Shown: piece after piece, positions 1 to 64,000 of the stretch | Numbering within the stretch: the stretch's first letter is position 1 | Layout: every line of letters begins with the position of its first letter | Assembly (NCBI GenBank): GCA_003483925.1 | Contig: DMXL01000007.1 | Location: 30,504 to 94,503, forward strand | Reading direction: 5' to 3' | Source of the DNA: Candidatus Peribacteria bacterium | Lineage (GTDB): Bacteria; Patescibacteriota; Gracilibacteria; Peribacterales; Peribacteraceae | Length of the DNA stretch: 64,000 nt | Program-made: the position numbers and the translations under genes | Notes under the pieces: model-generated | Told to the model about the DNA's origin: nothing | Seen by the model: only the letters and a program-made list of their open reading frames with translations | The model's database searches: none

Positions 1-289
1 ATTGCCGATCGCTGTCCATGTATCCCACGTACTCCTTCGTCGCTCTGTCACACCCGGATCGCACCGCACTGCCATAGCCCTTATTTCCTTCGTGCCGGAC
101 GAGCTTCAAGAACGAATACTCTTTCTGCAGAACACAGAGCTTCTCCCACGTGGCATCTCTGGATCCGTCATCCACTGCGACGATTTCGCCGTCGATCCCG
201 CGTCGCGCAAACCATGCGACGATATCTTTCACCGTATCGGAAATATTCTCCTCCTCGTTGAAACACGGAATGGCAATGGAAAGTTGCAT
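1..289 (-). CDS. Glycosyltransferase family 2 (polyprenyl-phosphate sugar synthase-like), 5' part only; gene continues past the left edge
   Basis: My own minus-strand translation from the ATG at 287-289 reads MQLSIAIPCFNEEENISDTVKDIVAWF..IVAVDDGSRDATW..HEGNKGYGSAVRSG..GYMDSDRQ. It carries the GT2 motifs IPCxNEE, DDGSxD and DxD. It is absent from the ORF track because the window edge truncates it. Confidence 0.8.
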   Translation of the reverse strand, partial: MQLSIAIPCFNEEENISDTVKDIVAWFARRGIDGEIVAVDDGSRDATWEKLCVLQKEYSFLKLVRHEGNKGYGSAVRSGCDRATKEYVGYMDSDRQ

Positions 290-337
290 ACGCAGCCACT
301 CTAACCATTTTACGAGGATATCGCTACCCGGGATGCT

Positions 338-2191
338 TCACGACCAAAGCCGCCGTACCCATCGCAGAGGAGCCAATCCCCATCGCACCACTCTCCACGG
401 GAGCATCTCCGTGGCGCCTTCGGTCATGGATGGGAAATTCTTGAGCGACAACACCATCGCAATGAATGTGAAAAGGTGTCCCGTGGCAATCGCCTCATTC
501 GCCCCGGAAAATTCGATGAAGAATCCGTCATCGAGTGCCGAGACGGTGACGGGGTGAATGATATTGCCAAGGAATAGGACCGAAGCAGAAATATACAAGA
601 TCCTTCCCACGCGCCCCTCGAATGCAAGCGGGAGCAACAGCGCCATCGCCGGGAAAAGATACCGCTCATGCATTTCCGTGAGGAACAGGAAGAATGCATA
701 CGCGATGAGGCCTGCCGCAATCAGCGCGGCGTGAGTCTTCCCCGCATGCGGGTGCACGGATGCCACAAGAGCACGCCGCATGGACCAGAGAACCCACGCA
801 CTCGCGAGCGCGAAGAGCACGATCCCAAGTGTTCGATACGTACAGATATTCAGAAAGAGCCCGGTATCGAGCTTCCCGGCCCCTGAGCCGTAAAGGGCCT
901 GCCAAAAATTGTAGGCGTTCTCGGATAGATGATTCATAAATCCGATCGATCCGCTGTAGACACTCCAGATTTTGCCCAGAGCACCCTCCAGAGCAAACGG
1001 CGACAGCACGACGAGTGCCGTTGCTGCCGCGCCGATCGCCCACTTGCCCCTCTGCCTCCATCCGACGCACAGCCACAGCACACCCATAACCGGCAGCAAT
1101 GCGAGCCCCTGCATTTTCGTGAGCAGCGTCGCCGCCGAGAGCGCCCCCGCCAACACCCAGTATCCCGAGAGTGCGGAGGTGAGTGCGGAGACCATGAAGA
1201 AGGTGTACCACGCATCCGTCTGTCCCCAGATGACCGCATCGTGAACCACTGCAGGATGGAGAACGTAGACCAAGGCCGCGAAACGCGCCGCTCTCTCGCC
1301 TTTCCAACGATAGATGACGAAAGCGAGCAAGAGCGCCGTGGCAAGATCGAAGAGGATACTCGGTAATTTCACGAAGAACCGATGCGCAGGATGAAACACT
1401 TCGAAAGAAGGAGACACCAACCAACGATAGAGGTGCCCTTCTGCCGCAAAAATGTAGATGGAGAGCGGAGGATAATTCGGCAGCATGTTCTTCTCGACCT
1501 GTTCCGAATAGGAACGAATCACGCCCAGCTGCGTGGCGCTCTGCGACCACTGCTGGTTCAGAACCATATCGTATTCGTAGCCATGTTGACCGACGAAAAG
1601 CAGCCGGATGGCAAGGCCGACGACCATGATGAGGGTCATCCATTGCGTGTGCGAACCCCATTTGCGCCATCGCATATACTCCCGGACATACCAGAGAACC
1701 AGCAGAGAGAGACATGCGAAGACCGCCAAATGGATGGGGTCCGTCCATCCGACGGAAATGAAGAAGTGATCCCAACTGCCGCCGCTCTTGATGACGGCGT
1801 GAATGGAATTGGATCCCGCGCGAAGGTACTTCGCCAAATTGAGCCGCTGTTTATAGGTGTGCGTCCCGCTGCAGATATCTGAGATCTGGCCCGATACCGG
1901 AATGCCGTTGATCAGCAATTCCTTCAGACAGTCATCCGGTTCAATCGAATAAATGAATGAGTGAAAATCACCAAGCATGAATGCGGTATCAACGGTCAGA
2001 TCCCCCACATCCGGACGGACAAGCAGGGGCATGGACGCCACCTGCGTCTGTCCGGTTCCGTATCGATAGTACGTACTGCGGAAGGAAGGAGACGTGCGAA
2101 CGTGCACCACCAATACAACGACGACGAGGCCGATAAAGATGAACGTATTCTCGAGAAAATTTCGCGTGTCCGGCCGGAACATGGACTTCAT
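338..2191 (-). CDS. Polytopic membrane protein, GT-C-fold glycosyltransferase-like (putative mannosyltransferase)
   Basis: 617-aa ORF with an N-terminal TM (FIFIGLVVVVLVV) and an extracytoplasmic domain of about 130 aa. Many hydrophobic helices follow, with loop motifs NYPPLSIY and WGQTDAWY reminiscent of lipid-linked-sugar transferases. The family cannot be assigned by eye. Confidence 0.55.
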   Translation of the reverse strand: MKSMFRPDTRNFLENTFIFIGLVVVVLVVHVRTSPSFRSTYYRYGTGQTQVASMPLLVRPDVGDLTVDTAFMLGDFHSFIYSIEPDDCLKELLINGIPVSGQISDICSGTHTYKQRLNLAKYLRAGSNSIHAVIKSGGSWDHFFISVGWTDPIHLAVFACLSLLVLWYVREYMRWRKWGSHTQWMTLIMVVGLAIRLLFVGQHGYEYDMVLNQQWSQSATQLGVIRSYSEQVEKNMLPNYPPLSIYIFAAEGHLYRWLVSPSFEVFHPAHRFFVKLPSILFDLATALLLAFVIYRWKGERAARFAALVYVLHPAVVHDAVIWGQTDAWYTFFMVSALTSALSGYWVLAGALSAATLLTKMQGLALLPVMGVLWLCVGWRQRGKWAIGAAATALVVLSPFALEGALGKIWSVYSGSIGFMNHLSENAYNFWQALYGSGAGKLDTGLFLNICTYRTLGIVLFALASAWVLWSMRRALVASVHPHAGKTHAALIAAGLIAYAFFLFLTEMHERYLFPAMALLLPLAFEGRVGRILYISASVLFLGNIIHPVTVSALDDGFFIEFSGANEAIATGHLFTFIAMVLSLKNFPSMTEGATEMLPWRVVRWGLAPLRWVRRLWS

Positions 2192-2252
2192 TCTACCGAG
2201 AAAGAACTTTCGAATCGAGACAAGCCGGCGGCAGTTTGTCTGAAATCAACTC

Positions 2253-3638
2253 TCAGTGCGCAACGGCAGGTCTTCTGGCCCTCAGTATGTACAGCATGCG
2301 CCGTACGCGAGAGGAGAGCGGAGGATAGAGTTGTACAGCAATGAGGAAAGCGATCACGATCGGAATTCCGGCCATCGGCCGGTGGTAGCGGCCGTCGTAT
2401 GTCGCCAGCACGTTGCCGATGGCCGGCACGATCCAGAGAGACAGCCCGGCCCAGGCAAGGAATGCTGTTTTCGCATACACGAGCCCTCCGATAAGAACCG
2501 CCGCAACGATCCAAAATACCGCCTGCATGATTCCCCCGAACAAGGGAGAAACATCGGGGAATGGAGCCGCCAACACGATGCCCTCCCAGAAATGTCGCAG
2601 AAGCTCCGTGGGAACGGTGAGATAGTACTGATTGCTGGCGGCATCCAGGTCCTCGCTCAACTGGCGAAGATTCTGACCGGAATACTGCGCATGCATAAAG
2701 TCACTCCACGATCCGAACCGGATATCCCCCTCACATACACGAGGAGGCGTGTTCCGGAAGAGCTGGTGATCGCATGCATACGTCAGATTGGCGTTTCCTG
2801 TCCTCCATAGAGCATGCAAACCCGTTCCGCTGACAGGCGAGAGCGAGCCCCACCCGATCCAGTGCACCGCCGAAAGACTGAGGGGGAGCAAAATGATGAG
2901 CGCAATCACCATGCATGCTTTCTTCAGCTCATGCCGCCACAAGTTGATCCACACGAATGCCAGCAGGATCAGGCCGCCGTAGAACATCCACTGAGCCTTG
3001 AACTGAACAATCATCAACGAGAAGAGAAACGTGCCGATGAGGAGAGAGGTCTCCCCCTTCCTGCCGCTCCACAACAACATGCTGAAGTACAAAAGGAAGA
3101 AGAGCCGAAGAAACGGCTCGGGTAAGAGCTTGTTTGTGAGTTGCCACTGGGGGAAGACGAAACAGAGCACGCTCAGCGATATCACTGCCACAATCGGGCC
3201 ATATCTCTTGTACATCGCAGCGAAAAACAACAGATAGGACGCACCGAGCGCGATCTTCATGAGAAGCGGCAGAAGGATATCCACAGAGGAACCGCTGAAG
3301 AACTTCAGTGCCAGGTACGCCGTTCCCACGCCGATATCCCGAAAGGGAACGGCGGTGAGGTACTCTCCCCACCGACCGGCAAACTCCTCTCCATAGGTTT
3401 GAAAATCATGCCGTACCCCGAAGAAATGCTCCGCAAGATACCGATAGTCCGCATCATCCCAATGATGTACCTGCCACTCCTGAGGCGGGGAAAACACGCT
3501 GCCATGCGTCGATACGTACCATCCGAACGACAGAAGGATGATGCCGACTGCACACAGGAACACGACTGCCTGCGAGGTGCGCGAAATGCCTTTCACCGAT
3601 GAGAGTCTGCGTACATCGTGTTGTCTGTGCAAGCCCAT
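2253..3638 (-). CDS. Polytopic membrane protein, unknown function (glycan-assembly context)
   Basis: The ORF track gives 2253..3872. I prefer the ATG at 3636-3638 (MGLHRQHDVRRL..AVVFLCAVGIILL) because the longer N-terminus is low-complexity and overlaps the divergent neighbour. The protein has multiple TM helices. Confidence 0.5.
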   Translation of the reverse strand: MGLHRQHDVRRLSSVKGISRTSQAVVFLCAVGIILLSFGWYVSTHGSVFSPPQEWQVHHWDDADYRYLAEHFFGVRHDFQTYGEEFAGRWGEYLTAVPFRDIGVGTAYLALKFFSGSSVDILLPLLMKIALGASYLLFFAAMYKRYGPIVAVISLSVLCFVFPQWQLTNKLLPEPFLRLFFLLYFSMLLWSGRKGETSLLIGTFLFSLMIVQFKAQWMFYGGLILLAFVWINLWRHELKKACMVIALIILLPLSLSAVHWIGWGSLSPVSGTGLHALWRTGNANLTYACDHQLFRNTPPRVCEGDIRFGSWSDFMHAQYSGQNLRQLSEDLDAASNQYYLTVPTELLRHFWEGIVLAAPFPDVSPLFGGIMQAVFWIVAAVLIGGLVYAKTAFLAWAGLSLWIVPAIGNVLATYDGRYHRPMAGIPIVIAFLIAVQLYPPLSSRVRRMLYILRARRPAVAH

Positions 3639-3659
3639 TCCTCTATCCTTCGGCCCGTC

Positions 3660-5084
3660 ATGGACATTTTCCTGCGGCGAGGAACACTGTGGCTGCGACA
3701 CAAATGGGATCTGGTGCTCGTCGTCGGTCTTGCTGTACTCATCTTCGCGCTGCAGGTGTGGTACCTCCGCCTCGCCGCGGCCCCCTATACCGATGAGAGT
3801 ATCTATGCGCAGGCCGGAAGGATGATGTTCCTGCAAGGATATGTGCCCTACAAGGATTTTGCCTTGCCCCACCCTCCGCTCCTCGCGCTCTTCTCAGGAG
3901 TAGGCTTCTGGATCTTCCACTCCATGTTCCCTGCCCGGGTGGTCTATCTGTTCCTGAACTGCGCAAGTCTCCTACCGCTCTATCTCCTGCTGAAACACCT
4001 CAGCAAACAGCGTGTCGCGGCCCTTGCAGCAGTCCTCTTCTACGCCACATACAGCGACATGGTGCACCACGACTGGAGATTCCTCGCGCTCCGGCAACTC
4101 TCCAACGTGTTCCTCATCATGTTTCTCTACTTCGGCATTGTCCAACCGACCAAGAAGAGCGGTTTTTGGTGGCAATTGGCCTTCGCTCTCGGGAGCGTCC
4201 TCACCTTCCTGCAAACTGCGTTCAACCTCGCCGTCGTCTCCCTCGCCCTGATCTTCTCCCGGCCCAACGGCGAGCGCCGATCCGCATTCTTCCGATACGC
4301 GAAAATCGGCGGCGGCGCGCTCATGGCACTTCTCCTCCTCTTCCTCCTGATCCCCCAAAGTCTCGACATGCTCATCCTCACTCATCTCGGTGAACGATTG
4401 GGGAACGGCGTCGGCAGGATCGATCGCATGCTGAACGCGGCACGTGTCCTGGACGGTTACTTCTACGTCCTCGGTACGGCTTCCCTCCTGGCCGGTCTCC
4501 TCTTTCTCAAGAACCTGCGATGGTATCTCCTCGCGATGCTGGCAATGATCATCGGGGTCTCCATCCCCCGCGAATTCTGGACGCATTACTACGTCATTGC
4601 GGGTCCGGCGTTCGCCTGCGGAATCATGTGTTTTTGCCTCCTGATTCGCAGGTTTCTCACGAACCGGCTGCTCTGGGTGGGCTACGTGCTCGTCGGTATG
4701 GCCGTCGCTTATCAGCTCTGGCTGAATGTTCCGGGCCTCTGGAGTGAGTGGATGCACAATGTCAATCCTCAGTACTACGAGCTCGCGGCTCGCGTCTCGA
4801 CTTCGGCAAATCCCATTCTCACCTTCACGCAACCCATTTACGCAGTCGATGCCGACAGAGACATCGCGTACTACTACTACGCGACGGAGGCCCGCGTGCT
4901 TCCTTCGCTCTCCGCCGATGAGTTCTCCTCGCTGGCCTCGCAGGCCTGCCTCATCCTCCTCTCGGGACGAGACCTGGGATTCGTCCCGCAGGATATCCAG
5001 GATACCTGGGCGCGGATCTATACATCCGTGCCCTGGAACGGAGAGGAAAAGATCTTCGTGACACACAATCCCCAATGCCAATGA
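3660..5084 (+). CDS. GT-C membrane glycosyltransferase, ArnT/PMT_2-like
   Basis: The ORF track gives 3618..5084 with a GTG start. I prefer the ATG at 3660 (MDIFLRRGTLWLRHKWDLVLVVGL). The first-loop motif DESIYAQAG..PYKDFALPHPPL resembles ArnT/PMT-type enzymes, and the protein has many TM helices. Confidence 0.65.
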   Translation: MDIFLRRGTLWLRHKWDLVLVVGLAVLIFALQVWYLRLAAAPYTDESIYAQAGRMMFLQGYVPYKDFALPHPPLLALFSGVGFWIFHSMFPARVVYLFLNCASLLPLYLLLKHLSKQRVAALAAVLFYATYSDMVHHDWRFLALRQLSNVFLIMFLYFGIVQPTKKSGFWWQLAFALGSVLTFLQTAFNLAVVSLALIFSRPNGERRSAFFRYAKIGGGALMALLLLFLLIPQSLDMLILTHLGERLGNGVGRIDRMLNAARVLDGYFYVLGTASLLAGLLFLKNLRWYLLAMLAMIIGVSIPREFWTHYYVIAGPAFACGIMCFCLLIRRFLTNRLLWVGYVLVGMAVAYQLWLNVPGLWSEWMHNVNPQYYELAARVSTSANPILTFTQPIYAVDADRDIAYYYYATEARVLPSLSADEFSSLASQACLILLSGRDLGFVPQDIQDTWARIYTSVPWNGEEKIFVTHNPQCQ

Positions 5085-6430
5085 GCGTCTCCGACATCCT
5101 CCCGCTCCTCCCCTCTCTCCTCCTCGCCTCCGTGATGGTCATGGCGGGGGTGATGCTGCTCCAGCAGTTTGTGACGCGTGCAGAAGTGCGCATGCAGACA
5201 GCCGTGTTCCTCGGGGGCAGCATGCTGCGGATCCTCTACGCACTCTCCACGCCGGCAACTCTCCGCTCGTATGACGTAAGGGGTCACCTGGAATTCATCC
5301 AGCTCATGGCGGAGCGCCTGCAGATCCCCCTCTCCACCGCGGGATGGGAGTACTCCCAGGCTCCCCTCTACTACGCCATCACGGGCCTGTGGTGGCGGAT
5401 GATGAGTGCACTGGGGAGGCCGCCATCACTCATTCTTCTCGATCTGCAAACTTTCAGCCTGCTGCTCTCCATCGCCACGCTCCTGCTCTGCTTCTGGATC
5501 GGATACGCCCTCTTCACCCGTTCCGCTGAACGCACCGAGCGGCTGCTCTTCACTGCCACCTGCGCTTCGTTCCCCGGACTCGTGTTCATCTCTTCGCGCA
5601 TCTCCAATGATGCACTGTTAAGCTTCTTCCTCTTCCTCTCATTCGCCCTGATGTTGCATTGGTGGCGGAGCGGCAAGACGACAGATTGGCTTTTCCTCTG
5701 TGCGTGCTGCGCGGCGGCATTCCTCTCCAAATTCACCGCTCTGCTGCTCCTTCCGTGCATCGCTCTCCTCTGGATTATCCGCACGAGGAATTCGCCGTTT
5801 GTTTGCGTGAAATACGGACTGCTCGGGCTCCTCATTATCGGCCTCCTCGCCGGATGGTTCCCCGTTGTGAAATTCCTCGAACCACGCCTGAGGATGATGC
5901 CCTTCGGCCCGACGGGGCTCAACCCGAGACTCCTCGTGGGAAATCACCTTTCCGACTATCTGATCTTCAATCCGTTTGCCGTGATCGCCATCCCCTTCAA
6001 TCAAACGTGGATCCCCGCCTTCCGACGGGAGATCTTCTGGGAATTTCTCTTCAAGTCCCTCTTCTTCGGGGAATTTCTCTTCCTGCGTCTTATCCGTCTG
6101 TCGTCGCTCATGCTCCTCCTCGCCCTTCCCCTACTCCCCGTCGGGATCAGAGGCCTCTGGCAGTCCGTCCGACGAAACCTGAGAGAAACACTGCCCGTGA
6201 GTCTCGTCTTCTTCTCCCTCCTCTTCGGGCTCGTGGCCTACCGCGTCCTGCAGCCGTATGCCTGTTCGCAGGATTTTCGTTTCGTTCCGCTCTTGCTCGT
6301 ACCAATGCTCTTCTTCGTGTTGCGAGGGATTTCCGCTCCCCCGCGCTGGTTGCGCTACGGCTTCTTCCCGCTCCTCACGCTCGATGTCCTCTGCGTGATC
6401 TTCCTCCTGCTGCTTCCAAGATTCGGATGA
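5075..6430 (+). CDS. GT-C membrane glycosyltransferase, ArnT/PMT_2-like
   Basis: 451-aa multi-TM ORF overlapping the previous gene by 10 nt. It carries YDVRGHLEFIQ..GWEYSQAPLYYAI loop motifs of the same type as 3660..5084. Confidence 0.6.
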   Translation: MPMSVSDILPLLPSLLLASVMVMAGVMLLQQFVTRAEVRMQTAVFLGGSMLRILYALSTPATLRSYDVRGHLEFIQLMAERLQIPLSTAGWEYSQAPLYYAITGLWWRMMSALGRPPSLILLDLQTFSLLLSIATLLLCFWIGYALFTRSAERTERLLFTATCASFPGLVFISSRISNDALLSFFLFLSFALMLHWWRSGKTTDWLFLCACCAAAFLSKFTALLLLPCIALLWIIRTRNSPFVCVKYGLLGLLIIGLLAGWFPVVKFLEPRLRMMPFGPTGLNPRLLVGNHLSDYLIFNPFAVIAIPFNQTWIPAFRREIFWEFLFKSLFFGEFLFLRLIRLSSLMLLLALPLLPVGIRGLWQSVRRNLRETLPVSLVFFSLLFGLVAYRVLQPYACSQDFRFVPLLLVPMLFFVLRGISAPPRWLRYGFFPLLTLDVLCVIFLLLLPRFG

Positions 6431-6432
6431 CC

Positions 6433-6459
6433 AAAAAAAGGGGCCGCGAGGCCCCTTTT
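6433..6459. terminator. Bidirectional rho-independent terminator between convergent genes
   Basis: aaaaaaa-GGGGCC-gcga-GGCCCC-tttt. The GC stem has an A-run on one side and a T-run on the other. Confidence 0.7.
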
Positions 6460-6481
6460 CAATTATCCTATCAAGTCCCGA

Positions 6482-6928
6482 TCATTTCTGCCCCGGCACG
6501 CTCGACTGTGCCCCGGGCTTGACCGGTTGGATCTGGACCGGAACGACATCGAGGATGATGTTCTTCTTCTCATTGTAGAGAATGGCACGATCCGGAGTGA
6601 CGACGAGGAAATCCCCGTTTTCCGCCTTGTTGTAGAAGGGGTTGCGCTGCCTCAGCGCGGCGACATCGACGATTGTCGCAACGGTCGGCGTGACCTCTTC
6701 ATTGATCTTCATAAGCTTCTTCACTTTGTTGATGACACGCTGTGCTTCCGCGCGATTTTCGCTGCTGCCTCCCGTTTGGAGCTGTTCCAAACGCATGGTG
6801 AGCTGCTGGAGCTGCTGCTCCGCGACACGCCGCTTCACTTCAAGCGTTCCCGCCAGCGCCACGAGAGCGATGACAAGGATAATGAGGAGCATCCTGCCGA
6901 GAGAAGCTGTGGAACCGGGAGTATCCAT
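6482..6928 (-). CDS. Single-pass membrane protein with coiled-coil stalk, unknown function
   Basis: The ORF track gives 6482..7009. The ATG at 6926-6928 (MDTPGSTASLGRMLLIILVIALVALAG) gives a TM followed by AEQQLQQLTMRLEQLQ and a small C-terminal domain. Confidence 0.5.
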   Translation of the reverse strand: MDTPGSTASLGRMLLIILVIALVALAGTLEVKRRVAEQQLQQLTMRLEQLQTGGSSENRAEAQRVINKVKKLMKINEEVTPTVATIVDVAALRQRNPFYNKAENGDFLVVTPDRAILYNEKKNIILDVVPVQIQPVKPGAQSSVPGQK

Positions 6929-7021
6929 AGGAGAGAGAGGAAAGGAAACGAGGCGCGACAAACCGCGTTCATCCGGTCTAGGATAGAGAATCAGCCGTTC
7001 ATTGCGCAAGGGGCATTTGAA

Positions 7022-7126
7022 TAGGGTTAGGATCAGGGTTAGGGTTAGGGGTCGATGCTTTACATGCGCTAAGTTGGTGGTTATTTTTCTTCAATACCTA
7101 ATCCTAAATCCTAACCCTAACCCTAC
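7022..7126. repeat. Inverted clusters of telomere-like hexamers: (TTAGGG-like)n, a spacer of about 45 nt, then (CCCTAA-like)n
   Basis: The left arm reads tagggttaggatcagggttagggttagggg and the right arm reads cctaatcctaaatcctaaccctaaccctac. The right arm overlaps the TAG stop (7123-7125) of the giant gene. Confidence 0.8.
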
Positions 7127-10100
7127 GGCACGGATTGCTCGGCAGGAGTGCTTTCAGCGGGAACAACGGGCGGCGGCTCCGCGGAAGGTTCCTGCGGAGG
7201 CGTCTCTTCGGGCGGAGTATCTGCAGCCGATGATGCTTCACTGCTCCCCTGCCCCTCTGCAGATGATGATACCGACGATTGCGCAGCTTCACTGGACGCA
7301 GAACTCACCGCTGAGCTTGCAGCGGAAGATTGCTGCTCGCTGGAAGAGGAAGAACTGGAACTGGACTCAGGAGCTTCGCTGGAAAGAGCGCTTGATTGCT
7401 CGCTGGAAGAGGAAGATGCACTGGAGACCACCGAAGATTCAGACGACGAACTGCTGCCCGTTTCGACCGTGGATCCGCTGCCGGCAGGAGGCTCATCCGG
7501 TGCAACGGTGCTGCCCGTTTCTACGATGGGCTCCGACGGCGGCGGCGTGATGACGATATCCTCCGCTACCACCGGCTGGAAGCCATCCGGCAGGATGAGA
7601 CGCGGGTTGCGCTCCGCGTTCCAGTTAAACTCCATCAGGAGATCCGGATGCGTCCAGACATAGTCCTGATGGTAACGGCTGCAGTTGAACGGCCTACCGT
7701 CACTGTCGAGCGGAACCTGGCCGCGGATGCAGCCGTTCCAGATGGCGCTCGAACTGACCGGAACGCCGAGGCTGTCCACCGGGAATGGCAAGAGCTGCGG
7801 CTCGGGTTGCGAACCCATGCCTTCGGCGGTCTTCGGCGCATTCGTTGCGAGTGCCAACCATGAGAAGAGAATAGGCTGTCGCGCAGGTTCCGCGAGACGG
7901 ATGGAGAAGCCTGTGGAGGTCGCCGTCGTCACGCCGTAGAGGACGGGTGTGTCCGCCGACGCACTCACGACAGGAGTCGCGTAGAACGGACGGGAGAACT
8001 CCACTGTGACGGCTGTTCCGGTTTTCGGGATGAACGCATATCCCGCCTGGTTGCTGCTTACCCGCAGCTCACCCTGTACATCGACCGTTCCGAGGAACTT
8101 CGCAAGACCGCTGATGGTGACGTTTCCGAGAACGGTCAGACCTTTGCGCACCATGATGCTCTCGATATCGACGGCAGCGCCCGTGGATGTATCGATCGCT
8201 TCGGGCGAGAAAGTCTTGCCGTTGAGGAGCAGCGTCCCCTCGACGTTCACGGTGCCGCGCAGCGTGGCACCGGATGTCGTCGATACTGCCGCGGCGTGGA
8301 TGGTCCCGTCGACGTACAGATTCGTGACACGCATCGCTCCGCGGACAGTGAGATCGGAGCGGAAGAACGCCGGACCGGAGACAGTGAACTGATTGGCAAC
8401 CGTCAGAGAGCCGGTCACCGTGAGCGACTGCCGCGTGACGGCATCCGTAACGGCGGAGACGAGCTCCTGTTTGGACGGCACCACCGGCGCCTTGAGCAGA
8501 GTGGAGCCGGTGTAGGCCAGCAGCAGATTCACGAGGCGGGCGGGGTCCAGACGATCGACGGCCCCCGTGACGAGAAGCTGCACTTCATCTTCGATCTTGA
8601 GCTCCGCAACGGCGGTCGCCACGTGCTGCTCCACGGCCTCGACCGTCAGCGAGGAATTCCTGCGGGAAATGAGCACACTCACCGATCCTTGTCCTGCGGA
8701 GAGCGGTTCGAGCGCCACGCCGACGGTCGGCTCCCCGGCCTGCGCCCTGCGCGCGTATCCCGGAATGGATGCGGGTGTGAGAGCATCTCCCGTCCGGATG
8801 GCCAGTCCCTTTTCGACGATCACCTTGGCCGGGATCTGTCCGATGAGACCAACGAGAACGGTGCCCGGCACGGGGATGCCATCGGCACCCGTGATGGTGT
8901 TCCCCACGAAGGCCGGACGGGTGGAGACGATACCGACGACGTTCGGATCGGCGGCATCAGGACATCGGATGACGGCATTCTTGCGATCAAGGTCGATGCA
9001 GACGAGCTCCCCCGGCTTGAGATCCTCCTGCGAAGTGAAGAACCATTCCGCGTAGTCTGCGCCGGTGGATGCGTACGCGTTGTCCGAGTAGACATGACCG
9101 TCCGCCGTGACGCGGAAGGAGATGTCCTCGTCGCCCACGACATCGGAGATAACCTTGAAGACATTCTGGCTTCCCGTCGTCTCCTCCGTATCGATGATGA
9201 GCGACTCGCGGTTGTCGGCATTCAGCGCCTTCAGGTAGAGCTTGTCGTCCGTGGCGAGGGTGGAGCCGGAGGCGCGGTAGAGATTCGTGTCGAAGGTGCC
9301 CTGGTAGCCGAAGAGGAGATGCGGGGCGGAGCCGCTCTTCGCATTCATGTCGATGACCAGCCCGGGGGCGTTGGTCGCTTCGGAGTCGATGAGCATGCCC
9401 GTGCCGTTGCCGTCCATGTTGAGATAGATGGCGCCGGTGCTCGTCGTCTGAGAGGTGGACACGGAGAGCCTGCGACCCGACATGGTGCCCATGACTTCGA
9501 GAGTGGTCTCGGGGGCGGTCGTGCCGATGCCGACCTTGCCGTCGAGAACGGTGGTCCCGGACACGGAGAGATTGCCCCAGATATCCGCACCTTGATCGAC
9601 CCGCAGACTGGATCCCGACATGTTGCCGCGGATTTTGAAGTTTCCGGTCACTGTTCCGCCGCCATTCAAGTAGGCGAGACCGTCAATCGAAAGCGTGCCC
9701 GTGGCGGCGAGGTTGCCGGTGACGTTTGCATTTCCTGTCACGAGGACACCAGCATTGAGGTAGGAAAGTCCATCGATCGAGAGGGTGCCGGATCCGGCGA
9801 TGTTGCCGGAAGTCACTTGGTTCCCCGTGATAACTGCGCCGCCGTTGAGATAGGAGACACCATCAATCGAAAGAGTGCCGGTGCCGGCAATATTCCCGGA
9901 GGTGTTCAGATTTCCCGTGATCACGGTGTTGTTATTCAGATAGATCAATCCGTCGACAGAAAGAGCGCCGGACGAAGTGAGACGATCCTGGGCATGGACG
10001 AGACGGCCGGAAGCCGTGCCCATGATCTCGAGAGAGGAGCCTGTGATGGTCGAAGTGAGTGTGAAGACGGATCCTGCGAGGGTGAGACCCTGGCCGGCGG

Positions 10101-13100
10101 AGTAGCTCGAGGCCGCAGTCGAATCCGTCGCCCAGACGAGCTGCCCGGCTCCGTCCGTCTTGAGGACTTTGCCGGAGGCGGCGCCATCACCGTACGGGAA
10201 CGTGTAGGTGACGCCGTTCAATTTCAGAGTCGAGCCGAAGGATGCGGCACCCGTGATGGAGAGGGTTCCGGTGGCAGAGAGGTTGCCGGTGGCATTGAGA
10301 TTGCCGGTGACGATGGCGCCGCCGTTCAAGTAGGCCAAACCATCGACGGATAAGGTGCCGGAAGACGTGAGGCGATCTTGTGCGTGGACGAGGCGGCCGG
10401 ACATGGTGCCGATGACTTCGAGGGTGGTTTCGGGAGTGGTGGTGCCGATACCGACACTTCCGTCGAGAACGGTGGTCCCGGACACGGAGAGATTGCCCCA
10501 GATATCCGCACCTTGATCGACCCGCAGACTGGATCCCGACATGTTGCCGCGGATTTTGAAGTTGCCGGTCACCGTTCCGCCGCCGTTCAAGTAGGCGAGA
10601 CCGTCAATGGAGAGAGTCCCCGTGCCCGCGATATTACCGCTCGTCGTCTGGTTCCCCGCAATAATCGCTCCCCCGTTTAAGTACGCGATGCCGTCGATGG
10701 AGAGCGTGCCCGTTCCAGCGATGTTGCCGGAGGTATTCAGGTTTCCCGTGATGATGGTGTTGTTATTCAGATAGATCAATCCGTCGACAGAAAGAGCGCC
10801 GGACGAAGTGAGACGATCCTGGGCATGGACGAGACGGCCGGAAGCCGTGCCCATGATCTCGAGAGAGGAGCCTGTGATGGTCGAAGTGAGTGTGAAGACG
10901 GATCCTGCGAGGGTGAGACCCTGACCGGCGGCGTAGGAGCCGCCCGTATTGTCATCCGTCGCCCAGACGAGCTGCCCTGCGCCATCTGTCTTGAGCACTT
11001 TGCCGGAGGCCGCGCCATCGCCCCACGGGAAGGTGTAGGTGACGCCGTTTAAAGAAAGCGTGGAGCCGAAGACGGCAGCGCCATTGAAGTAGCTGGTACC
11101 GTCGATGGAGAGAGTGCCCGTGGCGGAGAAATTGCCGGTGGCATTGAGATTCCCCGTCACGACGGCGCCACCGTTTAAGTAGGCAAGACCGTCAATCGAG
11201 AGCGTTCCTGTGCCAGCGATGTTTCCGCTCGTCGTCTGATTCCCCGTAATGACCGCTCCCCCGTTCAAGTAGGCGAGGCCGTCGATGGAGAGCGTACCGG
11301 TTCCTGCGATGTTCCCTGTGGTATTGAAGTTGCCTGTCACGACAGTGTCCGCATTCAGGAAGACCAAACCATCCACGGAGAGAGCACCGGAGGAGGTCAG
11401 ACGATCCTGGGCGTGGACGAGACGGCCGGAGGCGGTCCCCATGACCTCGAGAGATGTCCCGGAGAAGGAATTGGAAAGTGAAAAGACCGTGCCTGCGAGG
11501 GTGAGACCTTGGCCGGCTGCCACGGAGCCGACGGTATTGTCGTCCGTGGCCCAGATGAGCTGGCCCGCTCCATCCGTTTTGAGAACTTTTCCTGAAGCGG
11601 CGCCATCCCCATACGGGAAGGTGTAGGTGACGCCGTTCAATTTCAGAGTCGAGCCGAAGGATGCGACACCCGTGATGGAGAGGGTGCCCGATCCTGCAAT
11701 GTTGCCGGTCGTCACTTGATTCCCCGTGATGACGGTGTTGTTGTTAAGGAAGATCAAACCATCCACGGAGAGGGCGCCGGACGAAGTGAGGCGATCTTGG
11801 GCGTGGACGAGGCGGCCGGAAGCGGTGCCCATGATCTCGAGTGAGGAACCTGTAAGGGTCGAGGAGAGAGAGAAGACGCTTCCCGCAAGCGTGAGACCCT
11901 GGCCGACTGTGTACGTCCCGCCCGTGGTGTCATCCGTGGCCCAGACGAGTTGCCCGGCACCGTTCGTCTTGAGGACTTTGCCGGAGGCGGCTCCGTCGCC
12001 CCAAGGGAAGGTGTAGGTGACACCATTGAGAGAGAGTGTGGAGCCGAAGATGGCGGCGCCATTGAAGTAGCTGGTGCCGTCGATGGAGAGCGTGCCCGTG
12101 GCGGAGAGATTGCCGGTGGCATTGAGATTCCCCGTCACGACGGCGCCACCGTTTAAGTAGGCCAGACCATCCACGGACAAGGTGCCGGAGGAGGCCAAGG
12201 AATCACGTACCCGTAAGCTATGACCGGACATGGTCCCAATAACTTCGAGGGCGGTTGTGGGACTTTGTGTGCCGATACCAACATTGGCATCGAAAATTGC
12301 ATCTCCGCTCGCTACATACAATCCCCAATTCGTGGCAGCTCCGCTTGCATAGCCATAGACTCCAATATTTTTCGTTGATGCTCCCACCGCCGAAGCCACC
12401 ACTCCGTATTTTGTCCCCGCACCTGCATGGTTTGAGTACAAATACGCCGCTCTATCGACGAGAGGATCTGCATTGTACACTTCAAATTTCCCCAACGGAT
12501 TCGCAAGTCCAATCGCCACTTGCCCAGTTGCAATATTTGTAAAGAGAAGTGGTGCTGCCCCTGTTCCCGTGACATAGAGGCTCTTGCCCGACATCGTGCC
12601 GGTTGCCGTGAGGTTCCCCGTGACGCGCGTATTGTTGTTGAGATACGTAAGGCCATCGATGGAAAGTGTACCGGTTCCCGCGATGTTCCCTGTGGTATTG
12701 AAATTCCCCGTCACAACCGTGTTGTTGTTGAGGAAGATCAAACCGTCCACGGACAGGGTGCCGGAAGACGTGAGGCGGTCTTGTGCATGAACGAGGCGGC
12801 CGGAGGCAGTCCCCATGACCTCAAGACTGGACCCCGTGATGGTCGAAGAGAGCGTGAAGACGGATCCGGCGAGCGTGAGACCCTGGCCGGCGGAGTAGCT
12901 GGTACCGGTATTCGCATCCGTGGCCCAGATGAGCTGGCCTGCTCCATCCGTTTTGAGCACTTTGCCGGAGGCAGAGCCGTCGCCATACGGGAACGTGTAG
13001 GTGACGCCGTTCAGTTTGAGTGTCGAACCGAAGGACGCGGCACCGGTGATGGAGAGAGTGCCCGATCCTGCAATGTTGCCAGTCGTCACAAGATTTCCTG

Positions 13101-16100
13101 TAATGAGAGCACCACCATTGAGGTAGGCCAGACCATCCACGGACAAGGTGCCGGAGGAGGCCAAGGAGTCACGCATGCGCAAGCTGTGACCGGACATGGC
13201 TCCGTTCACCTCGAGAGTAGTCGTTGGATTGCTTGTTCCGATACCGACACTGCCATCGTTTGCAATTCTCATCCTTTCGTAATTCGTACCAGTGACCCTC
13301 GTCCCGAAGGTCAGATACCCTTCATTCGTTGTATTGCCAATGTAGATTTCTGCCTGATCGTTGCCTGTCCAATAGATTTTGCTGCCATCATCAACAACAG
13401 CGAAGGATAGATTATTATCCGTTCCACGAACACCGAAACGGTTATTGACGTCCATTGTGTAGCCGGACGTCGGCGTCGCCACTCCAATACCAACCCAACC
13501 ATTGGCAATATCTGTGATAATGAGCGGCGATGCTCCTGTTCCCGTGACGTAGAGGCTCCTGCCCGACATCGTTCCGGTCGCCGTGAGATTGCCCGTAACG
13601 CGGGTGTTATTGTTCAAGTAGGTGAGACCGTCGATCGAGAGCGTGCCTGAGCCTGCGATGTTCCCCGTGGTATTCAGGTTTCCCGTGATCACCGTGTTGT
13701 TGTTGAGGAAGATCAAACCGTCCACGGACAGGGTGCCGGAAGACGTGAGGCGGTCTTGTGCATGAACGAGGCGGCCGGAGGCGGTCCCCATGACCTCAAG
13801 ACTGGACCCCGTGATGGTCGAAGAAAGCGTGAAGACGGATCCGGCGAGCGTGAGGCCCTGGCCGGCGGAGTAGCTGGTGCCGGTATTCGCATCCGTGGCC
13901 CAGATGAGCTGGCCCGCTCCATCCGTCTTGAGCACTTTTCCTGAAGCGGCGCCGTCTCCGTACGGGAAGGTGTAGGTGACGCCGTTCAATTTCAGAGTCG
14001 AGCCGAACGATGCGGCACCGGTGACGGAGAGGGTGCCGGAACCGGCGATATTGCCGGAGGTCACTTGGTTCCCCGTAATAACCGCTCCCCCGTTCAAGTA
14101 GGCGAGGCCGTCGATGGAGAGTACTCCGGAAGCGGAGAGGCCTCCCTTCACCCACAGCGCATCATCGGTCGCGAGGAGATTCGCGGCTTTGCGGTAGAGA
14201 TTCACGTCATACGTCCCCTGGTATCCGAAGAGCAGATGCGGATTCAAGACATTGGTGCCGTCCGTCGCATTGGCGCCGATATCGATGACGAGAGCGGGCT
14301 GGCCCGCAGCCACGGAACGGATGCGCGCACCCGTGCCGTTCACGTTCATGTCGAAGACAGAACCCGCAATGCGCGGAATACTATTCGTCTCAACTCTCAG
14401 CCCGCCCGAGGCGGTGAGGAGATCCTGCGCATGAAGCATGTTGCCGGACATGGTGCCGGCGACTTCGAGCGCGAGTCCGCTTTCGATCACCTGGGAAGCC
14501 GTCCCACCGACCTTGATGAGCAGCCCGCCCGTCATCGTGTCGCCCTGCACCATGACATACCGCGCGTCGCCGGCAGTCGTATCGAGACCGCCTTCATCAG
14601 TTGCCCAAACAAGCTGTCCCGCGCCATTCGTCTTGAGAACCTTTCCGGAAGAGGCGCCATCCCCGTACGGGAACGTATAAGTGACGCCATTGATGCGAAG
14701 GGTCGAACCGAAGACCGTGGCACCGTTTAAGTAGGATGTGCCGTCCACAGAGAGAGCGCCGGAGGACGTCAGGAGACTCTGCGCATGAATGACAGCGCCG
14801 GACATGGTGCCGGCGATCTCGAGCGCAAGGCCGCTCTCGATCACCTGGGAGGCCGTCCCGCCGACCTTGATGAGCAGCCCGCCCGTCATCGTGTCGCCCT
14901 GCACCATCACGTAGCGCCGGTCAGCCGATGTGGTATCCAAGCCACTGCCGGTCGTGTCATCGATCCCGCAGACGAGATTGCCACTCGCATCGGTCTCGAG
15001 AGCGCAGCTCACGAACGATGAGAACTTCACCGTCGCACCGGCGACCGTAAGATTGTCCTGCAGAGAGGCCGCCCCGTCGATCGAGAGGGTTCCCGAGGCG
15101 GCTAAGTTGCCTGATGTGCGGAGAGTGCCCGTTACCACCGTGTTGTTATTGAGATAGACGAGACCGTCGACCGAGAGGGAACCGGAAGCCGCGAGGTTCC
15201 CGTCGATGAGCGTGGCACCCGAGACGGCGAGCGAGCCCCAGATGTCCGCATTGCGATCGACGCGCAGGCTGGAGCCCGACATGTTGCCGCGGACTTTCAG
15301 GTTCCCCGTGACGGTGGCGCCGGCATTCAGGTAGGCGAGACCATCGACGGAGAGCGTGCCGGACGACGTGAGACGATCCTGCGCCCACACGCTGCGACCC
15401 GACATCGTCCCCATGATCTCGAGAGCGGTCCCGGAGAAGGAGTTCGAGAGCGAGAAGCCCGTGCCCGAGAGGGTGAGACCCTGACCGGCGGAGTAGTGAG
15501 TGCCGGTGTTCGCGTCCGTGGCCCACACAAGCTGCCCCGCACCGTTCGTCTTGAGCACTCTGCCCGAGGCAGCACCGTCACCGTAGGGGAACGTGTAGGT
15601 GACGCCATTCAATTTCAGCGTCGATCCGAAGAATGCGGCCCCTTCGATCGAGAGGGTACCGGAACCTGCGATATTGCCGGTGGTCACTTGATTCCCGGTG
15701 ATGAGAACGCCCGCATTGAGATAAGTCAGTCCATCCACAGATAGCGTGCCGGAAGCGGAGAGGTTCCCTGTGACGGATTCGTTTCCCGTGACGATCAAGC
15801 CGCCGTTCAAGGACGCAAGCCCGTCGATGGAGAGGGTGCCGGAGGCCGCGAGGTTGCCCGTGACGGATTCGTTTCCCGTGACGATCAAGCCGCCGTTCAA
15901 GTACGCAAGCCCGTCGATCGACAAGGTTCCCGAACCGGCGATATTGCCGGTCGTCGTGAAATTCCCCGTGACCACCGTGTCGCTGTTCAGGAAGGTGAGG
16001 CCGTCCACCGAGAGAGAGCCGGAGGAGGTCAGGCGATCTTGAGCATGGAGAATGAAACCGGACGCCGTTCCCACAACTTCGAGCAGCACACCCTCCTCCA

Positions 16101-18141
16101 CCGCCGGGATGATCGTGAGACTTCCCGCGGACATGATGAGCAGCCCTCCGGTCATTGTGTCACCGGAAGCCCGCACGTACCGGCGATCCGCATGTGCGAT
16201 CGACATTCCCGTTCCCGTACCGCCTGGACCCACGTCATCGATACCGCAGACGATGTTGCCGGCGGCATCCGTCTCGAGGTTGCAGGTGTCGTATCCTGCG
16301 AGCTTCACCGTATTGCCGAAAGATGCCGTCCCGGTGATGGAGATTGCGCCCGAGCCGCCGATGTTGCCGCCGGTGAGCAAGGTGGTCGCAATGAAGACGG
16401 CGCTGTTCAAGTAGCTGGTTCCGTCCACCGACAGCGTGCCAGAGGCCGAGAGGTTACCCGTGACGGATTCGTTCCCCGTCACGATCAAGCCGCCGTTCAA
16501 ATAGGCCAAACCGTCCACGGACAGGCTGCCGGAAGCAGAGAGTTGATCCTGTACATGGACCGTGCGGCCGGACATGGTGCCGGAAACCTCGAGAGCGAGA
16601 CCTGCTTCGATTGCTTCGGAGGCGGCCCCGCCCACGTGGATGAGGAGACCTCCGGTCATCGTGTCACCAGAAACATTCACGTACCGGTTGTCCGCATCAC
16701 CGATCTCGATGCCGCCCTCGTCCGTGCCGCAGATGAGCACGCCGGACTCCGTCGTGTCGATGGTATTGCAACCCCGCAGACCAGAGAGCAGGAGCGTCGT
16801 ACCAGAGATGGAACCTGCCACCTCGAGTCTCGCACCGGCCTCATTTTTGCCGATCGCCACCGAATCGCCGACCGAGGTCAAACGCACAACCGTCCCGTCA
16901 TCCGTCCATCCGGATATGGCATTCACGACAACCGTTCCCCCATCCGTAGTGGTATCTCCTCCTCCACCACCTCCGCCCCCCCCTCCACCACCGAATCGCC
17001 GATCGCTTCCGGTGCGCTCATCGAGAGGTTGTCGCCCCGTACCGATGGTGGGATTACCCTGATCATCAAGCGGGAAGTCCTTCCACACGGGCTTGCCGTA
17101 CTCGATCGTGAGGTACTGTCCGTCCGTGCCGGGTCCGATGAAGTCCCACATATTCGTCGGGCGGCCATAGACATCCCATCCGCTCGTCGCATTGGGCGCC
17201 CATGCCCACTCGCTCGCTCCGCTGCCCGGAGCCGCTCCGTACATCGGAGAACTTGCGGGACGGGCCACCATGCGTTCCCGCCTGCGTTCCTCAGCACGCA
17301 TCGCCACCTGGTGTGCCGGGGAATCCACCGGTACCCGCAGGAGCACCTCGGCACCCTTGCCGTCCTTGGACGGCTGTTGGGCGACGCCGAGGAACACGAA
17401 GCCGTCACTCATCTTGGCAGTCGCGCCCGCAGTGCTCTCGAGCGTGAGGCGGTGACGAAGGAGATCCGGATCCGTCGAGAGCGTCCGACTGGTCATGACA
17501 TGATTCGCATCGGTCTTCTTCGCCTCTTCGCGGATGGCATAGAGCGGCGAGACATTCGCCAATCCGTTCCCAAATGGGATCACCGTCTGCACGAGACTCG
17601 TCTTGGTCAACCGCACACCGGAGCCAGAGAGGAATTCTCTCGGCAGGTCCTTGAGCTGCATCACATTCCAAACCTGAGAGCCTCGCCCTGTGAGAAATGA
17701 AAGCCACTGAGTCGAAGGACCTCCGCTGCGATTGAGGAGGAGAAGAAAGACCATGAATGCGGCGCCGACGAGCGCGGAACGCACGGGCAGTTTCTGCTTC
17801 TCCGAAAGTGCATGAGGCAGCTCGACCGGTTGCGGCTGTGCCGGCGTCTCCGAAAGGACGACTGCGTGCGCGCGATGCCGGGCGATGTATCGCGTGACCT
17901 GCGCGCGCGACCACCCCGTGATCGCCTGCAAATACCGGCGGACCACCCCCCTCTCAGCACGCGGAAGAGACTCATACCGAACTGTCGTGAGGACCTGCTC
18001 GATACACTCCACACCACGCACCGAAGAATCGACCGGCACCCCACCTTCCGGAGAGCCGAGGAAGGCTCTCATGGAGGCGACCGAAGTCAGGGGGTGGGTG
18101 AAGGGATCCATGTGTGCGTTTTTTGTTTTGGGTGAGCCCAA
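7123..18141 (-). CDS. Giant (3672 aa) membrane-anchored, repeat-rich surface protein with tail-fibre-like repeats
   Basis: Single uninterrupted ORF. It starts at TTG 18141, or more likely at ATG 18111 (MDPFTHPL). The N-terminal soluble part is about 110 aa with an HTH-like VRRYLQAITGWSRAQVTRYIARH, followed by a hydrophobic anchor SALVGAAFMVFLLLLN. A G12 tract comes next, then dozens of G-N-x-x-x-S-G-x-LSVDGLAYLNGG type repeats. I count eight copies of LNGVTYTFP(Y/W)GDGAASGKVLKT.GAGQL.WATD. There is an ADYAEWF..PGELV motif at 9040-9060, and the tail is Ser- and Pro-rich. Confidence 0.85.
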   Translation of the reverse strand: MGSPKTKNAHMDPFTHPLTSVASMRAFLGSPEGGVPVDSSVRGVECIEQVLTTVRYESLPRAERGVVRRYLQAITGWSRAQVTRYIARHRAHAVVLSETPAQPQPVELPHALSEKQKLPVRSALVGAAFMVFLLLLNRSGGPSTQWLSFLTGRGSQVWNVMQLKDLPREFLSGSGVRLTKTSLVQTVIPFGNGLANVSPLYAIREEAKKTDANHVMTSRTLSTDPDLLRHRLTLESTAGATAKMSDGFVFLGVAQQPSKDGKGAEVLLRVPVDSPAHQVAMRAEERRRERMVARPASSPMYGAAPGSGASEWAWAPNATSGWDVYGRPTNMWDFIGPGTDGQYLTIEYGKPVWKDFPLDDQGNPTIGTGRQPLDERTGSDRRFGGGGGGGGGGGGDTTTDGGTVVVNAISGWTDDGTVVRLTSVGDSVAIGKNEAGARLEVAGSISGTTLLLSGLRGCNTIDTTESGVLICGTDEGGIEIGDADNRYVNVSGDTMTGGLLIHVGGAASEAIEAGLALEVSGTMSGRTVHVQDQLSASGSLSVDGLAYLNGGLIVTGNESVTGNLSASGTLSVDGTSYLNSAVFIATTLLTGGNIGGSGAISITGTASFGNTVKLAGYDTCNLETDAAGNIVCGIDDVGPGGTGTGMSIAHADRRYVRASGDTMTGGLLIMSAGSLTIIPAVEEGVLLEVVGTASGFILHAQDRLTSSGSLSVDGLTFLNSDTVVTGNFTTTGNIAGSGTLSIDGLAYLNGGLIVTGNESVTGNLAASGTLSIDGLASLNGGLIVTGNESVTGNLSASGTLSVDGLTYLNAGVLITGNQVTTGNIAGSGTLSIEGAAFFGSTLKLNGVTYTFPYGDGAASGRVLKTNGAGQLVWATDANTGTHYSAGQGLTLSGTGFSLSNSFSGTALEIMGTMSGRSVWAQDRLTSSGTLSVDGLAYLNAGATVTGNLKVRGNMSGSSLRVDRNADIWGSLAVSGATLIDGNLAASGSLSVDGLVYLNNNTVVTGTLRTSGNLAASGTLSIDGAASLQDNLTVAGATVKFSSFVSCALETDASGNLVCGIDDTTGSGLDTTSADRRYVMVQGDTMTGGLLIKVGGTASQVIESGLALEIAGTMSGAVIHAQSLLTSSGALSVDGTSYLNGATVFGSTLRINGVTYTFPYGDGASSGKVLKTNGAGQLVWATDEGGLDTTAGDARYVMVQGDTMTGGLLIKVGGTASQVIESGLALEVAGTMSGNMLHAQDLLTASGGLRVETNSIPRIAGSVFDMNVNGTGARIRSVAAGQPALVIDIGANATDGTNVLNPHLLFGYQGTYDVNLYRKAANLLATDDALWVKGGLSASGVLSIDGLAYLNGGAVITGNQVTSGNIAGSGTLSVTGAASFGSTLKLNGVTYTFPYGDGAASGKVLKTDGAGQLIWATDANTGTSYSAGQGLTLAGSVFTLSSTITGSSLEVMGTASGRLVHAQDRLTSSGTLSVDGLIFLNNNTVITGNLNTTGNIAGSGTLSIDGLTYLNNNTRVTGNLTATGTMSGRSLYVTGTGASPLIITDIANGWVGIGVATPTSGYTMDVNNRFGVRGTDNNLSFAVVDDGSKIYWTGNDQAEIYIGNTTNEGYLTFGTRVTGTNYERMRIANDGSVGIGTSNPTTTLEVNGAMSGHSLRMRDSLASSGTLSVDGLAYLNGGALITGNLVTTGNIAGSGTLSITGAASFGSTLKLNGVTYTFPYGDGSASGKVLKTDGAGQLIWATDANTGTSYSAGQGLTLAGSVFTLSSTITGSSLEVMGTASGRLVHAQDRLTSSGTLSVDGLIFLNNNTVVTGNFNTTGNIAGTGTLSIDGLTYLNNNTRVTGNLTATGTMSGKSLYVTGTGAAPLLFTNIATGQVAIGLANPLGKFEVYNADPLVDRAAYLYSNHAGAGTKYGVVASAVGASTKNIGVYGYASGAATNWGLYVASGDAIFDANVGIGTQSPTTALEVIGTMSGHSLRVRDSLASSGTLSVDGLAYLNGGAVVTGNLNATGNLSATGTLSIDGTSYFNGAAIFGSTLSLNGVTYTFPWGDGAASGKVLKTNGAGQLVWATDDTTGGTYTVGQGLTLAGSVFSLSSTLTGSSLEIMGTASGRLVHAQDRLTSSGALSVDGLIFLNNNTVITGNQVTTGNIAGSGTLSITGVASFGSTLKLNGVTYTFPYGDGAASGKVLKTDGAGQLIWATDDNTVGSVAAGQGLTLAGTVFSLSNSFSGTSLEVMGTASGRLVHAQDRLTSSGALSVDGLVFLNADTVVTGNFNTTGNIAGTGTLSIDGLAYLNGGAVITGNQTTSGNIAGTGTLSIDGLAYLNGGAVVTGNLNATGNFSATGTLSIDGTSYFNGAAVFGSTLSLNGVTYTFPWGDGAASGKVLKTDGAGQLVWATDDNTGGSYAAGQGLTLAGSVFTLTSTITGSSLEIMGTASGRLVHAQDRLTSSGALSVDGLIYLNNNTIITGNLNTSGNIAGTGTLSIDGIAYLNGGAIIAGNQTTSGNIAGTGTLSIDGLAYLNGGGTVTGNFKIRGNMSGSSLRVDQGADIWGNLSVSGTTVLDGSVGIGTTTPETTLEVIGTMSGRLVHAQDRLTSSGTLSVDGLAYLNGGAIVTGNLNATGNLSATGTLSITGAASFGSTLKLNGVTYTFPYGDGAASGKVLKTDGAGQLVWATDSTAASSYSAGQGLTLAGSVFTLTSTITGSSLEIMGTASGRLVHAQDRLTSSGALSVDGLIYLNNNTVITGNLNTSGNIAGTGTLSIDGVSYLNGGAVITGNQVTSGNIAGSGTLSIDGLSYLNAGVLVTGNANVTGNLAATGTLSIDGLAYLNGGGTVTGNFKIRGNMSGSSLRVDQGADIWGNLSVSGTTVLDGKVGIGTTAPETTLEVMGTMSGRRLSVSTSQTTSTGAIYLNMDGNGTGMLIDSEATNAPGLVIDMNAKSGSAPHLLFGYQGTFDTNLYRASGSTLATDDKLYLKALNADNRESLIIDTEETTGSQNVFKVISDVVGDEDISFRVTADGHVYSDNAYASTGADYAEWFFTSQEDLKPGELVCIDLDRKNAVIRCPDAADPNVVGIVSTRPAFVGNTITGADGIPVPGTVLVGLIGQIPAKVIVEKGLAIRTGDALTPASIPGYARRAQAGEPTVGVALEPLSAGQGSVSVLISRRNSSLTVEAVEQHVATAVAELKIEDEVQLLVTGAVDRLDPARLVNLLLAYTGSTLLKAPVVPSKQELVSAVTDAVTRQSLTVTGSLTVANQFTVSGPAFFRSDLTVRGAMRVTNLYVDGTIHAAAVSTTSGATLRGTVNVEGTLLLNGKTFSPEAIDTSTGAAVDIESIMVRKGLTVLGNVTISGLAKFLGTVDVQGELRVSSNQAGYAFIPKTGTAVTVEFSRPFYATPVVSASADTPVLYGVTTATSTGFSIRLAEPARQPILFSWLALATNAPKTAEGMGSQPEPQLLPFPVDSLGVPVSSSAIWNGCIRGQVPLDSDGRPFNCSRYHQDYVWTHPDLLMEFNWNAERNPRLILPDGFQPVVAEDIVITPPPSEPIVETGSTVAPDEPPAGSGSTVETGSSSSSESSVVSSASSSSSEQSSALSSEAPESSSSSSSSSEQQSSAASSAVSSASSEAAQSSVSSSAEGQGSSEASSAADTPPEETPPQEPSAEPPPVVPAESTPAEQSVP

Positions 18142-18164
18142 GTGAGCCTTAGGCTCATCTCAGA

Positions 18165-18193
18165 ATTATAGCGTATTTTGGCTTCCAATTCAA
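18165..18193 (-). promoter_or_regulatory. Sigma70-like promoter of the giant gene (TTGAAT-N17-TATAAT)
   Basis: Reverse complement of 18188-18193 is TTGAAT and of 18165-18170 is TATAAT, with a 17-nt spacer. This predicts a leader of about 45 nt to the ATG at 18111. Confidence 0.5.
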
Positions 18194-18257
18194 CATCCGA
18201 AGAGAGGGGTGTCAAACAGACCTGACAGGCCGCCGAAATGGGCTTCGTTGCACCCCC

Positions 18258-19253
18258 ATGAGGGGGCTAAGCTTAAGCCCTATGATCGCCCCTTCCACCC
18301 TCCAGCCGTTCCTCGGCTCCACCCTCTCTTCGACAGACTATTCAGGCCTTGGCAAGAAGTATGTCGGCAAGGTCCGGGATGTCTACATCCAGGAAGCGAA
18401 AAAACGCCGGATCCTCATCGCCACCGATCGTCAGTCTGCATTCGACATCCTCTGGTGCCAAATCCCGCTCAAGGGGCAGGTCTTAAGCGAGCTGAGTTCC
18501 TGGTGGTTCAAACGCATCGAGGACATCATGCCGACACATGTCATCGCCTTCCCCGATCCCAATGTCACCGTCGGCAAGGAGCTCAAGATGCTGCAAGTGG
18601 AAATCGTGGTGCGCGGGTACCTCACAGGATCGAGCAAGACGGCTGCGTGGACGAACTATGCCGCGGGCATGCGTGCCTTCTGCGGCAACACATTGCCGGA
18701 CGGCATGGTGAAGAACCAAGCATTCACTTCACCGATCATCACTCCGACCACGAAGGGCGAAGATGATGAGCTCATCGACCCTGCCGGCATCGTCGCACAC
18801 GGCTACGCGACGAAAGAGCAGTGGAAGGAGATCGAGGAGAAGGCTTTCGCCCTCTTCGAGCGCGGCCAGCACGTTGCGCGCGAGCGCGGTCTCATCCTCG
18901 TCGATACCAAGTACGAGATGGGCTACGACGAGCACGGAGTCCTCACCGTCGCCGACGAGGTTCACACGCCGGACTCATCGCGGTACTGGATCGCGGAGAG
19001 CTACCCGTCGCGGTTCGGAGCCAAGGAAGAACCCGAGAGCCTCGATAAGGAGTTTTTCCGCTTGTGGCTGCGAAGCCAGGGCTTCGAGTACGGCGGCTTC
19101 CGCCCCGCGATCACCGACGAGGTGCGCCTCATGCTGGGCGCGAAGTATATCGATCTCTACGAACGGGTGACGGGCGAACGATTCAAGATCCCAACAGAGA
19201 CGAATGTCGCCGAACGCATCCGGAAGAATCTTGAGCCGTACATGATCGCGTGA
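18258..19253 (+). CDS. purC: Phosphoribosylaminoimidazole-succinocarboxamide (SAICAR) synthase
   Basis: Motifs GKVRDVY, IATDRQSAFD and LILVDTKYEMG match SAICAR synthetase. An alternative start is the ATG at 18282 (MIAPSTLQ). Confidence 0.85.
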   Translation: MRGLSLSPMIAPSTLQPFLGSTLSSTDYSGLGKKYVGKVRDVYIQEAKKRRILIATDRQSAFDILWCQIPLKGQVLSELSSWWFKRIEDIMPTHVIAFPDPNVTVGKELKMLQVEIVVRGYLTGSSKTAAWTNYAAGMRAFCGNTLPDGMVKNQAFTSPIITPTTKGEDDELIDPAGIVAHGYATKEQWKEIEEKAFALFERGQHVARERGLILVDTKYEMGYDEHGVLTVADEVHTPDSSRYWIAESYPSRFGAKEEPESLDKEFFRLWLRSQGFEYGGFRPAITDEVRLMLGAKYIDLYERVTGERFKIPTETNVAERIRKNLEPYMIA

Positions 19254-19270
19254 CACTGATTTACACTGAG

Positions 19271-19345
19271 GTGAATTGTCACAGTGAGTTCGTCGAACTG
19301 CGACAATTCACTGCATGTCATGGTTCGACGGACTCACCATGACAT
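19271..19345. repeat. REP-like hairpin doublet (cores in opposite orientation)
   Basis: Hairpin A is GTGAATTGTC-acaGTGAGTTCGTCGAActgc-GACAATTCAC. Hairpin B is ATGTCATGG-TTCGACGGACTCA-CCATGACAT, whose core is the reverse complement of the TGAG..GTCGAA type. The doublet lies just after the purC stop. Confidence 0.7.
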
Positions 19346-19349
19346 GCGA

Positions 19350-19796
19350 TTAGTCGATAGGTTCTTCGATTTTCCACCCCGGCCTGATGCCGTTCGCCGC
19401 AGTGAATCCGGCTGGCACTTCGAGCGCGGCGCGGATCGGGCCGATGGAGCGATAGATGGGACAGGGATCGGTGCACGGGACCATCGTCTGCACCGATTCA
19501 AATTCATTTCCGGCGTCGAAGAAGATGACATCCAACGGGAAGGAAACGTTCTTCATCCAGAAGGCTTCCTCGCGCGGCGGATCGAACCGGAAGAGCATCC
19601 CGTGACCGTTTGCGAGTCCCTCCCGGAACATCAATCCGTTCTCGATATCCTCGGAAGACTCGACAATCTCGACGCTGACCTCCACCTGCCGTTCGCCCGG
19701 GCCTCTCAGGGTGATGACGCGCTCGACCTTCTCGGCGGAGAGCTGTGTGCACGCGGAGAGGAGAATGGCCGACAGGAGAACCGCTGCACGTTTCAT
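19350..19796 (-). CDS. DUF192-like lipoprotein
   Basis: 148 aa. It has a signal peptide with lipobox (MKRAAVLLSAILLSAC). GHGMLFRF..FWMKNVSFPLDVIFFD resembles DUF192. Its ATG overlaps the rpe stop (ATGA). Confidence 0.6.
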   Translation of the reverse strand: MKRAAVLLSAILLSACTQLSAEKVERVITLRGPGERQVEVSVEIVESSEDIENGLMFREGLANGHGMLFRFDPPREEAFWMKNVSFPLDVIFFDAGNEFESVQTMVPCTDPCPIYRSIGPIRAALEVPAGFTAANGIRPGWKIEEPID

Positions 19797-20437
19797 CCGC
19801 GGAGTTGGGAAATAGCTTTTGCCCTGTCTTTAGCGGAAAAAATGAAGTTGCCAGCCACGAGATTCGTCGCACCGGCGGACCGGCAGGCAACCGCCGTCTC
19901 CTGATCAACGCCGCCGTCCATCTGGATCATGAGGCCGGGGCGCTTCGCGTGCGCCTCGGAAACCTTCGCGAGTACTTCGGCGATGAACCCCTGCCCGCCG
20001 AACCCCGGATGCACGGACATGACGAGGAGCAGATCGATATCGTCGAAACTATCTTCGATCTTCGTGAGCGGCGTCTCCGGATTGAGGGCGATTCCGGCCG
20101 TGGCTCCACTCTTGCGAATGGCTTGCAGAAGGGCTCTGCGAGCTTTCGAATCCTGGACGGCTTCGGCATGGAACGTGATATGTTTCACGTGCAACTTCTG
20201 AAATTCTCCGATGCGATCGGACGGGTTGCTTACCATGAGATGCACATCGATCGGCAGGCGCGTCTTGAGGCACTTCACCACCGGCGCGCCGAAGCTCAAG
20301 TTCGGAACGAAGTGCCCGTCCATGACATCGATCTGCAGCCAATCCGCATGATCTTTCACGCTCTCGATTTCATCCTGCAGATGTCCGAGATCGGCAGAAA
20401 GAATGGAGGGGGTGATGAGGACGGAAGAACGTGACAT
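19793..20437 (-). CDS. rpe: Ribulose-phosphate 3-epimerase
   Basis: Motifs ITPSILSADLGHL, DVMDGHFVPNLSFG, HLMV, VHPGFGGQ and DGGV. Confidence 0.9.
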   Translation of the reverse strand: MSRSSVLITPSILSADLGHLQDEIESVKDHADWLQIDVMDGHFVPNLSFGAPVVKCLKTRLPIDVHLMVSNPSDRIGEFQKLHVKHITFHAEAVQDSKARRALLQAIRKSGATAGIALNPETPLTKIEDSFDDIDLLLVMSVHPGFGGQGFIAEVLAKVSEAHAKRPGLMIQMDGGVDQETAVACRSAGATNLVAGNFIFSAKDRAKAISQLRG

Positions 20438-20462
20438 ACCAGCATGCTAGCAGGAATCTCCC

Positions 20463-21386
20463 TTAGAGGAACAGAACGGAAAGGAGTGGAATAAAGGGCA
20501 GAGCAATGAGCGTACTCACCATTACCGCCACGGAAGCCTTCTCGGGGTGCACCTTGAGCGCCGACGAATAGACGACGGTGTTCACCGCGAGCGGCACCAT
20601 GCCCATGAGAAGGAGTACCCCATGCACATCTTCTCCGAAGACATGCAAAAAATGCCGATCGATCCCGATGAGCATGAGCATGAGCGCAGGCCAGATGACA
20701 CACTTGGCGATCGTCGTGAAGACGAGGAGCCGCCCATCGAACGCCGAGCGACTCTGCCGGGCGAGAGCGATCCCGATGAGCATCATGCCGAAGATGCTGT
20801 ATGCGCTGCGCACGCCGTCGAGTGCCGTGACGAGCAACGCCGGGGGAGTGAATCCAACGGCATTGACTGCGAGGCCGAGGACGAACGCATACAAGAGCGG
20901 CAACTTGATCAATTTCACCACGCTCTCGCGGTACGAATAGTTGCCGCGGGCAAGTAGGAAGAATCCCGTGGTGCATTCGTACAGAACGAATCCGAAGGAA
21001 CTTAAGACCACGATACCGAGGATATCTTTCGGGAAGAGGGCCAGAGCCACCGGGATGCCGAAATACCCCGTATTGCCGTTCGCAGAGGCAAACGCGGCAA
21101 GATTGCGCATAGAGTCCCCCCTCTTCCAAACGCATGATCCTATCGAAAAGAAAATCCAACAGAGCGTGCTGCAAATGATCAGGAAAAGAAGCGGAAGGGA
21201 GAGCGTCCCGCGATTGAGCGTAACAGTCATCGCCCCGTCCATGACAACGAGCGGCGAGAGAATGTACAGAAGCAGGAAGGCAACGGGGTCCCGCTTCACT
21301 CTAAAAAATACGCCCGCAACATATCCGAGGGCGATGAGGATGTAGAGCGGGAAGAGCTTTTGGAGAAGGATGAAGAAGAGCTCCAT
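20463..21386 (-). CDS. AEC (auxin efflux carrier) family transporter
   Basis: The ORF track gives 20463..21413. The ATG at 21384-21386 (MELFFILLQKLFPLYILIALGYVAG) avoids overlap with rpiB. The protein has about 10 TM helices and a typical AEC N-terminus. Confidence 0.65.
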   Translation of the reverse strand: MELFFILLQKLFPLYILIALGYVAGVFFRVKRDPVAFLLLYILSPLVVMDGAMTVTLNRGTLSLPLLFLIICSTLCWIFFSIGSCVWKRGDSMRNLAAFASANGNTGYFGIPVALALFPKDILGIVVLSSFGFVLYECTTGFFLLARGNYSYRESVVKLIKLPLLYAFVLGLAVNAVGFTPPALLVTALDGVRSAYSIFGMMLIGIALARQSRSAFDGRLLVFTTIAKCVIWPALMLMLIGIDRHFLHVFGEDVHGVLLLMGMVPLAVNTVVYSSALKVHPEKASVAVMVSTLIALPFIPLLSVLFL

Positions 21387-21390
21387 GGAT

Positions 21391-21828
21391 CTATCGGTCG
21401 AGATCTTGAACACGCTTCACATGCCTCCCCCCCTCGAAGTCCGTCGTGAGGAAGATATCTGTGAAACGCTTGGCATCTTCTTCCTTGGTCAACCGGTCGC
21501 CGAGGCTCATCACATTCGCATCGTTGTGGGCGCGTGCGAGGCGCGCGGTTTCATCACTGTAGACGAGCGCCGCGCGAATGCCGCGGACTTTGTTCGCCGC
21601 CATGGCTTCGCCATTGCCGCTCCCGCCGAAGATGATCCCAAAGATCCCCTGCTCGAGGACGACGGCGCAGCCCTTGCGAATGATCGCCGGATAATCCACG
21701 GACTCCTCGGAAAAAGTCCCGGAGTCGATCACATCGACGCCCTTCGAAGTAAGATACTTTTTTATGGCTTCCTTGAGAGGAAAACCTGCATGGTCAGCGG
21801 CGAGGGCGACGCGCGGAGGGAGCTTCAC
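21391..21828 (-). CDS. rpiB: Ribose-5-phosphate isomerase B
   Basis: Motifs LAADHAGFPLKE and GIIFGGSGNGEAMAANKVRGIRAAL match the RpiB/LacAB family. GTG start at 21826-21828. Confidence 0.85.
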   Translation of the reverse strand: MKLPPRVALAADHAGFPLKEAIKKYLTSKGVDVIDSGTFSEESVDYPAIIRKGCAVVLEQGIFGIIFGGSGNGEAMAANKVRGIRAALVYSDETARLARAHNDANVMSLGDRLTKEEDAKRFTDIFLTTDFEGGRHVKRVQDLDR

Positions 21829-21874
21829 GGGAGAAAGGATAGCACCCTCTTCCGCGCTTCACTATGCTAGTGGC
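21829..21874. promoter_or_regulatory. Back-to-back near-leaderless promoters for rpiB (-) and tpiA (+)
   Basis: On the minus strand, the extended -10 TGCTATCCT (21836-21844) lies 7 nt from the rpiB GTG. On the plus strand, TATGCT (21863-21868) lies 6 nt from the tpiA ATG. Confidence 0.45.
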
Positions 21875-22585
21875 ATGAGTGACCGCAAATACCTCATCGC
21901 CGCCAACTGGAAAATGAACCCGGCGCCGCAGGGCGCACTTGCGAAGGATTCTCCGTACCGCACCTTAAGCTCTGTGGACGTATGGGTGTTCCCCACGTAT
22001 CTCGACTTACAGCCCTGCATCGAAGCAGGACTCATCACGGGGGCACAGCTCGGATCGAGCGCTGCGAATGGAGCCCACACGGGCGACGTGAGTATGACGA
22101 TGCTGACAGAACTCAAGTGCCGGTCGGTCCTCTGCGGGCATTCGGAACGGCGCCACGGCCGCCACGAGACGAACGAGGAAGTGATCGCGCAGACGATTGC
22201 CGCTCTCGAAGCGGGACTCCACCCGATCGTGTGCGTCGGCGAGACCCTGAAACAGCGTGAAGCCGGCGAGGAGAAGGAGGTGGTGCGCAAGCAGTTGGAA
22301 GGTCTCCCCGTCGAGTCGCGTATCATCATCGCTTACGAGCCGGTTTGGGCTATAGGTACAGGAAAAACCGCCACTCCGGCGCAAGCACAGGAGATGCATG
22401 CCTCCATCCGGGGTCTCCTGCCCAAGGACGTGCGAGACTCCACGCGCATCCTCTACGGAGGATCGGTGAAGCCGGATAATGCTCCAGAGCTCCTCAAACA
22501 AAAGGATATTGATGGCGCCCTCGTAGGAGGAGCGTCCCTCAAGCCGGATGAATTCCGCGCTATCGTGGAGGCGGCAATCGGATGA
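21875..22585 (+). CDS. tpiA: Triosephosphate isomerase
   Basis: The ORF track starts at 21764. The ATG at 21875 gives MSDRKYLIAANWKMN. Motifs CGHSERR and AYEPVWAIGTG are present. Confidence 0.9.
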   Translation: MSDRKYLIAANWKMNPAPQGALAKDSPYRTLSSVDVWVFPTYLDLQPCIEAGLITGAQLGSSAANGAHTGDVSMTMLTELKCRSVLCGHSERRHGRHETNEEVIAQTIAALEAGLHPIVCVGETLKQREAGEEKEVVRKQLEGLPVESRIIIAYEPVWAIGTGKTATPAQAQEMHASIRGLLPKDVRDSTRILYGGSVKPDNAPELLKQKDIDGALVGGASLKPDEFRAIVEAAIG

Positions 22586-22588
22586 GTT

Positions 22589-23527
22589 CTAGACTCTCCG
22601 TTTCTCCGCCACCGCTGTCACGAAAGCGCAGAAGTACGCGAGTTGTATCTGTCCGAAAATCGCCACCAGGAGCGATGCCACGGAGCCTGTCCAGAGGATG
22701 AGGCCCGTGAAGATATTCATGAGGAGCGTCAAAAGTACGATCACCAGAAAGAACGAGATGATGAGGAACCCCCACCGCGCACGCGTCCGATCGAAGCTCT
22801 CCCGAATGCTCTCAAGGGGCGCCGTACCGTGCAGATGAATGGGGAGAGCCGGCAGGCTCCGCGGGAGCAGGATGAGCGCGGGAAGCGCGCTTGCGATGAG
22901 CAACAACGCCGCAGGGAGGGCGGACTCCATAAATCGCGCGGAAAGCAGCAGAACGACGAAAGGCAACCACAGGAGCGAACTGAAAAAGACCCAAAGATCT
23001 GTCAGGAGCATCTTCGGGAATGCCCGTAGCGACCGGCGAACCATCGCAAGCACGTCCGTACCTTGCTGCATGATCACAAAGAAGAACGCACTGGAAAATA
23101 CAATGATGATCACTGAGAGAACCATGTGGAGGAGACGGAGCGGCGCAACCACCTGCGTGGCGATGCGCGCACGGGACTGAAGCAGGGCATCGCGCTCCTC
23201 CTTGGGCATGGCTTGTAATGCCTGCTCCGCTTCCATGAGCTTGCCGATTGCATCGTCGAACGCAGTCTGGTCTCCGCTCTGCATGCGTTCATTGAGTACA
23301 TTCAGACGATCCTCGCCCAACTCCAGCGAGATGAGGGCGCGCTTGTACTGCATCTCCATCTCCCGATCGATGGACCCCTGTACGGCGAAGAGGATGATGC
23401 CGAAGAGCACCGAGCCGACGATCATCGGCTTCCCTGTGCCTAACAGAAGCGACCAGCTGTTCTTGAGAAGTTTGAGAAAGAGAACCATAACGCTGCCCCC
23501 CACTCTACGCGCCGGCGCAAGCCTCAC
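22589..23527 (-). CDS. Membrane protein, unknown function
   Basis: 312-aa ORF with several TM helices and a coiled central loop. The start may instead be M14 at 23488 (MVLFLKLL). No recognisable motif. Confidence 0.45.
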   Translation of the reverse strand: MRLAPARRVGGSVMVLFLKLLKNSWSLLLGTGKPMIVGSVLFGIILFAVQGSIDREMEMQYKRALISLELGEDRLNVLNERMQSGDQTAFDDAIGKLMEAEQALQAMPKEERDALLQSRARIATQVVAPLRLLHMVLSVIIIVFSSAFFFVIMQQGTDVLAMVRRSLRAFPKMLLTDLWVFFSSLLWLPFVVLLLSARFMESALPAALLLIASALPALILLPRSLPALPIHLHGTAPLESIRESFDRTRARWGFLIISFFLVIVLLTLLMNIFTGLILWTGSVASLLVAIFGQIQLAYFCAFVTAVAEKRRV

Positions 23528-23533
23528 AAAGCG

Positions 23534-24613
23534 CTAGTTCTTGACCCACTGGCCGTTTCCAACGGTCTTCGCCGCACCGGACAATTCCAACATCGTCAGC
23601 GTCGCATTCACGGGACCCGCCGCGAGACCTGCGCGCTGGGCGATGTCCCCGACCGATTGCGGCATGGTTGTGAGTGCTCCGTGGACCTTCGCCTCCTGAT
23701 TGGAACGCGGAGTGAAGGAGGATGTCGATCGGTCTGCAGCGACGATGCCGACTTCCTGCAACACGTCCTGAGGAGTCGTGACGAGCTTGGCCAAGCCGCG
23801 GGAGATGATCTGATGACAGCCGATGAAATTTTCGTCGAAGATCTGTCCCGGAACCGCAAATACATCGCGTCCGTAGTCCAACGCCAGATCGGCGGTGATG
23901 AGTGCTCCGCTCCCCTCGCCCGCCTCGAGCACGATCGTCCCCAAGGAGAGTCCCGCGATGATGCGATTGCGCGCGGGGAACGTAAACTTATCGGGAGTCG
24001 TATCGAGTGGAAATTCCGAAAGGAGGAGGCCTCCCCCTTTGACGATTTCCTCCGCGAGGCGGGCGTTCTTCGCCGGAAAGATGGAGGCCAATCCATGACC
24101 GAGCGCCGCGACAGTTTTCCCTCCGGCGCGCATGGTCTCCCTGGCCACTACGGCATCAATCCCTTCGGCCAATCCGCTCACCGTGACAACCCCGGCCGCA
24201 ACGATCGGTCCTACAAATGCCTCCGCCACACGCTGGCCGTAGGGCGATATCTTGCGCGTACCGACGAGCGCGATACACGGTTGATCCAGAATCGTGAGAT
24301 CTCCCCGGTAATAGAGAAACATCGGCGGGTCGCCGATCTCCTTCAGTCGAGACGGATAGGCATCATCTTCGATGGTGAGGAAATGCACGTCGCGCTTCTT
24401 GAGCTCCGCTTCGTACTGATCGACATCAAATTCTTCCAGCCGGTTGAGGACCTTCATGACCGTATCGCCGCGGCAGCCGAGCTTCGTGAGGAATTCCTCG
24501 CCGATCGCGCCCAGTGCCCGGTCGAGATCGCCGAACGCCCCCTTGAGCATGTCCGCACGCTTCTTCGTGAGAAGATGGAGCCAAGACCAGGTGAGGGCGG
24601 CGGTACGATCCAT
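23534..24613 (-). CDS. dprA: DNA-processing protein A (DprA/Smf)
   Basis: Motifs LVGTRKISPYG, GLAEGIDAVVARE, FPARNRIIAGLS and VLEAGEGSGALITA. The ORF track N-terminus (to 24754) is the antisense of the tRNA, so I place the start at the ATG at 24611-24613 (MDRTAALTW). Confidence 0.85.
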   Translation of the reverse strand: MDRTAALTWSWLHLLTKKRADMLKGAFGDLDRALGAIGEEFLTKLGCRGDTVMKVLNRLEEFDVDQYEAELKKRDVHFLTIEDDAYPSRLKEIGDPPMFLYYRGDLTILDQPCIALVGTRKISPYGQRVAEAFVGPIVAAGVVTVSGLAEGIDAVVARETMRAGGKTVAALGHGLASIFPAKNARLAEEIVKGGGLLLSEFPLDTTPDKFTFPARNRIIAGLSLGTIVLEAGEGSGALITADLALDYGRDVFAVPGQIFDENFIGCHQIISRGLAKLVTTPQDVLQEVGIVAADRSTSSFTPRSNQEAKVHGALTTMPQSVGDIAQRAGLAAGPVNATLTMLELSGAAKTVGNGQWVKN

Positions 24614-24669
24614 AATGGAAAGAAATTGTTGCGCATCTGCTGCTCCCACGCCACAATTTCTCTCGCTAA

Positions 24670-24744
24670 GCCGCCCTAGCTCAGTGGTAGAGCATCGGTA
24701 TCGTAAACCGAGGGTCGTGGGTTCAAATCCCATGGGCGGCTCCA
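24670..24744 (+). tRNA. tRNA-Thr (anticodon CGU), CCA encoded
   Basis: Hand-folded cloverleaf. The acceptor stem GCCGCCC/GGGCGGC is perfect. D arm is GCTC-AGTGGTA-GAGC. The anticodon arm TCGGT-ATCGTAA-ACCGA gives anticodon CGT. T arm is GTGGG-TTCAAAT-CCCAT, followed by T and CCA. Confidence 0.93.
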
Positions 24745-24747
24745 ATC

Positions 24748-24776
24748 TTGACATCTTCTATCAAGAGAAGTACGGT
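24748..24776 (+). promoter_or_regulatory. Candidate promoter of the asd leader (TTGACA-N17-TACGGT)
   Basis: TTGACA lies at 24748-24753 and TACGGT at 24771-24776. The leader-peptide ATG follows 8 nt later. Confidence 0.4.
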
Positions 24777-24784
24777 GCGATCAG

Positions 24785-24832
24785 ATGGTCTCCACCGTCC
24801 CCCTCACGGCCACCACGAAGCGCATCCCCTGA
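24785..24832 (+). CDS. Putative attenuator leader peptide 1 (15 aa: MVSTVPLTATTKRIP)
   Basis: The sequence is ATG GTC TCC ACC GTC CCC CTC ACG GCC ACC ACG AAG CGC ATC CCC TGA. Four of its 15 codons are Thr. The ACC-ACG-AAG codons overlap stem segment 1. Confidence 0.5.
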   Translation: MVSTVPLTATTKRIP

Positions 24833-24860
24833 TGTGCTGAGGTTTCGTGAGTATCGAATC

Positions 24861-24886
24861 ACAACCTCAGCGGAGGTTGTTTTTTG
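24861..24886 (+). terminator. Attenuator terminator 1
   Basis: ACAACCTC-agcg-GAGGTTGT followed by a T-run. The left arm can alternatively pair with GAGGTT at 24839-24844. Confidence 0.65.
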
Positions 24887-24908
24887 TATTCCTTCCCCCT
24901 TTCTTTCT

Positions 24909-24953
24909 ATGGCACACCGCCAAGCGACGAAGACCACGAAGCACACGCCCTAA
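24909..24953 (+). CDS. Putative attenuator leader peptide 2 (14 aa: MAHRQATKTTKHTP)
   Basis: The sequence is ATG GCA CAC CGC CAA GCG ACG AAG ACC ACG AAG CAC ACG CCC TAA. It has four Thr and two Lys codons. The same text forms the C-terminus of a spurious 169-aa track ORF. Confidence 0.5.
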   Translation: MAHRQATKTTKHTP

Positions 24954-24981
24954 TCAGGTCGAGGTTTCGTGATCAAGAACT

Positions 24982-25009
24982 GCAACCTCGGCCTCGGGGT
25001 TGTTTTTTT
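24982..25009 (+). terminator. Attenuator terminator 2
   Basis: GCAACCTCG-gcct-CGGGGTTG followed by T7. The left arm can alternatively pair with GAGGTT at 24961-24966. Confidence 0.65.
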
Positions 25010-25032
25010 ATATTCCCTTTCCCATCTTCCCC

Positions 25033-26109
25033 ATGAAAAACATTCCTTCCCCCTCCGGCGAGCGTCTGCCGGTGGAAATTCTCGGCGCCACCGGCATGGT
25101 GGGCCAGCACCTCATCACGCGGCTCACGGAGCATCCGTGGTTCCGCATCGAAGCGCTCAAAGCATCGGAGCGCTCCGCGGGCAAACGCTACGGAGACACT
25201 GTGGATTGGGCTCTCCCGCAACCCATTCCCAGAGACATAGCGCAGATGGAAGTGCTCGCCTGCGAACCTTCATTGCCGGGACGTATCGCGCTCTCCGGAC
25301 TCGATGCCGATATCGCCGGACCCATCGAGGAGCAGTTCGCAGAGTTCGGTTACCCGGTCGTCTCGAACGCGCGCAACCACCGATTCGATCCCGATGTGCC
25401 GCTGCTCATTCCCGAGGTGAACCGCGATCACCTCGCAATCATCGCCCATCAACGTTTCGCCGTCGGCTGCATCATCACCAATCCCAACTGTTCGACCGTC
25501 GGCATCACAATGGCCTTGAAACCGCTTCAGGATGCGTTCGGCGTCGAAGCGGCGGACATCGTCACCCTCCAGGCGGCATCGGGCGCGGGCAACCGACCGG
25601 GAGTCTCGAGTCTGCGTCTCATCGACAACACCATTCCTTTCATCGCCGGTGAAGAGGAAAAAATCCAAACAGAGCCGAAAAAAATCCTCGGCACGTATCG
25701 TGACGGTGTCATCCGTCCAGCCGAGATGGCGATCAGCGCGCAGTGCAATCGCGTCCCCGTGCGCGACGGGCACACGGCCTGCGTAAAAGTCGCCTTACGA
25801 ACGCGCGCTTCCCTTGAGAGCGTGATGGCGGCATTCGAGTCGTACGGAAGTCCGCTCAAAGAGCTTGAGCTGCCTTCGGCTCCCGACCATCCTCTCATCG
25901 TTCATCACCATCCCGCTCACCCGCAACCGTACTTTCATCGCGATCTTGAAGATGGAATGGCCGCAAGTGTCGGGCGAATCCAGCCGTGCGGCGTACTCGA
26001 CTACAAGTTCGTCGTGCTTTCGCACAATACCGTCCGCGGCGCAGCAGGTGCGGCTATTCTCAATGCCGAGCTCCTCGTTCGCACCGCCCTCTCGCAGGCA
26101 ATTCGGTGA
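25033..26109 (+). CDS. asd: Aspartate-semialdehyde dehydrogenase
   Basis: The ORF track starts at 25000. The ATG at 25033 gives MKNIPSPSGERLPVEILGATGMVGQ (Rossmann GxxGxxG). NPNCSTVG carries the active-site Cys. RVPVRDGHT and HNTVRGAAGAAILNAELL are also present. Confidence 0.85.
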   Translation: MKNIPSPSGERLPVEILGATGMVGQHLITRLTEHPWFRIEALKASERSAGKRYGDTVDWALPQPIPRDIAQMEVLACEPSLPGRIALSGLDADIAGPIEEQFAEFGYPVVSNARNHRFDPDVPLLIPEVNRDHLAIIAHQRFAVGCIITNPNCSTVGITMALKPLQDAFGVEAADIVTLQAASGAGNRPGVSSLRLIDNTIPFIAGEEEKIQTEPKKILGTYRDGVIRPAEMAISAQCNRVPVRDGHTACVKVALRTRASLESVMAAFESYGSPLKELELPSAPDHPLIVHHHPAHPQPYFHRDLEDGMAASVGRIQPCGVLDYKFVVLSHNTVRGAAGAAILNAELLVRTALSQAIR

Positions 26110-26122
26110 ACGGCGCCACCAG

Positions 26123-26156
26123 AAACAACCGCTTCGCGACAGAGGCGGTTGTTTTT
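26123..26156. terminator. Bidirectional terminator between asd and the convergent TPR gene
   Basis: AAACAACCGC-ttcgcgacagag-GCGGTTGTTT followed by tt. It overlaps the TAA stop of the minus-strand gene. Confidence 0.6.
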
Positions 26157-27624
26157 ATAGCTTCCCCTTCTCCTTCAAAATCCCCTCCCACTTCTGCGCC
26201 TCCTCCTGTTTAGAGGGATCCAGCTTGAGCGAGAGGTAGAGCTCCTTCAGGCCTTCGTCATACATCCCCTTCTTCCCGTAGGCGATGCCGAGGTTTGCGT
26301 GCGCGAGAGCGCGCTTGGGATCGATTTCGACAGCCTTCTCAAGGTGCTCGATAGCCTCATCCAGCTTGCCATCCTGGAAAAGCATCCACCCAAGATTGTG
26401 CTGCGCAATGAAGGTATCCGGGTACGAGGCAACGGCACGGCGATAGAGGAGCTCCGTCGAAGCCCACGTGAGGCTCTGGCGGTAGCTCAAGACCCCGAGC
26501 ACTGCGGCGAGCGCACAGAGCACCACGGAGGAAATCCCATGAGACCAATTCACCTTGAGCAGATCTGTAAGCCAAAATATGGCTGCAACTGCCAAGACGA
26601 TGATGCCGAGAGATGCGAGGTACGCGTAGCGGTCCGAAGCGTAGAAGATCTCCCCTCCTTTGTAGAAGGTGACGAAACTTGGAGCGAGCAGGAGGAGGTA
26701 CCACAATCCCCATATCGTCATCCACTTCGTCTTGCGCGCAAGGAGGCACGCCACGATGAGTAGGGCTGCAAGGATGATCGCGGAGACGAAGAATGCGGAA
26801 ACCGTGAACGTGATCGGACCGGTGTAGTGATAGAACACGGAGAAACGCAGAGGCCAGAAGATCTTCCCGATGTAAAAGACCGTGCTCTTCACCGAAACAA
26901 TGGCGATTTCCCACGGGGTAAGCCCGATGATGTTGTGTTCCTTCCCGACGATGGCGACGACGCCGAAAATGATACTGAGGACGAGGTAGGGCCACTTGGC
27001 GGCTACTTTACGCAGACTCAGGCGACCGTCGCGCATCCAATCGATCAGAACGAGGATAACGGGCAGAACGGCGATGGACACCTTTGCGAGGAGGCCGCAG
27101 AGAAAGAGCAGGAGACTTAAGACCTTGAGCATCGTGGATTTTCGCTCGCGGAAGCTCAGATACGCGACGACGGACGCGAGGAAGAACGCCCCGGACAGCA
27201 GGTCCTTGCGCGCGCTCACCCACGCGACTGCCTCCGTCTGAAGTGGGTGAACGGAGAAGAGCAGGGACGCGAGGAAGGCGATCTCCCGACGCCCCGTGAG
27301 CTTCACGAGCATCCAGAAGATCAGGAGCACATTCAGGATGTGAAGGAGGAGGTTGTCGAAGTGGTAGACGAAGGGATTCAAGCCGAAGAGGAAGTGCTCG
27401 AGTTGGTAGCTTAAGAGTGTGAACGGGACGTAGAGCTCCGGATCGAATGTCGTGAATGCTTTCCAGATCGCACCGAAAGAGAAATCCGTGATGATGGGGT
27501 TCTGATAGACGAGGATGCCGTCATCCCAGTTCACGAAACCATTCGAGAGCGATGCGGCGTAAACCGCAAGGACCGCGCCCGCAAGGATGAGGGCGAGAAG
27601 CCGGTCGGTGAGCCAGGAGCGCAT
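26155..27624 (-). CDS. GT-C membrane glycosyltransferase with C-terminal TPR repeats (PMT/TMTC-like)
   Basis: 489 aa. The N-terminal multi-TM part carries a WDDGILVYQNP loop motif. The C-terminal part has TPR-like repeats (AIEHLEKAVEIDPKRALAHANLGIAYGKKGMYDEGLKELYLSLKLDP). Confidence 0.7.
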   Translation of the reverse strand: MRSWLTDRLLALILAGAVLAVYAASLSNGFVNWDDGILVYQNPIITDFSFGAIWKAFTTFDPELYVPFTLLSYQLEHFLFGLNPFVYHFDNLLLHILNVLLIFWMLVKLTGRREIAFLASLLFSVHPLQTEAVAWVSARKDLLSGAFFLASVVAYLSFRERKSTMLKVLSLLLFLCGLLAKVSIAVLPVILVLIDWMRDGRLSLRKVAAKWPYLVLSIIFGVVAIVGKEHNIIGLTPWEIAIVSVKSTVFYIGKIFWPLRFSVFYHYTGPITFTVSAFFVSAIILAALLIVACLLARKTKWMTIWGLWYLLLLAPSFVTFYKGGEIFYASDRYAYLASLGIIVLAVAAIFWLTDLLKVNWSHGISSVVLCALAAVLGVLSYRQSLTWASTELLYRRAVASYPDTFIAQHNLGWMLFQDGKLDEAIEHLEKAVEIDPKRALAHANLGIAYGKKGMYDEGLKELYLSLKLDPSKQEEAQKWEGILKEKGKL

Positions 27625-27626
27625 GT

Positions 27627-27714
27627 GAGGGCTAAGGTTAGGGTTAGGGTTAGGGATGAGGTTACACTGCTGAGATAGTTTCCCTAATCCTAACCCTAAT
27701 GCCTAACCCTAAAT
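27627..27714. repeat. Inverted clusters of telomere-like hexamers (TTAGGG)n / (CCCTAA)n
   Basis: The left arm reads gagggctaaggttagggttagggttagggatgaggtta, the spacer is 17 nt, and the right arm reads ccctaatcctaaccctaatgcctaaccctaaat. The right arm overlaps the TAG stop (27709-27711) of the ATPase gene. Confidence 0.8.
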
Positions 27715-29952
27715 AATCGGTTCTTCAAATTTCTCCTCAATCTCCGCAATCTCCCCCTCCTTGGGCGCTTCGCTCGCCGCTTCGTCCCACTTCTTAAGCA
27801 TCTCCTCCACCTTCTTCTTCGGCTGGCAGTACTTCTTGCGGGAGAGCTCGATGATTTCCCGCGTGTGATCCTCCGCCGGCTTCGGCACATCGACCGTGCG
27901 TCCGGAGAAGGCTTCGCGGATCTCCCCCTTCACGGACATCTTCACGTAGAACTCCCGAACGCCGAGATTGATGATGTCGCGCTCTTTGAAGATCGGCTCG
28001 TACTCCTTCTCAAGAACCGCAGCATCCTCGGCCCCGACGCGGAAGCTGATCATGGATCCGACATTACCGAAAACCGTCTGGCGGATCCTCGAAGAGAGCT
28101 GCCCCATGTACTGATGGGCAATCGTGAGATTGAGATGATACTTGCGGGCCTCGGAGAGAATCTCATAGAACGTATCGGTCGCGAAGTTCTGGAATTCATC
28201 GACGTAGAAGTAGAAATCCGGCCGCTGCTCCTCCTCCACACTCGCACGGCTCATCGCCGCCTGGTACATCTTCGTGATGATCATCGAACCGAGAAGTGAG
28301 GAGTTTTCCTCTCCAAGGAGCCCTTTGGAGACTTTCATGAGTAGGATCTTCTTCTGATCCATGACTTCGCGGATGTCGAACCGGGTCGTGGGCTGCCCGA
28401 TGATGTTGCGGATCATATTCGTCGCGACGAACTGGCCGACTTTGTTGAGAAGCGGCGTGATGGCTTCGGAGTCGAACTTCTCGGACCACGCGGCGAACTC
28501 GGACACCCAGAAGCTCTTCACGACGTTGTCCTGGATACGCGCAACGATCTTCTGACGGTAGTTCTTGTCATTGAGCATCTTCAGGATCGAGAGAACCGTC
28601 GTGTTCGGGCTGTCAAGGAGCGCCAGCGTGGTGTAGCGAAGCACGTGCTCGAGACGGTACGACCAGTTGTCCCCGAAGAGCTTCTTGAAGATATCGAGGA
28701 AACCGATGGTGAGCTGCATCTTGTACGCCTCGTCGACTTTGGCGAGCGGATTGAAAGCGATGGGGAACTCCGTATCTCCAGGGTCGAAGAGGATCACATC
28801 GTCGATGCGATTTTTGGGGACGTGCCGCAGCACGCAATCCACCAGATCTCCGTGCGGATCGAGCACCGCCACTCCCCTGCCGCGATCCAGATCCTCCTTG
28901 ATGAGCAGCTCCAGGAGCTTGCTTTTCCCCACGCCCGATTTGCCGACGACGTACAGGTGGCGCCTGCGGTCTTCGAGACGCACGCCGAATCGCACGAAAT
29001 TGTTGTGGTAATTGGTGATGCCAAAGGTGCTCACGTCTTTCTCGCCCGTCCGCGGCAAGTCCTGCGGGGGGTCGGACTTGCGTGCGAGAACGTGGACGAT
29101 GTGGTGCACGTGATCGGTGTTGGGAAGGTGGTAGAGCGTCGCCGTCTCCTTCGCGCTCAGAATGTACGTCTTCGCATGCTCCCGTGCCCGATACTTCTGG
29201 AGGAATCCTGCCGACTCCGTCGCCCGCGTCGCCGTGAAGCCGTTGACGTCCGAATCATTGAAATGGTAGAAGCTGTTATTCACGGCTTCGATCTTGCGAA
29301 CGGCTTCGTCGAAGCTCCGCGAGAGGAACGCGCAGCGGATCGATACCCTGAAGGGCTTGGTCTTCTCCTTCTCCTTCGCGATCTCGTAGCGAACGGCCTG
29401 GATGCCCCTGCGGCCCTCCTTACGCAGACGATCGCGGATGGAGAAGAACTTTTTGAGGTTCGCGAGCTTGAAACGCACGCTCCTGAGGAAATGATACAAC
29501 GCATTGTCCGCGTGCGGTTCCACGATGATCTGGACCCACACCTGCTCCCCGCTCTCGATCTTCGAGATCACCGAGAAGAGACGGGACATGCTGTCTTCCT
29601 CGAAGCGGTCGTAGGTCTTCACCGGATACACGTCCCTCTCCTTCAACCTCAACTCGCACCCCGCGAAGTGGTGCTTCGAAGGATCGAACGCGGCCGCGTA
29701 ATCCTTCGTTTCCCGGATTTCCGCATCGGGAAAGGTGGCATAGATGAGACCTTCAATCGTTTCCACGTATTTCTCATCCATCACCACGTAGAAATACGTG
29801 TACTGTTCGTACCCAAGATACTCGAAAGAGAACCGTTCCTCCGTCACGGTGTTACGCAAGCTCACGAGCAGATCCTGGAATTTCGACTCCAGTTTTTTGT
29901 TGTCTTTCGTTCCCTGCGGCACGACGATGTGGAGGAAGTGCAGCTTGGTCAT
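27709..29952 (-). CDS. Soluble VirD4/TraD-like (TraM-recognition-type) P-loop ATPase
   Basis: 747 aa. Walker A is VVGKSGVGKSKLLE and Walker B is FYFYVDEFQNF. AHQYMGQL..FGNVGSMISFRVGAEDA resembles type IV coupling protein or DUF87-type ATPases. I see no N-terminal TM helices. Confidence 0.65.
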   Translation of the reverse strand: MTKLHFLHIVVPQGTKDNKKLESKFQDLLVSLRNTVTEERFSFEYLGYEQYTYFYVVMDEKYVETIEGLIYATFPDAEIRETKDYAAAFDPSKHHFAGCELRLKERDVYPVKTYDRFEEDSMSRLFSVISKIESGEQVWVQIIVEPHADNALYHFLRSVRFKLANLKKFFSIRDRLRKEGRRGIQAVRYEIAKEKEKTKPFRVSIRCAFLSRSFDEAVRKIEAVNNSFYHFNDSDVNGFTATRATESAGFLQKYRAREHAKTYILSAKETATLYHLPNTDHVHHIVHVLARKSDPPQDLPRTGEKDVSTFGITNYHNNFVRFGVRLEDRRRHLYVVGKSGVGKSKLLELLIKEDLDRGRGVAVLDPHGDLVDCVLRHVPKNRIDDVILFDPGDTEFPIAFNPLAKVDEAYKMQLTIGFLDIFKKLFGDNWSYRLEHVLRYTTLALLDSPNTTVLSILKMLNDKNYRQKIVARIQDNVVKSFWVSEFAAWSEKFDSEAITPLLNKVGQFVATNMIRNIIGQPTTRFDIREVMDQKKILLMKVSKGLLGEENSSLLGSMIITKMYQAAMSRASVEEEQRPDFYFYVDEFQNFATDTFYEILSEARKYHLNLTIAHQYMGQLSSRIRQTVFGNVGSMISFRVGAEDAAVLEKEYEPIFKERDIINLGVREFYVKMSVKGEIREAFSGRTVDVPKPAEDHTREIIELSRKKYCQPKKKVEEMLKKWDEAASEAPKEGEIAEIEEKFEEPII

Positions 29953-29961
29953 TTAGGCTAG

Positions 29962-29990
29962 ATTCTGCATGATTTACGGCCTTTTGTAAA
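29962..29990 (-). promoter_or_regulatory. Candidate promoter of the ATPase gene (TTTACA-N17-CAGAAT)
   Basis: Reverse complement of 29985-29990 is TTTACA and of 29962-29967 is CAGAAT. The ATG follows 9 nt later. Confidence 0.4.
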
Positions 29991-30053
29991 CACCGATCGG
30001 GGGTATTTTGCGAGACATAAGACGTAAGCCATAAGCTCACGGCTCACAGCTTT

Positions 30054-31727
30054 TCAATACACCTCCTTCCGGTAGCAATTCTCGCAGTAGATCTGCATCT
30101 CCGTATCCGCGGGGTAGCTCGTGACCATGGGGACGGAACACTTCGCGCACAAGCCTTCGCGCAGCTTCCACGGGTTCTGCTCGCGAGAACGCCGTAGGTG
30201 GCGGCAGTCCGGGCAAGAGTCCGGGAGAGGGATGCGGCGCGCGCGATATACGGCGAGCTCTTGGGGAACGATCTTGTAATTCTTCCCACACTCTTCGCAC
30301 ACGAGCACGCTTTCCATCGCGTCGTTCGCAACCTGATCGATCGCATCGGGCACCCGGTACGTCTGCGCGCGGGGTACGCGCGGCTCGGGCGGGTGCCAGC
30401 GATAGCCGAGTTCCTTCGCCTGCTCTTCCATAAGCGGGAAACGCTCCATCGCTGCGGTCTCGTTGTACGCAAATGGCGCGCAGGAAGCCGGGAAGAATTC
30501 TCCCCATTCACCGTTCACTCTCATGGCCGCGATGATCCGTGGCACGAGGCGCTCGTATTCGTCTTTCGTATACTGCTTGTTCAGGATGCAGTACTGGCTG
30601 CGGCGGAGCCCGATGCATCCGAAAATGTCTTTTGAAGCGGTGATGAAAAAGGAGTAGTGCACGCGCTGGCACCCCGACGTGCGCAGACAGAAGCTCGTGC
30701 CGTACGACGCCGCGACGGATGTGGTTTCGTAGATGAGCTCACTGTCCCTCCCGCCGGTATAAGCGTCCATGGCATCCCGATACAGGTTCACGTCGTAGAG
30801 ATACCGTCCGTCCACGGAATCGAATGCTCCGTAACATTGCAGACAGTTCTTGCAACGGAAGAGATTGTCACCGGTGACGTTCTCGCACTGGATGTTCATG
30901 AGATTGCGGCGAATCGCCTTGCGCCGGATCCCGCGGTACATGCTCTCAGCCATCTTCACCATCTTGCGGGAGCCGAAGTCGAACTCCCGAAGCTTTGCTT
31001 CATATGCATCCTTCGTGAGTTGCTCGTTGAGGAAGTAGTATCGCTTCCCGCGGAGATTGCTGCACATGAAGCAGTCCAAGCAATTGCGACAGTCCAGGAG
31101 AAACGCACAGTTTGCGCAGTCGCTGCAGAAGAAGAGGTAGCGGCTGTCAGTGCAGTTCATGCATTCCACGCACTCGTAAAGGAAGGATGATTTCTTCACC
31201 TGCGTACAATCCGTGCAATCGGAGCTCCGACTCCCGCGGTAGGTGTAGAGCATGTCCTGGGATTGATGTGTACGCGCGCAGAGGTAGCAATTCTTGCTTT
31301 CGCGCACGTCGCTGTTGAACTCGCAGTTCTCCGAGAGCTCCACGCGCAGCGATGGGAGCGGGATCGCGAGCGCGAAGCTCCGGAATTGATCGAAGAACGG
31401 GCGCGCAGCATCGTATGGACGTCCGTATGCAAGCGGATCGAAGGCATCGGAGAACCAGTGGTTCTTCTCACAGACTTTGTGAGGAGAGTCGGGAGAGAAC
31501 ACCGAGATGATGTCCTGTCCCGTGACATCGCATTTTCGCCGGTAGAGCTGCCGCTCGTTTCGAAAGCTCATCCTCCTTCGCTGCCGACAGTCGGGGCACA
31601 GGGTCGGTGGCGGGATGAGCTCCTTCTTCCCGGCGAAGACAGGCGAAACTCTCTCGAGGAACGTGAGGTCGTCCTCCGTGACATCGAAGGGGGCACGGCA
31701 CCAAGAGTTCAAGCAAATCTTCTGCAT
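30054..31727 (-). CDS. Cys-rich array paralogue G1 (uncharacterised zinc-ribbon/Cys-ladder family)
   Basis: 557 aa. The N-terminus reads MQKICLNSWCRAPFDV..PPPTLCPDCRQRRR..YRRKCDVTGQDII. A Cys ladder follows. The C-terminal module keeps all Cys (VCEECGKNYKI..CPDCRH..CAKC..YCENCYRKEVY*). Confidence 0.85.
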   Translation of the reverse strand: MQKICLNSWCRAPFDVTEDDLTFLERVSPVFAGKKELIPPPTLCPDCRQRRRMSFRNERQLYRRKCDVTGQDIISVFSPDSPHKVCEKNHWFSDAFDPLAYGRPYDAARPFFDQFRSFALAIPLPSLRVELSENCEFNSDVRESKNCYLCARTHQSQDMLYTYRGSRSSDCTDCTQVKKSSFLYECVECMNCTDSRYLFFCSDCANCAFLLDCRNCLDCFMCSNLRGKRYYFLNEQLTKDAYEAKLREFDFGSRKMVKMAESMYRGIRRKAIRRNLMNIQCENVTGDNLFRCKNCLQCYGAFDSVDGRYLYDVNLYRDAMDAYTGGRDSELIYETTSVAASYGTSFCLRTSGCQRVHYSFFITASKDIFGCIGLRRSQYCILNKQYTKDEYERLVPRIIAAMRVNGEWGEFFPASCAPFAYNETAAMERFPLMEEQAKELGYRWHPPEPRVPRAQTYRVPDAIDQVANDAMESVLVCEECGKNYKIVPQELAVYRARRIPLPDSCPDCRHLRRSREQNPWKLREGLCAKCSVPMVTSYPADTEMQIYCENCYRKEVY

Positions 31728-31799
31728 ACGCTGATTCTAGCAAGGGATGAGGGGCATGTAGTACGTATTATGAGAGATTGGTTCTCCTGCCCATACCCC
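31728..31799 (-). promoter_or_regulatory. Array junction cassette with extended -10 (TGCTAGAAT) for G1
   Basis: Reverse complement of 31734-31742 is TGCTAGAAT, 6 nt from the ATG. The cassette contains the shared string gaggggcatgtagtacgtattatg. Confidence 0.5.
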
Positions 31800-31910
31800 T
31801 TACTACACCTCTTTGAGGTAGCACTCCTCGCCCATTCGACTCCGTCTCGCTGCGCTCGCCTCCGCTCAGGGTGAATCGTGTTGTAAGCGAAAGAGGAATT
31901 GAGTTGATAT
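31800..31910 (-). repeat. REP-like core plus ghost gene terminus downstream of G2
   Basis: The minus strand after the G2 stop reads ..CACGATTCACCCTGAGCGGAGGCGAGCGCAGCGAGACGGAGTCGA-ATGGGCGAGGAGTGCTACCTCAAAGAGGTGTAGTAA. This gives a degenerate second copy of the family C-terminus (MGEECYLKEV**). Confidence 0.7.
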
Positions 31911-33611
31911 TCAGTATACTTCTTTCAGATAACACGATTCGCAGTACACAATTTCCGGTCTCTCGGGCGCATAGGTCGTCTCCATTGACTTGCCGCACTT
32001 CGCACACGCACGCTTCCAGAGCTTGCGTGGATTGCGTAAGGCCCTGCGTGCGGCATGGCGCACTTCGAAATGCCGGCGCGGGAGAGGCACATGCAGTTTT
32101 CGATAGAGACCAAGCTCGCTCGGCTGGATTTTGAATAGTTTCCCGGATACCTCGCAGCGGATGGCCCACTGGAGCACATCATCGGGAACGGCATCGATCG
32201 TTTCGGGAAGACGATCGCCAGAGACCACCTTTGTGACAGATGGCATTTCCTCGCGCATCTCGCGCCACCGCCATCCGCGTTTCTTCACCTCCTCCTTCGT
32301 GAGCGGATAGTAATCCTGAGCGACGGTTTCGTTGTACGAAAAGGCGGAGAGCGTGGGAGGGAAAAACTCTCCCCATGTCCCCTCTTTTCGCATCTGTTCA
32401 ATAATCTTCGGAGTCAATCGTCCGTATTCTTCTTCCGTGTACTGCGTATTCAGAATGCAGTGCCGCATCTTCTTCAAGCCCACGCAGCCGAAACAATCGT
32501 TGGCACCCTGGAGACAGTAGATGGAGTAGCAGAGATTCGAGACACCGAACGACTGGTAGTAGCAACAAATGAGCCGTTCGACGCCCGCTCCCACGTAGGC
32601 GCAGTTGTACACGAGGTTCATCTTGTCACCCCATGCGTCGACGTCCTGCGCGTCCGATCCGCCCATCATGCAGTTCGTGCAATGACGACAATCGCGCATG
32701 TCCATGCAATCGTAGGAATCATGCATGTTCTTGCAGGAGATGAGGTTGTCGCCCGTTACCTCTTCACTCATCACCGTACGAGTGGCTTTGCGCGGGTATC
32801 TGAGGAAAAGAGCCTCCGCTTGCGCACGCAGCGCCTCCACGCCGGCATGCGTGTGAAGGGCGAATGCCGCCTTCCGGAGAGCGAACTCCTCCTTGGAAAC
32901 CGGCTCATTGAAGATATGATACTCCTTCTGGTGCAGATTCACGCACCCGATGCAGTTCCGGCAACTTGAGCAATCAAGGAGGAACGCGCTATCCGAGCAG
33001 TTGCTACAGAAGCGCGAATACAGCAGATGAAAACACTCCTGGCAGTGGATGCACTCGTAACAGAGCTCGCACTGCTTGAGGCTGTAGAAATCGCAACAAT
33101 CCTTGAGGAGCGCGTAGACTTCGCCATAGTAGGAGTCCTGCGCCTGCTCCCCGTCAAAGATCAGGTAACAGTTCTGCAGACGGTATCCGTCGTGTGCGTA
33201 GTCGCTGTTGATGTTGTCAGTGAGCGCGAGGATGGAGATTTTCGGGACGGCGTACCACAGATCGCGGAATTGATCGAAGAACGGGCGCGAGAAATCGTAC
33301 GCCCTACCGAAGGAAAGAGGATCCCAGTTATCCCCCCACCAGCACGCAGGACAGAAGACGGTAAAGGGGGAATCGGCAGGATAGATGGCGATGATGCGCT
33401 TCTTGCAATGATCGCACACACGCGGGTACAGCGTCCGTTCATTGCGCATGGCCAACCTTCTCTGCTGACGGCAGTCGAGGCAAAAGGCGGGGGGAGGAAC
33501 GGATTCTTTCTTTCTATTGAATACAGGAGAGATCTTGTCATAGAACGCAAGATCATCCTGCGCGATCTCGAAGGCGGAAGCGCACCACGGGTTGGCGCAG
33601 ATTTTCTGCAT
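31911..33611 (-). CDS. Cys-rich array paralogue G2
   Basis: 566 aa. It starts MQKICANPWCASAFEI..PPPAFCLDCRQQRR, contains CFGCVGLKKMRHCILNTQYTEEEY, and ends CAKCGKSMETTYAPERPEIVYCESCYLKEVY*. Confidence 0.85.
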   Translation of the reverse strand: MQKICANPWCASAFEIAQDDLAFYDKISPVFNRKKESVPPPAFCLDCRQQRRLAMRNERTLYPRVCDHCKKRIIAIYPADSPFTVFCPACWWGDNWDPLSFGRAYDFSRPFFDQFRDLWYAVPKISILALTDNINSDYAHDGYRLQNCYLIFDGEQAQDSYYGEVYALLKDCCDFYSLKQCELCYECIHCQECFHLLYSRFCSNCSDSAFLLDCSSCRNCIGCVNLHQKEYHIFNEPVSKEEFALRKAAFALHTHAGVEALRAQAEALFLRYPRKATRTVMSEEVTGDNLISCKNMHDSYDCMDMRDCRHCTNCMMGGSDAQDVDAWGDKMNLVYNCAYVGAGVERLICCYYQSFGVSNLCYSIYCLQGANDCFGCVGLKKMRHCILNTQYTEEEYGRLTPKIIEQMRKEGTWGEFFPPTLSAFSYNETVAQDYYPLTKEEVKKRGWRWREMREEMPSVTKVVSGDRLPETIDAVPDDVLQWAIRCEVSGKLFKIQPSELGLYRKLHVPLPRRHFEVRHAARRALRNPRKLWKRACAKCGKSMETTYAPERPEIVYCESCYLKEVY

Positions 33612-33619
33612 GGGGGGCT

Positions 33620-33628
33620 AGTATAGCA
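33620..33628 (-). promoter_or_regulatory. Extended -10 (TGCTATACT) for G2
   Basis: Reverse complement of 33620-33628 is TGCTATACT. An 8-nt spacer (AGCCCCCC) separates it from the ATG. Confidence 0.45.
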
Positions 33629-33659
33629 AACATCGTCATAGTGAGGGGCCCCGCACAAA

Positions 33660-33770
33660 TCAATAAACCTCTTTGAGATAGCAATCTTCGCCCATTCGAC
33701 TCCGTCTCGCTGCGCTCGCCTCCGCTCAGGGTGAATCGTGCTGTAAGCGAAAGGGGAATTGGGTTGATAT
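33660..33770 (-). repeat. REP-like core plus ghost gene terminus downstream of G3
   Basis: This is the same 111-nt element as 31800..31910. It ends ..GGAGTCGA-ATGGGCGAAGATTGCTATCTCAAAGAGGTTTATTGA (MGEDCYLKEVY*). Confidence 0.7.
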
Positions 33771-35453
33771 TCAGTATACTTCTTTCAGATAACACGATTC
33801 GCAGTAGACAATTTCCGGCCGATCCGGGGCATAGGTTGTCTCCATCTCCTTGCCGCACTTCGCGCACGCGCGCTTCCAGAGCTTGCGGGGATTCCTTTGA
33901 GCCATCAGCCTGCGATGGCGTTCGTCGGGGTGGAAATGGGAAACGGGAAGCCGCATCTTCCGGTAGAAATCCAGCTCCTGCTTGATGACCCTGAAGGGAC
34001 GCCCCGTGGCTTCGCACTTGATCACCCAGTTCAAGATGTCATCGGGGACATCGTCGATGGAGTCCGGCAGCTTCCGGGCGGGAATCACTTTGTCCGCCTT
34101 CGGCATATCGTCGCGCTCCTCCTTCCATCTCCATCCCCTCTTCTCCGCGTCTTGCTTCGTGAGAGGGAAGAAATCAGAGGCAACGGAGTCGTTGTAGGCG
34201 TAGAGGCTCCTCTCGACGGGAAAGAACTCACCATACTCCTGGGTTTTACGCATATGTTCAATGATCTTCGGTACGAGCGTCTCGTACTCCTCCTTGGAAT
34301 ATTGCTTGTTCAAGATGCAATGTTTTCCTCGCGCATGCAGCCCGTCGCATCCGAAGCAGTCGGATTGGTAGAAGCAGGAGCTTAAGTAGAGGGAGCGCGG
34401 GGAGGCGATGGTGCAATAGCTGAAGCGCGTGAGGTAGTTCTTCTCTCCGCCGGAGGACATCTCGTAACAGAGCTCGATATCCTTGTCGTGTGAGGCCAAG
34501 TCCATGGAATCTTTGACTCCTTCGCACTCGAAGATGTACGAGGAATCCTCGACATTGAAGCAGTCGGAGCAATTCATGGCGTTGCGACAGTTGGAGAGGT
34601 ACGTTCCCGTGGACCCCTCGCAATTGAGCTGGATCTGCGCCCGCTTGGGGACGGTCACGTCGAAGGCGGCGAATTCCGCCTGAAGATCTTCCGGAGAAGT
34701 TTGCCGGTACTGCCGGAGGATGTCCGCATAGGCTTCTTCCGTGAGCTGCTCATTTTTGAAGCAGTACTGCTTGTTACGGATCCCACTGCACATGAAACAG
34801 TCTTTGGCGTTGGTACAATCTCGTAAGTAGTTTGAGAACGAGCATTGACGACAGTTCACGAGGTGATGCGCAGAATTGCAGCCGTCGCAGTTGGTGCTCT
34901 CCGCAACAAGCTCGCATCGGTTGAGCACATTGGAGTTGGCGCAGTCGCGACAGTACTGACTCTTGCGCAGGTAATAGCAATCTTCCACGAAATAACTCCC
35001 CGGACAGAGGTACGCGTTCTTGCTGAAGGCGAGGAGGAGATTATATTCGCAGTTCTCGTTATTCAGCTGGAGAGCGGCCGCCTGCGGCACCGTGTGCTGG
35101 AGCTCCTCGAATTGCTGGAAGAATGGCTTGGAGAAATCGAAATCTCTGCCGTAGTCCATCGGGTCCCAACGATCCGACCACCAGCAATCCGTGCAGTACA
35201 CCGTGTACGGGCTCTCGGGAGCGAAGGAGGAAATGGTCGTTTTCTTGCAGAGACCGCAGGTATGCCTGTAAATGCTATGTTCATTGCGAAACGCGTGCCT
35301 CCGTTGCAGCCGGCAATCGGGACAGAGGGTAGGAGGCGGAATAAGGAATTTCTTCCTGCCGAAGGCCGGTGAAATTTTCTCGTAAAACTTCAAGTCATCA
35401 TCGGTGACCTTGAAGGGGGCACGACACCAAGAGTTCAAGCAAATCTTCTGCAT
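33771..35453 (-). CDS. Cys-rich array paralogue G3
   Basis: 560 aa. It starts MQKICLNSWCRAPFKV, contains CFGCDGLHARGKHCILNKQYSKEEYE, and ends ..HFHPDERHRR..CAKCGKEMETTYAPDRPEIVYCESCYLKEVY*. Confidence 0.85.
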   Translation of the reverse strand: MQKICLNSWCRAPFKVTDDDLKFYEKISPAFGRKKFLIPPPTLCPDCRLQRRHAFRNEHSIYRHTCGLCKKTTISSFAPESPYTVYCTDCWWSDRWDPMDYGRDFDFSKPFFQQFEELQHTVPQAAALQLNNENCEYNLLLAFSKNAYLCPGSYFVEDCYYLRKSQYCRDCANSNVLNRCELVAESTNCDGCNSAHHLVNCRQCSFSNYLRDCTNAKDCFMCSGIRNKQYCFKNEQLTEEAYADILRQYRQTSPEDLQAEFAAFDVTVPKRAQIQLNCEGSTGTYLSNCRNAMNCSDCFNVEDSSYIFECEGVKDSMDLASHDKDIELCYEMSSGGEKNYLTRFSYCTIASPRSLYLSSCFYQSDCFGCDGLHARGKHCILNKQYSKEEYETLVPKIIEHMRKTQEYGEFFPVERSLYAYNDSVASDFFPLTKQDAEKRGWRWKEERDDMPKADKVIPARKLPDSIDDVPDDILNWVIKCEATGRPFRVIKQELDFYRKMRLPVSHFHPDERHRRLMAQRNPRKLWKRACAKCGKEMETTYAPDRPEIVYCESCYLKEVY

Positions 35454-35551
35454 ACGCTGATTCTAGCAAGGAATGAGGGGCATGTAGTACGTATTATGTA
35501 TTATGGGATATGGGATTGGTTCTCCTGCCCATACCCCTTACTACATACCCC
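35454..35551 (-). promoter_or_regulatory. Array junction cassette: structured spacer plus extended -10 (TGCTAGAAT) for G3
   Basis: The -10 is the reverse complement of 35460-35468, 6 nt from the ATG. A 14-bp inverted repeat pairs aggggcatgtagta (35476-35489) with tactacatacccct (35539-35552). It encloses an inner gggatatggg/cccatacccc hairpin. Confidence 0.55.
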
Positions 35552-37231
35552 TTAATACACCTCTTTGAGGTAGCACTCTTCACAGAAAACTATTTCAGGG
35601 CGTTCTGGCGAGTATGTCGTCTCGATCCCCTTCCCGCACTTGGCACATGTCCGGCTCCAGAGGTGGCGAGGATTGCGCAGCTGCATGCGACGACGATGCC
35701 GGCAATCGTGACAGGATGAAGGAATCGGCAAGAGCATCTCCCGATAGAAGCGAAGTTCCTGAGGGATGATCTTGAAATTTCTCCCGCACGTTGCGCAGGC
35801 GAGGGTCTCCTGCAAGATGTCATCCTTGACCGTGCGGATGTCTGGGGGAACCGCGTGTTTGTTGGAAGAGAACCCCCTCTCCTCCATTTCCTTCCATCGC
35901 CATTTTCGCTTGAGGATTTCACCTTTGGTGAGGGGGAAATACTCCTGCGCGACAGACTCGTTGTAGGCGAATGGAGAGCGAGCGGCAGGGAGAAACTCCC
36001 CCCACGTACCGTCCTTGACCATCTGCTCAATGATTTTCTGAGCCAGCTTCTCATACTCTTCTTTCGTGTATTGCTTGTTGAGGATGCAGTAACGCTTGTG
36101 CTTGAGACTGATGCAGCCGAAGAGATCCGCGGAATTATTGTGGCAGCAGTCGCTGTAGAGAAGATCTCTCCCCTCCGCGCAGATGTGGCAGAAGAGGAGG
36201 TGGTATCCCGCCATTCCCGCGTGCAGCTCGTAATTGAGCTGGCTCTGCACCAGCCAGCCGTGCTCGTAGGTGTCCATGGAGTCTTTGTTCTTCCCTGAAT
36301 CGTAAATGTACGCGCTGTCTTCCACGTCACGGCAGTTGAAGCAGTGCTTCACGTTCTTGCAGTTGTAGAGATCGTCTCCGGACACAGAAGTGCAGTTGAT
36401 CTGCAACGCGAAACGGTGCGGGAATGTCAGCTTGAACGCACGCCACTTCTCTGCGAAGGCGGCGAATGCTTCGGGGGAAGTGAGGAGCTCTTCCTTCACG
36501 CGCGCATACTCCTGCGCGGACACAGGTTGATTGAAGATGTGGAGTTCCTTCTGCCGTAGCCCTACGCAGCCGATGCACCGCTCGCACCCCTTGCACTCGT
36601 AGCAGAAGAGACTGTCACGACAATTCTGGCAGGATTGAGAAAAGGCTGTCCCGTAACAGTGCAAGCAGTACGAACAGTCGTAGCATCGCTCGCAATATTC
36701 GCAGTACATCGAGTCCACCACGTTCTTGCTCTCCAGCACCCAGTGACCGTAGTAGCAGTCCTCGCACTTGCCGAGCGCCACGCCCATGTAGCAGTTCTTA
36801 TTGTTCGCGGAATGGCTCGTGTAGATGCAGTTCTCGCTGTGCAGGTTGAAGAGGTAGAGGCGGGGAACACGCATTCGTAGCTCGGCAACCTGTTCGAGAA
36901 ATGGCCGCGTGAAATCGACGTCCGTCCCGTACTCCAGCGCATCCCATTGATCCCCCCACCAGCATTCGTAGCAATAGACGGCGTACGGGGAATCCGGCGC
37001 GTACATGGACACGATAGATTTCCCGCACCGATCACAGGTATCCCGGTACAGATTACGCTCATTGCGCCATGCAAGCCGGCGGCGCTGCCTGCAATCGGGG
37101 CAGAGTGTCGGAGGAGGAATCTCGTACTTCTTGCCGCCAACGCTGGGAGAGAGCTCGTCCAAGAGCGCAAGATCACTCTGTGTGACCTCGAAGGGGGCAC
37201 GGCACCAAGAGTTCAAGCAAATCTTCTGCAT
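35552..37231 (-). CDS. Cys-rich array paralogue G4
   Basis: 559 aa with 43 Cys by my count. It starts MQKICLNSWCRAPFEV. The C-terminal module keeps its Cys (CATCGRNFKI..SCHDCRH..CAKCGK..FCEECYLKEVY*). Confidence 0.85.
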   Translation of the reverse strand: MQKICLNSWCRAPFEVTQSDLALLDELSPSVGGKKYEIPPPTLCPDCRQRRRLAWRNERNLYRDTCDRCGKSIVSMYAPDSPYAVYCYECWWGDQWDALEYGTDVDFTRPFLEQVAELRMRVPRLYLFNLHSENCIYTSHSANNKNCYMGVALGKCEDCYYGHWVLESKNVVDSMYCEYCERCYDCSYCLHCYGTAFSQSCQNCRDSLFCYECKGCERCIGCVGLRQKELHIFNQPVSAQEYARVKEELLTSPEAFAAFAEKWRAFKLTFPHRFALQINCTSVSGDDLYNCKNVKHCFNCRDVEDSAYIYDSGKNKDSMDTYEHGWLVQSQLNYELHAGMAGYHLLFCHICAEGRDLLYSDCCHNNSADLFGCISLKHKRYCILNKQYTKEEYEKLAQKIIEQMVKDGTWGEFLPAARSPFAYNESVAQEYFPLTKGEILKRKWRWKEMEERGFSSNKHAVPPDIRTVKDDILQETLACATCGRNFKIIPQELRFYREMLLPIPSSCHDCRHRRRMQLRNPRHLWSRTCAKCGKGIETTYSPERPEIVFCEECYLKEVY

Positions 37232-37329
37232 ACGCTGATTCTAGCAAGGGACGAGGGGCATGTAGTACGTATTATGTATTATGGGATATGGGATTGGTTC
37301 TCCTGCCCATACCCCTTACTACATACCCC
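37232..37329 (-). promoter_or_regulatory. Array junction cassette plus extended -10 (TGCTAGAAT) for G4
   Basis: Nearly identical to 35454..35551. The -10 is the reverse complement of 37238-37246. Confidence 0.55.
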
Positions 37330-38979
37330 TTAATACACCTCTTTGAGGTAGCACTCTTCACACAGGATTCTGCCGTCATACTCCGTCGGCCAGCTTGTCT
37401 GAGTCCCCTTCCGACACTTCCCGCACGCCACTTCTCGCAAGGTCCCGTCGAAGGGGATCAGGCGGAAATTCTCCTGCAGCCGGCGCATGTAGTACGTAGA
37501 GGGAAGCGGCGAGCCGAGATCTTTTGCGAACGCGATGTCCGCCTCGGCGATCTGGAACGGGCGCCGGGCCACGGAGTCCCAAAAGACTTTCTTCGAAAGA
37601 TCATCGGTGGATGCGTCGCTGCGGTCCGGCACGAGGGAAGCTTCGAGAGTGTCCACCGTTCGTTCCTCTCTCTCCTCTCGCATCCGGAAGCCCTTCCCTC
37701 TCCCCTGTTCCTTCGAGAGAGGCCAGTGAAAGCCCGCTAAGCTCTCCTCGTACGGATTCGCGGCGAAGTGCGCGGGGAAGAATTTTCCGTACTCACCACT
37801 ATACTTCATCATCGCAATGATTGCTGCTTTCTTCTTCTCGTACTCCTCCGGCTCATGGGGCGTATTGAAGATGTGATACTTCTTTTTGACGAGCCCGCAA
37901 CAGCCGAAACAATGCTGGCACTGGAAGCAGTGGGCGCAGTACTCCAGGAACTTGCACTGAATGAGGCCGTAACCGAAGCGGACAGAGTAACATTTATCGA
38001 GAGCGGAGGAGCTCATGTACACCAGCTCGTCCTCGTAGAAGTTCACGCAATCCAAACAGTCTTTGGAGTGCACACCTCCGCGAATGCAGTGAATGCAATC
38101 CTCGACATCCTGCGTCGCAAAAAAGCAATTGATACTCCGCCTGCATCCGTCGAGGTAATTCCCCGTTGCGTCCTCCGAAAGGTCGATCAGGAGCGCGCGA
38201 TGCCAGGCACGGGTCCGGAGCATGTCCAGAAATTCTCTACGCGCTTTTTCATACGTGTTCCGCGAGCGAAAATCGAACTCTCTTGCCCTCCGCAGGTATT
38301 CTTCCTCCGTGTACTGCTGATTACGAATACAGTACTGCTTGTTCCGAAGGTTACTGCAGAGAATGCAGCGGTTGCAGTTGCGGCAATCATAGAGAAAAGC
38401 GCTGTCACTGCACTGTCTGCAATGTAACGTGAAGAGCGCCCGGAAGCAGAAAAAGGAGAATATACAATCGAGGGTGCGCTGCGAATCGCACGAGAAGACG
38501 CTGAATTGGGAATCCTTGACCCTCAACATGCGGAAGCAGTAGCGAAGATTCTCGTCCTTGACGCCGGAGTGGCTGAGATAGCAGTTCCGGGAGTACCACC
38601 AGTCATCCGTGTACTCGCAATTCTCGTTCCCCGCTCCCAGATTGTGCGGGATGGGACAGCGACGGAAGAGTTCCCACATCTGAGGGAAGAGCGGCTTGCG
38701 AAGATCGATCTCGGCCGAAGGCGGATCCGCGTGCTTGATCCACTCGTCCTTGTGCCACACGGGATAAGGACAATCCTGAGAGAAGACGGAGATGATCTGC
38801 TTGCCCGTCTTATCGCATGTGCGCTTGTGGAGCGCCCAGTGTTGCCAGAAGGCGCCGAGGATCTGCCAGCGTGCGATGGGACTTACGTCCGGCTCGCCTT
38901 CGACCCCCAATTTCTTGCGCAGTGCCATCTCGGCGGACGAAACTTCGAAGGTACGACCGGTGACGGGGCAGGTGGGCAT
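37330..38979 (-). CDS. Cys-rich array paralogue G5 (CPVTGRTF subfamily)
   Basis: 549 aa. It starts MPTCPVTGRTFEVSSAEMALRKKLG, so the first N-terminal ribbon is replaced. It ends ..CGKCRKGTQTSWPTEYDGRILCEECYLKEVY*. It begins 7 nt after the G6 stop. Confidence 0.85.
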   Translation of the reverse strand: MPTCPVTGRTFEVSSAEMALRKKLGVEGEPDVSPIARWQILGAFWQHWALHKRTCDKTGKQIISVFSQDCPYPVWHKDEWIKHADPPSAEIDLRKPLFPQMWELFRRCPIPHNLGAGNENCEYTDDWWYSRNCYLSHSGVKDENLRYCFRMLRVKDSQFSVFSCDSQRTLDCIFSFFCFRALFTLHCRQCSDSAFLYDCRNCNRCILCSNLRNKQYCIRNQQYTEEEYLRRAREFDFRSRNTYEKARREFLDMLRTRAWHRALLIDLSEDATGNYLDGCRRSINCFFATQDVEDCIHCIRGGVHSKDCLDCVNFYEDELVYMSSSALDKCYSVRFGYGLIQCKFLEYCAHCFQCQHCFGCCGLVKKKYHIFNTPHEPEEYEKKKAAIIAMMKYSGEYGKFFPAHFAANPYEESLAGFHWPLSKEQGRGKGFRMREEREERTVDTLEASLVPDRSDASTDDLSKKVFWDSVARRPFQIAEADIAFAKDLGSPLPSTYYMRRLQENFRLIPFDGTLREVACGKCRKGTQTSWPTEYDGRILCEECYLKEVY

Positions 38980-38986
38980 GGGAGGT

Positions 38987-40693
38987 TCAGTATACCTCCT
39001 TCAGATAGCATTCCTCGCACAGAATCCTCCCGTCATACTCCGTCGGCCAGCTTGTCTGAGTCCTCTTCCGACACTTCCCGCACGCCACTTCTCGCAAGAT
39101 CCCGTCGAAGGGGATCAGGCGGAAATTCTCCTGCAGCCGACGCATGTAGTACGTAGAGGGAAGTGGAACCTTCAGATCCTGTGCGAAAGCGACGTCCTCC
39201 TTGAGAATCTGAAAGGGGCGAGAAGCGGCTGCATCCCAGTACGGCGTCTTCGTCACCCCTCGACTCGTCCCGCCTCCGCGGGACTCGCTCAGGGTCTGCG
39301 CAAATTGCTCGGCGGCTTCGTCCGCCTGATCGCTTCGATCAGGAACCTCGGAAGAATCCCGCGTATCGGCCTCTCGCTTTTCGTCCCCTTCATGCATCCG
39401 AAATCCCCTCTTCCCCCCTTCCTCCGTCGTCAACGGCCAGTAGAAGCCAGCCAGACTCTCCTCGTACGGATTCGCGGCGAAGTGCGCGGGAAAGAATGTT
39501 CCATACTCGCGACTGCTCTTCATGGCCGCGATGATTTCCCCTTTCTTCTTCTCATACTCCTCCGGCTCATAGGGCTTGTTGAAGATGTAATAGTTCTTCC
39601 CCACTAAGCCGCAGCACCCGAAACAGTGCTGGCATTGGAAACAGTGGGCGCAGTACTCCATGAACTTGCACTGAATCAGGTTGTATCCAAACTTCACGTC
39701 GTAGGAATTATCCTGCACAATCGAGGAGCAATACTGGAGTTCCGACTTGTACGGGCTTATGCAATCCAGTGCATCACGCGTGATGTGGGTGCGAAGAATA
39801 TTCACGCAATCCTCACTTCCTCCCGACATGAAATGACAATTCTCACAATCTTTACATTCATCCAGGTAATTCCCAGACGAGTTTTGTGAACGATCAATGA
39901 AGAGAGCGCGATGCCAGGCGCTCTTTCGAAGCATCTTGAAAAACTCTGTCTTCGCCTGCTCGTAGACAGAACGTGAATGAAAATCCCAGGCTGCAACACG
40001 CTTCTCATACTCCTCTTTGGTAATCTGTTGATTGGCGAAACAATACGATTTATTGCGAAGATTTGTGCAGAACATGCAATGTTGGCAATTACGACAGTCA
40101 TAGAGAAATGCGCTGTCACTGCATTGCCAGCAGTTGAAGGAGAAAAGGACCTGAAAACATTCATGGGAATTGATGAGGTCCACACATCGCTCACTCTTAA
40201 AAGAATACGTGCAGTACTGTGCCGTACGTATCGTATCGATGCGATAGCAGTAGCGAAGGTCTTCGGACAGAACTCCGGAATGGCAGAGATGGCAGTTCTT
40301 GCTGTACCACCAGTCATCGGTGTACTCGCAATTCTCGTTCCCCGCACCCACGTTGTGTGCGATGGGACAGCGACGGAAGAGCTCCCACATCTGAGGAAAG
40401 AGCGGCTTGCGAAGATCGATCTCGGCCGAAGGCGGATCGGCGTGCTTGATCCACTCGTCCTTGTGCCACACGGGATAGGGGCAATCCTGAGAAAAGACGG
40501 AGATGATCTGCTTGCCCGTCTTATCGCATGTGCGCTTGTGGAGCGCCCAGTGCTGCCAGAAGGCGCCGAGGATCTGCCAGCGTACGATGGGACTTACGTC
40601 CGGCTCGCCTTCGATACCCAGTTTCTTGCGCAGTGCCATCTCGGCGGACGAAACTTCGAAGGTACGACCGGTGACGGGGCAAGTCTTCTGCAT
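38987..40693 (-). CDS. Cys-rich array paralogue G6 (CPVTGRTF subfamily)
   Basis: 568 aa. It starts MQKTCPVTGRTFEVSS. Its first ~130 aa and last ~50 aa are nearly identical to G5, while the middle is diverged. Confidence 0.85.
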   Translation of the reverse strand: MQKTCPVTGRTFEVSSAEMALRKKLGIEGEPDVSPIVRWQILGAFWQHWALHKRTCDKTGKQIISVFSQDCPYPVWHKDEWIKHADPPSAEIDLRKPLFPQMWELFRRCPIAHNVGAGNENCEYTDDWWYSKNCHLCHSGVLSEDLRYCYRIDTIRTAQYCTYSFKSERCVDLINSHECFQVLFSFNCWQCSDSAFLYDCRNCQHCMFCTNLRNKSYCFANQQITKEEYEKRVAAWDFHSRSVYEQAKTEFFKMLRKSAWHRALFIDRSQNSSGNYLDECKDCENCHFMSGGSEDCVNILRTHITRDALDCISPYKSELQYCSSIVQDNSYDVKFGYNLIQCKFMEYCAHCFQCQHCFGCCGLVGKNYYIFNKPYEPEEYEKKKGEIIAAMKSSREYGTFFPAHFAANPYEESLAGFYWPLTTEEGGKRGFRMHEGDEKREADTRDSSEVPDRSDQADEAAEQFAQTLSESRGGGTSRGVTKTPYWDAAASRPFQILKEDVAFAQDLKVPLPSTYYMRRLQENFRLIPFDGILREVACGKCRKRTQTSWPTEYDGRILCEECYLKEVY

Positions 40694-40775
40694 ACTCTGA
40701 TCCTAGCAAGGAATGAGGGGCATGTAGTACGTATTATGTATTGGAATATGGGATTGGTTCTCCTGCCCATACCCC
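40694..40775 (-). promoter_or_regulatory. Array junction cassette (short variant) plus extended -10 (TGCTAGGAT) for G6
   Basis: Reverse complement of 40700-40708 is TGCTAGGAT, 6 nt from the ATG. The shared gaggggcatgtagtacgtattatg string is present. Confidence 0.5.
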
Positions 40776-42485
40776 TTAATACACCTCTTTCAGGTAGCAC
40801 TCCTCGCAATACACGATTTCCGCCCTTTCTGGAGCATAAGTTGTTTCAATCGGTTTCGCGCATTTCATACACTTCCGGCTCCAGAGCTTGCGTGGGTTAC
40901 GCAGCATCATGCGGCGGCGGTGACGCTCGTCGGGGTGGAAGTGCGGAACGGGAAGGCGGTGAAAGCGATAGAACTCGAGTTCCTTCTTCACGATCCTGAA
41001 GGGGCGTCCGGCTTGCCCTGAGCCTGTCGAAGGGTCGCCCCCTTCCGACAAAACCGCCCACTGGAGGACGTCATCGGGCACCGCGTCGATGCCGGCGGGC
41101 AAACTCTGCGCCGGAATGACCCTGGAAACTTGCGCGGCATCATCCGTCTCCTCGCGCCAGCCAAACCCCCGTGCCTGAGCCTCCTCACGCGTGAGCGGGA
41201 AATACACCTGCGCCGTCGTCTCGTTGTACGCAAACGGGGAGATCCCCGCCGGGAAAAATTCCCCCCACTCCCTCGTCTGCCGCATGTGCTCGATGATCTT
41301 CGATGCGAGCTTCTCGTACTCTTCTTTCGCGTACTGCTTGTTCAGGATGCAGTACTTCCCGGGCTTCATGCACACACACCCGCACATGTCCGATCCCGTC
41401 TGGACGATGTCGCAGTAGAGGAGGTTTCGAGAGCTCCAGGATCCGTGCGTGAAGATCGTATTGTAGGAGCCGTAGCCGAGGCTCAAGGACTCATACCCGA
41501 GTTGCGCATCCGTCGTGTGGCAGACGTCCAAGAGATCCTTGATCTGAAATCCCGTGAAGATGTAGGCACAATCCTCGCCGTACGAAACATCGAAACAGTG
41601 GCGAAGATTGCGCGAATCCTTGAGGTAATCCCCCGTCACGTTCTCGCAGCTCACCACCTCGCGCGCGCGGTGGATGCTCCGTTCCTTGAGACGGGAAAAT
41701 TCCTGCAACACGTCCTCAAGCTGCCCCTGCGCGACACGATCCATGATCTCCTTCTTGAGGCGTCGATACTCCTCCTGCGGATACTCCTTGTTGCGGATGT
41801 AGTTGCGCTTGTTTCGCAGATTCATGGAGAGCAGGCACTCGGTGCAGCCCTTGCAGTCGAAGAGGAAAGCGCTCGATGAGCAATTGGTGCAGTTCTGGCA
41901 GAAGAACGCCGTGTGGCACTTGTCGACGTCGACGGCTTCGTAGCAGTAGTGCGATTCGGTACAGTCGGACGTATCGGTACAGCCCGTGGACTTGATGACC
42001 TGATAGCCATAGAGACAATCCTCGTTGAACTCGGCGGCGAAGATGAGGTAGCAGTTCTTGTTCGACCCGGAGAGATTGATAAACTCGGAATTCTCGTTGT
42101 TGATCACGTTGAGCGCCAATCTCGGCACCGTGTTCTGCAGTTCTTTCACCTGATCAAAAAACGGACGGCTGAAATCCACTTCCCGCCCGTGGCTCAATGG
42201 ATCGTTGCGATCGGACCACCAGCACTCGGTGCAGTAGACGGGGAACGGACTGCCCGCCGGATACATGGAAATGATGGACTTCTTGCACGCATCACACGCG
42301 CGCCGGTAGAGGCTGCGCTCATTGCGCCAGAAAAGTCTGCGTTGCTGACGGCAGTCGTGACAGAGCGTCGGGGGCGGAATCGCATACTTCTTCCCGCCGA
42401 ATACCGGAAAAAGCTTATCGAGGAGGGCGAGGTCGTCTGAGGTGACCTCGAAACCCGACCGACACTGAGCACAGATCTTCTGCAT
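40776..42485 (-). CDS. Cys-rich array paralogue G7
   Basis: 569 aa. It starts MQKICAQCRSGFEVTSDDL..PPPTLCHDCRQQRR and ends ..HFHPDERHRRR..CMKCAKPIETTYAPERAEIVYCEECYLKEVY*. Confidence 0.85.
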   Translation of the reverse strand: MQKICAQCRSGFEVTSDDLALLDKLFPVFGGKKYAIPPPTLCHDCRQQRRLFWRNERSLYRRACDACKKSIISMYPAGSPFPVYCTECWWSDRNDPLSHGREVDFSRPFFDQVKELQNTVPRLALNVINNENSEFINLSGSNKNCYLIFAAEFNEDCLYGYQVIKSTGCTDTSDCTESHYCYEAVDVDKCHTAFFCQNCTNCSSSAFLFDCKGCTECLLSMNLRNKRNYIRNKEYPQEEYRRLKKEIMDRVAQGQLEDVLQEFSRLKERSIHRAREVVSCENVTGDYLKDSRNLRHCFDVSYGEDCAYIFTGFQIKDLLDVCHTTDAQLGYESLSLGYGSYNTIFTHGSWSSRNLLYCDIVQTGSDMCGCVCMKPGKYCILNKQYAKEEYEKLASKIIEHMRQTREWGEFFPAGISPFAYNETTAQVYFPLTREEAQARGFGWREETDDAAQVSRVIPAQSLPAGIDAVPDDVLQWAVLSEGGDPSTGSGQAGRPFRIVKKELEFYRFHRLPVPHFHPDERHRRRMMLRNPRKLWSRKCMKCAKPIETTYAPERAEIVYCEECYLKEVY

Positions 42486-42493
42486 ACGCAGCT

Positions 42494-42522
42494 ACTGTAC
42501 GCACATCTTTTGACTGTGCAAC
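42494..42522 (-). promoter_or_regulatory. Candidate promoter of G7 (TTGCAC-N17-TACAGT)
   Basis: Reverse complement of 42517-42522 is TTGCAC and of 42494-42499 is TACAGT. The ATG follows 8 nt later. Confidence 0.4.
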
Positions 42523-42615
42523 GAATGCATCACCCGATGCGTATGAATGGTGAATCGTGGCTTCCTGCAGCCATCCACGCTGTGAAAATAGTTGCACCGT
42601 CCTGCAAAGATCCCC

Positions 42616-43410
42616 TCAGGTGCCGACACCGGAATCCCAGAGCTGTTCGAACTGCTTGCGATGGACATTCACGAGCTCCGGATGACGGATGATCACGACC
42701 CGCGGGTTGTCCGCATCGCAGATGAAGTGCGCGACGTGATCCTTCGTGAAACCGAGATAGTCCTTCGCCACGGGAATCGAATCGACCAGCCGGGTGGTGC
42801 GCAACTCCTGCGAGTCCCGCTTCGCGAAGGTCTGCGATTCGGGGGAGTGCGTATTGAAAACGCGACAGAACATGTTTCTGCTGAATCTCTTATGCCGGAA
42901 CCCAAGTTCCTCCGGCGCCTCGTCGGACATCCCTGCGACTTTCCAGTAGTTCTGCATGGACCCCATGCAGAGGAACTCGTCACCACAGAGATCGGGGAGC
43001 TTCAGATACTCCTCCCGGAAGGCATCCAGCCCTTCATGCACTTCTATGGGTTCCGTTCCGTCCCGCGCATCCTCCGAGCTGGCATCGATGAACGGCAAGA
43101 AGTGATCCAGGCGTTTGAGGGCCAGTTGCAGGCGCCGTACCTCCCGTTCCTTCGTCGCGAGCTTTTGGATAAGCGCATCGAGCGTCAGCGGCGCGTAGAC
43201 GGATAACTTCTGATTCATCTTCAGTGCCTGCACCAGTCCGCGATCCTGCAAACGCTTCATCGTTCGATAGGCGGTCACGAGATGCATGCTACTCGCGGCA
43301 GAGAGCTCTCCGATCGTTGCGCGGTGGAGCTTCATGAGGAGGAGATACAGTGTAATCTCCTCTCCGCGCAGACCGGCCAAGCTCAAGAGATGTTGGATCC
43401 TGCGACGCAT
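42616..43410 (-). CDS. TrmB-like winged-helix transcriptional regulator embedded in the array
   Basis: The ORF track gives 42616..43488. The ATG at 43408-43410 gives MRRRIQHLLSLAGLRGEEITLYLLLMKLHRATIGELSAASSMHLVTAYRTMKRLQDRGLV (TrmB-type wHTH). A coiled linker and a C-terminal domain follow. Confidence 0.7.
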   Translation of the reverse strand: MRRRIQHLLSLAGLRGEEITLYLLLMKLHRATIGELSAASSMHLVTAYRTMKRLQDRGLVQALKMNQKLSVYAPLTLDALIQKLATKEREVRRLQLALKRLDHFLPFIDASSEDARDGTEPIEVHEGLDAFREEYLKLPDLCGDEFLCMGSMQNYWKVAGMSDEAPEELGFRHKRFSRNMFCRVFNTHSPESQTFAKRDSQELRTTRLVDSIPVAKDYLGFTKDHVAHFICDADNPRVVIIRHPELVNVHRKQFEQLWDSGVGT

Positions 43411-43417
43411 CGCGAAC

Positions 43418-43445
43418 AGTATAGAGTAGGAAGAGAAGATGTAAA
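43418..43445 (-). promoter_or_regulatory. Candidate promoter of the embedded TrmB gene (TTTACA-N16-TATACT)
   Basis: Reverse complement of 43440-43445 is TTTACA and of 43418-43423 is TATACT. The ATG follows 7 nt later. Confidence 0.45.
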
Positions 43446-43463
43446 GAATATTTGTCAACCCGC

Positions 43464-45158
43464 TTAGTACACCTCTTTGAGGTAGCAACTATCACAATAA
43501 ACAATTTCTGGTCGTTCGGGCGGGTACGTGGTTTCGATTGGCTTCCCGCACTTGCCGCACTTCCGGCTCCAGAGCGTACGGGGATTGCGCAGCCGCAGGC
43601 GGCGGTCGTAGCGCTCATCGGGATGCAGGTGCGGGAGGGGGAGCTTCTGCTTGCGATAGAAGTCGAACTCTTGCTTGAGGAGCCGGAAGGGGCGGCCCGT
43701 GGCTTCGCAGACAATGGCCCAATTGACCACGTCGTCGGGAACATCTTCGATGCGATCGGGGAGGCTTTCTGCGGGGATCGTCTTGGAGACGACCGGCTTC
43801 TTCTCCACGATGTCTCTCCAGTAGAACCCCTGAGCGCGCGCCTCTTTCTCCGTGAGCGGCAGATACTCGTGCGCCAGCGATTCGTTGTAGCCGAAGGAGG
43901 AGAGTGACGGCGGGAAATACAGCCCCCATTCCTTGCGCGTCTTCATCTGCTCGATGATCTTCGGCACGAGAGACTCGTACTCCTCCTTCGTGTACTGCTT
44001 ATTGAAGATGCAGTACTGCTTGCGCTGGAGGCCTATGCAGCCGAAACAATCCTTGCAGTGGAAGCAGTACTCGCAGTAGAGGAGATTCTGACTATGAAAA
44101 ACGAAGAGGCAGTAGGCCGTGGCATACGTCTCGATCGTTCCGAGCGTCTCATAGGCAAGCTCCGGCTTGATGTACATGTTTGAGCAGTCGTAGTTGTCCT
44201 TCACCTGCACCCCCACGATCACGTAGCGGGAATCCTGGCTCTCATTCAAGTCGTAGCAATCGAGGCAATTGCGTGAATTTTCGATGAAATCCCCCGTGCA
44301 GTTCTCGCTGCTCACGATGTTGGCATGCCGATGGATCATCGTTTTCTTAAGCTCCATCCACTTCCTGCACATCTCTTCCATTTTGGCTGACGAGCTGCGG
44401 AACTCCCGGACGCGGAGCTCGTACTCCTCCTTGGAGAGCGGCTCATTGAGGAAGTGGTACTGCTTCTGATGGAGATTACTGCAGAGGCAACAGTTGCTGC
44501 AGCCGTTCAAGTTCCATGAGAAGAGGCAGTCGCGGCAGTTTGTCGAAAAGGCGACGAAGGCGCAATTGTAGGATTTGAAGACAGAGAAACACTCGTAGCA
44601 GAGCTCGGAATTATAGAGGTAGGAACAGTCCACAGAATCCTTGCAGCTCTGCAAGAGCTTGCCGTAGTAACAGTCCTCACAGTACTCCGACGAGTTGATG
44701 AGGTAGCAGTTCTTGCAGTAGCCCGTGCCCGCCGTGAAATCGCAATTCTCGTTCCCGATCACCATTGAACCGAGGAGCGGCACGGCCTTGTGAAGAGAGC
44801 CGAACTGCTCGAAGAACGGACGGGAGAAGTCGTAGGGACGACCGTGCTCGATGAAGTCGCGCTTGTCATCGTTCCACTCATCATGCGTGTAGACGGCATC
44901 CGCCTGGCCCCAGATGGGCTCCTCGTGATAGATGGAGATCATCTCCTTCCCCGTCAAAGTCGCGGGCCTGCGGTAGAAATTCCTCTCATTGCGATGACAT
45001 GTCCGGATCTTCAAGCGACACTGAGGGCAGTACACCGGAAGCGGAGGGTGGATGACCTGACTCCCGAAGCGGAAACCGATCTTCTGCAGAAACGCCTCTT
45101 CATCGGGATAAATCTCGAAGGGGTGCTGGCACCAAGAGTTCAAACAAATCTTCTGCAC
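43464..45158 (-). CDS. Cys-rich array paralogue G8 (GTG start)
   Basis: 564 aa. It starts (GTG)QKICLNSWCQHPFEI and ends ..HLHPDERYDRR..CGKCGKPIETTYPPERPEIVYCDSCYLKEVY*. The start codon at 45156-45158 is GTG where its paralogues have ATG. Confidence 0.8.
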   Translation of the reverse strand: MQKICLNSWCQHPFEIYPDEEAFLQKIGFRFGSQVIHPPLPVYCPQCRLKIRTCHRNERNFYRRPATLTGKEMISIYHEEPIWGQADAVYTHDEWNDDKRDFIEHGRPYDFSRPFFEQFGSLHKAVPLLGSMVIGNENCDFTAGTGYCKNCYLINSSEYCEDCYYGKLLQSCKDSVDCSYLYNSELCYECFSVFKSYNCAFVAFSTNCRDCLFSWNLNGCSNCCLCSNLHQKQYHFLNEPLSKEEYELRVREFRSSSAKMEEMCRKWMELKKTMIHRHANIVSSENCTGDFIENSRNCLDCYDLNESQDSRYVIVGVQVKDNYDCSNMYIKPELAYETLGTIETYATAYCLFVFHSQNLLYCEYCFHCKDCFGCIGLQRKQYCIFNKQYTKEEYESLVPKIIEQMKTRKEWGLYFPPSLSSFGYNESLAHEYLPLTEKEARAQGFYWRDIVEKKPVVSKTIPAESLPDRIEDVPDDVVNWAIVCEATGRPFRLLKQEFDFYRKQKLPLPHLHPDERYDRRLRLRNPRTLWSRKCGKCGKPIETTYPPERPEIVYCDSCYLKEVY

Positions 45159-45240
45159 ACTCTGATTCTAGCAAGGAATGAGGGGCATGTAGTACGTATT
45201 ATGTATGGGGATATGGGATTGGTTCTCCTGCCCATACCCC
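45159..45240 (-). promoter_or_regulatory. Array junction cassette (short variant) plus extended -10 (TGCTAGAAT) for G8
   Basis: Reverse complement of 45165-45173 is TGCTAGAAT, 6 nt from the GTG. Confidence 0.5.
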
Positions 45241-46938
45241 TTAATACACCTCTTTGAGGTAACACTCCTCGCACAGCACCCTCTCCGCCCGTTTAGGGGC
45301 GAATGTGGACTCAATTTCCCGGCCGCACTCGGAACACGGACGCTTCCAGAGCCGACGGGGCGGCCGTCGCTTTAGACGATCCTCATGCCGCTCCTCCGGA
45401 TGCAGATGCGGCAGGGGGAGATGATGCGCCCTGTAGAACTCCAGTTCCTGTTTGATGATACGAAACGGCCGCTTCGTTTTCTCCGAAGTGACAGCCCAGT
45501 TGAGCACATCATCCGGAATCTCCTCGATTGATTGCGGAAGCTCGCCGGCGGGAATCACCTTCTTCACATTCAAAGGCTCATCCACCTCATCACGCCATTT
45601 GTATCCACGCCTGATGGCCTCTTGTTTGGAAATCGGAAAGTATTCCATAGCGATCGTTTCATTGAATGCGAAGGGGCAAACATCTTTGGGGAAGTACTCG
45701 CCCCATTCGTCAGTCTTCCGCATGTGCGCGATAAGTTTTTCGCGCCGCTTTCCGTACTCTTCCTCAGAATATTCCTTGTTCAGAATGCAGTACTGCTTCT
45801 TCTTCAAACCCACACAGCCGAAACAGTTGCGGCATCCGACACAGCTGTCGCAGTACTCCAGATCGGAATTATTTGTGGCACAGGTGGTGCAGAATTTCAG
45901 ATTGAAGGCGTTATTCCCGCATGCTGAACACTGGTACAGTCGTTCGGCCTTGTCGCCCCAGGAGTTGTAGTCCATGCAGGATTTCACGCCCATCGCCACC
46001 TTGGCGCAGTATCGGCAATCCTCCAGATCCTTGCAGTCCAGGCACTGAAACGCGTTCTTAGAGTCGTACAGATGGTCCCCCGTGCAGTTCTCGTTGCGCT
46101 CCGTTTGCGCGTAGCGCTGCGGCTGACTTACGAAGAACTCCTCCGCCTTCTTGTGGAAGGCTCTCATGCCGTCCGTTGTATCCAAATGAAGCTCGGCTTT
46201 GCGCTTCGCGAATTCCTCTCTGGAGAGCCGCTTGTTGAAGATCATGTACTGCTTCTGCCGCTGGTTAATGCAACCGATGCAATCACGGCAACCGATGCAG
46301 TTCTTGAGAAAAAAGCTTCCGGAACAATTCTGACAATCCTGCGAAGAGAAGACGGCGTGGCAGCCGGTGCAATCCACGCTCTCATAGCAAATTTCACTGT
46401 CGTAGCAATTACTGCAATCGACCATATTTTTGCAGTGGTAGACGCGATTGCTGTAGTAACAGTCTTCGTTGTAGTCCACTTCGAAAGACAGGTAGCAGTT
46501 CTTGAGAAAACCGGCGCAGTTCACGTAGTCGCTGTTCTCGATCGTATCCTGAATCAGGAAACGCGCCTGATGCGGCACCACGTTCTTGAGCGCCAGAAAC
46601 TGCGGAAAGAACGGCTGCGAGAAATCGATGTCGCGGCCGAATGCGAGCCCGTCGAAGCGATCACTCCACCACTCCTCCGGTTCAAAGACAGGAAAAGGAT
46701 GATCCGCGTGGTACTGCGAAAGAATACGTTTGCCGGTGGCATCGGATATGCGCCAGTAGAGCCTGCGCGCATCGCGCTCGATCATGCGGCGCATGAGCCT
46801 GCACTCCGGACAGGATTTGGGATCCGGAACGTCAAAATCGCGCAACAATCTCCGATCATCGTCGGAGATCTCGAAGGATGTGCCGCATTCGACGCAGGCT
46901 TGCCGGCCGAAGGCTGGACGAAGGCTGGAACGCTTCAT
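45241..46938 (-). CDS. Cys-rich array paralogue G9
   Basis: 565 aa with a divergent N-terminus (MKRSSLRPAFGRQACVECGTSFEISDDD..CPECRLMRR). It ends ..CSECGREIESTFAPKRAERVLCEECYLKEVY*. Confidence 0.85.
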   Translation of the reverse strand: MKRSSLRPAFGRQACVECGTSFEISDDDRRLLRDFDVPDPKSCPECRLMRRMIERDARRLYWRISDATGKRILSQYHADHPFPVFEPEEWWSDRFDGLAFGRDIDFSQPFFPQFLALKNVVPHQARFLIQDTIENSDYVNCAGFLKNCYLSFEVDYNEDCYYSNRVYHCKNMVDCSNCYDSEICYESVDCTGCHAVFSSQDCQNCSGSFFLKNCIGCRDCIGCINQRQKQYMIFNKRLSREEFAKRKAELHLDTTDGMRAFHKKAEEFFVSQPQRYAQTERNENCTGDHLYDSKNAFQCLDCKDLEDCRYCAKVAMGVKSCMDYNSWGDKAERLYQCSACGNNAFNLKFCTTCATNNSDLEYCDSCVGCRNCFGCVGLKKKQYCILNKEYSEEEYGKRREKLIAHMRKTDEWGEYFPKDVCPFAFNETIAMEYFPISKQEAIRRGYKWRDEVDEPLNVKKVIPAGELPQSIEEIPDDVLNWAVTSEKTKRPFRIIKQELEFYRAHHLPLPHLHPEERHEDRLKRRPPRRLWKRPCSECGREIESTFAPKRAERVLCEECYLKEVY

Positions 46939-47005
46939 GTGATCAGTATACTTCCTTCAAATAACACTCCTCGCCCATTCGACTTCGCTCAGAGTGAAAA
47001 TTGCT
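46939..47005 (-). repeat. REP-like core plus ghost terminus between G10 and G9
   Basis: The minus strand reads AGCAATTTTCACTCTGAGCGAAGTCGA-ATGGGCGAGGAGTGTTATTTGAAGGAAGTATACTGA-TCAC-ATG(G9). The ghost MGEECYLKEVY* is in frame with G10 behind its TGA. Confidence 0.7.
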
Positions 47006-48694
47006 TCAGTAAACCTCTTGAAGATAGCAATTTTCGCAATAGACGATTTCCGGCCGCTCGGGCGCGTAGGTCGTCTCAATTCCCTTTTTACACTTCGCAC
47101 AATTGCGCTTCCAAAGCTTGTAAGGGTTCCTGCGCATCAATCTCTGTCTGTGTCGCTCATCGGGATGGAAGTGCGGCAAGGGAAGCTGCATCTTCCGATA
47201 GAAGTCCATTTCCTGTTTGACGATCTGGAACGGGCGACCCGTTGCTTCACACTCGATGGGTTGGTTGAGCATATCGTCTGAAACATTGGAGATGTCCTCC
47301 GGCAGCTTATGAGCGGAAATATTCTTCCCCGTCTTGGGAGCCTCTTCGACATCGTTGCGCCAACGCCACCCCCCTCTTTCCGCAGATTCTTGCGTGAGCG
47401 GGCAATATTCCTGGGCAATGGTCTCGTTGTACGCAAATGGACTGAGGCTTGCCGGCAAGTACTCGCCCCATTCGCCGTTCGCCCGCATGGATGCGATAAT
47501 TTTCGCCACCAGCGTCTCGTACTCATCCTTCGTATACTGCTTGTTCAAAATGCAGTACCGTTTGTTCTTCAGAGCTACGCAGCCGAAGATGTCGTTGTTG
47601 TGATGACACTCCAGCGAATAGTACACATCGGATCCGTACCAAACGTAGAAACAGGCCATCGACGATTCCAGATCCACCGTGGAACAGACGCTGTAGCAAT
47701 ACCTGTCCCCGTCCGGAGCGCAGAAGGCGCAGTCCTGCGTGCAGAGAGTTTTCGGCGAGAAGTAAATGTATTTGCAGTCTTCGCATTTCTTGCAGTCAAA
47801 GGCATTGAAGCAGTTTTTGGAATTGTAGACACCATCCCCCGTGCAGTTCTCGGAAGCATAAATATTCGCATGCGGGTGGGGCAGTGATGCCTTGAGTTCC
47901 GAAAGCTTTTTCTGAAGACGACCGATGCTGGCATGGGAAAGCGAGGAGAATTCCCGGGAAAGACGCCCGTACTCTTCCGCTGAATATGATTGGTTGAATA
48001 TACAGTACTGCTTCGCCCTCAAGCCGAAACATCCGATGCAATCCGTGCAACCAAGACAGTCTTCGATCATCGTGCAATTGCGGCAATTCCGGCAATTCAC
48101 GAAAAATCGACATCCGTAGCACTGCTCGGAAGCCACACCCTCGTAACAGAGCTCGGACGAATACACCGACAGACAGTCGACGCAGTCTTTGCAGTACACC
48201 ACGAATTTCCCATAGAGGCAGTCCTCATCGTCTCCTGCGCCGAATACCAGATAGCAATTCTTCTGGTTCAGGGCGTAGTTCGTGTAACTGCTGTTCTCGA
48301 TATTCGTGTTGTAGAGCGCGACATGGGGCACTTCCGCGTACAGCTCCTTGAGCTGCTGCCTCAGCGTTCTGGAAAAGTCGTACGCACGACCGTAGGCGAG
48401 CGCATCCCAGCGGTCACCCCACCATGCATCGCGATCGTAGACTTTGTATGGCATATCCGGAGCATAGATGGAGAGCATCGGTTTCCCTGTCAGATCGCAG
48501 GTGCGGTGGTACAGCTTCCTCTCGTTCCGGAAAGAAAGACGCAATTGCTGCCGGCATTCCGGGCACAGAGTCGGCGGCGGAATGGGCTCCTTCTTCCCGT
48601 TGAATACGGGTGAAACCCGCTCGTAGAACTCAAGATCGCCTTCGGTAATCTCGAAGGGCTGCTTGCACCAAACGTTCGCGCAGGTTTTCTGCAT
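47006..48694 (-). CDS. Cys-rich array paralogue G10
   Basis: 562 aa. It starts MQKTCANVWCKQPFEITEGDL and ends ..CAKCKKGIETTYAPERPEIVYCENCYLQEVY*. Confidence 0.85.
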   Translation of the reverse strand: MQKTCANVWCKQPFEITEGDLEFYERVSPVFNGKKEPIPPPTLCPECRQQLRLSFRNERKLYHRTCDLTGKPMLSIYAPDMPYKVYDRDAWWGDRWDALAYGRAYDFSRTLRQQLKELYAEVPHVALYNTNIENSSYTNYALNQKNCYLVFGAGDDEDCLYGKFVVYCKDCVDCLSVYSSELCYEGVASEQCYGCRFFVNCRNCRNCTMIEDCLGCTDCIGCFGLRAKQYCIFNQSYSAEEYGRLSREFSSLSHASIGRLQKKLSELKASLPHPHANIYASENCTGDGVYNSKNCFNAFDCKKCEDCKYIYFSPKTLCTQDCAFCAPDGDRYCYSVCSTVDLESSMACFYVWYGSDVYYSLECHHNNDIFGCVALKNKRYCILNKQYTKDEYETLVAKIIASMRANGEWGEYLPASLSPFAYNETIAQEYCPLTQESAERGGWRWRNDVEEAPKTGKNISAHKLPEDISNVSDDMLNQPIECEATGRPFQIVKQEMDFYRKMQLPLPHFHPDERHRQRLMRRNPYKLWKRNCAKCKKGIETTYAPERPEIVYCENCYLQEVY

Positions 48695-48763
48695 GGACGA
48701 TCAGTATACCTCTTTCAAAGAGCATTCCTCGCCCATTCGACTTCGCTCAGAGTGAAAATTGCT
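48695..48763 (-). repeat. REP-like core plus ghost terminus between G11 and G10
   Basis: The first 40 nt are the same as in 46939..47005. The ghost MGEECSLKEVY* ends 6 nt before the G10 ATG and is in frame behind the G11 TGA. Confidence 0.7.
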
Positions 48764-50428
48764 TCAGTAAACCTCTTGAAGATAGCAATTTTCGCAATAG
48801 ACGGTCTCCGGCCGCTCCGGCGCGTAGGTCGTCTCGATGGGCTTCTTGCACTTCATGCACGTGCGCTTCCAGAGATGACGGGGGTTGCGGAGTGCGAAAC
48901 GCTCCCTCTGCCTCTGCATGAAACACTTGCGAGGCAAAGGCAGTTTCATCGTACGATAAAACGTAAGTTCTTTCGGAATAATTTTGTAAAGCTTGCCGGA
49001 AGATTCGCAGCGCAAAATCTTGTCGCAAATACCTTCATCTGTGTCTCGGATATCGTCAGGCACAGGCACAATTGGACCGAGGTAATTCTGCTCCTCTGAT
49101 CCTTCCTCTTCCTCCTTCCACCTCCATCCTTTCTTCAACACCTGTTCCCTCGTTAACGGGAAGTACTCCTGTGCGATGGTTTCGTTGTAGCCGAACGGTG
49201 AGAGCTCCCGTGGGAAGAATTGCCCCCACTCCTTGGTTTTCCGCATGTGCTCGATGATCCTCGGGACAATCTGTTCGTACTTCTCCTTCGTGTACTGCTT
49301 ATTCAAGATGCAGTAACGCTTCTGCTTGAGACTGACGCAGCCGAAACAATCTTTACAACCATGGCAAGTGTCGCAGTAGGAGAGATTTGCATTGTCATTC
49401 TGACACGCATGACAGGCGATGAGCCGGTAGTTCGGGCCGATGGTGAGGCAGTTGTAGCAAAGCTCGGCGCGCGCGCCCGCGTTGATCCCGCAAAAATTGC
49501 AATCGAGGGAATCGGAGAAGCTGTCGAGCGTGGCGCTGTACAACGTATCTTCGCAGTTCTTCAGATCGTACCCGTCGTAGATGTTCCTGCAATTATAGAG
49601 GTAATCCCCGGTCACCTTCTCACAATTGAAGCCATGGTAATGCTTCACGATTTCCTTACCGATCAGGCTCTGTACCCGCTTCCTTGCCAGCTCCACGGTT
49701 CGTATGTTTCCCGTATTCAGCTCGGCGATTTTTTGCCGATACTCCTCTTTGGAATGGGGCTCGTTAAAAATGTGGCACTCCTTGTTCTTCAGTCCCACGC
49801 ATCCGAAGCAATCGTGGCATCCCACGCAATGCACGAGAAACATCGACGCAGAGCAATTGTCACAGTCACGTGAAAAGCTGAGTGTGTGGCACTGGACGCA
49901 ATCGATGCACTCGTAGCAATATTCCGATCGATAGGTGTAGAGGCAATCGTAGCAATTCTGGGATTGCCAAACGATATGACCGTACATGCAGTCTTCGTTT
50001 CCGACGTTCCCGAAGACAAGATAGCAATTGCGGCTGCCATTCGACATGTTGCAATAGTCGCAATTCTCGCAGTTGACGTTCATGAACGCGATGCGCGGAA
50101 CCGTGCGATGGAGGACAGCCATTTGCTCGAAGAATGGACGTGAGAAATCCATGTCGATTCCGAAGCTGAGACCATCCCATTTGTCGCTCCACCATTCCTG
50201 CAACCCGTAAACGGGAAAGGGGGTTCCGGTGTCATAGACCGACAGCATTTTCTTTCCGGTGAGATCGCACGTGCGGTGATAGAGGTGAAAGAAATTGCGG
50301 AACATGAGCCGCCGCTGGCGGCGGCAGGCCGGGCATTCCACCGGCTCCGGCACGTCCAGCACACGATAGAGCTCCTGCTCCTTGGGGAGGAGAGGGAACG
50401 CCGCGCTGCAATACGTGCATGTCGGCAT
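48764..50428 (-). CDS. Cys-rich array paralogue G11
   Basis: 554 aa. It starts MPTCTYCSAAFPLLPKEQELY..CPACRRQRR and ends ..CMKCKKPIETTYAPERPETVYCENCYLQEVY*. Confidence 0.85.
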   Translation of the reverse strand: MPTCTYCSAAFPLLPKEQELYRVLDVPEPVECPACRRQRRLMFRNFFHLYHRTCDLTGKKMLSVYDTGTPFPVYGLQEWWSDKWDGLSFGIDMDFSRPFFEQMAVLHRTVPRIAFMNVNCENCDYCNMSNGSRNCYLVFGNVGNEDCMYGHIVWQSQNCYDCLYTYRSEYCYECIDCVQCHTLSFSRDCDNCSASMFLVHCVGCHDCFGCVGLKNKECHIFNEPHSKEEYRQKIAELNTGNIRTVELARKRVQSLIGKEIVKHYHGFNCEKVTGDYLYNCRNIYDGYDLKNCEDTLYSATLDSFSDSLDCNFCGINAGARAELCYNCLTIGPNYRLIACHACQNDNANLSYCDTCHGCKDCFGCVSLKQKRYCILNKQYTKEKYEQIVPRIIEHMRKTKEWGQFFPRELSPFGYNETIAQEYFPLTREQVLKKGWRWKEEEEGSEEQNYLGPIVPVPDDIRDTDEGICDKILRCESSGKLYKIIPKELTFYRTMKLPLPRKCFMQRQRERFALRNPRHLWKRTCMKCKKPIETTYAPERPETVYCENCYLQEVY

Positions 50429-50429
50429 A

Positions 50430-50534
50430 TCAATAAACTGTGGAGAGGTAACACTCTTCGCCCTTCGACTCGTTGCTTCGCTCCTCGCTCAGGGTGAATC
50501 TTGCGGTGCCGTTGGTGATCGGTTGGAGTGCCAT
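50430..50534 (-). CDS. Possible bridging small ORF (34 aa) between G12 and G11
   Basis: It encodes MALQPITNGTARFTLSEERSNESKGEECYLSTVY*. Its ATG lies 1 nt after the G12 TGA, and its TGA lies 1 nt before the G11 ATG. It covers the REP-like core and the ghost terminus. Confidence 0.3.
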   Translation of the reverse strand: MALQPITNGTARFTLSEERSNESKGEECYLSTVY

Positions 50535-50535
50535 C

Positions 50536-52194
50536 TCAATAAACAGATGAAAGATAGCAAGATTCGCAATACACGGTCTCCGGCCGCTCCGGCGCATAGG
50601 TCGTCTCTATCCCCTTCCCGCACTTCATGCACGTGCGCTTCCAGAGATGACGGGGATTACGCAGTGCCATGCGCTCGAGCATCCGCTGTTCGAAGCACTT
50701 CTTGGGAGGAGGAATCCCCATCTGACGATAGAAGGCGAACTCCTTCGGAATGATCTTGTACGGCTTCCCGCTGACAGTGCAGCGCAGAATCTTTCCGCAG
50801 AGGGACTCGTCCGATTGCTCGATCGTGTCCGGCACGGTGACTTCCGGTCCGAGATACGACTGCCCCTCGCCATCCGCGCACCACTTCCAACCGCGTTTCT
50901 CGGCCTCTTTTTGAGAGAGAGGATAGTAATCCTGCGCCATCGTTTCGTTGTATCCGAAGGGTGAGTACTTGGTGGGGAAAAATTCCCCCCACTCCTGCGT
51001 CTGCCTCATGTGGGCAATGATGCGCGGCACGAGCTCTTCGTATTCCTCTTTTGAGTACTGCTTATTGAGAATGCAGTACTTCTTGTGTTTCAAACCGCTG
51101 CACCCGAAGCAGTGCTCGCAATGGAAGCAGAGACTGCAGTAGAGAATGTCATGATCGAACCAGCAAATATCATTGAAGCAGTGCATCGTATTCGCTTCGC
51201 TCCCCACGGCTTCGTAGACCAATTCGGAACGGTCGTCATTATTCACGTCTACGGCATCTTTCATGGATGTCGCATTCGCCACGTACGCGCAATCCTGCAC
51301 GCCGATGACTTCGTAGCAGACACGCGCATTCCGCGAATTGATGATGGCATTGCCCGTGCAGTTTTCCGTATTGATCGCATCCATGTATTTGCGCGGCATT
51401 TCGCGCTTGCGCTCCTCGAAATTCTTGCGCACAAGCTTCATGTCCTGCCGAAGCTGCCGTACGAGTTCCTCGTATTTTCCTTTCGTGTACCGGACATTCC
51501 CGACGCAATACTGTGCGTTCTGGAGGTTGTAGCACGCGAAGCAATCGCGGCACCCTCGCAAGTTGTAGCCGAGAAAGCAGTCGAAACAGTTGGAACAATT
51601 CTGCAGGTACTGACAGTGATAACAGCGATCGGAATCAACGACTTCGTAACAGAGTTCGCAACTCTCGACATTGGCGCAGTCGCAGATGCTCCGCGACATT
51701 TGCGAGCGGTTGCAGTAAAAACTGTCCTCGCATCCATAGCACGTGAAAAGGAGGTAACTGTTCTTGTTCCGCAGCGAAAAATTGCAGTACTCGCTGTTTT
51801 CGTGGTCTTTGTTGATCAAACTGATCCTCGGTACCTTGAGGAAGAGTTCATGAAACTGCCCGAAGAACGGCCGCGAAAAATCGAAGCTTCTCCCGTACGC
51901 AAGCGGATCCCATTGATCACCCCAAAAAGCATCCTGGTCATACACTTTCTGCGGACTCCCCGTGGTATACATGGAGATGATCTGCCGGCCGGTGAGATCG
52001 CATTTGCGATGATAGAGAGAGCGCTCGTTGCGAAACGCCAGCCTCCTCTGCTGCCGACAATCCGGGCACAGAGTCGGCGGCGGGATGAGCTCCTTCTTTC
52101 CAGCGAAAACGGGCGATACCTTTTCGTAGAACGCGAGATCGTCGGGGGTGATCTCGAAGGATTGCCGGCATTGCGTACAGGTTTTTTGCATCAT
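50536..52194 (-). CDS. Cys-rich array paralogue G12
   Basis: The ORF track gives 50536..52215. Family alignment favours (M)MQKTCTQCRQSFEITPDDL at 52194 or 52191. The start overlaps the G13 stop (ATGATG over TGA). It ends ..CMKCGKGIETTYAPERPETVYCESCYLSSVY*. Confidence 0.8.
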   Translation of the reverse strand: MMQKTCTQCRQSFEITPDDLAFYEKVSPVFAGKKELIPPPTLCPDCRQQRRLAFRNERSLYHRKCDLTGRQIISMYTTGSPQKVYDQDAFWGDQWDPLAYGRSFDFSRPFFGQFHELFLKVPRISLINKDHENSEYCNFSLRNKNSYLLFTCYGCEDSFYCNRSQMSRSICDCANVESCELCYEVVDSDRCYHCQYLQNCSNCFDCFLGYNLRGCRDCFACYNLQNAQYCVGNVRYTKGKYEELVRQLRQDMKLVRKNFEERKREMPRKYMDAINTENCTGNAIINSRNARVCYEVIGVQDCAYVANATSMKDAVDVNNDDRSELVYEAVGSEANTMHCFNDICWFDHDILYCSLCFHCEHCFGCSGLKHKKYCILNKQYSKEEYEELVPRIIAHMRQTQEWGEFFPTKYSPFGYNETMAQDYYPLSQKEAEKRGWKWCADGEGQSYLGPEVTVPDTIEQSDESLCGKILRCTVSGKPYKIIPKEFAFYRQMGIPPPKKCFEQRMLERMALRNPRHLWKRTCMKCGKGIETTYAPERPETVYCESCYLSSVY

Positions 52195-53921
52195 ATGAGC
52201 GATTCCTGATAACACTTCTCGCAGTATATTTTCTCAGGACGATCCGGCGCGTAAGTGGTCCGGATCGCAATGCCGCATGCATCACACATGCGTTCGCAGA
52301 GAACGCGTTTGTTGCGCATCGCCATCTGTTTCCGGTAACGCGCGAAGAAGCTGGTCCGGGGCAGCGGCACATGTAACTGCTTATGGAATTTGAGTTCCTG
52401 CGGAATAATTTTGTATTGTTTTCCGCTCTCGGAGCAGGTCAGTATTTTCCTGCAAATGTCATCGGTTGCGTCGTCAATGCTGTCCGGAATCTCCACCTTC
52501 GGACCCAGGTATTGATCCTTCTTCTCTACCTCATCAAACCATCGCCAACCGCGCGCAAGAACCTCCTTTTTGGTGAGCGGGAAGTAATCTTGAGCCAGTG
52601 TCTCGTTGTAGGCAAAACACGATGTCTCCGTGGGGAAGAATTCGCCCCATTCGTGCGTTGATCGCATGTGCTCGATGATCTTCGGCACGAGTTTCTCGTA
52701 CTCCTCCTTGGTGTATTGCTTGTTCAAAATGCAGTATTCCTTGCGTCTTAAGCCGACGCAGGCAAAACAGTGCTTCGAATGGTGACACAGCTGGCAATAC
52801 ATCATATCGCTCATGCTGGCGAGCGTATGGTTGCAGAAGTAGCAGCTATGCAGCTCATATCCCGCGACGGAGCACTCGTAGAGTCTCTCCGCTTCGCCGC
52901 ATTCGTGAATGTCCATACAGTTTTTTAACGGCATGAATCCCTGGAAGACGTGCCTGCAGTCCCACAGATCTTCGCTGTCAAAGCAGTTGTAGGCGTTCTT
53001 GCAGTTCACCAAATAGTCACCAACGACATCTTCGTTCTGCACTCCGTGCATATACTTCTGCGGGAACTCCAACCTGAGCGTGTCGAAACGCCGGCGCGCG
53101 GACTCCACGACCGATTGGCTTCCGAGCATGGCGCGGAACGATTCAAATTCCTCTTTGGATACCTGCTTGTTCTCAATGAAGTACTCCTTGTTTTTCAGAT
53201 TGCTGCACATCAGACATTTTTTGCAGCCCGTGCAGTTTTTGAGGAACATCGATTCCGCGCAATTGTCGCAGTCCTGAAGGTACGACGAACCGTAGCATTT
53301 CACGCAATCGATGCATTCGTAGCAGAGTTCGGATTTCCTCGTGCGATAGCACCCAACGCAGTTTGCGCACTGGTTTATGCTGTAGCTGAAATAGCAGTCC
53401 CGGTTTTGGTCGGAATCAAAGATCAGATAGCAATCCTTGTTCTTCCCGGCGTAATTCGTGTAGTCGCAGTTTTCGTCGAACTCGTAGCCCGTCATCAGGT
53501 TCGGCCGCGGCACGGCATCGAACAGTTCTTTCCACTGTTCGAAAAACGGCCGGGGGAAATCGAAATCTCTCTGGTATGCATGCGGATCCCACTTGTCGCT
53601 GTACCAGTCCTCTTGGGCGTAGACCCTGTAAGGAGAGGATGGATGGATATTGGAAATGATCTGCGCTCCCGAAAGATCGCACTTCCTCTCGTAGAGGTTT
53701 ACGTGATTCACGTGCGATTGCCTTCGCCGCAATCTGCAATCGGGACAGAGCGTGGGAGGAGGGAGACTCATCGTTTTCCCTCCGATCTCGGGGGAAAGTT
53801 CACGCAACATGGCCAGATCTTCATCCGAGATTTCGAATGCCGATGAGCAGTGACGGCAATTTACAGACACAAAAAAAATGGTGAAGATACTAATGAGGAT
53901 CGGATTTTCGCCAAGGGTCAT
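52191..53921 (-). CDS. Cys-rich array paralogue G13 (first gene of the array, atypical N- and C-termini)
   Basis: 576 aa. MTLGENPILISIFTIFFVSV precedes the family start NCRHCSSAFEISDEDL. It ends ..CDACGIAIRTTYAPDRPEKIYCEKCYQESLI*. An internal GTG (VSVNC) is an alternative start. Confidence 0.75.
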   Translation of the reverse strand: MTLGENPILISIFTIFFVSVNCRHCSSAFEISDEDLAMLRELSPEIGGKTMSLPPPTLCPDCRLRRRQSHVNHVNLYERKCDLSGAQIISNIHPSSPYRVYAQEDWYSDKWDPHAYQRDFDFPRPFFEQWKELFDAVPRPNLMTGYEFDENCDYTNYAGKNKDCYLIFDSDQNRDCYFSYSINQCANCVGCYRTRKSELCYECIDCVKCYGSSYLQDCDNCAESMFLKNCTGCKKCLMCSNLKNKEYFIENKQVSKEEFESFRAMLGSQSVVESARRRFDTLRLEFPQKYMHGVQNEDVVGDYLVNCKNAYNCFDSEDLWDCRHVFQGFMPLKNCMDIHECGEAERLYECSVAGYELHSCYFCNHTLASMSDMMYCQLCHHSKHCFACVGLRRKEYCILNKQYTKEEYEKLVPKIIEHMRSTHEWGEFFPTETSCFAYNETLAQDYFPLTKKEVLARGWRWFDEVEKKDQYLGPKVEIPDSIDDATDDICRKILTCSESGKQYKIIPQELKFHKQLHVPLPRTSFFARYRKQMAMRNKRVLCERMCDACGIAIRTTYAPDRPEKIYCEKCYQESLI

Positions 53922-54010
53922 TGTCTACTCAAGCGTCAAATATGTCCAACAACTGGCGTTTAATCGCATGTTTTTTGCCTTATGTTAGCCAAAATCAAGA
54001 TACAAAAATC

Positions 54011-54041
54011 TGTAGAAAACTTTCTACAACAATAGTATACT
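54011..54041 (+). promoter_or_regulatory. Perfect palindrome (candidate operator) plus -10 of the flanking TrmB gene
   Basis: TGTAGAAA-AC-TTTCTACA lies at 54011-54028. TATACT lies at 54036-54041, 7 nt from the GTG start at 54049. Confidence 0.5.
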
Positions 54042-54048
54042 GATCCCG

Positions 54049-54804
54049 GTGATCACGGAACTCTTAAAGCTCGGCCTCACAGACGAGGAAGCGAAGGTGT
54101 ACCTCGCAGTTCTCGAGATCAATGGCGGGCCGGTCTCCACCATCGCGCGCAAAGCGGGCATTAATCGCGTCGGGTGCTACCACACGCTTGAGAAACTGAA
54201 GCGCAAGCGCCTCCTCTCCCAGTACGATAAGAACGGCGTGAAGTGCTTCGCGCCGGAGGAGCCCGAGAAACTCGAGGAGCTGGCGCTGGAGAGGGTGCAT
54301 ATCGCCAAGAGTCTCCTTCCCCAGCTCAAGTCCCTCACCGGATCTCTCGGATTTAAGCCCAAGATCCGCTTCTACGAAGGCCAGGAGGGCGTCGAACGCG
54401 TGTTTTCCGAGTCCTTGAGCGCCAAAAAGGAGATCCTCGGCTACACGAATCTCAAGACCGTCACGGAGTTCTTCCCGGCCTTCTTCCGAGACTACACGCA
54501 TACGCGGCTCAAGAAAGGCATCAAAACGCGCTATCTCTCACCCAATACCGCCGAGAGCGTCCACGTGATCGATCCGTTCCTCCCCCCTCGCTACGATCCG
54601 AATCTCATCGAAATCCTGCTCGTGAACAAGGAACAGTTCCCTTTCGAGAACGAAGTGCTCATCTTCGGCAATACCGTGGGCATCGTCTCCCTTAAGAAAG
54701 AAGAACTTCTGGGCCTGCTTATCGAGAGCGCTTCGTTCGCCCGCACCATGCGCGCCGTCTTCGACTTGGCATGGTTGGGGGCAACGGCGTTCGTGGCGAA
54801 GTAA
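54049..54804 (+). CDS. TrmB-like winged-helix transcriptional regulator (flanks the array, divergent)
   Basis: 251 aa with a GTG start. LGLTDEEAKVYLAVLEINGGPVSTIARKAGINRVGCYHTLEKLKRKRLL is a typical TrmB N-terminus. Confidence 0.75.
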   Translation: MITELLKLGLTDEEAKVYLAVLEINGGPVSTIARKAGINRVGCYHTLEKLKRKRLLSQYDKNGVKCFAPEEPEKLEELALERVHIAKSLLPQLKSLTGSLGFKPKIRFYEGQEGVERVFSESLSAKKEILGYTNLKTVTEFFPAFFRDYTHTRLKKGIKTRYLSPNTAESVHVIDPFLPPRYDPNLIEILLVNKEQFPFENEVLIFGNTVGIVSLKKEELLGLLIESASFARTMRAVFDLAWLGATAFVAK

Positions 54805-54885
54805 TGTGAATATGGTGAAGTGAAACGTTCATGACTCCAGTTCCCTCAGCATCGAATGACAGTTGCACGCTCTTGACGTGTCTGA

Positions 54886-54993
54886 CCCCCTCTCCCTCAC
54901 CCTCCCCCTATGGGGGAGGGAAACGTATGATCCTCTCGTCAGAGTCGGTGCCTCTGTTCCCTCTCCCGACGGGAGAGGGTAAGGGTGAGGGGG
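54886..54993. repeat. C/G-run hairpin repeat cluster
   Basis: It contains the hairpins CCCTCCCCC-tat-GGGGGAGGG (54900-54920) and CCCTCTCCC-gac-GGGAGAGGG (54959-54979). There is also a long-range ccctcaccct/agggtgaggg pairing. It translates as SPSPSPYGGG..PTGEGKGEG in a spurious ORF. Confidence 0.65.
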
Positions 54994-55121
54994 TGCGGCG
55001 GACAGAGCACTTCTTCCCCTCTCTCGACGCTGGAAACGGAAGAGCCTACGAAAGTCTCTCCCCCAAAGCTGGAGGGTTATGTGGAACTCCCACCAAGGGG
55101 ATTGAATATCTCCCCCATTTC

Positions 55122-55130
55122 TGCTATACT
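55122..55130 (+). promoter_or_regulatory. Extended -10 (TGCTATACT)
   Basis: The nonamer is identical to the one upstream of G2. It lies 24 nt upstream of the ATG at 55155. Confidence 0.4.
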
Positions 55131-55154
55131 AATGAGATTCCTACACAAAAACCC

Positions 55155-55511
55155 ATGTCCATCGAAGCCTGCATCGCGCATGCGATCCACAACGACCTCG
55201 ATATCATCGAGGCCCTTCCCGAGGTGCACGACCTCAATGTCGAGGACCTCGAGCCGTATATCGAGAGCTACATCGTCTCGGTGCAGGAGTCGCTGCGACG
55301 CGTGATCTCGGAACGCGGGGAGCCCTATCTGAAGGCAAAAGACGCCGCCGGCCTCTGCGCCACGTGCCTCGAGGAAGGGATCGGCCTTCCGCCTGCGATG
55401 CTCCTCAAAATGTGCCAGACCATCCTCCAGCTCTCCACGGTGGATGCGCGCTTCATCCTCGATACCGATCAGGGCGCGAGCCTGTACTACATGAAGATGA
55501 CCATCGCCTAA
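55155..55511 (+). CDS. Hypothetical small acidic protein (118 aa)
   Basis: The ORF track gives 54831..55511, but the first 108 codons are repeat translation. I place the start at the ATG at 55155 (MSIEACIAHAIHNDLDIIEALPEVHDL). No recognisable motif. Confidence 0.45.
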   Translation: MSIEACIAHAIHNDLDIIEALPEVHDLNVEDLEPYIESYIVSVQESLRRVISERGEPYLKAKDAAGLCATCLEEGIGLPPAMLLKMCQTILQLSTVDARFILDTDQGASLYYMKMTIA

Positions 55512-55558
55512 GGGAAGAGCATCTTCGACCTTTCCTCTTGTGCATTGTTCACTTTGCA

Positions 55559-55592
55559 GTGTCACCTTTTTCGTAACCGAAAAAGGTGACAC
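55559..55592. terminator. Bidirectional terminator (perfect 15-bp stem)
   Basis: GTGTCACCTTTTTCG-taac-CGAAAAAGGTGACAC. It sits between convergent genes (55155..55511 on + and rpsI on -). Confidence 0.7.
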
Positions 55593-55655
55593 CAAAAAGG
55601 TTCCGGCGCTGATGCTCGTCGCCTGTACGACTAAGGCTCGCAGGGCGCCGAGGGA

Positions 55656-56060
55656 TCATCTCTTCTGCCACTGTGGCGCACGGCGGGCACGCTTGAGACC
55701 CGGCTTCTTGCGTTCCTTGATACGTGCATCGCGGCGGAGGAAGCCCTCATGCTTAAGGCTGGCGCGCAGCTCGGCGTTCAGGAGGACCAGCGCGCGGCTG
55801 ATGCCGTGGCGCACGGCGTCGGACTGTGCGGACTTACCCCCTCCCAAGACCATAGCCTCGACGTCCACGGTCTTTGAGAGATTGGCGACGGTGAGGGGTG
55901 CGACGGCATTCTCGATCTGGATGCCCGCGAAGTACTCCTTGAGAGGCTTACTGTTGACCGTCACGGCACCGGAGCCGTCTTCGAAGAGGCGCACCTGCGC
56001 AATGGCGGTTTTGCGCTTCCCCACGCTGTAGTGGTACGAACGGCTGCTTGCTGCGGACAT
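55656..56060 (-). CDS. rpsI: 30S ribosomal protein S9
   Basis: Motifs GKRKTAIAQVRL, GGGKSAQSDAVRHGISRAL and the C-terminal KKPGLKRARRAPQWQKR. Confidence 0.9.
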   Translation of the reverse strand: MSAASSRSYHYSVGKRKTAIAQVRLFEDGSGAVTVNSKPLKEYFAGIQIENAVAPLTVANLSKTVDVEAMVLGGGKSAQSDAVRHGISRALVLLNAELRASLKHEGFLRRDARIKERKKPGLKRARRAPQWQKR

Positions 56061-56065
56061 AATGC

Positions 56066-56491
56066 TTAAGAGAGGGAAAGAGGAGCGGGTTTCTGTGCCT
56101 CGTGGCCGTGCAGAGCATCGGCGAAGACATGGAGACGCTTGAGCATCTGCGGACGAAGGCGATTGACGGGAAGCATCCCCTTCACCGCCCGCTCGATGAC
56201 GTTGACCGGATCACGCTCCATCATCTGCTTCAGGGAAGAGGTGTGAATGTGCCCGAGGTAGCCCGTATGCTTCACGTACGTTTTGCGATAGAGCTTGGTG
56301 GGGTGGATCCCCAGCTTGGCGGCATTGATGACGATGACATGATCGCCGCACAGCTGGTGCGGAGAATAGCTGGCGCGGTGCTTGCCACGGAGCACCGTGG
56401 ACACCTTCACCGCCAAGCGTCCCAGGGACTTGCCATCGGCATCGATCAGATGCCATTTCGGAGCCGACGGCGGGATAACGGACGTCTTCAT
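56066..56491 (-). CDS. rplM: 50S ribosomal protein L13
   Basis: Motifs WHLIDADGKSLGRLA, GDHVIVINA, YVKHTGYLG and GMLP. Confidence 0.9.
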   Translation of the reverse strand: MKTSVIPPSAPKWHLIDADGKSLGRLAVKVSTVLRGKHRASYSPHQLCGDHVIVINAAKLGIHPTKLYRKTYVKHTGYLGHIHTSSLKQMMERDPVNVIERAVKGMLPVNRLRPQMLKRLHVFADALHGHEAQKPAPLSLS

Positions 56492-56928
56492 GCTTTCTTG
56501 GCGGAAACGGCTTTCTTCTTGGATGCGGTCTTCTTCTCAGCCTCCTGTTCTTTCGCCGTCTGCGGCTGAACGGCATCGATGAGGCTCAGATCCACCAGCT
56601 GTGCGCCGTCGCCCTTGCGGGAACCCACCGCAACGGCCCGCGTGAGGCCGGAAGGACGCTTGGCGTAACGACCCACAAGCACCTCCATGATCTTGCGGCA
56701 GGCATTGCGATCCGTCACGTAGGCGTTGATGGCACGGATAGCCTGCTGCGGGCTCTTGCGCTTCGCAATCGTGATGAGACGGTCCACGACGGGCTGCACG
56801 ACCTTGGCGCGGCTGCGCGTGGTGCGCACCACTTCGTAGAGCAGCAGCGACGTCACGAGATTGCGCTGCAACAGTCTACTGTGCGCGGGTTTCTGCGTGA
56901 GCCGGAAGCGGGTGGTGCGGTGACGCAT
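56488..56928 (-). CDS. rplQ: 50S ribosomal protein L17
   Basis: Starts MRHRTTRFRLTQKPAHSRLLQRNLVTSLLLYEVVRTT. Its stop overlaps the rplM start (ATGA). Confidence 0.9.
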   Translation of the reverse strand: MRHRTTRFRLTQKPAHSRLLQRNLVTSLLLYEVVRTTRSRAKVVQPVVDRLITIAKRKSPQQAIRAINAYVTDRNACRKIMEVLVGRYAKRPSGLTRAVAVGSRKGDGAQLVDLSLIDAVQPQTAKEQEAEKKTASKKKAVSAKKA

Positions 56929-56966
56929 GGAGGAGGGATTGTCAGGATCGGATCATCATCTGTCAA

Positions 56967-57965
56967 TCAGGAGTCAAGGTTCTCTTCGGCCAGGGAGAGG
57001 CCGCGTTCGCTTAAAGTTTTGCGGACTTCTTCGAGTGCTTTCGCTCCGAAGCCGCGGAAGTTCGAGAGGCTGGCTTCCGTACATTTGGTGAGTTGCTCGA
57101 TGGAGCCGACGCCCGCATTGATGAGGGCGTTCAAGGTGCGCGGCGAGAAGTTGAGGATTTCGATCGGCGTGTAGCTCTCTTTCACCGGTGCCGTGTCCTC
57201 CGGTCCGCGCGGCCCCTGTGCCCCTGCACGTGAGAAGTCAGCGATGAAATCGCTCTCCACCACTTTGTCCGGGCTGCCGAAGTACTCGAAGTAGCTCTTG
57301 AGGAGCTGGGAAGCGAACTGGACGGCTTCCTCGGCCTTGAGCGAGCCATTCGTCATCACGTCGAGGACGAGCTTGTCGAGGTTCGTGCGCTGGCCGACGC
57401 GAGCCGACTCCACCTCGAACCGGACTTTCGAAACGGGACTGAAGACCGCGTCGATGTGGATGAGACCAGGCTCGTTCTGCTTCTTATTGCGCTCGGCAGC
57501 AGGCATGTAGCCCACACCCTTCTCCACGGTGATATCCATATCGATCTGACCGCCCTTCTCGATGGTGAGAATTGTGAGTTCCGGATCGAGAATCTCGATG
57601 TCGGACGACACCTTCAGATCCTTCGCCTTGAGGACTTTCGGACCCTTCGCGGAGAGGGTGACGACCTCCGCGTCCTTGTTGAACTTGCGGAGCTTGAGCT
57701 GCTTTAAGTTGAGGCAGATGTCGACCACGGTCTCGCGGACCCCCTTGATCGTCGTGTATTCGTGCTGAACGTTCTTCAGGCGCACGGAAGTGACCGCAGC
57801 GCCGGGGAGGCTGGAGAGCAATGCACGCCGCATCGCGTTGCCAAGCGTCATGCCGAACCCCGGAGGGAGCGGCGAGATCACGAAGATCACGTGGGTGTCA
57901 TCACCCTTTTTGACGGGTGTCGCGCTGAAGACGGGCAAACCGATTTCTTCCTGAATGATGTGCAT
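56967..57965 (-). CDS. rpoA: DNA-directed RNA polymerase subunit alpha
   Basis: The ORF track extends to 58190. The ATG at 57963-57965 gives MHIIQEEIGLPVF..ISPLPPGFGMTLGNAMRRALLSSLPGAA. The C-terminal domain contains IEILNFSPRTLNALINAGV. Confidence 0.9.
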   Translation of the reverse strand: MHIIQEEIGLPVFSATPVKKGDDTHVIFVISPLPPGFGMTLGNAMRRALLSSLPGAAVTSVRLKNVQHEYTTIKGVRETVVDICLNLKQLKLRKFNKDAEVVTLSAKGPKVLKAKDLKVSSDIEILDPELTILTIEKGGQIDMDITVEKGVGYMPAAERNKKQNEPGLIHIDAVFSPVSKVRFEVESARVGQRTNLDKLVLDVMTNGSLKAEEAVQFASQLLKSYFEYFGSPDKVVESDFIADFSRAGAQGPRGPEDTAPVKESYTPIEILNFSPRTLNALINAGVGSIEQLTKCTEASLSNFRGFGAKALEEVRKTLSERGLSLAEENLDS

Positions 57966-58029
57966 GGGCGAAGAAGGGAAGAGAATGGTGGAGAGAAAAG
58001 GGGGAGACCCCGGAGACCGGGGGTGAAGA

Positions 58030-58647
58030 TCAACTTCGCGAGTAGAACTCGATGACCTGACGCATATCGATGGCCTGTTCCGCCGCATCGGGCTCAGGCA
58101 GCGCCGCAACCTCGAACTTGAGGGCACCTCCATCGACACGCATCCACTTGGGAGGGAGATACTTCTCATGCGCGGCAGTGATGGTGGCAAAGACCGGCGA
58201 CCCTTTGGATCGCGGTCGAACGGAGACGACGTCGCCCTGTTTCAGGCGATACGACGGCACCGTGACGCGGCGCCCGTTGATCATGAAATGCCCATGGCCA
58301 GCAAACTGGCGGGCCTGGAAGCGCGTGAGAGCGAATCCGGCACGGTAGATGGCGTTGTCGAGCCGACGCTCGAGCAACTGTTTGAAGACATCACCCGTCT
58401 GCCCCTTGATGGAGCTCGCCTCATGGTAGAGGCGCGCAAACTGGCGCTCGGAGAGACCGTAAATATCACGCACTTTCTGCTTCTCCATGAGCTGCTGCGC
58501 ATACGGCGACTTACGACCGGCACGATCGCGCGCCGACTTTCCCGGCGGCTGCGGTTTGCGCGCGAGGATCTTGTCGTACTTGTCGCTTCCGTAGAGATTC
58601 ACTCCCTGTCTGCGACAACGCCGTGCTTTGGGTCCGATATACTTCAT
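58030..58647 (-). CDS. rpsD: 30S ribosomal protein S4
   Basis: Motifs MKYIGPKARRCRRQGVNLY, YAQQLMEKQKVR and LERRLDNAIYRAGFA. Confidence 0.9.
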   Translation of the reverse strand: MKYIGPKARRCRRQGVNLYGSDKYDKILARKPQPPGKSARDRAGRKSPYAQQLMEKQKVRDIYGLSERQFARLYHEASSIKGQTGDVFKQLLERRLDNAIYRAGFALTRFQARQFAGHGHFMINGRRVTVPSYRLKQGDVVSVRPRSKGSPVFATITAAHEKYLPPKWMRVDGGALKFEVAALPEPDAAEQAIDMRQVIEFYSRS

Positions 58648-58668
58648 GAAAGAGGAAAAGGGGAATGC

Positions 58669-59112
58669 TTAGACGCGCCGTCTGCGCCGCGGTCGGCACC
58701 CGCCGTGAGGAATGGGGGTAACATCGACAATCGCATCAAGGTTGAGTCCCGCACCCTGGAGGCCACGGATGGCCTGTTCCCGTCCGGGGCCGAGCCCCTT
58801 CACCTCCACACGCACCGATTGAATGCCGAAGCCCGCGACCGTCTCCGCCGCTTTCTCTGCAGCGACTTTGGCCGCATAGGGCGTGGACTTGCGCGTACCG
58901 GCGAACCCACACAACCCCGCGGAGGCTCCGCCGAGCTTGTTCCCTTCGAGATCCGTGAATGTCACGATCGTGTTGTTCTCACCGGCGCGAATGCACACGC
59001 GTGCCTGCGGCACGGTGCGCTTCACCTTCTTGCGACGCACCTTCGGCGCCGCACCTTCGGTGGCGGGGGTCAGAGCTTGCTCGGTGGTGGACTTCTTCTG
59101 CTCGGGGTCCAT
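58669..59112 (-). CDS. rpsK: 30S ribosomal protein S11
   Basis: Motifs ENNTIVTFTDLEGN, GTRKSTPYAA and VKGLGPGREQAIRGL. It has an N-terminal extension of about 30 aa. Confidence 0.9.
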   Translation of the reverse strand: MDPEQKKSTTEQALTPATEGAAPKVRRKKVKRTVPQARVCIRAGENNTIVTFTDLEGNKLGGASAGLCGFAGTRKSTPYAAKVAAEKAAETVAGFGIQSVRVEVKGLGPGREQAIRGLQGAGLNLDAIVDVTPIPHGGCRPRRRRRV

Positions 59113-59130
59113 GAGAAAGGAAAGGGGGGA

Positions 59131-59511
59131 TTATGTCTTCGTCAGGGTGACGCGGCCGGAGAGTCCGGTCTTCTTCTTGCCACGCTTCGTGCGCGCGTTG
59201 CGGCGCGAGGTCTGCCCGCGGACAGGCAATTTCTTGCGGTGGCGGTTCCCCCGCCACGTGCCGATGTCCTGCAAACGCTTGATGTCCATCGCCACCTTGC
59301 GCGTGAGCTCGCCCTCAACCACTTCGCGTTCGACGCGTGCGCGCACGCGTGCCTGCTCCTCCTCCGAGAGCGTGTCCGCCTTACGGTCGACGGAGATATT
59401 GAGCTCCCCGAGGATTCTCGCGGAGAGCGGCTGACCGATGCCCTTGATCGCCGTGAGGGCGATCACGATGCGTTTCTGGCCGGGGAGGACTATGCCCGCA
59501 ATGCGGATCAT
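59131..59511 (-). CDS. rpsM: 30S ribosomal protein S13
   Basis: Motifs MIRIAGIVLPGQKRIVIALTAIKGIG, RLQDIGTWRGNRHR and LPVRGQ. Confidence 0.9.
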   Translation of the reverse strand: MIRIAGIVLPGQKRIVIALTAIKGIGQPLSARILGELNISVDRKADTLSEEEQARVRARVEREVVEGELTRKVAMDIKRLQDIGTWRGNRHRKKLPVRGQTSRRNARTKRGKKKTGLSGRVTLTKT

Positions 59512-59533
59512 GAGAGGGAAAGGAAGGGGGGAA

Positions 59534-59665
59534 TCAGCCTTGGCGCTGCTTGTGCTTGGGATTCTTGCAGACGATGCGCCGGATCATCTTCTTCATGCCG
59601 CCGCTGCGGCGGATGACGAGACGACAGTCTTTGCAGATGGGCTTGACGGAGGCGCGGACTTTCAT
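59534..59665 (-). CDS. rpmJ: 50S ribosomal protein L36 (43 aa, with a short internal insertion)
   Basis: Sequence is [43 protein letters not shown]. It is embedded in a longer track ORF. ATG at 59663-59665. Confidence 0.85.
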
Positions 59666-59955
59666 GAGGCGGAGGGAGAAGCGGTTGGCGGAGTGCCGGC
59701 GTGGGCGGAGAGTTCCGGTGTCTGATCCGAACGAAAGCGGTAGGTGATACGCCCCTTCTCGAGGTCGTAAGGCGTCATCTCCACTTTCACACGATCCCCA
59801 GGGAGGATACGGACCCTGTGAACGCGCATCCGTCCTGCGAGAGTGCAAAGAAGCTCATGTCCTTTTACTTGATCAGAGGTGATCCGAACGCGGAAGGTAG
59901 CATTTGGAAATGTTTCTTCCACTACGCCAATGAGCTCAATTACATCCTTAGACAC
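59662..59955 (-). CDS. infA: Translation initiation factor IF-1 (with C-terminal extension)
   Basis: GTG start. The sequence is [61 protein letters not shown] plus a tail of about 25 aa. Its stop overlaps the rpmJ ATG (ATGA). Confidence 0.85.
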
Positions 59956-60100
59956 AGGCAGAAAACGCGCAAAAATGCCGTGAAATCCTACAGATCAGAC
60001 TCCGCATCATCAAGCCAAGTTGACATGAATGTTCCCTGGAGAGTACAAAATGTATTGCAGAATATTTAAAATATTATCTAATATCAATATATTCAGACCA

Positions 60101-60850
60101 TTACGTGAGTATTTCGCATCCTGTAGGGAGAATAAGCAGCGTATGTTCCTCGTGCGCACAGATCGACCCGTCATCAGTTACGATGGTCCAACCGTCATCC
60201 TTTTCGCTTATTGAGCCGTTTCCGGCGCAAATAATGGGTTCCACGGCAATGATGGTGGAAACGGGCAAGATCGGTCCCGTGCCGGCCTTGCCGCTATTGG
60301 GGATGTCCGGAAACTGGTGAAGATTCGAGCCCAAACCGTGCCCCGTGAGGAAGCGAACCGGCGTGAATCCCCCGTTCTTGGCCATCTCCTCAATGACTGC
60401 GGAGAGATCGCCGACCTTCGCTCCCGCACGCGCGGCAGAGATGGCGGATGCAAGCGCCTGCGAGGTCTTCTCCATGAGACTGCGCGCTTGCGGTGCCACA
60501 TTCCCCACCGCAACCGTGATGCAGGCATCGGTATACAGGTTGTGGTAGAGCACCCCGCAATCGAGAGAGACGATGTCCCCTTCCTTGAGAATCCTCTCCG
60601 AAGGAATGCCATGCACGCACTCGTCATTCACCGACGTGCAGAGGTTGGCGGGATAGCCGTGGTACCCCTTGAAACCCGGGAGAGCCCCCGAATGGGAAAG
60701 AATGAAACGCTGTGCTTCCTGATCGAGCGTGACGGTCTTCACTCCGGGCCGAACCATACCCGCGACGCGCTGGAGGCATTCACGCAGAATCTTCCCGCCT
60801 TCCCGTAAGGCGGCGATTTCTTTCTCGGTGAAGATCTGGAAGTCGGACAC
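60101..60850 (-). CDS. map: Methionine aminopeptidase type I
   Basis: GTG start. Motifs CHGIPSERILKEGDIVSLD, GHGLGSNLH and EPIIC..EHTLLI. Confidence 0.9.
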   Translation of the reverse strand: MSDFQIFTEKEIAALREGGKILRECLQRVAGMVRPGVKTVTLDQEAQRFILSHSGALPGFKGYHGYPANLCTSVNDECVHGIPSERILKEGDIVSLDCGVLYHNLYTDACITVAVGNVAPQARSLMEKTSQALASAISAARAGAKVGDLSAVIEEMAKNGGFTPVRFLTGHGLGSNLHQFPDIPNSGKAGTGPILPVSTIIAVEPIICAGNGSISEKDDGWTIVTDDGSICAHEEHTLLILPTGCEILT

Positions 60851-60858
60851 GGGGACAT

Positions 60859-60932
60859 GCTAGGGCTAGGACGAGGGTTAGGGCTAGAGAAGTTGCTTTG
60901 ATTGTTCCGCAGCGACACCCCTAACCATAAGG
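60859..60932. repeat. Degenerate telomere-like hexamer cluster (TAGGGC/TTAGGG ... CCCTAACC)
   Basis: The left arm reads gctagggctaggacgagggttagggctagag and the right arm reads cccctaaccataagg. It is weaker than the clusters at 7022 and 27627. Confidence 0.5.
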
Positions 60933-60955
60933 AACCTCTGAAAAATTAGGCCAAC

Positions 60956-61027
60956 TTGTCATCCCGAGCGGAGACGAGGGATGACAAACCAACCCATTGT
61001 CATGGTTCGTCTCCGCTCACCATGACA
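60956..61027. repeat. REP-like hairpin doublet (cores in opposite orientation)
   Basis: The hairpins are TTGTCATCCC-GAGCGGAGACGA-GGGATGACAA and TGTCATGG-TTCGTCTCCGCTCA-CCATGACA. The two loops are reverse complements of each other. Confidence 0.7.
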
Positions 61028-61065
61028 TTGACCATCATCGTTTCCTCAGTCCGAATCCCTGCTCC

Positions 61066-61635
61066 CTATTCCCTCAACTCCAATGCTTCCTTCAGCTTCC
61101 CGTACACCTCCTCCACGTCCCCCGATGCATCGATTTCCGCGAGCTTGCCAAGATCTTTGTAGAGCGTAATAACCGGACGCGTCTTCTCGTGGAACGTCTT
61201 CATGCGGCGCCGGATCGTCTCTTCGTCTCTATCATCCTTGCGCCCTTCAATCTTGGCGCGTCCGAGGATGCGCTCAATGGATGTCTCCTCATCGAGCATG
61301 AACTCGATGCAGCGAAACGTGCGGCCCGCCGCCTCCATGATCTCGTCGAAGGAACGCATCTGATCGAGATCGCGCGGGATGCCGTCGAAGAGGATCTTCT
61401 GCTTCGCAGGCCTTTTGCCGATTGCCTCTTTCACCACCTGCATGATGATCGCGAACGGCACGAGCTTGCCGACATCGATGAAGGACTTCACCGTCTCCCC
61501 GAGTGTGGAATCGCTCGCCGCGATCTTCCTCAGTTCCCCGCCCGCTTCGAAAATGTCATACCCGAACTCAGCGGCCAATTTCTTGGCCTGTGTTCCCTTG
61601 CCGCAGCCTTGGATACCGAAGAAAACTAAATCCAT
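61066..61635 (-). CDS. adk: Adenylate kinase (short type)
   Basis: The ORF track extends to 61689. The ATG at 61633-61635 gives MDLVFFGIQGCGKGTQAKKLAAEFG. Motifs ILFDGIPR and GRKDDRDE are present. Confidence 0.88.
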   Translation of the reverse strand: MDLVFFGIQGCGKGTQAKKLAAEFGYDIFEAGGELRKIAASDSTLGETVKSFIDVGKLVPFAIIMQVVKEAIGKRPAKQKILFDGIPRDLDQMRSFDEIMEAAGRTFRCIEFMLDEETSIERILGRAKIEGRKDDRDEETIRRRMKTFHEKTRPVITLYKDLGKLAEIDASGDVEEVYGKLKEALELRE

Positions 61636-61639
61636 TAGA

Positions 61640-62005
61640 TTAAGACTCTTTCGAAGAGCCCCAAGAGAACCGGTGTAAAATATCACCAAGACACTGACGT
61701 ACGGCTGACATCAATCCTTGACCAACGGTCGGCAAACGATGCTCGGCTTGGCATGCCATCACTTCTTGTCCGTCCATGGGATCGAACCGAGCATCCGGAA
61801 ACTGATCGAGAGGCATCGATGAGCCGTAACCCACTACCTCTCCCTTCCGGCCAAATCGGATTTCTACCGCGGCATCAGGAGCAATTTTCAAGTAAACATT
61901 GCCACCTCCTGCGAACTTCGAGGATACGGGTAATTCCGCAAGAGTAAGTCCTGTTCGGTCATTAGCTTCAACGGAGAAAGAGCCTTCTATCATCGGACAA
62001 ATCAT
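61640..62005 (-). CDS. Hypothetical protein inserted between secY and adk
   Basis: The ORF track gives 61640..62101, but its 5' end overlaps the secY terminator. I suggest the ATG at 62005 (MICPMIEGSF..). The region is visibly less GC-rich than its surroundings. No recognisable motif. Confidence 0.35.
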   Translation of the reverse strand: MICPMIEGSFSVEANDRTGLTLAELPVSSKFAGGGNVYLKIAPDAAVEIRFGRKGEVVGYGSSMPLDQFPDARFDPMDGQEVMACQAEHRLPTVGQGLMSAVRQCLGDILHRFSWGSSKES

Positions 62006-62040
62006 ACCTTGCTCACACTCATTCACAAGGTTGAAAACTC

Positions 62041-62088
62041 CTCTATAAATAAACAATCGCGAAGCGCGGGTCTCGTGGGCCCCGCGCT
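62041..62088 (-). terminator. Rho-independent terminator after secY
   Basis: The minus strand reads AGCGCGGG-gcccacgaga-CCCGCGCT followed by TCGCGATTGTTTATTTAT. Confidence 0.55.
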
Positions 62089-62155
62089 GGAGCGACACCA
62101 CTAAGGGGGAAAGAGAGCTCGTGAGAGAAAAACCGTAGGTTTGTCTCTCACGAAA

Positions 62156-63433
62156 TTACACCAATTTGTCGTAATCGTGCGCGAGGAGCTGCGCGTTGAT
62201 CTGCCGGATCAATTCCATCACTACGCCGACCACGATGATGAGTCCGGATCCGGAGATGAGCAGATCCTGATTGCTCAAGGTGGAGAACATGGTGAAGAGG
62301 AGCGGGATGATGGCCACCACGCCGAGGAAGATCCCTCCCCAGAGATTCAAGCGGCTGGAGGTCTTGGCGAGCACTTCGGCCGTCTGGCGGCCGGGGCGCA
62401 CGCCCGGGACGAATCCGCCGCGTTTCTGGATGTTCTCAGCCACTTCCTCGGGCCGGAAGGTCACGGACACGTAGAAATACGTGAACGCGAGCACGAGGAG
62501 GAAGTAGAGGAGGACATACATCATGCTCGGATTCTGCGGATTCATGTACAGAGCGATGAAACTCGTCACCTTCTGGAAGCGGGGAGCCGTGGAGAGAAAC
62601 TGCGCGACGATCGCCGGAAGGGTGATGAGGGATATGGCGAAGATGATCGGGATCATGCCGGCCTGGTTGATGCGGATGGGGATGCCGCCCTGCACGCCGC
62701 GTCCGGCGCCCTGATTGGCGTACGTGATGGGGATGAGGCGGTGCGCGTCCGTGAAGAGCACCACAGCGATGAGCATGGCGACCGAAATGATCGCGAAGAG
62801 GTAGAAGGCACCGAGCTTCCCCTCCCCTGCGATGAAAAGCGAGCTCACCGTCGCGGGGATGCCTGCGACGATGCCCGTGAAGATGATCATGGAGATGCCG
62901 TTGCCGATGCCCTTCTCCGTGATGAGTTCGCCGATCCACATGAGGATCACTGAGCCCGCCGTGACGAAGAGCATCGGCAGGAGCACGTTCGGGAATGAGA
63001 GATCGATGAGGTCGGCGCCGCCGCGCTTGAGGAGGATCAAGAACCCGTAGCTCTGCACGAAAGCGAGCGGCACGGAAACCCAGCGCGTGTAGCGGTTGAT
63101 GGTCTGCTGGCCCGTTACCCCTTCCTTATTGATCGCCTCGAGGGCCGGGAAGATGACCGTACACAGCTGCAGGATGATGGAGGCGTTGATGTAGGGCGAC
63201 AGACCCAGCAGCACGATGGAGAAGTTGTCGATGGAACCGCCTGTGAGGGCTGCGAAGACACCGATGAGCCCGCCGCCGCCCCGCGACTCGAGGAATTGCC
63301 GCAGCGCAAAAGGATCAGCTCCCGGAATGGCGATGTGGGCGGTAAGGCGGTAGACGAACAGGAGCCCGAGGGTGATGAGGATGCGCTTGCGCAGATCCTC
63401 GGAGTGCCAGAGCTGTCGGAGATAAGTGAACAT
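62156..63433 (-). CDS. secY: Preprotein translocase subunit SecY
   Basis: 425 aa with 10 TM helices. Motifs LGLSPYINASII, GELITEKGIGNGISMIIF and RPG..T. Confidence 0.92.
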   Translation of the reverse strand: MFTYLRQLWHSEDLRKRILITLGLLFVYRLTAHIAIPGADPFALRQFLESRGGGGLIGVFAALTGGSIDNFSIVLLGLSPYINASIILQLCTVIFPALEAINKEGVTGQQTINRYTRWVSVPLAFVQSYGFLILLKRGGADLIDLSFPNVLLPMLFVTAGSVILMWIGELITEKGIGNGISMIIFTGIVAGIPATVSSLFIAGEGKLGAFYLFAIISVAMLIAVVLFTDAHRLIPITYANQGAGRGVQGGIPIRINQAGMIPIIFAISLITLPAIVAQFLSTAPRFQKVTSFIALYMNPQNPSMMYVLLYFLLVLAFTYFYVSVTFRPEEVAENIQKRGGFVPGVRPGRQTAEVLAKTSSRLNLWGGIFLGVVAIIPLLFTMFSTLSNQDLLISGSGLIIVVGVVMELIRQINAQLLAHDYDKLV

Positions 63434-63492
63434 GGATCAGAGGCATTCTCAGGCGAGACAACGAAGAACGCAACGGTTCTTCGCTCGCGGGG

Positions 63493-63939
63493 TCAGGAAC
63501 GGAACGGAACAATGTGCACCGAACCGCCTGCCTTCTTCACCTGCTCCTTCGCGGCGGCGGATGCCGCATGCACGGTCAATTCGAATTTCTTCTTCACGTT
63601 GTTGCCCAGCAGCTTGACCGGGCGATTGCTGTGAATGAGCTTCGCGGCCTTGAGAGCGGCAAGATCGTACGTCCCCGGCTCGAGACGCTTCTCAAGCGAG
63701 GTGAGCGTCAAGACCTCGTGCTCGACACGGAACGGGTACGTGAAGCCGTGGAGCTTGGGCTGGCGACGGATGAGCGGCACCTGCCCGCCCTCGAAACCCA
63801 ATCTTCGGCCCTTGCCCGCGCGGGAGTGCTGCCCTTTCGTGCCGCGGCCGGCCGTCGTGCCGCCGCCGGCACTGTTGCCGCGTGCGACGCGCTTGCGGCG
63901 CTGAGTGGAACCCGGTGCTGGCGCGAGTGTATGCAGCAT
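63493..63939 (-). CDS. rplO: 50S ribosomal protein L15
   Basis: Starts MLHTLAPAPGSTQRRKRVARGNSAGGGTTAGRGTKGQHSRAG..FEGGQVPL. Confidence 0.9.
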   Translation of the reverse strand: MLHTLAPAPGSTQRRKRVARGNSAGGGTTAGRGTKGQHSRAGKGRRLGFEGGQVPLIRRQPKLHGFTYPFRVEHEVLTLTSLEKRLEPGTYDLAALKAAKLIHSNRPVKLLGNNVKKKFELTVHAASAAAKEQVKKAGGSVHIVPFRS

Positions 63940-64000
63940 AGAAGGAAGCGTGCCTCGAAGTTTCGAAGCCCGGAGCCAAATCCTAGTGGAGAGGATGTAT

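Follow-up and report, generated by a model that had tools for sequence, protein, structure and literature searches.

Thirteen tandem cysteine-rich paralogs of a Peribacteria bacterium have duplicated terminal zinc modules and a predicted beta-solenoid core

Parts of the proteins considered here resemble several described systems. PF23477 (zf_Tbcl_2), a Pfam family of no known function, and TIGR04272 cover an uncharacterised, probable treble-clef "CxxC-x17-CxxC domain", and PF13451 (zf_Tbcl, formerly zf-trcl) is a probable treble clef as well. Our literature search found nothing on PF13451, zf-trcl, DUF8128, or a Gracilibacteria zinc ribbon. Among Cys-rich folds, the Tenebrio molitor antifreeze protein (TmAFP; PDB 1ezg) is a beta-helix of 12-residue coils with an inward small or Cys residue at every third position. 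On the side of secretion, a 2025 survey reported that thousands of Patescibacteria genomes encode VirD4-like ATPases, for the most part away from any type IV secretion genes; 148 of 5,713 VirD4-like genes were near virB4, most were orphan, and exaptation for other functions was suggested (PMC12102498). In one cultured strain the type IV coupling protein (T4CP) was dispensable for epibiotic growth (PMC12102498).

Here we analysed a window of 64,000 nucleotides from a Candidatus Peribacteria bacterium (GCA_003483925.1, DMXL01000007.1:30504-94503). It contains 13 tandem paralogs, G1 to G13, all in the same orientation. The array and its neighbours, with positions counted from the start of the window, are as follows.

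27709-29952, minus strand: soluble VirD4/TraD/TraG-like P-loop ATPase of 747 aa, directly downstream of G1
30054-53921, minus strand: the tandem array G1-G13
30054-31727, minus strand: G1
31911-33611, minus strand: G2
33771-35453, minus strand: G3, 560 aa plus a stop codon
35552-37231, minus strand: G4
37330-38979, minus strand: G5
38987-40693, minus strand: G6
40776-42485, minus strand: G7
42616-43488, minus strand: TrmB-family winged-helix regulator inside the array (PF01978, E 2.5e-8)
43464-45158, minus strand: G8
45241-46938, minus strand: G9
47006-48694, minus strand: G10
48764-50428, minus strand: G11
50536-52215, minus strand: G12
52191-53921, minus strand: G13
54049-54804, plus strand: second TrmB-family regulator, divergent from G13 (PF01978, E 3.4e-9)

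From the ORF listing and translation, G3 has 38 Cys, and the Cys content of the array proteins is 6-8%. The 13 paralogs are 30-47% identical to each other, with 69% identity in the G5/G6 pair. The closest relatives of each paralog are found in other genomes rather than in the window, and orthologs of G3 with 60-83% identity occur in other Peribacteraceae/Peregrinibacteria genomes. The paralogs are old and anciently diverged, each of them is conserved, and they are under purifying selection rather than evolving fast. Public data hold approximately 5,800 clusters of the family at 50% identity, and this large, unannotated family is confined to Peregrinibacteria/Gracilibacteria-type CPR bacteria. 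Across 77 related loci, 256 of 259 array-family copies are co-oriented. CPR/Patescibacteria genomes are tiny, and the array costs about 24 kb of such a small genome for 13 copies of one unannotated family. An intergenic element, element A, was present in 0 of 80 related loci, and a scan for sigma-70 promoters and terminators gave no enrichment above shuffled sequence. We rejected a defence system, as a PADLOC scan gave 0 matches for G3 and G4 to anti-phage defence profiles and the age and conservation of the paralogs speak against one. The Cys-rich proteins of the Peribacteria genome paper (Table S4, "14-gene cluster") are not this array; they are large and extracellular.

A first-pass annotation of G3 proposed that its N-terminal module recurs at the C-terminus and that its core is internally duplicated. 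With hhalign, the N- and C-terminal modules aligned over 78 columns (probability 99.6%, E 1.1e-23) and core blocks 1 and 2 over 111 columns (99.8%, E 9.7e-28). Single-sequence BLASTP with composition adjustment matched the two modules at E 1e-19 in G4 and E 8e-14 in G3, and BLASTP matched the two blocks within G3 alone at E 9e-6. Given the high Cys content and the short, repetitive motifs, these duplications might only be an apparent product of Cys-rich, low-complexity composition. When every Cys was masked to X, however, hhalign still gave E 2.7e-18 for the modules and E 4.1e-23 for the blocks. Cross-controls between non-homologous Cys-rich parts (N module against block 1, C module against block 2) resulted in a probability of 0.2% and E of about 0.3, and the top score of 60 column shuffles was 22 as compared to 123 and 152 for the true comparisons. 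Together with the BLASTP values adjusted for composition, these controls rule out Cys richness as the source of either duplication, and we rejected the artefact explanation as having next to no chance of being correct. As judged from these alignments, the terminal modules are homologous to each other and so are the two core blocks. Both proposals thus held up, and the core duplication, pointed out earlier in G3, G4, G7, and G10, is not limited to these but visible in all 13 copies. We take the G3 protein, about 560 aa long and predicted to be cytoplasmic, to be the product of two nested internal duplications.

With this, the array family gains a concrete domain map, given here for G3.

35298-35453, minus strand: N1 finger, residues 1-52, treble-clef type, CxxxxC ... 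CPDC, ligands C5, C10, C44, and C47
35163-35297, minus strand: basic helix and N2 ribbon, residues 53-97, C66-x2-C69-x17-C87-x2-C90
35064-35162, minus strand: helical connector, residues 98-130, with AF2 helices H98-101 and H111-121
34728-35063, minus strand: predicted beta-solenoid block 1, residues 131-242, about nine 12-residue coils, ending in CFMCSGIRNKQYCFKNEQLTEEAY
34629-34727, minus strand: variable helical linker between the blocks, residues 243-275, lowest conservation, pLDDT 50-66
34284-34628, minus strand: predicted beta-solenoid block 2, residues 276-390, Cys-poorer, ending in DCFGCDGLHARGKHCILNKQYSKEEY
34119-34283, minus strand: conserved aromatic-rich middle segment, residues 391-445, IIEHMRK..EYGEFFP..YAYNDSVA..FFPLTK..RGWRW
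34044-34118, minus strand: variable charged linker, residues 446-470, pairwise identity among paralogs 26%
33894-34043, minus strand: C1 finger, residues 471-520, degenerate in G3 (C480, T483, and, in SHFHPDERH, H508 and E511)
33774-33893, minus strand: C2 ribbon, residues 521-560, C530-x2-C533-x17-C551-x2-C554, ending in CYLKEVY

Each terminal module consists of a treble-clef CxxC...CxxC finger, a basic helix, and a CxxC-x17-CxxC ribbon, and so has two tetra-Cys sites. N2 and C2 have exactly the spacing of the PF23477/TIGR04272 domain. G3 scored 33.5 bits against PF23477 in C2 (cut-off 27), with N2 as a second PF23477 stretch, whereas G4 and G13 scored 26.2 and 17.7; against TIGR04272, G3 scored 27.6 (cut-off 36). 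Unlike PF23477, the ribbon of the array proteins is one half of a bipartite module that is duplicated at both ends of 560 aa. The N1 and C1 fingers, which are homologous by hhalign and BLASTP, share with PF13451 the pattern CxxC-x-F-x-I-x3-(D/E)L-x-FY ... P-x-P-x2-CP-x-CR. G4 and G1 scored 19.8 and 11.5 against this profile (gathering cut-off 24), G3 had no match, and precomputed PF13451 matches occur in many homologs. A difference from PF13451 is that the C-terminal instance lacks Cys ligands in most window copies. The proteins do not class as LIM domain proteins: the Pfam LIM profile matched G1 only (14.7, cut-off 22.9), and matches to CRP LIM domains in the PDB were limited to the last ribbon at E of about 1e-3.

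To describe how the four sites are retained, we counted their ligands in 489 family members. N1 has all four Cys in 423 members (87%) and C2 in 469 (96%), including 13 of the 13 window paralogs. The inner sites N2 and C1 are each lost in approximately 60% of members; C1 is intact in about 38-39%, and N2 has four Cys in 192 members (39%), three in none, and two in a single one. The commonest pattern, with N1 and C2 present and N2 and C1 absent, occurs in 169 of 489 members, followed by all four sites present in 101. Covariation of Cys within the terminal sites is strong (phi 0.73-1.00, with 1.00 for N2). The bimodal Cys counts and the covariation within sites indicate that the terminal sites are real metal sites, with ligands that are conserved and lost together as in structural tetra-Cys sites of predicted metal binding. 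On this sequence evidence, all four are most likely genuine cooperative metal sites that are predicted to hold structural Zn. In these members the sites are retained or lost as complete units, with complementary degeneration of the two modules, and the family serves as a clean example of such degeneration following internal duplication. Since the module was duplicated, N1 and C2 have almost always been retained; N2 and C1 are dispensable and have disappeared as complete sites.

Within the window, N1, N2, and C2 of G3 are intact and C1 is a Cys/Thr/His/Glu variant. The CxxC...CxxC pair of N1 is present in 11 of the 13 paralogs; G5 and G6 have neither the first C-terminal finger nor the first N-terminal finger (CTSA/CTSV). 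N2 is intact only in G2, G3, G4, and G7, so degeneration is as far advanced in the N-terminal module as in the C-terminal one and affects the opposite finger. Our ligand tally of the 13 copies agrees with what the first-pass annotation described for the C-terminal module: the Cys ligands are gone from most first fingers, the full CxxC...CxxC is kept in G1 and G4 only, H(F/L)HP(D/E)ER(H/Y) takes its place in G3, G7, G8, G9, and G10, neither form is carried by G2, G11, G12, and G13 (G5 and G6 had not been listed), and the last ribbon has four Cys in 13 of 13. Its suggestion that the ends are constrained and the interior free to vary is correct in part. The outermost N1 and C2 are constrained but the inner fingers are not, and the linkers at 243-275 and 446-470 are variable but the block 2 cap and segment 391-445 are among the most conserved stretches.

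Conservation is greatest in C2 together with the extreme C-terminus. It is also high in the block 2 cap (FGCxGLKxKxYCILNKQYxKEEY) and in the adjoining segment 391-445, which ranks second with 2.58 bits per column. The minimum, 21% identity between pairs of paralogs, is at linker 243-275. In G6, 19 residues are inserted just past linker 446-470, where the C-terminal module starts. The net charge is +2 for the N1 finger and +4 for the C1 finger, and the helices linked to them (RRxxxRN.R) are basic.

The AF2 model of full-length G3 (pLDDT 89.4, pTM 0.87) has runs of 4-residue strands spaced 6 residues apart, and DSSP assigns two 4-residue strands per 12 residues. These runs have pLDDT above 90 in block 1, and block 1 modelled in isolation has pLDDT 84. 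The profile autocorrelation peaks at lag 12 with Cys included or excluded, and the Cys-Cys lags in the family are nearly all multiples of 3 (lag 3 accounts for 3172 pairs and lag 2 for 53). As modelled, the core is a beta-solenoid made of two homologous acidic blocks (net charge -4 and -7) of 12-residue coils; the predicted coil size and inward orientation of the ladder come from the sequence periodicity and the DSSP strings. Every third solenoid residue would point inward and be Cys, Ser, or a small aliphatic residue. Segment 391-445, which had 0 sequence matches in Pfam, NCBIfam, or the PDB, probably clasps the solenoids. No segment of G3 reaches the hydrophobicity of a transmembrane helix, and the protein is predicted to be cytoplasmic and soluble.

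The same Cys-rich core could be pictured as a metal-binding "knuckle stack" of CxxC rows with many Zn, Fe, or Cu ions, making the protein a metal store, sensor, or redox protein. The 6-8% Cys and the CxxCxxCxxCxxC-like runs would fit this, some coils have four Cys (in the last coil of block 1 each of the four is 78-91% conserved), and a profile search matched the CXXC zinc-finger chain 4hp1 weakly and without significance (E 0.33). However, the ladder Cys, which are 30-90% conserved, are replaced one by one by Ser, Leu, Val, Ile, or Ala, and Cys counts per coil agree with statistical independence. Covariation between ladder columns (phi of 0.57 or less) is not above the background between unrelated columns, and the terminal sites are by contrast all-or-none with phi of 0.9-1.0. 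Block 2 is homologous to block 1 and lacks most of its Cys, and the AF2 beta-solenoid is confident. The core thus does not have the cooperative ligand conservation of metal Cys clusters such as the CXXC domain, metallothionein, or rubredoxin-like proteins, and we consider a knuckle stack very unlikely. The loss of ladder Cys singly to Ser, Leu, or Val points to packing residues, and the ladder behaves in the alignment as a set of buried packing positions rather than metal ligands. AF2 models carry no metals. Between the solenoid and the knuckle stack that had been offered for structure prediction to choose from, the model (pLDDT about 89) gave the solenoid. As for the proposed modular Zn scaffold, the modularity and a bipartite zinc module at both ends are supported but the core ladder as a Zn site is not. 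In sequence terms, putative genuine metal sites at the termini can now be told apart from merely structural Cys. The last coil of block 1, or the near-invariant C369 (99%) and C379 (91%) of block 2, could still form a site that is beyond the reach of the independence test.

We also compared the core to known folds. When full proteins were scanned with Pfam, NCBIfam, and PADLOC, only the terminal ribbons matched; the core and middle segment gave no match. One single sequence and two profiles, searched against the PDB sequences, returned the LIM-like last ribbon and non-significant TmAFP and CXXC matches. Foldseek searches with the full model (PDB and BFVD) and with block 1 (PDB) gave none at E of 0.001 or below with a meaningful TM-score; the matches were all weak and all to beta-helix proteins. 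Like TmAFP, the core has a 12-residue coil by autocorrelation and DSSP, and a gapless 59-residue profile alignment to 1ezg was non-significant (E 2 and 8.7). TmAFP has a TCT ice-binding motif and intra-coil disulfides. The core consensus has no TxT ice-binding face, TmAFP is absent from the Foldseek matches, and, unlike TmAFP, the array protein is predicted to be cytoplasmic, with Cys that are unpaired and without covariation, including the pairs at lag 6. We regard the resemblance as an analogy of architecture and not as membership.

Left-handed beta-helix proteins (GlmU, LpxA/LpxD, gamma-carbonic anhydrase) gave the best Foldseek matches of the full-length model, with E no better than 2e-3 and TM of 0.25 or less. 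They share 6-residue strand-turn units with the core, but their period is 18 rather than 12 and their inward positions are i, i+4 rather than i, i+3; Pfam gave 0 matches at E of 1 or below to Hexapep (PF00132), whose hexapeptides follow [LIV]-[GAED]-x2-[STAV]-x. For isolated block 1 the top Foldseek matches were the pentapeptide-repeat DNA mimics Qnr and MfpA (E 0.56-0.94, TM of 0.32 or less), which are acidic beta-solenoids too. The core has periodicities of 3 and 12 instead of the 5 of A(D/N)LxX repeats, with no Pfam match to PF00805. Among the solved structures of the PDB searched, the modelled solenoid has no counterpart, and the family would thus offer a cytoplasmic bacterial beta-solenoid with an unmatched 12-residue, Cys-lined coil.

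Only two neighbour families recur around the array when 77 loci of various CPR genomes are compared, namely a TrmB-type regulator and a VirD4/TraD-like ATPase. TrmB-like genes are present in 34 of the 77 loci, and in 28 loci a divergent TrmB lies 500 nt or less upstream of an array-family copy. The ATPase in the window, which is of the DUF8128 type, has a Walker A motif, GKSGVGKS, and matches T4SS-DNA_transf (32, cut-off 20.1), TrwB_AAD_bind (26.1, cut-off 20.5), DUF87, and TraG-D_C. It has the nucleotide-binding and all-alpha domains of a type IV coupling protein; the TraD, CD1115, and CedD equivalog models all scored far below their cut-offs. Unlike canonical coupling proteins (VirD4/TraD/TraG), it has no membrane anchor and no secretion genes nearby. 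Its maximum Kyte-Doolittle value (19 residues) is 1.00, corresponding to no transmembrane helix, and VirB4, VirB6, relaxase, or channel genes are not among the recurrent neighbours in the 77 loci. PADLOC returned generic mad8/HerA matches only for the ATPase, and a PDB search returned a single spurious adiponectin line. The ATPase is a highly conserved core gene of fixed length, with an identity of 69-98% that is far above that of the array genes, and on this basis we rejected a mobile element. When we looked up the surroundings of three ATPase homologs, the array was directly upstream in 3 of 3, and this layout is the same in the window and in other genomes. Starting from the array, no ATPase was nearby in 57 of 77 loci (+/-10 kb view). 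The ATPase has a hairpin upstream and a promoter-like site, and may have its own promoter.

Taken as a whole, the explanation we prefer, and hold to be somewhat more probable than the rest combined, is that the array protein is a zinc-capped double solenoid and an adaptor or client of the downstream ATPase. It would act as a rigid spacer with basic zinc-finger heads that serves the soluble VirD4/TraD-like ATPase, the co-located TrmB-type regulators would control the array, and the 13 diverged paralogs would supply differing partner or cargo specificities. The functional link between array and ATPase is our best guess from synteny. This synteny would tie the array family to the orphan VirD4-like ATPases of Patescibacteria and turns binding to the motor into a testable question. 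A more specific version is only tentative, namely that the array proteins are dedicated clients or adaptors of the orphan, soluble ATPase of Peregrinibacteria/Gracilibacteria-type CPR bacteria, an FtsK/VirD4-family motor, and form with it and TrmB an unrecognised three-component system that handles DNA or protein cargo in an epibiotic lifestyle.

Two other functions were weighed against the adaptor or client role. The basic N1 and C1 fingers and linking helices could belong to stand-alone nucleic-acid-binding regulators or chaperones that are unrelated to the ATPase, with synteny due to shared regulation or chance retention. Consistent with this, most arrays have no ATPase within +/-10 kb, and the ATPase is far more conserved than the array and has a promoter-like site of its own. 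However, the array was directly upstream in every case that started from the ATPase (3 of 3, the window, and other genomes), and apart from TrmB there is no other conserved neighbour. We therefore doubt that the array proteins act alone. The conserved synteny with a T4CP-like ATPase also allows for exported effectors, recruited by this ATPase, perhaps via the invariant CYLKEVY tail at the C-terminus, and delivered to the cell on which the epibiont lives. After export, the ladder would be oxidised, with disulfides stapling a 12-residue beta-helix as in TmAFP. Symbiotic CPR bacteria carry the family in multiple, diversified copies, conservation is highest in C2 and at the extreme C-terminus, and the 12-residue period with every third residue inward is the layout of TmAFP, the alignment to 1ezg being non-significant. 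On the other hand, Zn fingers of the structural kind usually belong to intracellular proteins, covariation is absent between the Cys pairs that the disulfides would require, and the old paralogs show purifying selection instead of fast evolution. The proteins have neither a signal peptide nor a transmembrane segment, the ATPase has no T4CP membrane anchor, and no VirB4, VirB6, or other channel gene recurs nearby. In addition, 148 of 5,713 VirD4-like genes being near virB4 and the dispensable T4CP of one strain (PMC12102498) speak against export, which we judge to be unlikely.

One further observation concerns the first C-terminal finger, the site at which G3 carries its Cys/Thr/His/Glu variant. 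Of 489 members, 84 have this C/T/H/E form and 107 have HxxE. In about a fifth of members C1 would have turned into a conserved Cys/His/Glu centre, and the metal site there could serve catalysis instead of structure.

G3, the open reading frame considered here, comes third in a tandem array of 13 paralogs with the same orientation (G1-G13; 549-576 aa each), which fills positions 30054-53921 of the window. The array is broken at one place only, by a gene for a TrmB-family regulator. These genes and the other large features are as follows.

33771-35453, minus strand: G3, a complete ORF of 560 codons with 38 Cys
42616-43488, minus strand: TrmB-family winged-helix regulator gene within the array
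54049-54804, plus strand: second TrmB-family regulator gene
27709-29952, minus strand: soluble VirD4/TraD/TraG-like P-loop ATPase gene, 101 nt downstream of G1
7123-18141, minus strand: giant ORF of 3,672 codons

Pairwise identity among the 13 paralogs is 30-47%, except for G5 and G6 (69%). Database matches assign the window to a genome of the Peribacteraceae / Peregrinibacteria (CPR, Patescibacteria). Orthologs of G3 in the databases share 60-83% identity with it and are all labelled 'hypothetical' or 'zinc-ribbon domain containing'. The array is flanked at 22589-27624 by genes for DprA, aspartate-semialdehyde dehydrogenase and a TPR protein, and at 54831-63939 by rpoA, secY and short ORFs that by appearance resemble a ribosomal-protein gene cluster. 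Because the neighbours on both sides are ordinary housekeeping genes, the array is chromosomal with no obvious mobile element.

The first-pass annotation had claimed that the same zinc-ribbon module stands at both ends of the protein and that the core between them is duplicated. We divided an alignment of the 13 sequences into N-terminal module, core block 1, core block 2 and C-terminal module (blocks 1 and 2 are G3 residues 131-242 and 276-390) and compared the resulting profiles. With hhalign, the N- and C-terminal modules matched at 99.6% probability (E 1.1e-23) and the two blocks at 99.8% (E 9.7e-28), versus 0.2% (E about 0.3) for the equally Cys-rich controls of N-terminal module against block 1 and C-terminal module against block 2. 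Masking every Cys to X left E values of 2.7e-18 for the modules and 4.1e-23 for the blocks. When the columns of one partner were shuffled 60 times the score never exceeded 22, compared with observed scores of 123 and 152, respectively. Single sequences gave similar results with BLASTP (G3 modules, E 8e-14; G3 blocks, E 9e-6; G4 modules, composition-adjusted, E 1e-19). The masked, shuffled and cross-control comparisons therefore indicate that both duplications are real, and they refute a compositional artefact of Cys richness. The homology of the two ends is thus borne out, as is the core duplication, except that it had been listed for too few copies and is seen in all 13.

Each terminal module contains two predicted tetra-Cys zinc sites. 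Their retention was scored in 489 distinct members aligned to an HMM of the paralogs (the 13 paralogs, database matches and ORFs from 77 related loci).

N1, G3 C5, C10, C44 and C47: all four Cys in 423/489 (87%)
N2, G3 C66, C69, C87 and C90: all four Cys in 192/489 (39%)
C1, G3 positions 480, 483, 508 and 511: all four Cys in 185/489 (38%)
C2, G3 C530, C533, C551 and C554: all four Cys in 469/489 (96%)

The number of Cys per site is bimodal. At N2, four Cys occur in 192 members, two in 1 and one or none in 296; no member has three, where independence predicts 124. Columns within a site covary strongly (phi 0.73-1.00). Cooperative, structural Zn(Cys)4 sites would be expected to behave in this way. 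Since N1 is homologous to C1 and N2 to C2, each finger type persists intact in one module but can be lost from the other. The commonest pattern retains N1 and C2 only (169/489), followed by all four sites (101/489), and the losses are derived because the broad family consensus still has all four. The earlier listing of ligands kept in each copy is correct as far as it goes, but it left out G5 and G6, which lack the first finger of both modules, and the status of N2, which is intact only in G2, G3, G4 and G7.

In G3 the degenerate C1 site reads C480, T483, H508 and E511 and lies in HFHPDERH (window 33894-34043, residues 471-520); an equivalent region occurs in G7-G10. H508 and E511 are carried by 107 of the 489 members, among which C480 is retained in 97, position 483 is Thr or Ser in 105 and position 513 is His in 82. 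With these well-conserved neighbouring positions, the variant is a discrete, non-random type, and its Cys, His and Glu could still bind a metal and leave a coordination position free.

The protein had been suggested to be a modular zinc scaffold, whose regularly spaced core Cys (the Cys ladder) might form a solenoid or a knuckle stack. A full-length AlphaFold2 model of G3, built from a 112-sequence alignment, is confident (pLDDT 89.4, pTM 0.87) and favours the solenoid over the knuckle stack. In residues ~145-232 and 299-332, strands of 4 residues follow one another with 2-residue turns in between, and block 1 modelled alone is nearly all extended (pLDDT 84). Cys-Cys lags in block 1 are almost all divisible by three (3172 pairs at lag 3, 53 at lag 2), and the profile autocorrelation has its maximum at lag 12 both with and without Cys. 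From this period and the DSSP pattern we deduce that each coil spans 12 residues and has two short strands, with small inward positions at 1, 4, 7 and 10. The predicted core is thus a beta-solenoid. In the Tenebrio antifreeze beta-helix the inward positions are 2, 5, 8 and 11 of TCTxSxxCxxAx, a similar coil layout. The family profile aligned to this protein (1ezg) gaplessly over 59 residues without significance (E 2 and 8.7), and the likeness is an architectural analogy only. Foldseek found no convincing structural relative in the PDB or a viral library. The best PDB matches were left-handed beta-helix enzymes for the full model (E no better than 2e-3, TM <= 0.25) and pentapeptide-repeat, CARP and bactofilin-type solenoids for block 1 alone (E >= 0.56, TM <= 0.32), and nothing in the viral library was superior to these.

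Conservation of the ladder Cys ranges from 30% to 90%, and Ser, Leu, Val, Ile or Ala takes their place one residue at a time. Counts of Cys per coil fit independence in all coil registers (most Cys-rich coil, 0/1/55/167/266 observed versus 0.2/4.4/43/179/262 expected), and covariation (phi <= 0.57) does not exceed that between unrelated columns. Most ladder Cys have disappeared from block 2, whose homology to block 1 is still clear. Because the ladder Cys are independent, singly substituted and mostly lost in block 2, a knuckle stack or zinc scaffold is unlikely for the core. Their substitution pattern is that of packing residues rather than ligands or disulfide partners, and metal binding by the ladder is very improbable. 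We consider the domain map, the Cys4 sites with their complementary loss, the solenoid core and the non-ligand ladder highly probable.

Conservation along the protein was as follows.

C2 ribbon: 2.70 bits per column
Middle segment 391-445: 2.58 bits per column
N1 finger: 2.39 bits per column
Solenoid block 1 and block 2: 2.06 and 1.97 bits per column
Linker 446-470: 1.42 bits per column
Linker 243-275: 1.27 bits per column

The idea that the ends are constrained and the interior free to vary holds for the C2 and N1 ends but not for segment 391-445 or the block-2 cap, which reaches 3.4 bits per column and in which C369 and C379 are nearly invariant. Mean net charge marks the solenoids as acidic (-4 in block 1, -7 in block 2) and the N1 and C1 fingers as basic (+2 and +4). 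No signal peptide or membrane segment was found in the 13 paralogs, save for a probably spurious hydrophobic extension of 20 residues preceding the conserved start of G13. The proteins are thus predicted to be cytoplasmic and soluble. The predicted location and the independence of the ladder Cys make it improbable that they are exported, disulfide-stapled effectors.

An exhaustive profile search returned 5,795 cluster representatives at 50% identity, 2,455 of them at E <= 1e-30; almost all of the best 150 are 540-580 aa long and align end to end. Scanning a single genome for each species confirmed more than 598 places, the best 80 of which lie in Peribacteria, Peregrinibacteria, Gracilibacteria, Abawacabacteria and unclassified Patescibacteria bins. 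The closest relative of each window paralog is in another genome (56-86% identity, versus 41-47% for the nearest array neighbour). The array therefore consists of old, individually conserved subfamilies and is not a hypervariable cassette.

To survey gene context, all ORFs within +/-10 kb of 77 loci were clustered without bias. At least two family copies, and at most 10, occur in 56 loci, and 256 of 259 copies are co-oriented. Only two partners recur: a TrmB-family regulator of ~250 aa (34/77 loci, typically divergent and upstream) and a P-loop ATPase of ~747 aa (20/77, typically directly downstream and co-oriented); no other ORF cluster is in more than 5 loci. When the search began from three ATPase homologs of other genomes, all three had an array directly upstream and a divergent TrmB gene, and two more look-ups gave the same ATPase-array layout. 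Array, ATPase and TrmB gene are thus syntenic. The ATPase has a Walker A motif and matches T4SS-DNA_transf, TrwB_AAD_bind, DUF87 and TraG-D_C; matches to the TraD, CD1115 and CedD models are far below cut-offs. Its N-terminal part is a DUF8128 region, and no hydrophobic anchor or transmembrane segment was found in it. Across Peribacteria and Peregrinibacteria it is 69-98% identical at a fixed 745-747 aa, far more conserved than the array genes. A 2025 survey of 2,918 Patescibacteria genomes found 5,713 VirD4-like genes, only 148 with virB4 nearby, and its authors suggested that such genes were exapted to other functions (PMC12102498).

The array proteins may be rigid acidic rods with basic zinc-finger heads that serve the soluble VirD4/TraD-like motor as adaptors or are its clients. 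Different paralogs would confer different specificities, and TrmB-type regulators would control expression. We regard the functional link to the ATPase as tentative. Nucleic-acid binding independent of the ATPase would suit the basic fingers and the loci where no ATPase was recorded, but, set against the recurrent synteny, it seems less likely still.

We found no paper or curated model describing the family, and Pfam covers only its terminal ribbons. Zinc ribbons and beta-solenoids are known components. What is new is the combination of nested duplications, complementary finger loss and synteny with an orphan T4CP-like ATPase, together with a predicted 12-residue, Cys-lined cytoplasmic solenoid that has no solved counterpart.

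Several further observations concern the window. The giant ORF, which gave no Pfam match at E <= 0.001, may belong to the very large proteins that have been described from Peribacteria genomes (PMC4736985). G5 and G6, separated by just 7 nt (window 37330-40693), are the most degenerate copies and retain C2 alone, N1, N2 and C1 being gone; G6 has a 19-residue insertion where the C-terminal module begins. Orthologs of this Cys-poor subtype occur in other genomes (65-75% identity). Some start codons are uncertain. That of the G12 ORF is a GTG, 8 codons 5' of the MQKTC typical of the family, and the ORF has a 25-nt overlap with the stop of G13. A TTG opens the embedded TrmB ORF, whose overlap with the end of G8 is also 25 nt (43464-43488). 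Two intergenic elements were also seen.

31728-31810, 35454-35551, 37232-37329, 40694-40775 and 45159-45240, minus strand: ~82-nt element directly 5' of the ATG of G1, G3, G4, G6 and G8
~31811-31910, 33660-33770, 46939-47005, 48695-48763 and 50429-50535, minus strand: second element, 3' of the stop codons of G2, G3, G10, G11 and G12

The five copies of the ~82-nt element are near-identical although the proteins of the flanking genes share just 30-47% identity, and a 23-mer from it occurs exactly 5 times versus 0 expected. It terminates in ...CCTTGCTAGAATCAG(C/A)GT-ATG, has an extended -10-like TGCTAGAAT ending 9 nt short of the start codon and contains no Shine-Dalgarno sequence. These features suggest a per-gene promoter with very short or absent leaders. 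The element was not found in 80 related loci. The 3' part of the second element reads in frame ...G-E-E-C-Y-L-K-E-V-stop, a degenerate extra copy of the family's 3' end (CEECYLKEVY*), and the element may have been left behind by gene conversion or unequal crossing-over in the array.

Follow-up and report, generated by a model that had tools for sequence, protein, structure and literature searches.

The closest precedent for the locus described here is the lpl cluster of Staphylococcus aureus, where recombination takes place in a conserved block at the gene centre, the junction carries entire gene halves along, and the evidence comes from many strains. Interlocus gene conversion is also known between other bacterial paralogues, for instance babA/babB of Helicobacter pylori or the rRNA operons, in which sharp near-identical tracts lie inside diverged paralogues and follow a lineage-specific pattern. 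Integron gene cassettes, which line up genes on a single strand with an imperfect palindrome (attC) behind each of them, offer a likeness in layout. With regard to expression, the leaderless units of Actinobacteria and Deinococcus carry a -10 element 6-8 nt before the AUG or GUG and have no Shine-Dalgarno sequence; Cortes and co-workers reportedly worked on such leaderless transcription units in 2013.

The locus lies in a stretch of 64,000 nucleotides (the window) from a genome of the Peribacteria (CPR), an uncultivated groundwater bacterium. We consider it probable that a junction module was copied into five junctions of a tandem gene array by interlocus gene conversion, and that the 3' third of this module is a leaderless promoter. 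As in lpl, homologous recombination would have carried the cassette from one tandem paralogue to another; unlike lpl, its tract is short, at about 180 nt, and has its anchors in the conserved outermost parts of genes whose bodies diverged anciently, and the evidence stems from a comparison between species. The sharp, lineage-specific tracts of babA/babB and the rRNA operons find their counterpart here, but the cassette tract is mostly non-coding and carries a putative promoter, and thus expression control would be homogenised rather than protein sequence. An integron was considered and rejected: the array genes are paralogues, no integrase was found in the window, the spacer contains neither the GTTRRRY/RYYYAAC core sites nor a single GTT triplet, and the shared tract reaches into coding sequence on both sides.

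The paralogue array and its repeated junctions

The array comprises 13 tandem Cys-rich zinc-ribbon paralogues with protein identities of 28-49%, the exception being the pair G8/G9 (71%). In a phylogenetic tree, orthologues from two related genomes (L001 and L004) pair with individual genes of the window (support 100/100), and the splits between paralogues lie far deeper; the paralogues are therefore old. The 14-gene cysteine-rich cluster mentioned in the first Peribacter genomes paper (PMC4736985) probably corresponds to the present array. Among the neighbouring ORFs, a Pfam scan detected TrmB regulators, a VirD4-like ATPase and housekeeping genes, and nothing else; the two TrmB-like proteins of the array are encoded at 42616-43488 and 54049-54804.

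An earlier note on this DNA had described a nearly identical pair of junctions with about 3 mismatches, shorter versions at three further junctions and much more diverged flanking coding DNA. All three observations hold, with small corrections. The two long copies (Table 1) agree over 181 nt with 4 mismatches (35411, 35424, 35472 and 35474), that is, 97.8% identity, whereas their flanks are at background identity (50-57% upstream, 51-67% downstream; unrelated 300-mers 51.5%); between the two genes themselves, the DNA beyond the tract is 55-67% identical. At least 177 matches in 181 positions would arise by chance with a probability of 2e-40 at a background identity of 55% and 9e-26 at 67%. The identity between the long copies drops about 30 nt 5' of the upstream stop codon and again at approximately +50 of the downstream gene. 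The three short copies, upstream of G6, G8 and G13, have slightly shifted limits and are 82-84% identical to the long copy (n=3); the minus-strand sequence of the cassette had been quoted correctly.

Table 1. Genes, cassette copies and predicted signals, with positions in the window
Feature	Position	Strand	Remarks
Gene G11	33771..35453	-	560-aa Cys-rich zinc-ribbon paralogue
Gene G10	35552..37231	-	559-aa paralogue, 45% identity to G11
Long cassette copy	35404..35584	-	G10->G11 junction: last 10 codons and stop of G10, 98-nt spacer, start and first ~16 codons of G11
Long cassette copy	37182..37362	-	G9->G10 junction; fold -40 kcal/mol, z -4.3
Short cassette copy	45114..45273	-	G5->G6 junction; start codon GTG; 83.5% to long copy
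Short cassette copy	40679..40808	-	G7->G8 junction; -10 is TAGGAT; 84.2%; shared tract stops ~12 nt into the gene
Short cassette copy	31686..31829	-	G12->G13 junction; 81.8%; inner hairpin broken
Outer stem, 5' arm AGGGGTATGTAGTA	35539..35552	-	overlaps last base of G10 stop codon; RNAfold
Outer stem, 3' arm TACTACATGCCCCT	35476..35489	-	also spans -35 region of predicted promoter; RNAfold
Inner hairpin GGGGTATGGG / CCCATATCCC	35505..35537	-	10 bp; RNAfold
Putative extended -10 TGCTAGAAT	35460..35468	-	6 nt 5' of ATG; position common to other junction promoters
G11 ATG, predicted 5' end of leaderless mRNA	35451..35453	-	prediction
Terminator-like hairpin, canonical, T-rich tail	30023..30048	-	3' of last array gene (G13); consensus scan and fold

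Each of the five copies is on the minus strand, within the array and in a single register relative to the genes, and no further copy was detected elsewhere in the 64-kb window. An Rfam search returned no family match, even at E<=1. The relationships among the copies follow a simple tree, (G6,G8),(G13,(G10,G11)), with one incompatible site, and thus speak for serial copying; the idea that the copies are themselves mosaics or recombinants was considered and rejected, as the single incompatible site makes no case for it. The copies are not functionally equivalent, since GTG is the start codon at the G6 copy and TAGGAT the -10 at the G8 copy. The G13 copy is located directly behind a REP-like core and opens with a non-coding ghost copy of a gene tail.

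Hairpins, predicted promoter and start codon

For the two long copies, RNAfold predicts an outer stem of 14 bp with one G-U pair, which encloses about 49 nt including a 10-bp inner hairpin (-40 kcal/mol; z -5.3 and -4.3). The stem around a hairpin described in the earlier note is thus present as such, but it is confined to these two copies: it rests on a 14-nt tandem duplication, TAAGGGGTATGTAG, absent from the other three. The inner hairpin is intact in four of the five copies, its 3' arm being deleted in that of G13, and for the short copies the predicted folds are not more stable than those of shuffled sequence (z -0.9 to -2.1).

The further proposal of a terminator-like structure at each gene finds no support in this form, since the structure is strong in only two of the five copies and is followed by no U-tract, other junction types are unstructured and one array junction is merely 7 nt long. 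The consensus scan for intrinsic terminators made no call on the cassette; where the U-tract should follow the stem, CAUUCCUUGC is found instead, and an intrinsic terminator would be expected to have both this tract and a structure kept in all copies. That every junction of the array is structured was rejected, given the z values of -0.25 to +1.8 at the type-B junctions. It should also be noted that the homologous junctions of L004 and L001, upstream of the G8/9 orthologue, form long hairpins (z -4.5 and -3.8) which differ in sequence, and therefore give a hint of selected structure; in the window, the orthologous copy lies upstream of G8 and has a weak fold (z -1.2). The hairpin would belong to the 3' end of the mRNA of the upstream gene, and may at best be a non-canonical terminator or stabiliser, dispensable in some of the copies.

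The 3' third of the cassette most likely has promoter activity and gives rise to a leaderless mRNA, which would begin with the ATG itself. Over the five copies, the predicted first bases are the A of ATG at 35453, 37231, 31727 and 40693 and the G of GTG at 45158. The extended -10 had been placed 6 nt from a start codon lacking a Shine-Dalgarno sequence, and this was confirmed. A TAnnnT hexamer ending 5-9 nt 5' of the start precedes about 20 of 28 array genes from three genomes, compared with 8 of 580 internal start-like codons (1.4%), and it does so in at least 8 unrelated junction sequences; TTGCTAnAnT is common to many of the junction promoters predicted in the array. As to the leaderless promoter claimed earlier, the recurrence of a -10 before the start in independent junctions of three genomes speaks in its favour, the support being comparative only. 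The array sequence is absent from three metatranscriptomes of the same study, and a literature search returned nothing specific to leaderless genes of Peribacteria or CPR.

In its spacing of 6 nt, its lack of a Shine-Dalgarno sequence and its use of ATG or GTG, the cassette resembles the actinobacterial and Deinococcus units. Its -10 carries a TG extension. In this array, unlike those units, the gene before sometimes supplies the -10 with its final codons (GTA TAC TGA), and the array starts are predicted ones. Since promoters appear to abut start codons, many mRNAs of this genome are probably leaderless. Leaderless starts matter for gene calling, and a public call of G11, for example, is 98 residues too short. 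As 5 of the 13 paralogues share almost one promoter and one N-terminus, co-expression of this subset is predicted.

Comparison with relatives and origin of the shared junctions

The related genome L035 has the gene order TrmB-G7-G8-G9-(extra gene)-G10-G11, and its proteins are 80-91% identical to those of the window (G10: 91% at the amino acid level). At the orthologous junctions of L035, L034, L004 and L001 the cassette is absent and unrelated sequence is found instead; the G10->G11 junction of L035 consists of 6 nt only. When the genes are compared with L035 in windows of 45 nt, G10 has a median identity of 91%, yet its first window falls to 58% and its last to 67%, and G11 has a median of 78%, with 58% in the first; G7, which has no upstream cassette and served as control, retains 91% in its first window. 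The diverged ends of G10 and G11 fall where the cassette lies, and L035 is without it; the junctions were therefore overwritten in the lineage of the window. Among orthologues, upstream regions are 47-59% identical, which is background, and gene bodies 75-88%, so that constraint cannot explain the identity seen within the genome: paralogous junction copies of one genome are more alike than orthologous positions of different genomes. Judged from these comparisons, the pattern is one of concerted evolution and not of conservation, and the gene conversion of junctions suggested in the earlier note gains support from the unrelated junctions of the four relatives and from the diverged ends of G10 and G11.

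On this reading, the module would consist of the last codons of one gene, the hairpin spacer, the extended -10 and about 15 codons of the next gene, and homologous recombination would recently have copied it into five junctions within the window's own lineage. The conserved tail CEECYLKEVY-stop and the head MQK-C...W-C, both family-wide, would have provided the anchors; the shared tract starts within this tail, which is conserved throughout the CPR family, and ends within the head. The copy linking the G9->G10 and G10->G11 junctions (2% divergence) would be the latest event, with which the 14-nt tandem duplication, the source of the long outer stem, would have moved along. Lying 1.8 kb from each other, the two direct repeats of 98% identity are places at which copy number is likely to change and assemblies are likely to break in this cysteine-rich cluster. 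As gene conversion between tandem paralogues the case is clear but not unusual, and the mechanism is not new; its value lies in a clean, well-bounded concerted evolution which acts on expression signals and not on gene bodies, in a lineage (CPR/Peribacteria) without genetics or transcript maps.

A more far-reaching interpretation, which we regard as unlikely, treats the cassette as a selected portable module (hairpin, TrmB-type operator, extended -10, leaderless start and 15 optimised codons), pasted between junctions for common control of chosen paralogues, its direct repeats driving gene gain and loss. If true, it would be roughly a recombinase-free counterpart of a cassette array. The candidate TrmB operator in the cassette is only a lead.

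The nested inverted repeats of the cassette also recall small non-autonomous mobile elements, i.e. a MITE- or REP-like palindrome inserting behind stop codons and carrying an outward promoter. REP-like hairpin cores such as GTCATCCTGAGC...GAAGGATGAC do occur at other junctions of this and related arrays, and the position of the G13 copy directly behind one of them fits such an origin. However, an element of this kind should hardly keep to one orientation and one register in all five copies, with none elsewhere in the 64 kb; the tract enters homologous coding sequence on both sides, its ends have neither terminal repeats nor a target duplication, the 14-bp inverted repeat stems from a secondary duplication in two copies only, and the ORFs scanned include no transposase or integrase. 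In metagenomic run X6 the depth of the cassette contig is about 2.4x that of the flanks, so the repeat is not high-copy, and exact-word scans of public genomes and metagenomes with two cassette cores gave only single chance matches in unrelated organisms. We therefore consider a mobile origin improbable.

An equally doubtful alternative is that the cassette is a dedicated recombination site at which gene bodies are reshuffled, deleted or duplicated, a cassette system without a recombinase. The gene order of L001 and L004 differs from that of the window, the cassette-bearing adjacencies G5|G6, G7|G8 and G10|G11 being absent there, and the extra paralogue of L035 sits between G9 and G10, exactly at the site of a window cassette. 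Direct repeats of 180 nt with 98% identity are substrates for RecA, and recA and ruv genes have been reported in Peribacteria (PMC4736985). Yet L035 has the order of the window without the cassette; the rearrangements relative to L001 and L004 hence predate it, and the cassette was rejected as the cause of the gene-order differences seen, which also leaves the idea of hot spots shuffling gene bodies without support for these differences. Homologous recombination between any conserved gene ends accounts for the same facts. In population data, Logan contigs of related strains are short and break at the repeat, and they yielded no recombinant, deletion or duplication joint.

It is very unlikely that an ancient regulatory element was held near-identical by purifying selection and without any copying. 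The plausible promoter and the stable structure would suit such an element, as would the related long hairpins that precede the G8/9 orthologue of L004 and L001, but the unrelated sequence at orthologous junctions of all four relatives, the background identity of the orthologous upstream regions and the anomalous divergence of the G10 and G11 ends contradict it. Moreover, in run X13 a strain 2-6% diverged differs within 140 nt of one cassette copy by 6 substitutions and by a deletion of 7 nt.

That the near-identity is an artefact, a repeat collapsed or copied during assembly, can be dismissed as extremely improbable, for although short-read metagenome assemblies can mis-join repeats and one direct repeat in the Peribacter genome paper required a manual choice of path (PMC4736985), six runs from at least three studies (independent groundwater and soil metagenomes) hold 98% of the words sampled from 33771-37400, in an independent soil metagenome the contigs are 100% identical to both flanks and end at the cassette, where depth is raised, and the two copies keep 4 private differences.

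The short motif TGTAGWA is enriched, with 18 occurrences against 4 expected, of which 8 are accounted for by the cassette copies and 2 by one palindrome. The half-sites of the candidate TrmB operator in the cassette, TGTAGTA/TACTACA, resemble the palindrome at 54011-54028.

Junction tracts of the Cys-rich gene array

The host of the window, an uncultivated Peribacteria/Peregrinibacteria (CPR) bacterium of groundwater, carries 13 tandem paralogous genes (G1-G13) of 549-576 codons each, and this DNA recurs in metagenomes from groundwater and soil. The encoded proteins are Cys-rich, with treble-clef zinc fingers at the C-terminus (PF23477 and PF13451 in Pfam) and paired Cys motifs at the N-terminus (C..WC, CPDC), which by eye look like a zinc ribbon, although without a Pfam match; a C-terminal CYLKEVY tail is conserved in all of them. 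Their closest named homologues in a homologue search belong to Candidatus Peribacter and Peribacteraceae, the family is common in CPR (6665 matches), and the 14-gene cysteine-rich cluster mentioned in the first paper on Peribacter genomes (PMC4736985) probably is this locus. Pairwise protein identity among the paralogues is 28-49%, with the exception of G8/G9 (71%). One TrmB-family regulator sits between G6 and G7 and a second is divergent from G1, while a soluble VirD4/HerA-like ATPase (DUF8128 and T4SS-DNA_transf) after G13 closes the array in the window as well as in L001 and L004, two loci of related genomes.

The near-identity of two junctions in this array, with shorter versions elsewhere, had been noticed from the sequence alone and is confirmed: the two long copies of the tract (hereafter cassette) differ at 4 of 181 nt. 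Each takes in the 3' end of one gene (its last 10 codons plus the stop), the 98-nt spacer behind it and some 16 codons at the 5' end of the next gene, and identity collapses directly outside; in the 300-nt blocks that flank the tract in these gene pairs, identity is 50-57% on the upstream and 51-67% on the downstream side, as compared with 51.5% for unrelated 300-mers. G6, G8 and G13 are each preceded by a shorter version of 82-84% identity. Across the 64 kb the two cassette cores have exactly five occurrences, all on the minus strand and all at array junctions, with <0.05 expected by chance. An assembly artefact is an unlikely source of the near-identity, since independent assemblies carry the sequence and four private differences separate the long copies.

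Coordinates of the features discussed, in the window or in the named locus of a related genome
Feature	Locus	Coordinates	Strand
Array G1-G13	window	30054-53921	minus
Long cassette copy, G10->G11	window	35404-35584	minus
Long cassette copy, G9->G10	window	37182-37362	minus
GTG of the G6 cassette copy	window	45156-45158	
TAGGAT of the G8 cassette copy	window	40700-40705	
G11 (gene with the shorter public call P0005)	window	33771-35453	
Junctions with TATACT formed by gene tails	window	38980-38986, 46939-47005, 48695-48763	
G10->G11 junction with TATACT formed by the gene tail	L035	9995-10000	
Extra paralogue	L035	6498-8195	
GTG start region of TrmB gene	L004	7240-7321	
Homogenised block pair	window	46941-47157 vs 48699-48915	
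Homogenised block pair	window	31804-32067 vs 33664-33927	
Homogenised 5' parts of G8/G9	window	38528-38827 vs 40239-40538	
ATPase gene	window	27709-29952	
Canonical terminator called by the consensus scan	window	30023-30048	
Palindrome	window	54011-54028	
Cassette arms TGTAGTA / TACTACA	window	35539-35545 / 35483-35489	
CCCTAA-like runs	window	7010-7049, 27625-27664, 60851-60890	minus

Copying of the cassette between junctions

Gene conversion of the junctions, one of the proposals of the earlier note, gained support from the syntenic arrays of four related genomes (L001-L003, L004, L034, L035). In a tree of the gene bodies only, the window genes pair with their own orthologues at 100/100 support and the paralogue splits are much deeper; the paralogues therefore are old. 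The most informative relative is L035 (GCA_028711445.1), with the order TrmB-G7-G8-G9-(one extra paralogue)-G10-G11 and protein identities to the window of 86% (G7), 84% (G8), 84% (G9), 91% (G10) and 80% (G11). The L035 array has no cassette: its G10->G11 junction measures 6 nt, the -10 hexamer TATACT being made by the last G10 codons (GTA TAC TGA), and unrelated hairpins together with a TGCTATACT box occupy its G7->G8 junction. Nucleotide identity of G10 between the window and L035 has a median of 91% per 45-nt window, as against 58% in the first and 67% in the last 45 nt; for G11 the median is 78% and the first 45 nt reach 58% (the L035 contig ends within the gene), whereas the control G7, with no cassette upstream, shows a median of 89% and 91% and 76% at its first and last 45 nt. 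The low-identity ends of G10 and G11 mark where these genes were overwritten.

Orthologues of G11 and G6 in other relatives have differing junctions and differing first codons, the 100 nt upstream are only 47-59% identical (background) in all orthologous pairs, the bodies being 75-88% identical, and in a strain of the metagenome run X13, 2-6% diverged, 140 nt of one cassette copy differ by 6 substitutions and a deletion of 7 nt. Junction sequence therefore turns over fast between lineages. Five junctions of the window genome nevertheless share one sequence, which is concerted evolution rather than conservation: since its separation from the L035 lineage, the cassette has taken the place of earlier junctions. 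The tract limits coincide with two segments conserved family-wide, the CEECYLKEVY tail and the MQK-C..W-C head, and homologous recombination anchored on these short homologies would yield the limits observed. A simple tree, (G6,G8),(G13,(G10,G11)), accommodates the five copies with one incompatible site, which suggests that they were copied in series, G10/G11 being the latest. Local homogenisation is also seen at other junction classes of the array (G4/G5, 88.6% over 176 nt; G12/G13, 94.4% over 124 nt). The blocks of 82-90% identity outside the cassette include these two junctions as well as the 5' parts of G8/G9.

A mobile repeat as the origin of the cassette is spoken against by the single orientation and register of the copies in the 64 kb, by the tract running into coding homology at both ends and by the low copy depth. 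Exact-word scans of public genomes and metagenomes for the cassette cores returned chance matches only, and no Rfam family matches the cassette. An integron was discarded, with no integrase among the scanned neighbour genes and no attC cores. The junctions, with the promoter they probably carry, have undergone a genuine conversion that has clear limits and is specific to this lineage, a fresh instance of an already known process, whose nearest precedent is the S. aureus lpl cluster.

Shuffling of gene bodies by the cassette, also suggested earlier, does not account for the differences seen. The window and L001/L004 do not have one and the same gene order (the G6 orthologue, for example, lies at the end of the L001/L004 arrays) and three cassette junctions are adjacencies not present there; L035, however, has the window order without the cassette, and these rearrangements therefore preceded it. 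The extra L035 paralogue, lacking a window orthologue (best match 47%), lies at the site of the G9->G10 cassette of the window and is the sole hint of a cassette-linked change. The two long copies, repeats of 98% identity 1.8 kb apart, are evident substrates on which G10 might be deleted or duplicated; molecules with either change were not recovered from metagenome contigs.

Promoter-like sequences adjoining start codons

The extended -10 of the cassette, TGCTAGAAT, ends 6 nt before the ATG, and a start 7 nt past the -10 would therefore be the A of the ATG. A TAnnnT hexamer ends 5-9 nt before the start codon in ~20 of 28 array genes (window, L001, L004), compared with 8 of 580 internal in-frame start-like codons; these hexamers belong to eight or more junction sequences unrelated to each other, frequently in the form TTGCTAnAnT, and likewise in L034. 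Together with the lack of a Shine-Dalgarno sequence before the cassette ATG, this makes the leaderless promoter of the earlier note probable. A -35 is not recognisable (ACTACA, at the correct spacing, matches TTGACA at only 3 of 6 positions). Metatranscriptomes of the same study did not contain the array sequence, and we infer promoter activity and the leaderless 5' end of the cassette genes from their sequence. Several non-array genes (both TrmB genes, a PMT_2 gene and map) have the same layout, so that a promoter abutting the start looks like a genome-wide habit. The public call of G11 (462 aa versus 560; 100% identical over 83% of the length) starts 98 codons late, probably a mis-call due to the missing Shine-Dalgarno sequence. 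The G6 copy has GTG at the predicted leaderless start position, and the G8 copy has TAGGAT in place of TAGAAT; the five copies probably are of unequal activity.

In three regions of the window and in L035, the family's final codons (GTA TAC TGA, V-Y-stop) form TATACT 6-9 nt before the next ATG, and a gene tail could by its sequence act as the -10 of the next gene. Junctions with an inserted spacer keep a non-coding ghost copy of the tail at the position before the next ATG. In L004, the conserved N-terminus M-R-R-K-L-Q of the TrmB gene starts from a GTG located 6 nt after CATACT, and the annotated ATG of this gene probably is wrong; the promoter-like block of this gene recurs upstream of the G6 orthologue.

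Folding of the spacer

The nested stems described for the spacer were reproduced in both long copies, a 14-bp outer stem with one G-U pair surrounding a 10-bp hairpin (-40 kcal/mol; z -5.3 and -4.3). The 5' arm of the outer stem is due solely to a tandem duplication of 14 nt (TAAGGGGTATGTAG) that the two long copies alone possess. The three short copies form the inner hairpin at most and do not fold better than their shuffled counterparts (z -0.9, -1.2, -2.1), the G13 copy having lost the 3' arm of that hairpin. No U-tract follows either cassette stem and a consensus terminator scan made no call there; the same scan called a canonical terminator behind the last array gene. The other junction type, in which a REP-like core precedes a second copy of the tail codons that is non-coding, gave no structure on folding (z -0.25 to +1.8), and the G8->G9 junction is 7 nt in length. 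These results do not support a terminator that insulates every gene. In favour of a selected structure is a single long hairpin of very different sequence upstream of the G8/9 orthologue in L004 (-42.4 kcal/mol, z -4.5) and L001 (-23.6 kcal/mol, z -3.8). The L004 element has recognisable homology to the cassette core.

A palindrome, TGTAGAAA-N2-TTTCTACA, beside the divergent TrmB gene is similar to the cassette arms TGTAGTA/TACTACA, and TGTAGWA occurs 18 times versus 4 expected, mostly inside cassette copies; palindrome and arms are a possible regulator site. Three unrelated genes, for a 175-aa ORF, a TPR protein and methionine aminopeptidase, are immediately preceded by runs of CCCTAA-like units (ctaaccctaaccct...).

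Follow-up and report, generated by a model that had tools for sequence, protein, structure and literature searches.

Displaced, recoded gene ends beside a REP-like hairpin in paralogue arrays of a Peribacteria genome

Introduction

In Escherichia coli, the prophage e14 lies in the 3′ coding end of icd and supplies it with a synonymously different end, so that the gene stays intact; the original end, displaced by the prophage, survives further downstream as icdC, a C-terminal pseudogene fragment. Loss of e14 recombines the two copies of the icd end (Hill et al. 1989, as cited in PMC13626634). Both outcomes recur in the Peribacteria insert described here, for which e14/icd is the nearest documented analogue in outcome. 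The two are unlike in their nature, however, e14 being a 15-kb prophage that encodes a site-specific integrase and uses one attachment site, whereas the Peribacteria insert is 63–125 nt long and non-coding, occurs in many paralogues of a genome and seems to be spread through homology.

Group I intron and intein homing is similar in its use of one conserved coding position, in its spread to empty sites and in the co-conversion of donor flanks over tens of bases; there too the gene stays functional, and empty and filled alleles are both seen (in our case in the genomes G000 and G001). Unlike these systems, the Peribacteria insert comes with no endonuclease gene or splicing, and a replacement end with its own stop stands in for removal of the insert. 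Rickettsia palindromic elements (RPEs) are likewise small palindromic repeats inside coding regions that do not kill the gene, but RPEs are translated within the protein, whereas here translation of the gene stops short of the hairpin, leaving the old end untranslated or read only as a mini-ORF. The pilE/pilS and vls cassettes are copied as short tracts between diverged paralogues, which yields mosaic genes with sharp identity boundaries. Such sharp-edged mosaics of short copied tracts are also present at our locus, although, unlike in pilE/pilS and vls, the Peribacteria tract includes a non-homologous insert, copyable through the gene-end versions that bracket it. REP, BIME and REPIN sequences, finally, resemble the hairpin considered here in being short imperfect palindromes with a conserved part and with variable stems that remain paired, present in dozens of dispersed, mostly intergenic copies that often lie directly 3′ of stops. 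The insert shares traits with e14-type, REP and homing systems and belongs to none of them.

Results

The DNA analysed is a window of 64,000 nt (C1:30504-94503) from the genome of a Candidatus Peribacteria bacterium, hereafter G000 (1.38 Mb, 57% G+C, 99.9% (99.94%) complete). Positions 30054-53921 of the window hold 13 head-to-tail paralogues of ~560 aa each on the minus strand (G1-G13), the products of which carry a probable treble-clef zinc finger at the C-terminus (the PF23477 matches are weak) and share the C-terminal consensus C-E-E-C-Y-L-K-E-V-Y. Beyond the window lies a second array of eight paralogues on the plus strand (H1-H8, C1:106426-120348), and the zinc-finger family has ~20 copies in many related genomes. 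Orthologues were compared with those of a genome of the same genus, G001, in which the array is syntenic (G13'-G12'-G11'-G10'-G8'...G7'-G6'-G5'-x-G4'-G3') and its genes have 74–96% amino-acid identity to those of G000. The set of junctions compared numbered 30, with 7 in G000 and at least 23 in 15 related genomes.

At five junctions in the window, all on the minus strand (G2/G1, G3/G2, G10/G9, G11/G10 and G12/G11), the real stop of the upstream gene is followed by a spacer, a REP-like core and a second copy of the last ~10 codons with a stop, which we term the ghost. An earlier note on this DNA had claimed this layout, and both the real and the ghost ends could be located at all five junctions. 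H4 and H5, in the second array beyond the window, each have a ghost junction downstream as well. The spacer, including an 11-nt left arm, measures 11–41 nt and leads into C(C/T)CTGAGCG, a variable loop and GTCGAA(T)G. Real and ghost copies show 9–11 differences per 30–33 nt, amounting at each junction to 3–6 synonymous and 2–4 non-synonymous codon differences.

Coordinates in what follows are those of the window, minus strand throughout. At the G10/G9 junction, the functional, insert-borne end of G10 (47006..47038) reads TGC GAA AAT TGC TAT CTT CAA GAG GTT TAC TGA (CENCYLQEVY-stop) and is identical to the real end of G11, though the bodies of these two genes are 35–65% identical in 60-nt windows. 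Its C-E-N-C codons contain segment X (CGAAAATTGCT, 47026..47036), the reverse complement of a left arm, L (AGCAATTTTCA, 46995..47005), that alone makes up the spacer here and lies immediately 3′ of the stop. The REP-like core (CTCTGAGCGAAGTCGAATG, 46976..46994) is of the short-loop form, and has an extra T that gives rise to an ATG. It is followed by the ghost, GGC GAG GAG TGT TAT TTG AAG GAA GTA TAC TGA (GEECYLKEVY-stop, 46943..46975); the ATG (46976-46978) and the ghost together form the mini-ORF, with the start of G9 4 nt beyond. The orthologous junction in G001 has a ghost too.

At G11/G10, the real end of G11 (48764-48796) falls in an insertion of exactly 63 nt relative to the G001 orthologue (48733..48795), which comprises replacement codons, stop, left arm and core; the ghost GEECSLKEVY-stop (48701..48733) has the real end of G001 G11' as its orthologue, and the G10 start lies 6 nt on. 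The insert at G12/G11 (50463..50568) contains the real end CESCYLSSVY-stop (50536-50568), a 41-nt spacer whose final part is the left arm GCAAGATTCA, and a core of the long-loop form that lacks the extra T and hence the ATG; its ghost GEECYLSTVY-stop (50430..50462) is 1 nt from the G11 start. The G3/G2 insert (33693..33803) consists of the real end CESCYLKEVY-stop (33771-33803), a 39-nt spacer with left arm (G/A)CACGATTCA and a 39-nt core, and adjoins the ghost GEDCYLKEVY-stop (33660..33692). The insert at G2/G1 (31833..31943) differs from it at 3 positions and likewise holds a CESCYLKEVY-stop real end (31911-31943), spacer, left arm and core; here the ghost (31803..31832) is cut short to GEECYLKEV-stop by a TAT to TAG change.

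The 30 junctions, which come from 14 genera, share a single insertion point, T/GYGARGA (marked by the slash), and in 30/30 insert-bearing genes the replacement end C-E-[S/N/T]-C-Y-L-x-x-V-Y-stop lies inside the insert. Within its 63–125 nt the insert has no ORF besides the host-gene end and encodes no recombinase or endonuclease. Elsewhere in the genome the 39-41-nt spacers have no copy, which rules out the spacer as a separate repeat. Read-through of TGA, or an alternative code, was also rejected: the ghost is in frame with the real stop only at G10/G9 and G11/G10, it is out of frame at G12/G11, and a further in-frame stop intervenes at G2/G1 and G3/G2.

The coordinates that the earlier note gave for the mini-ORF were exact. 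The G-E of this mini-ORF, encoded by GGGCGA, comes from the right stem arm of the hairpin, and the ATG is made by a single extra T (GTCGAA-T-GGG) that is present in 19/30 junctions and missing in 11/30, G12/G11 among them. The match of LSSVY with LSTVY at G12/G11 is real, but in other genomes real and ghost ends often differ (LSSVY/LKAVY, LQEVY/LSTVS).

Comparison of the two genomes identifies the ghost as the former functional 3′ end of the upstream paralogue, displaced downstream by the insert. G11' of G001 (86% amino-acid identity) is insert-free at ...GTCTATT/GTGAGGAGTGCTACCTGAAGGAGGTATACTGA CTTCCC ATG; its end reads GTC TAT TGT GAG GAG TGC TAC CTG AAG GAG GTA TAC TGA, then CTTCCC, then ATG. 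The G000 gene reads GTC TAT T, followed by the insert GCGAAAATTGC...GTCGAATGG, and resumes with GC GAG GAA TGC TCT TTG AAA GAG GTA TAC TGA, TCGTCC and ATG. G11 is therefore filled in G000 and empty in G001, the difference being the exact 63-nt insertion with GCGA direct repeats at its bounds, and the G000 ghost aligns with the real end of G11' and its 6-nt tight junction. The polymorphism runs both ways, since G8 is empty in G000 and filled in G001, and G7 is empty in G000 and has two stacked inserts in G001, giving three consecutive ends; both genomes have G10 and G12 filled. The G2/G1 ghost runs directly into an 82–98-nt intergenic element that is found after the real ends of G4, G5, G7 and G9, and the G12/G11 ghost shows just 3 synonymous differences from real, REP-less CEECYLSTVY-stop ends in the genome G013.

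That each ghost derives from its own gene, as had been proposed, holds for the ghost tail (the G11 ghost resembles the G001 G11' end) but not for the first four codons, GGY GAR GAR TGY, which travel with the insert. In G001 the G8' ghost starts GAG GAG, and the real end of G8 in G000 has GAT AGT at this place, so the first ghost codons come with the insert and the tail alone is the recipient's.

The pattern of core plus GGGYRARGANTGYT gave 37 matches, in 16/121 genomes and 14/84 genera of the taxonomic family (reversed pattern, 1), which exceeds chance, and had no match in ~178 genomes of the other families of the class, several of which have the protein family. In G10 and G11, the low identity of the bodies gives way to 80–96% in the last windows, and ~77 consecutive bases are identical, a stretch that starts at GTCTATT, takes in the replacement codons, stop, left arm and core, and ends at GGGCGAGGA; the remaining 25 nt of the ghost carry 5 differences. 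G2/G3 and H4/H5 show the same kind of mosaic, and in neighbouring paralogues the last ~50–130 nt plus the core are 95–100% identical. Identical inserts are also found with different ghost tails and different upstream sequence in G001 (G8' = G10') and in two further genomes, G133 (three genes) and G017 (two). Such a mosaic is the signature of gene conversion or template switching. Paralogues that are ~50% identical yet share inserts 95–100% identical point to spread of the insert by gene conversion.

The left arm, i.e. the 11 nt directly 5′ of CCCTGAG, is the reverse complement of the functional C-E-x-C codons and not of the ghost. Codons and arms vary together (AAT TGC with GCAATT, TCG TGT T with AACACGA, TCT TGC with GCAAGA, TCC TGC with GCAGGA, TGT/TGC with ...TTCA/...TTCG), and several codon variants each with a matching arm are hard to obtain without constraint or templated correction. 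When 29 junctions were aligned in a fixed frame, the X:L helix was 89% paired, and 6/11 pairs change on both sides. The helix has 48 compensatory cells against 19.9 ± 3.4 in shuffles (0/500 reach 48) and a covariation score of 0.331 against 0.162 (0/500 reach 0.331), although the sequences are related and the shuffle control for that reason overstates the significance of both values. Slid controls scored far lower, and the helix of left arm and ghost showed no covariation (0.141 versus 0.140). The orthologous G12 junctions provide one compensatory change directly, TGC facing GCA in G000 and TGT facing ACA in G001. As predicted by RNAfold, the X:L hairpin is dominant in 19/30 junctions, and its loop encloses the final codons together with the real stop; in the remaining junctions the left arm pairs with the right arm. 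An assignment of the hairpin to one strand from wobble pairs failed: the mismatches divide equally between G.T (11) and C.A (11), so that they favour neither strand over the other, nor RNA over DNA. A remnant of a convergent paralogue was rejected as the source of the left arm, as no inverted gene end follows on beyond the arm.

The core itself is part of a hairpin repeat dispersed through the genome, (G)TCACCCTGAGC-N-GTCGAAGGG(T/C)GA(C), with 32 matches on contigs C1, C3, C5, C6 and C7 (reversed-sequence controls, 0–1), mostly outside genes. CCC...GGG closes the core, and in canonical copies the stem is extended to 8–14 bp, with a sequence that varies from copy to copy while pairing is kept. 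The copies listed begin (G)TCA/CCCTGAG, and no GTAG-type head is visible among them. Two other features set this repeat apart from REP, BIME and REPIN sequences. No RAYT gene is present, in that a search for the RAYT/Y1 HUH transposase (PF01797) had no match in the 99.94% complete genome and was positive in 6/14 control genomes. A recoded gene-end duplicate, furthermore, flanks 10 of the ~32 cores; we know of no description of REPs flanked by such duplicates, and a literature search found none. An Rfam scan of window positions 28000-56000 had no match at E<=1 at any junction, which speaks against a known RNA family there, and in a check by eye CUGAGCGA did not fit the CUGANGA of a hammerhead or other ribozyme core. 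A direct-copy scan of all cores for target triplication (T, T', core, T) found none, a result to be read in the light of the fact that this nucleotide-level test also missed known cases.

The genome was also searched for the core beside other gene ends, and a peptide-level scan of all cores revealed three more ghosts, located at gene starts: those of rpsL, a nucleotidyltransferase-like gene and a GT4-like gene. In all three cases the gene reads opposite to the core. At rpsL, a ghost ATG CCA ACG ATC AAC CAG CTC is followed by the core, a 34-nt spacer and the real ATG CCA ACG ATT AAC CAA TTG. Both rpsL and the nucleotidyltransferase-like gene have empty sites in G001, and the G000 ghost together with its upstream region matches G001. 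In the functional copies of these two genes, synonymous recoding is confined to the duplicated 21–27 nt, with 4 changes in 21 nt followed by 2 in the next 39 for rpsL, and 6 changes in 7 codons followed by 0 in the next 21 nt for the nucleotidyltransferase-like gene. The recoded rpsL start is the version carried by other genera. Reading frames opened by the ghost starts pass through the core, to end 10 nt past the real ATG of rpsL and to overlap the real ATG of the GT4-like gene as ATGA. With these three included, the ghost adjoins the right arm of the core in 10/10 ghost-bearing cores of G000.

Discussion

These data favour, with a probability that we put at roughly 0.62, an account in which the ghosts are old gene ends displaced by an insert that is copied in a homology-dependent manner. 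An insert of ~60–125 nt would have displaced the old end, so that the upstream gene now ends inside it. The insert would consist of a replacement copy of the last 10–11 codons (C-E-[S/N/T]-C-Y-L-x-x-V-Y) with a stop, a spacer of 0–30 nt, a left arm whose 11 nt reverse-complement the replacement C-E-x-C codons, and the conserved core CCCTGAGC...GTCGAAGGG of the genome-wide REP-like hairpin. Fusion of the right arm GGGCGA to the old end would convert the first Cys codon from TGY to GGY and the bulged T, where present, would additionally create an ATG, while the old end, the old stop and the spacing to the next start would be left unchanged. The insert would then pass from one paralogue to another, and probably from genome to related genome, through copying by gene conversion or template switching, with the conserved 3′ coding region as the homology on the left and the insert's ghost against any member's real end as the homology on the right; it could be lost again through recombination between its two repeats. 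As two versions of the gene end bracket the insert and provide homology on both sides, it could be copied into any member of the family. Synonymous divergence between the ghost and the insert-borne end would reflect their history as functional ends of separate gene lineages, each kept by purifying selection up to the arrival of the insert. Among the readings entertained in the earlier note, the evidence thus speaks for a REP-type element that rebuilds the terminus it disrupts. That the copying is done by recombination, and not by an enzyme of the element, is what we infer.

Several observations count against copying by homology. The right-hand homology, ~33 nt at ~80% identity, is short for RecA-type recombination. 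A single insertion point in 30/30 junctions, together with the ghost at the right arm in 10/10 cores, hints that the process is more specific than passive conversion. rpsL and the nucleotidyltransferase-like gene lack a paralogous donor and yet are recoded in the duplicated stretch, and the covariation of left arm and codons implies a constraint or templated correction that is superfluous to this account. Copying by homology, moreover, covers the spread of the insert, and the founding duplication is outside its reach.

The one-sidedness and the recoding in single-copy genes are why we keep a specific mechanism as a live rival, the candidates being a one-ended mobile element and homologous recombination on one side, with the joint at the arm made by microhomology. 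In the first of these, the insert would be an active site-specific or one-ended mobile element whose right end is set by an enzyme (e.g. a HUH-type nickase at the foot of the right arm, or a recombinase). The departing strand would comprise core, left arm, spacer and the adjacent gene end, and would join the target by microhomology at the arm; resolution would then take place by homology on the gene side, the ghost being what remains of the target. We consider this unlikely, although it agrees with the T/GYGARGA point being identical across the 14 genera, with the discrete 63-nt insertion bounded by GCGA repeats, with the constant position of the ghost at the right arm at rpsL and the two other genes as in the arrays, and with microhomology at the joints (GCGA, TTCACCC, CGCC). 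It also agrees with the copies in G133, G017 and G001 being identical from only ~20 nt upstream of the replacement codons. The ends of IS200/IS605 elements are recognised through guide-target pairing, and the complementarity between the left arm and target-like sequence may, by analogy, recall it. Weighing against such an element are the lack of a Y1/RAYT transposase in a 99.9% complete genome, when the same search found one in 6 controls, and the fact that the insert encodes nothing. The ~50–130-nt co-converted upstream tracts (G10/G11, G2/G3) fit plain recombination, and the first ghost codons travel with the insert, so that its right boundary is no clean cut.

A related and still tentative proposal is that Peribacteraceae harbour a protein-less, gene-end-replacing hairpin element, with the right arm as its precise end and the recoded host-gene end always beyond the left arm. 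The X:L hairpin would then belong to the element's mechanism or to its stabilisation, and the element could invade the first or last 6–11 codons of a gene without inactivating it, given that it travels with a recoded end; the zinc-finger paralogue ends and the three gene starts would be instances, each with its native end left over as a ghost. If true, both the mobility of so small an element and its tolerance within coding sequence would be of a new kind. Likewise, if rpsL and the other single-copy cases reflect a dedicated mechanism, they would exemplify new mobile-element behaviour, with the recoding being relevant to repeat stability and translational coupling.

For the displaced ends as such, the junctions show that a tiny non-coding palindrome can occupy the coding end of a gene and leave that gene intact by bringing a replacement end. 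This explains certain oddities in the annotation of CPR genomes, namely duplicated, synonymously recoded gene ends, spurious mini-ORFs and extended ORF calls. The insert is also a marker of very recent recombination between paralogues, and bears on how large tandem gene families are remodelled in reduced genomes.

It is a good deal less probable that the ghost is kept by selection as an expression device, with its K-E-V codons (AAGGAGGT) acting as the Shine-Dalgarno sequence of the next gene or the mini-ORF M-G-E-E-C-Y-L-K-E-V-Y passing terminating ribosomes on from the real stop to the start beyond. At tight junctions the K-E-V codons do read AAGGAGGT 13–14 nt before the next start, as in the second array, where ...CTG AAG GAG GTA TAC TGA is followed by a start 6 nt on, and four ghosts in G000 retain exactly this geometry. 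AAGGAG is not significantly enriched, however, being present in 5/9 tight and 13/42 non-tight K-E-V ends, which leaves an SD role for these codons rejected; many tight junctions manage without an SD (e.g. TAATG overlaps), and a spacing of 13–14 nt from GGAGG to the start speaks against the role too.

For ribosome relay, it can be said that the mini-ORF is in frame and begins 27 nt past the real stop at G10/G9 and G11/G10, that the 8 differences between the G000 and G001 ghosts at G10/G9 are all synonymous or stop-to-stop and, by analogy, that at rpsL and the GT4-like gene a ghost start gives rise to a short ORF running through the core. The stop of the mini-ORF is at or beside a downstream start in ~8/30 junctions, 5 of them in G000, the others being followed by repeats or long spacers. 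In relatives, however, most ghosts precede other repeats or promoter-like spacers and not starts. Two of the 11 junctions without the ATG have tight starts (G12/G11 and one in the genome G023), and there is no significant link between presence of the ATG and a tight downstream start. Ghosts also carry defects: the one at G2/G1 and one in G043 stop prematurely, the tail of one in G109 is rewritten, and there are two changes of Y to S and one of Y to F; deviant real ends number only 2 in the 30-junction set. Because the ATG is missing in 11/30 and some ghosts have decayed, a functional peptide is unlikely, and the mini-ORF is most likely a by-product of the right arm and the old reading frame. 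With an ATG in 19/30 and two premature stops, the conserved, functionally coupling mini-ORF proposed earlier, and ribosome relay at some junctions with it, are weakly supported at best.

The reading originally preferred, in which repeated tandem duplication breaking ~30 nt short of the stop left the ghosts as neutral scars, is scarcely credible despite the fact that the genes form tandem arrays certainly built by duplication and that neighbouring junction pairs are near-identical, since a clean duplication at any fixed breakpoint yields complete genes and no ghosts, the orthologous empty site differs by a discrete 63 nt and not by a repeat unit, the same junction recurs in 14 genera and beside unrelated downstream sequence, and neighbours with near-identical ends have such dissimilar bodies. 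Deletion of a paralogue at every junction was also rejected, as the same two breakpoints would be required many times over; for a single founding event, a deleted paralogue is possible.

Duplicated gene starts around the REP-like core

Copies of the REP-like core, a hairpin repeat dispersed across the Candidatus Peribacteria genome, also lie at the starts of single-copy genes outside the window, where a second copy of the start stands beside the core as a ghost. At rpsL (contig C5:336556-336710; loci L059/L069), the ghost start, ATG CCA ACG ATC AAC CAG CTC, has the native SD upstream of it, and the functional start, ATG CCA ACG ATT AAC CAA TTG, is placed behind the core and a 34-nt spacer. The ghost ORF reaches its stop 10 nt past the real ATG. 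The corresponding rpsL site in a genome of the same genus (G001) is empty, and its sequence matches the ghost.

On contig C6, a nucleotidyltransferase-like gene (MHMRAFILAGGFATRLWPL...; C6:7755-8027, locus L083) has a ghost start, ATG CGT GCC TTC ATC CTC, joined to the right arm of the core. When the functional copy is set against the empty site of G001, there are 6 synonymous differences in 7 codons, while the next 21 nt are identical. A GT4-like gene on the same contig (MNILFTRFPLESRFGG...; C6:282245-282534, locus L077) has the ghost start ATG AAT ATT CTT TTC ACC, of which TTCACCC doubles as an arm of the core; here the TGA closing the ghost ORF overlaps the real ATG (ATGA).

Ghost ends left by unrelated inserts

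Ghost ends of other lengths have also been left by other, unrelated intergenic inserts in three relatives, at L013 (~8791-8923, beside the array gene G7') and L015 (~5166) in G001, L028 (~3041) in G015, and L016 (~17477) and L017 (~2387) in G023. The insert types comprise a GC(C/G)CTACGGCCGGCAGGTG... element with a ghost 14-16 codons long, a hairpin CATCCGGC...GCCGGATG with the ghost AAAGAGGTATACTGA, and a GGATGAATGATGAAT... repeat that leaves GAAGAGGTGTACTGA, intact or decayed, as its ghost. At G7', two stacked inserts have given rise to three consecutive ends.

Intergenic element and structure of the zinc-finger array

Within the G array, a conserved intergenic element of 82-98 nt (window 35454-35551, 37232-37329, 40694-40775 and 45159-45240, and also 31728-31802 behind a ghost) lies immediately 5' of the ATG and reads GGGGTATG(TAGTAAGGGGTATG)GGCAGGAGAACC...TACTACATGCCCCTC...TTGCTAGAATCAG(C/A)GT, its two ends forming an inverted repeat. 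Because its -10-like box, TGnTAGAAT, is 7 nt from the start codon, the sequence suggests that the genes behind it have leaderless transcripts.

The paralogue array is broken between G8 and G7 by a minus-strand gene for a TrmB-type transcriptional regulator (window 42616-43410; PF01978, E = 2e-8). The listed start of G12 is a GTG overlapping G13 by 25 nt (window 52191-52215); translation of G12 more likely begins at the ATG of ATATGATGCAG, whose overlap with the stop codon of G13 (ATGA) would leave G13/G12 tight and coupled, with no ghost between the two genes. In the second array, H4 is interrupted by a run of N (contig C1, ~113.1-113.3 kb, outside the window), which may be a scaffold gap.

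At window 54887-54993, a nested hairpin that is long and rich in G/C (CCCCCTCTCCCTCACCCTCCCCC...GGGTAAGGGTGAGGGGG) gave spurious miRNA-family matches, which were sub-threshold and fell on both strands; this too is probably a hairpin repeat of Peribacteria.
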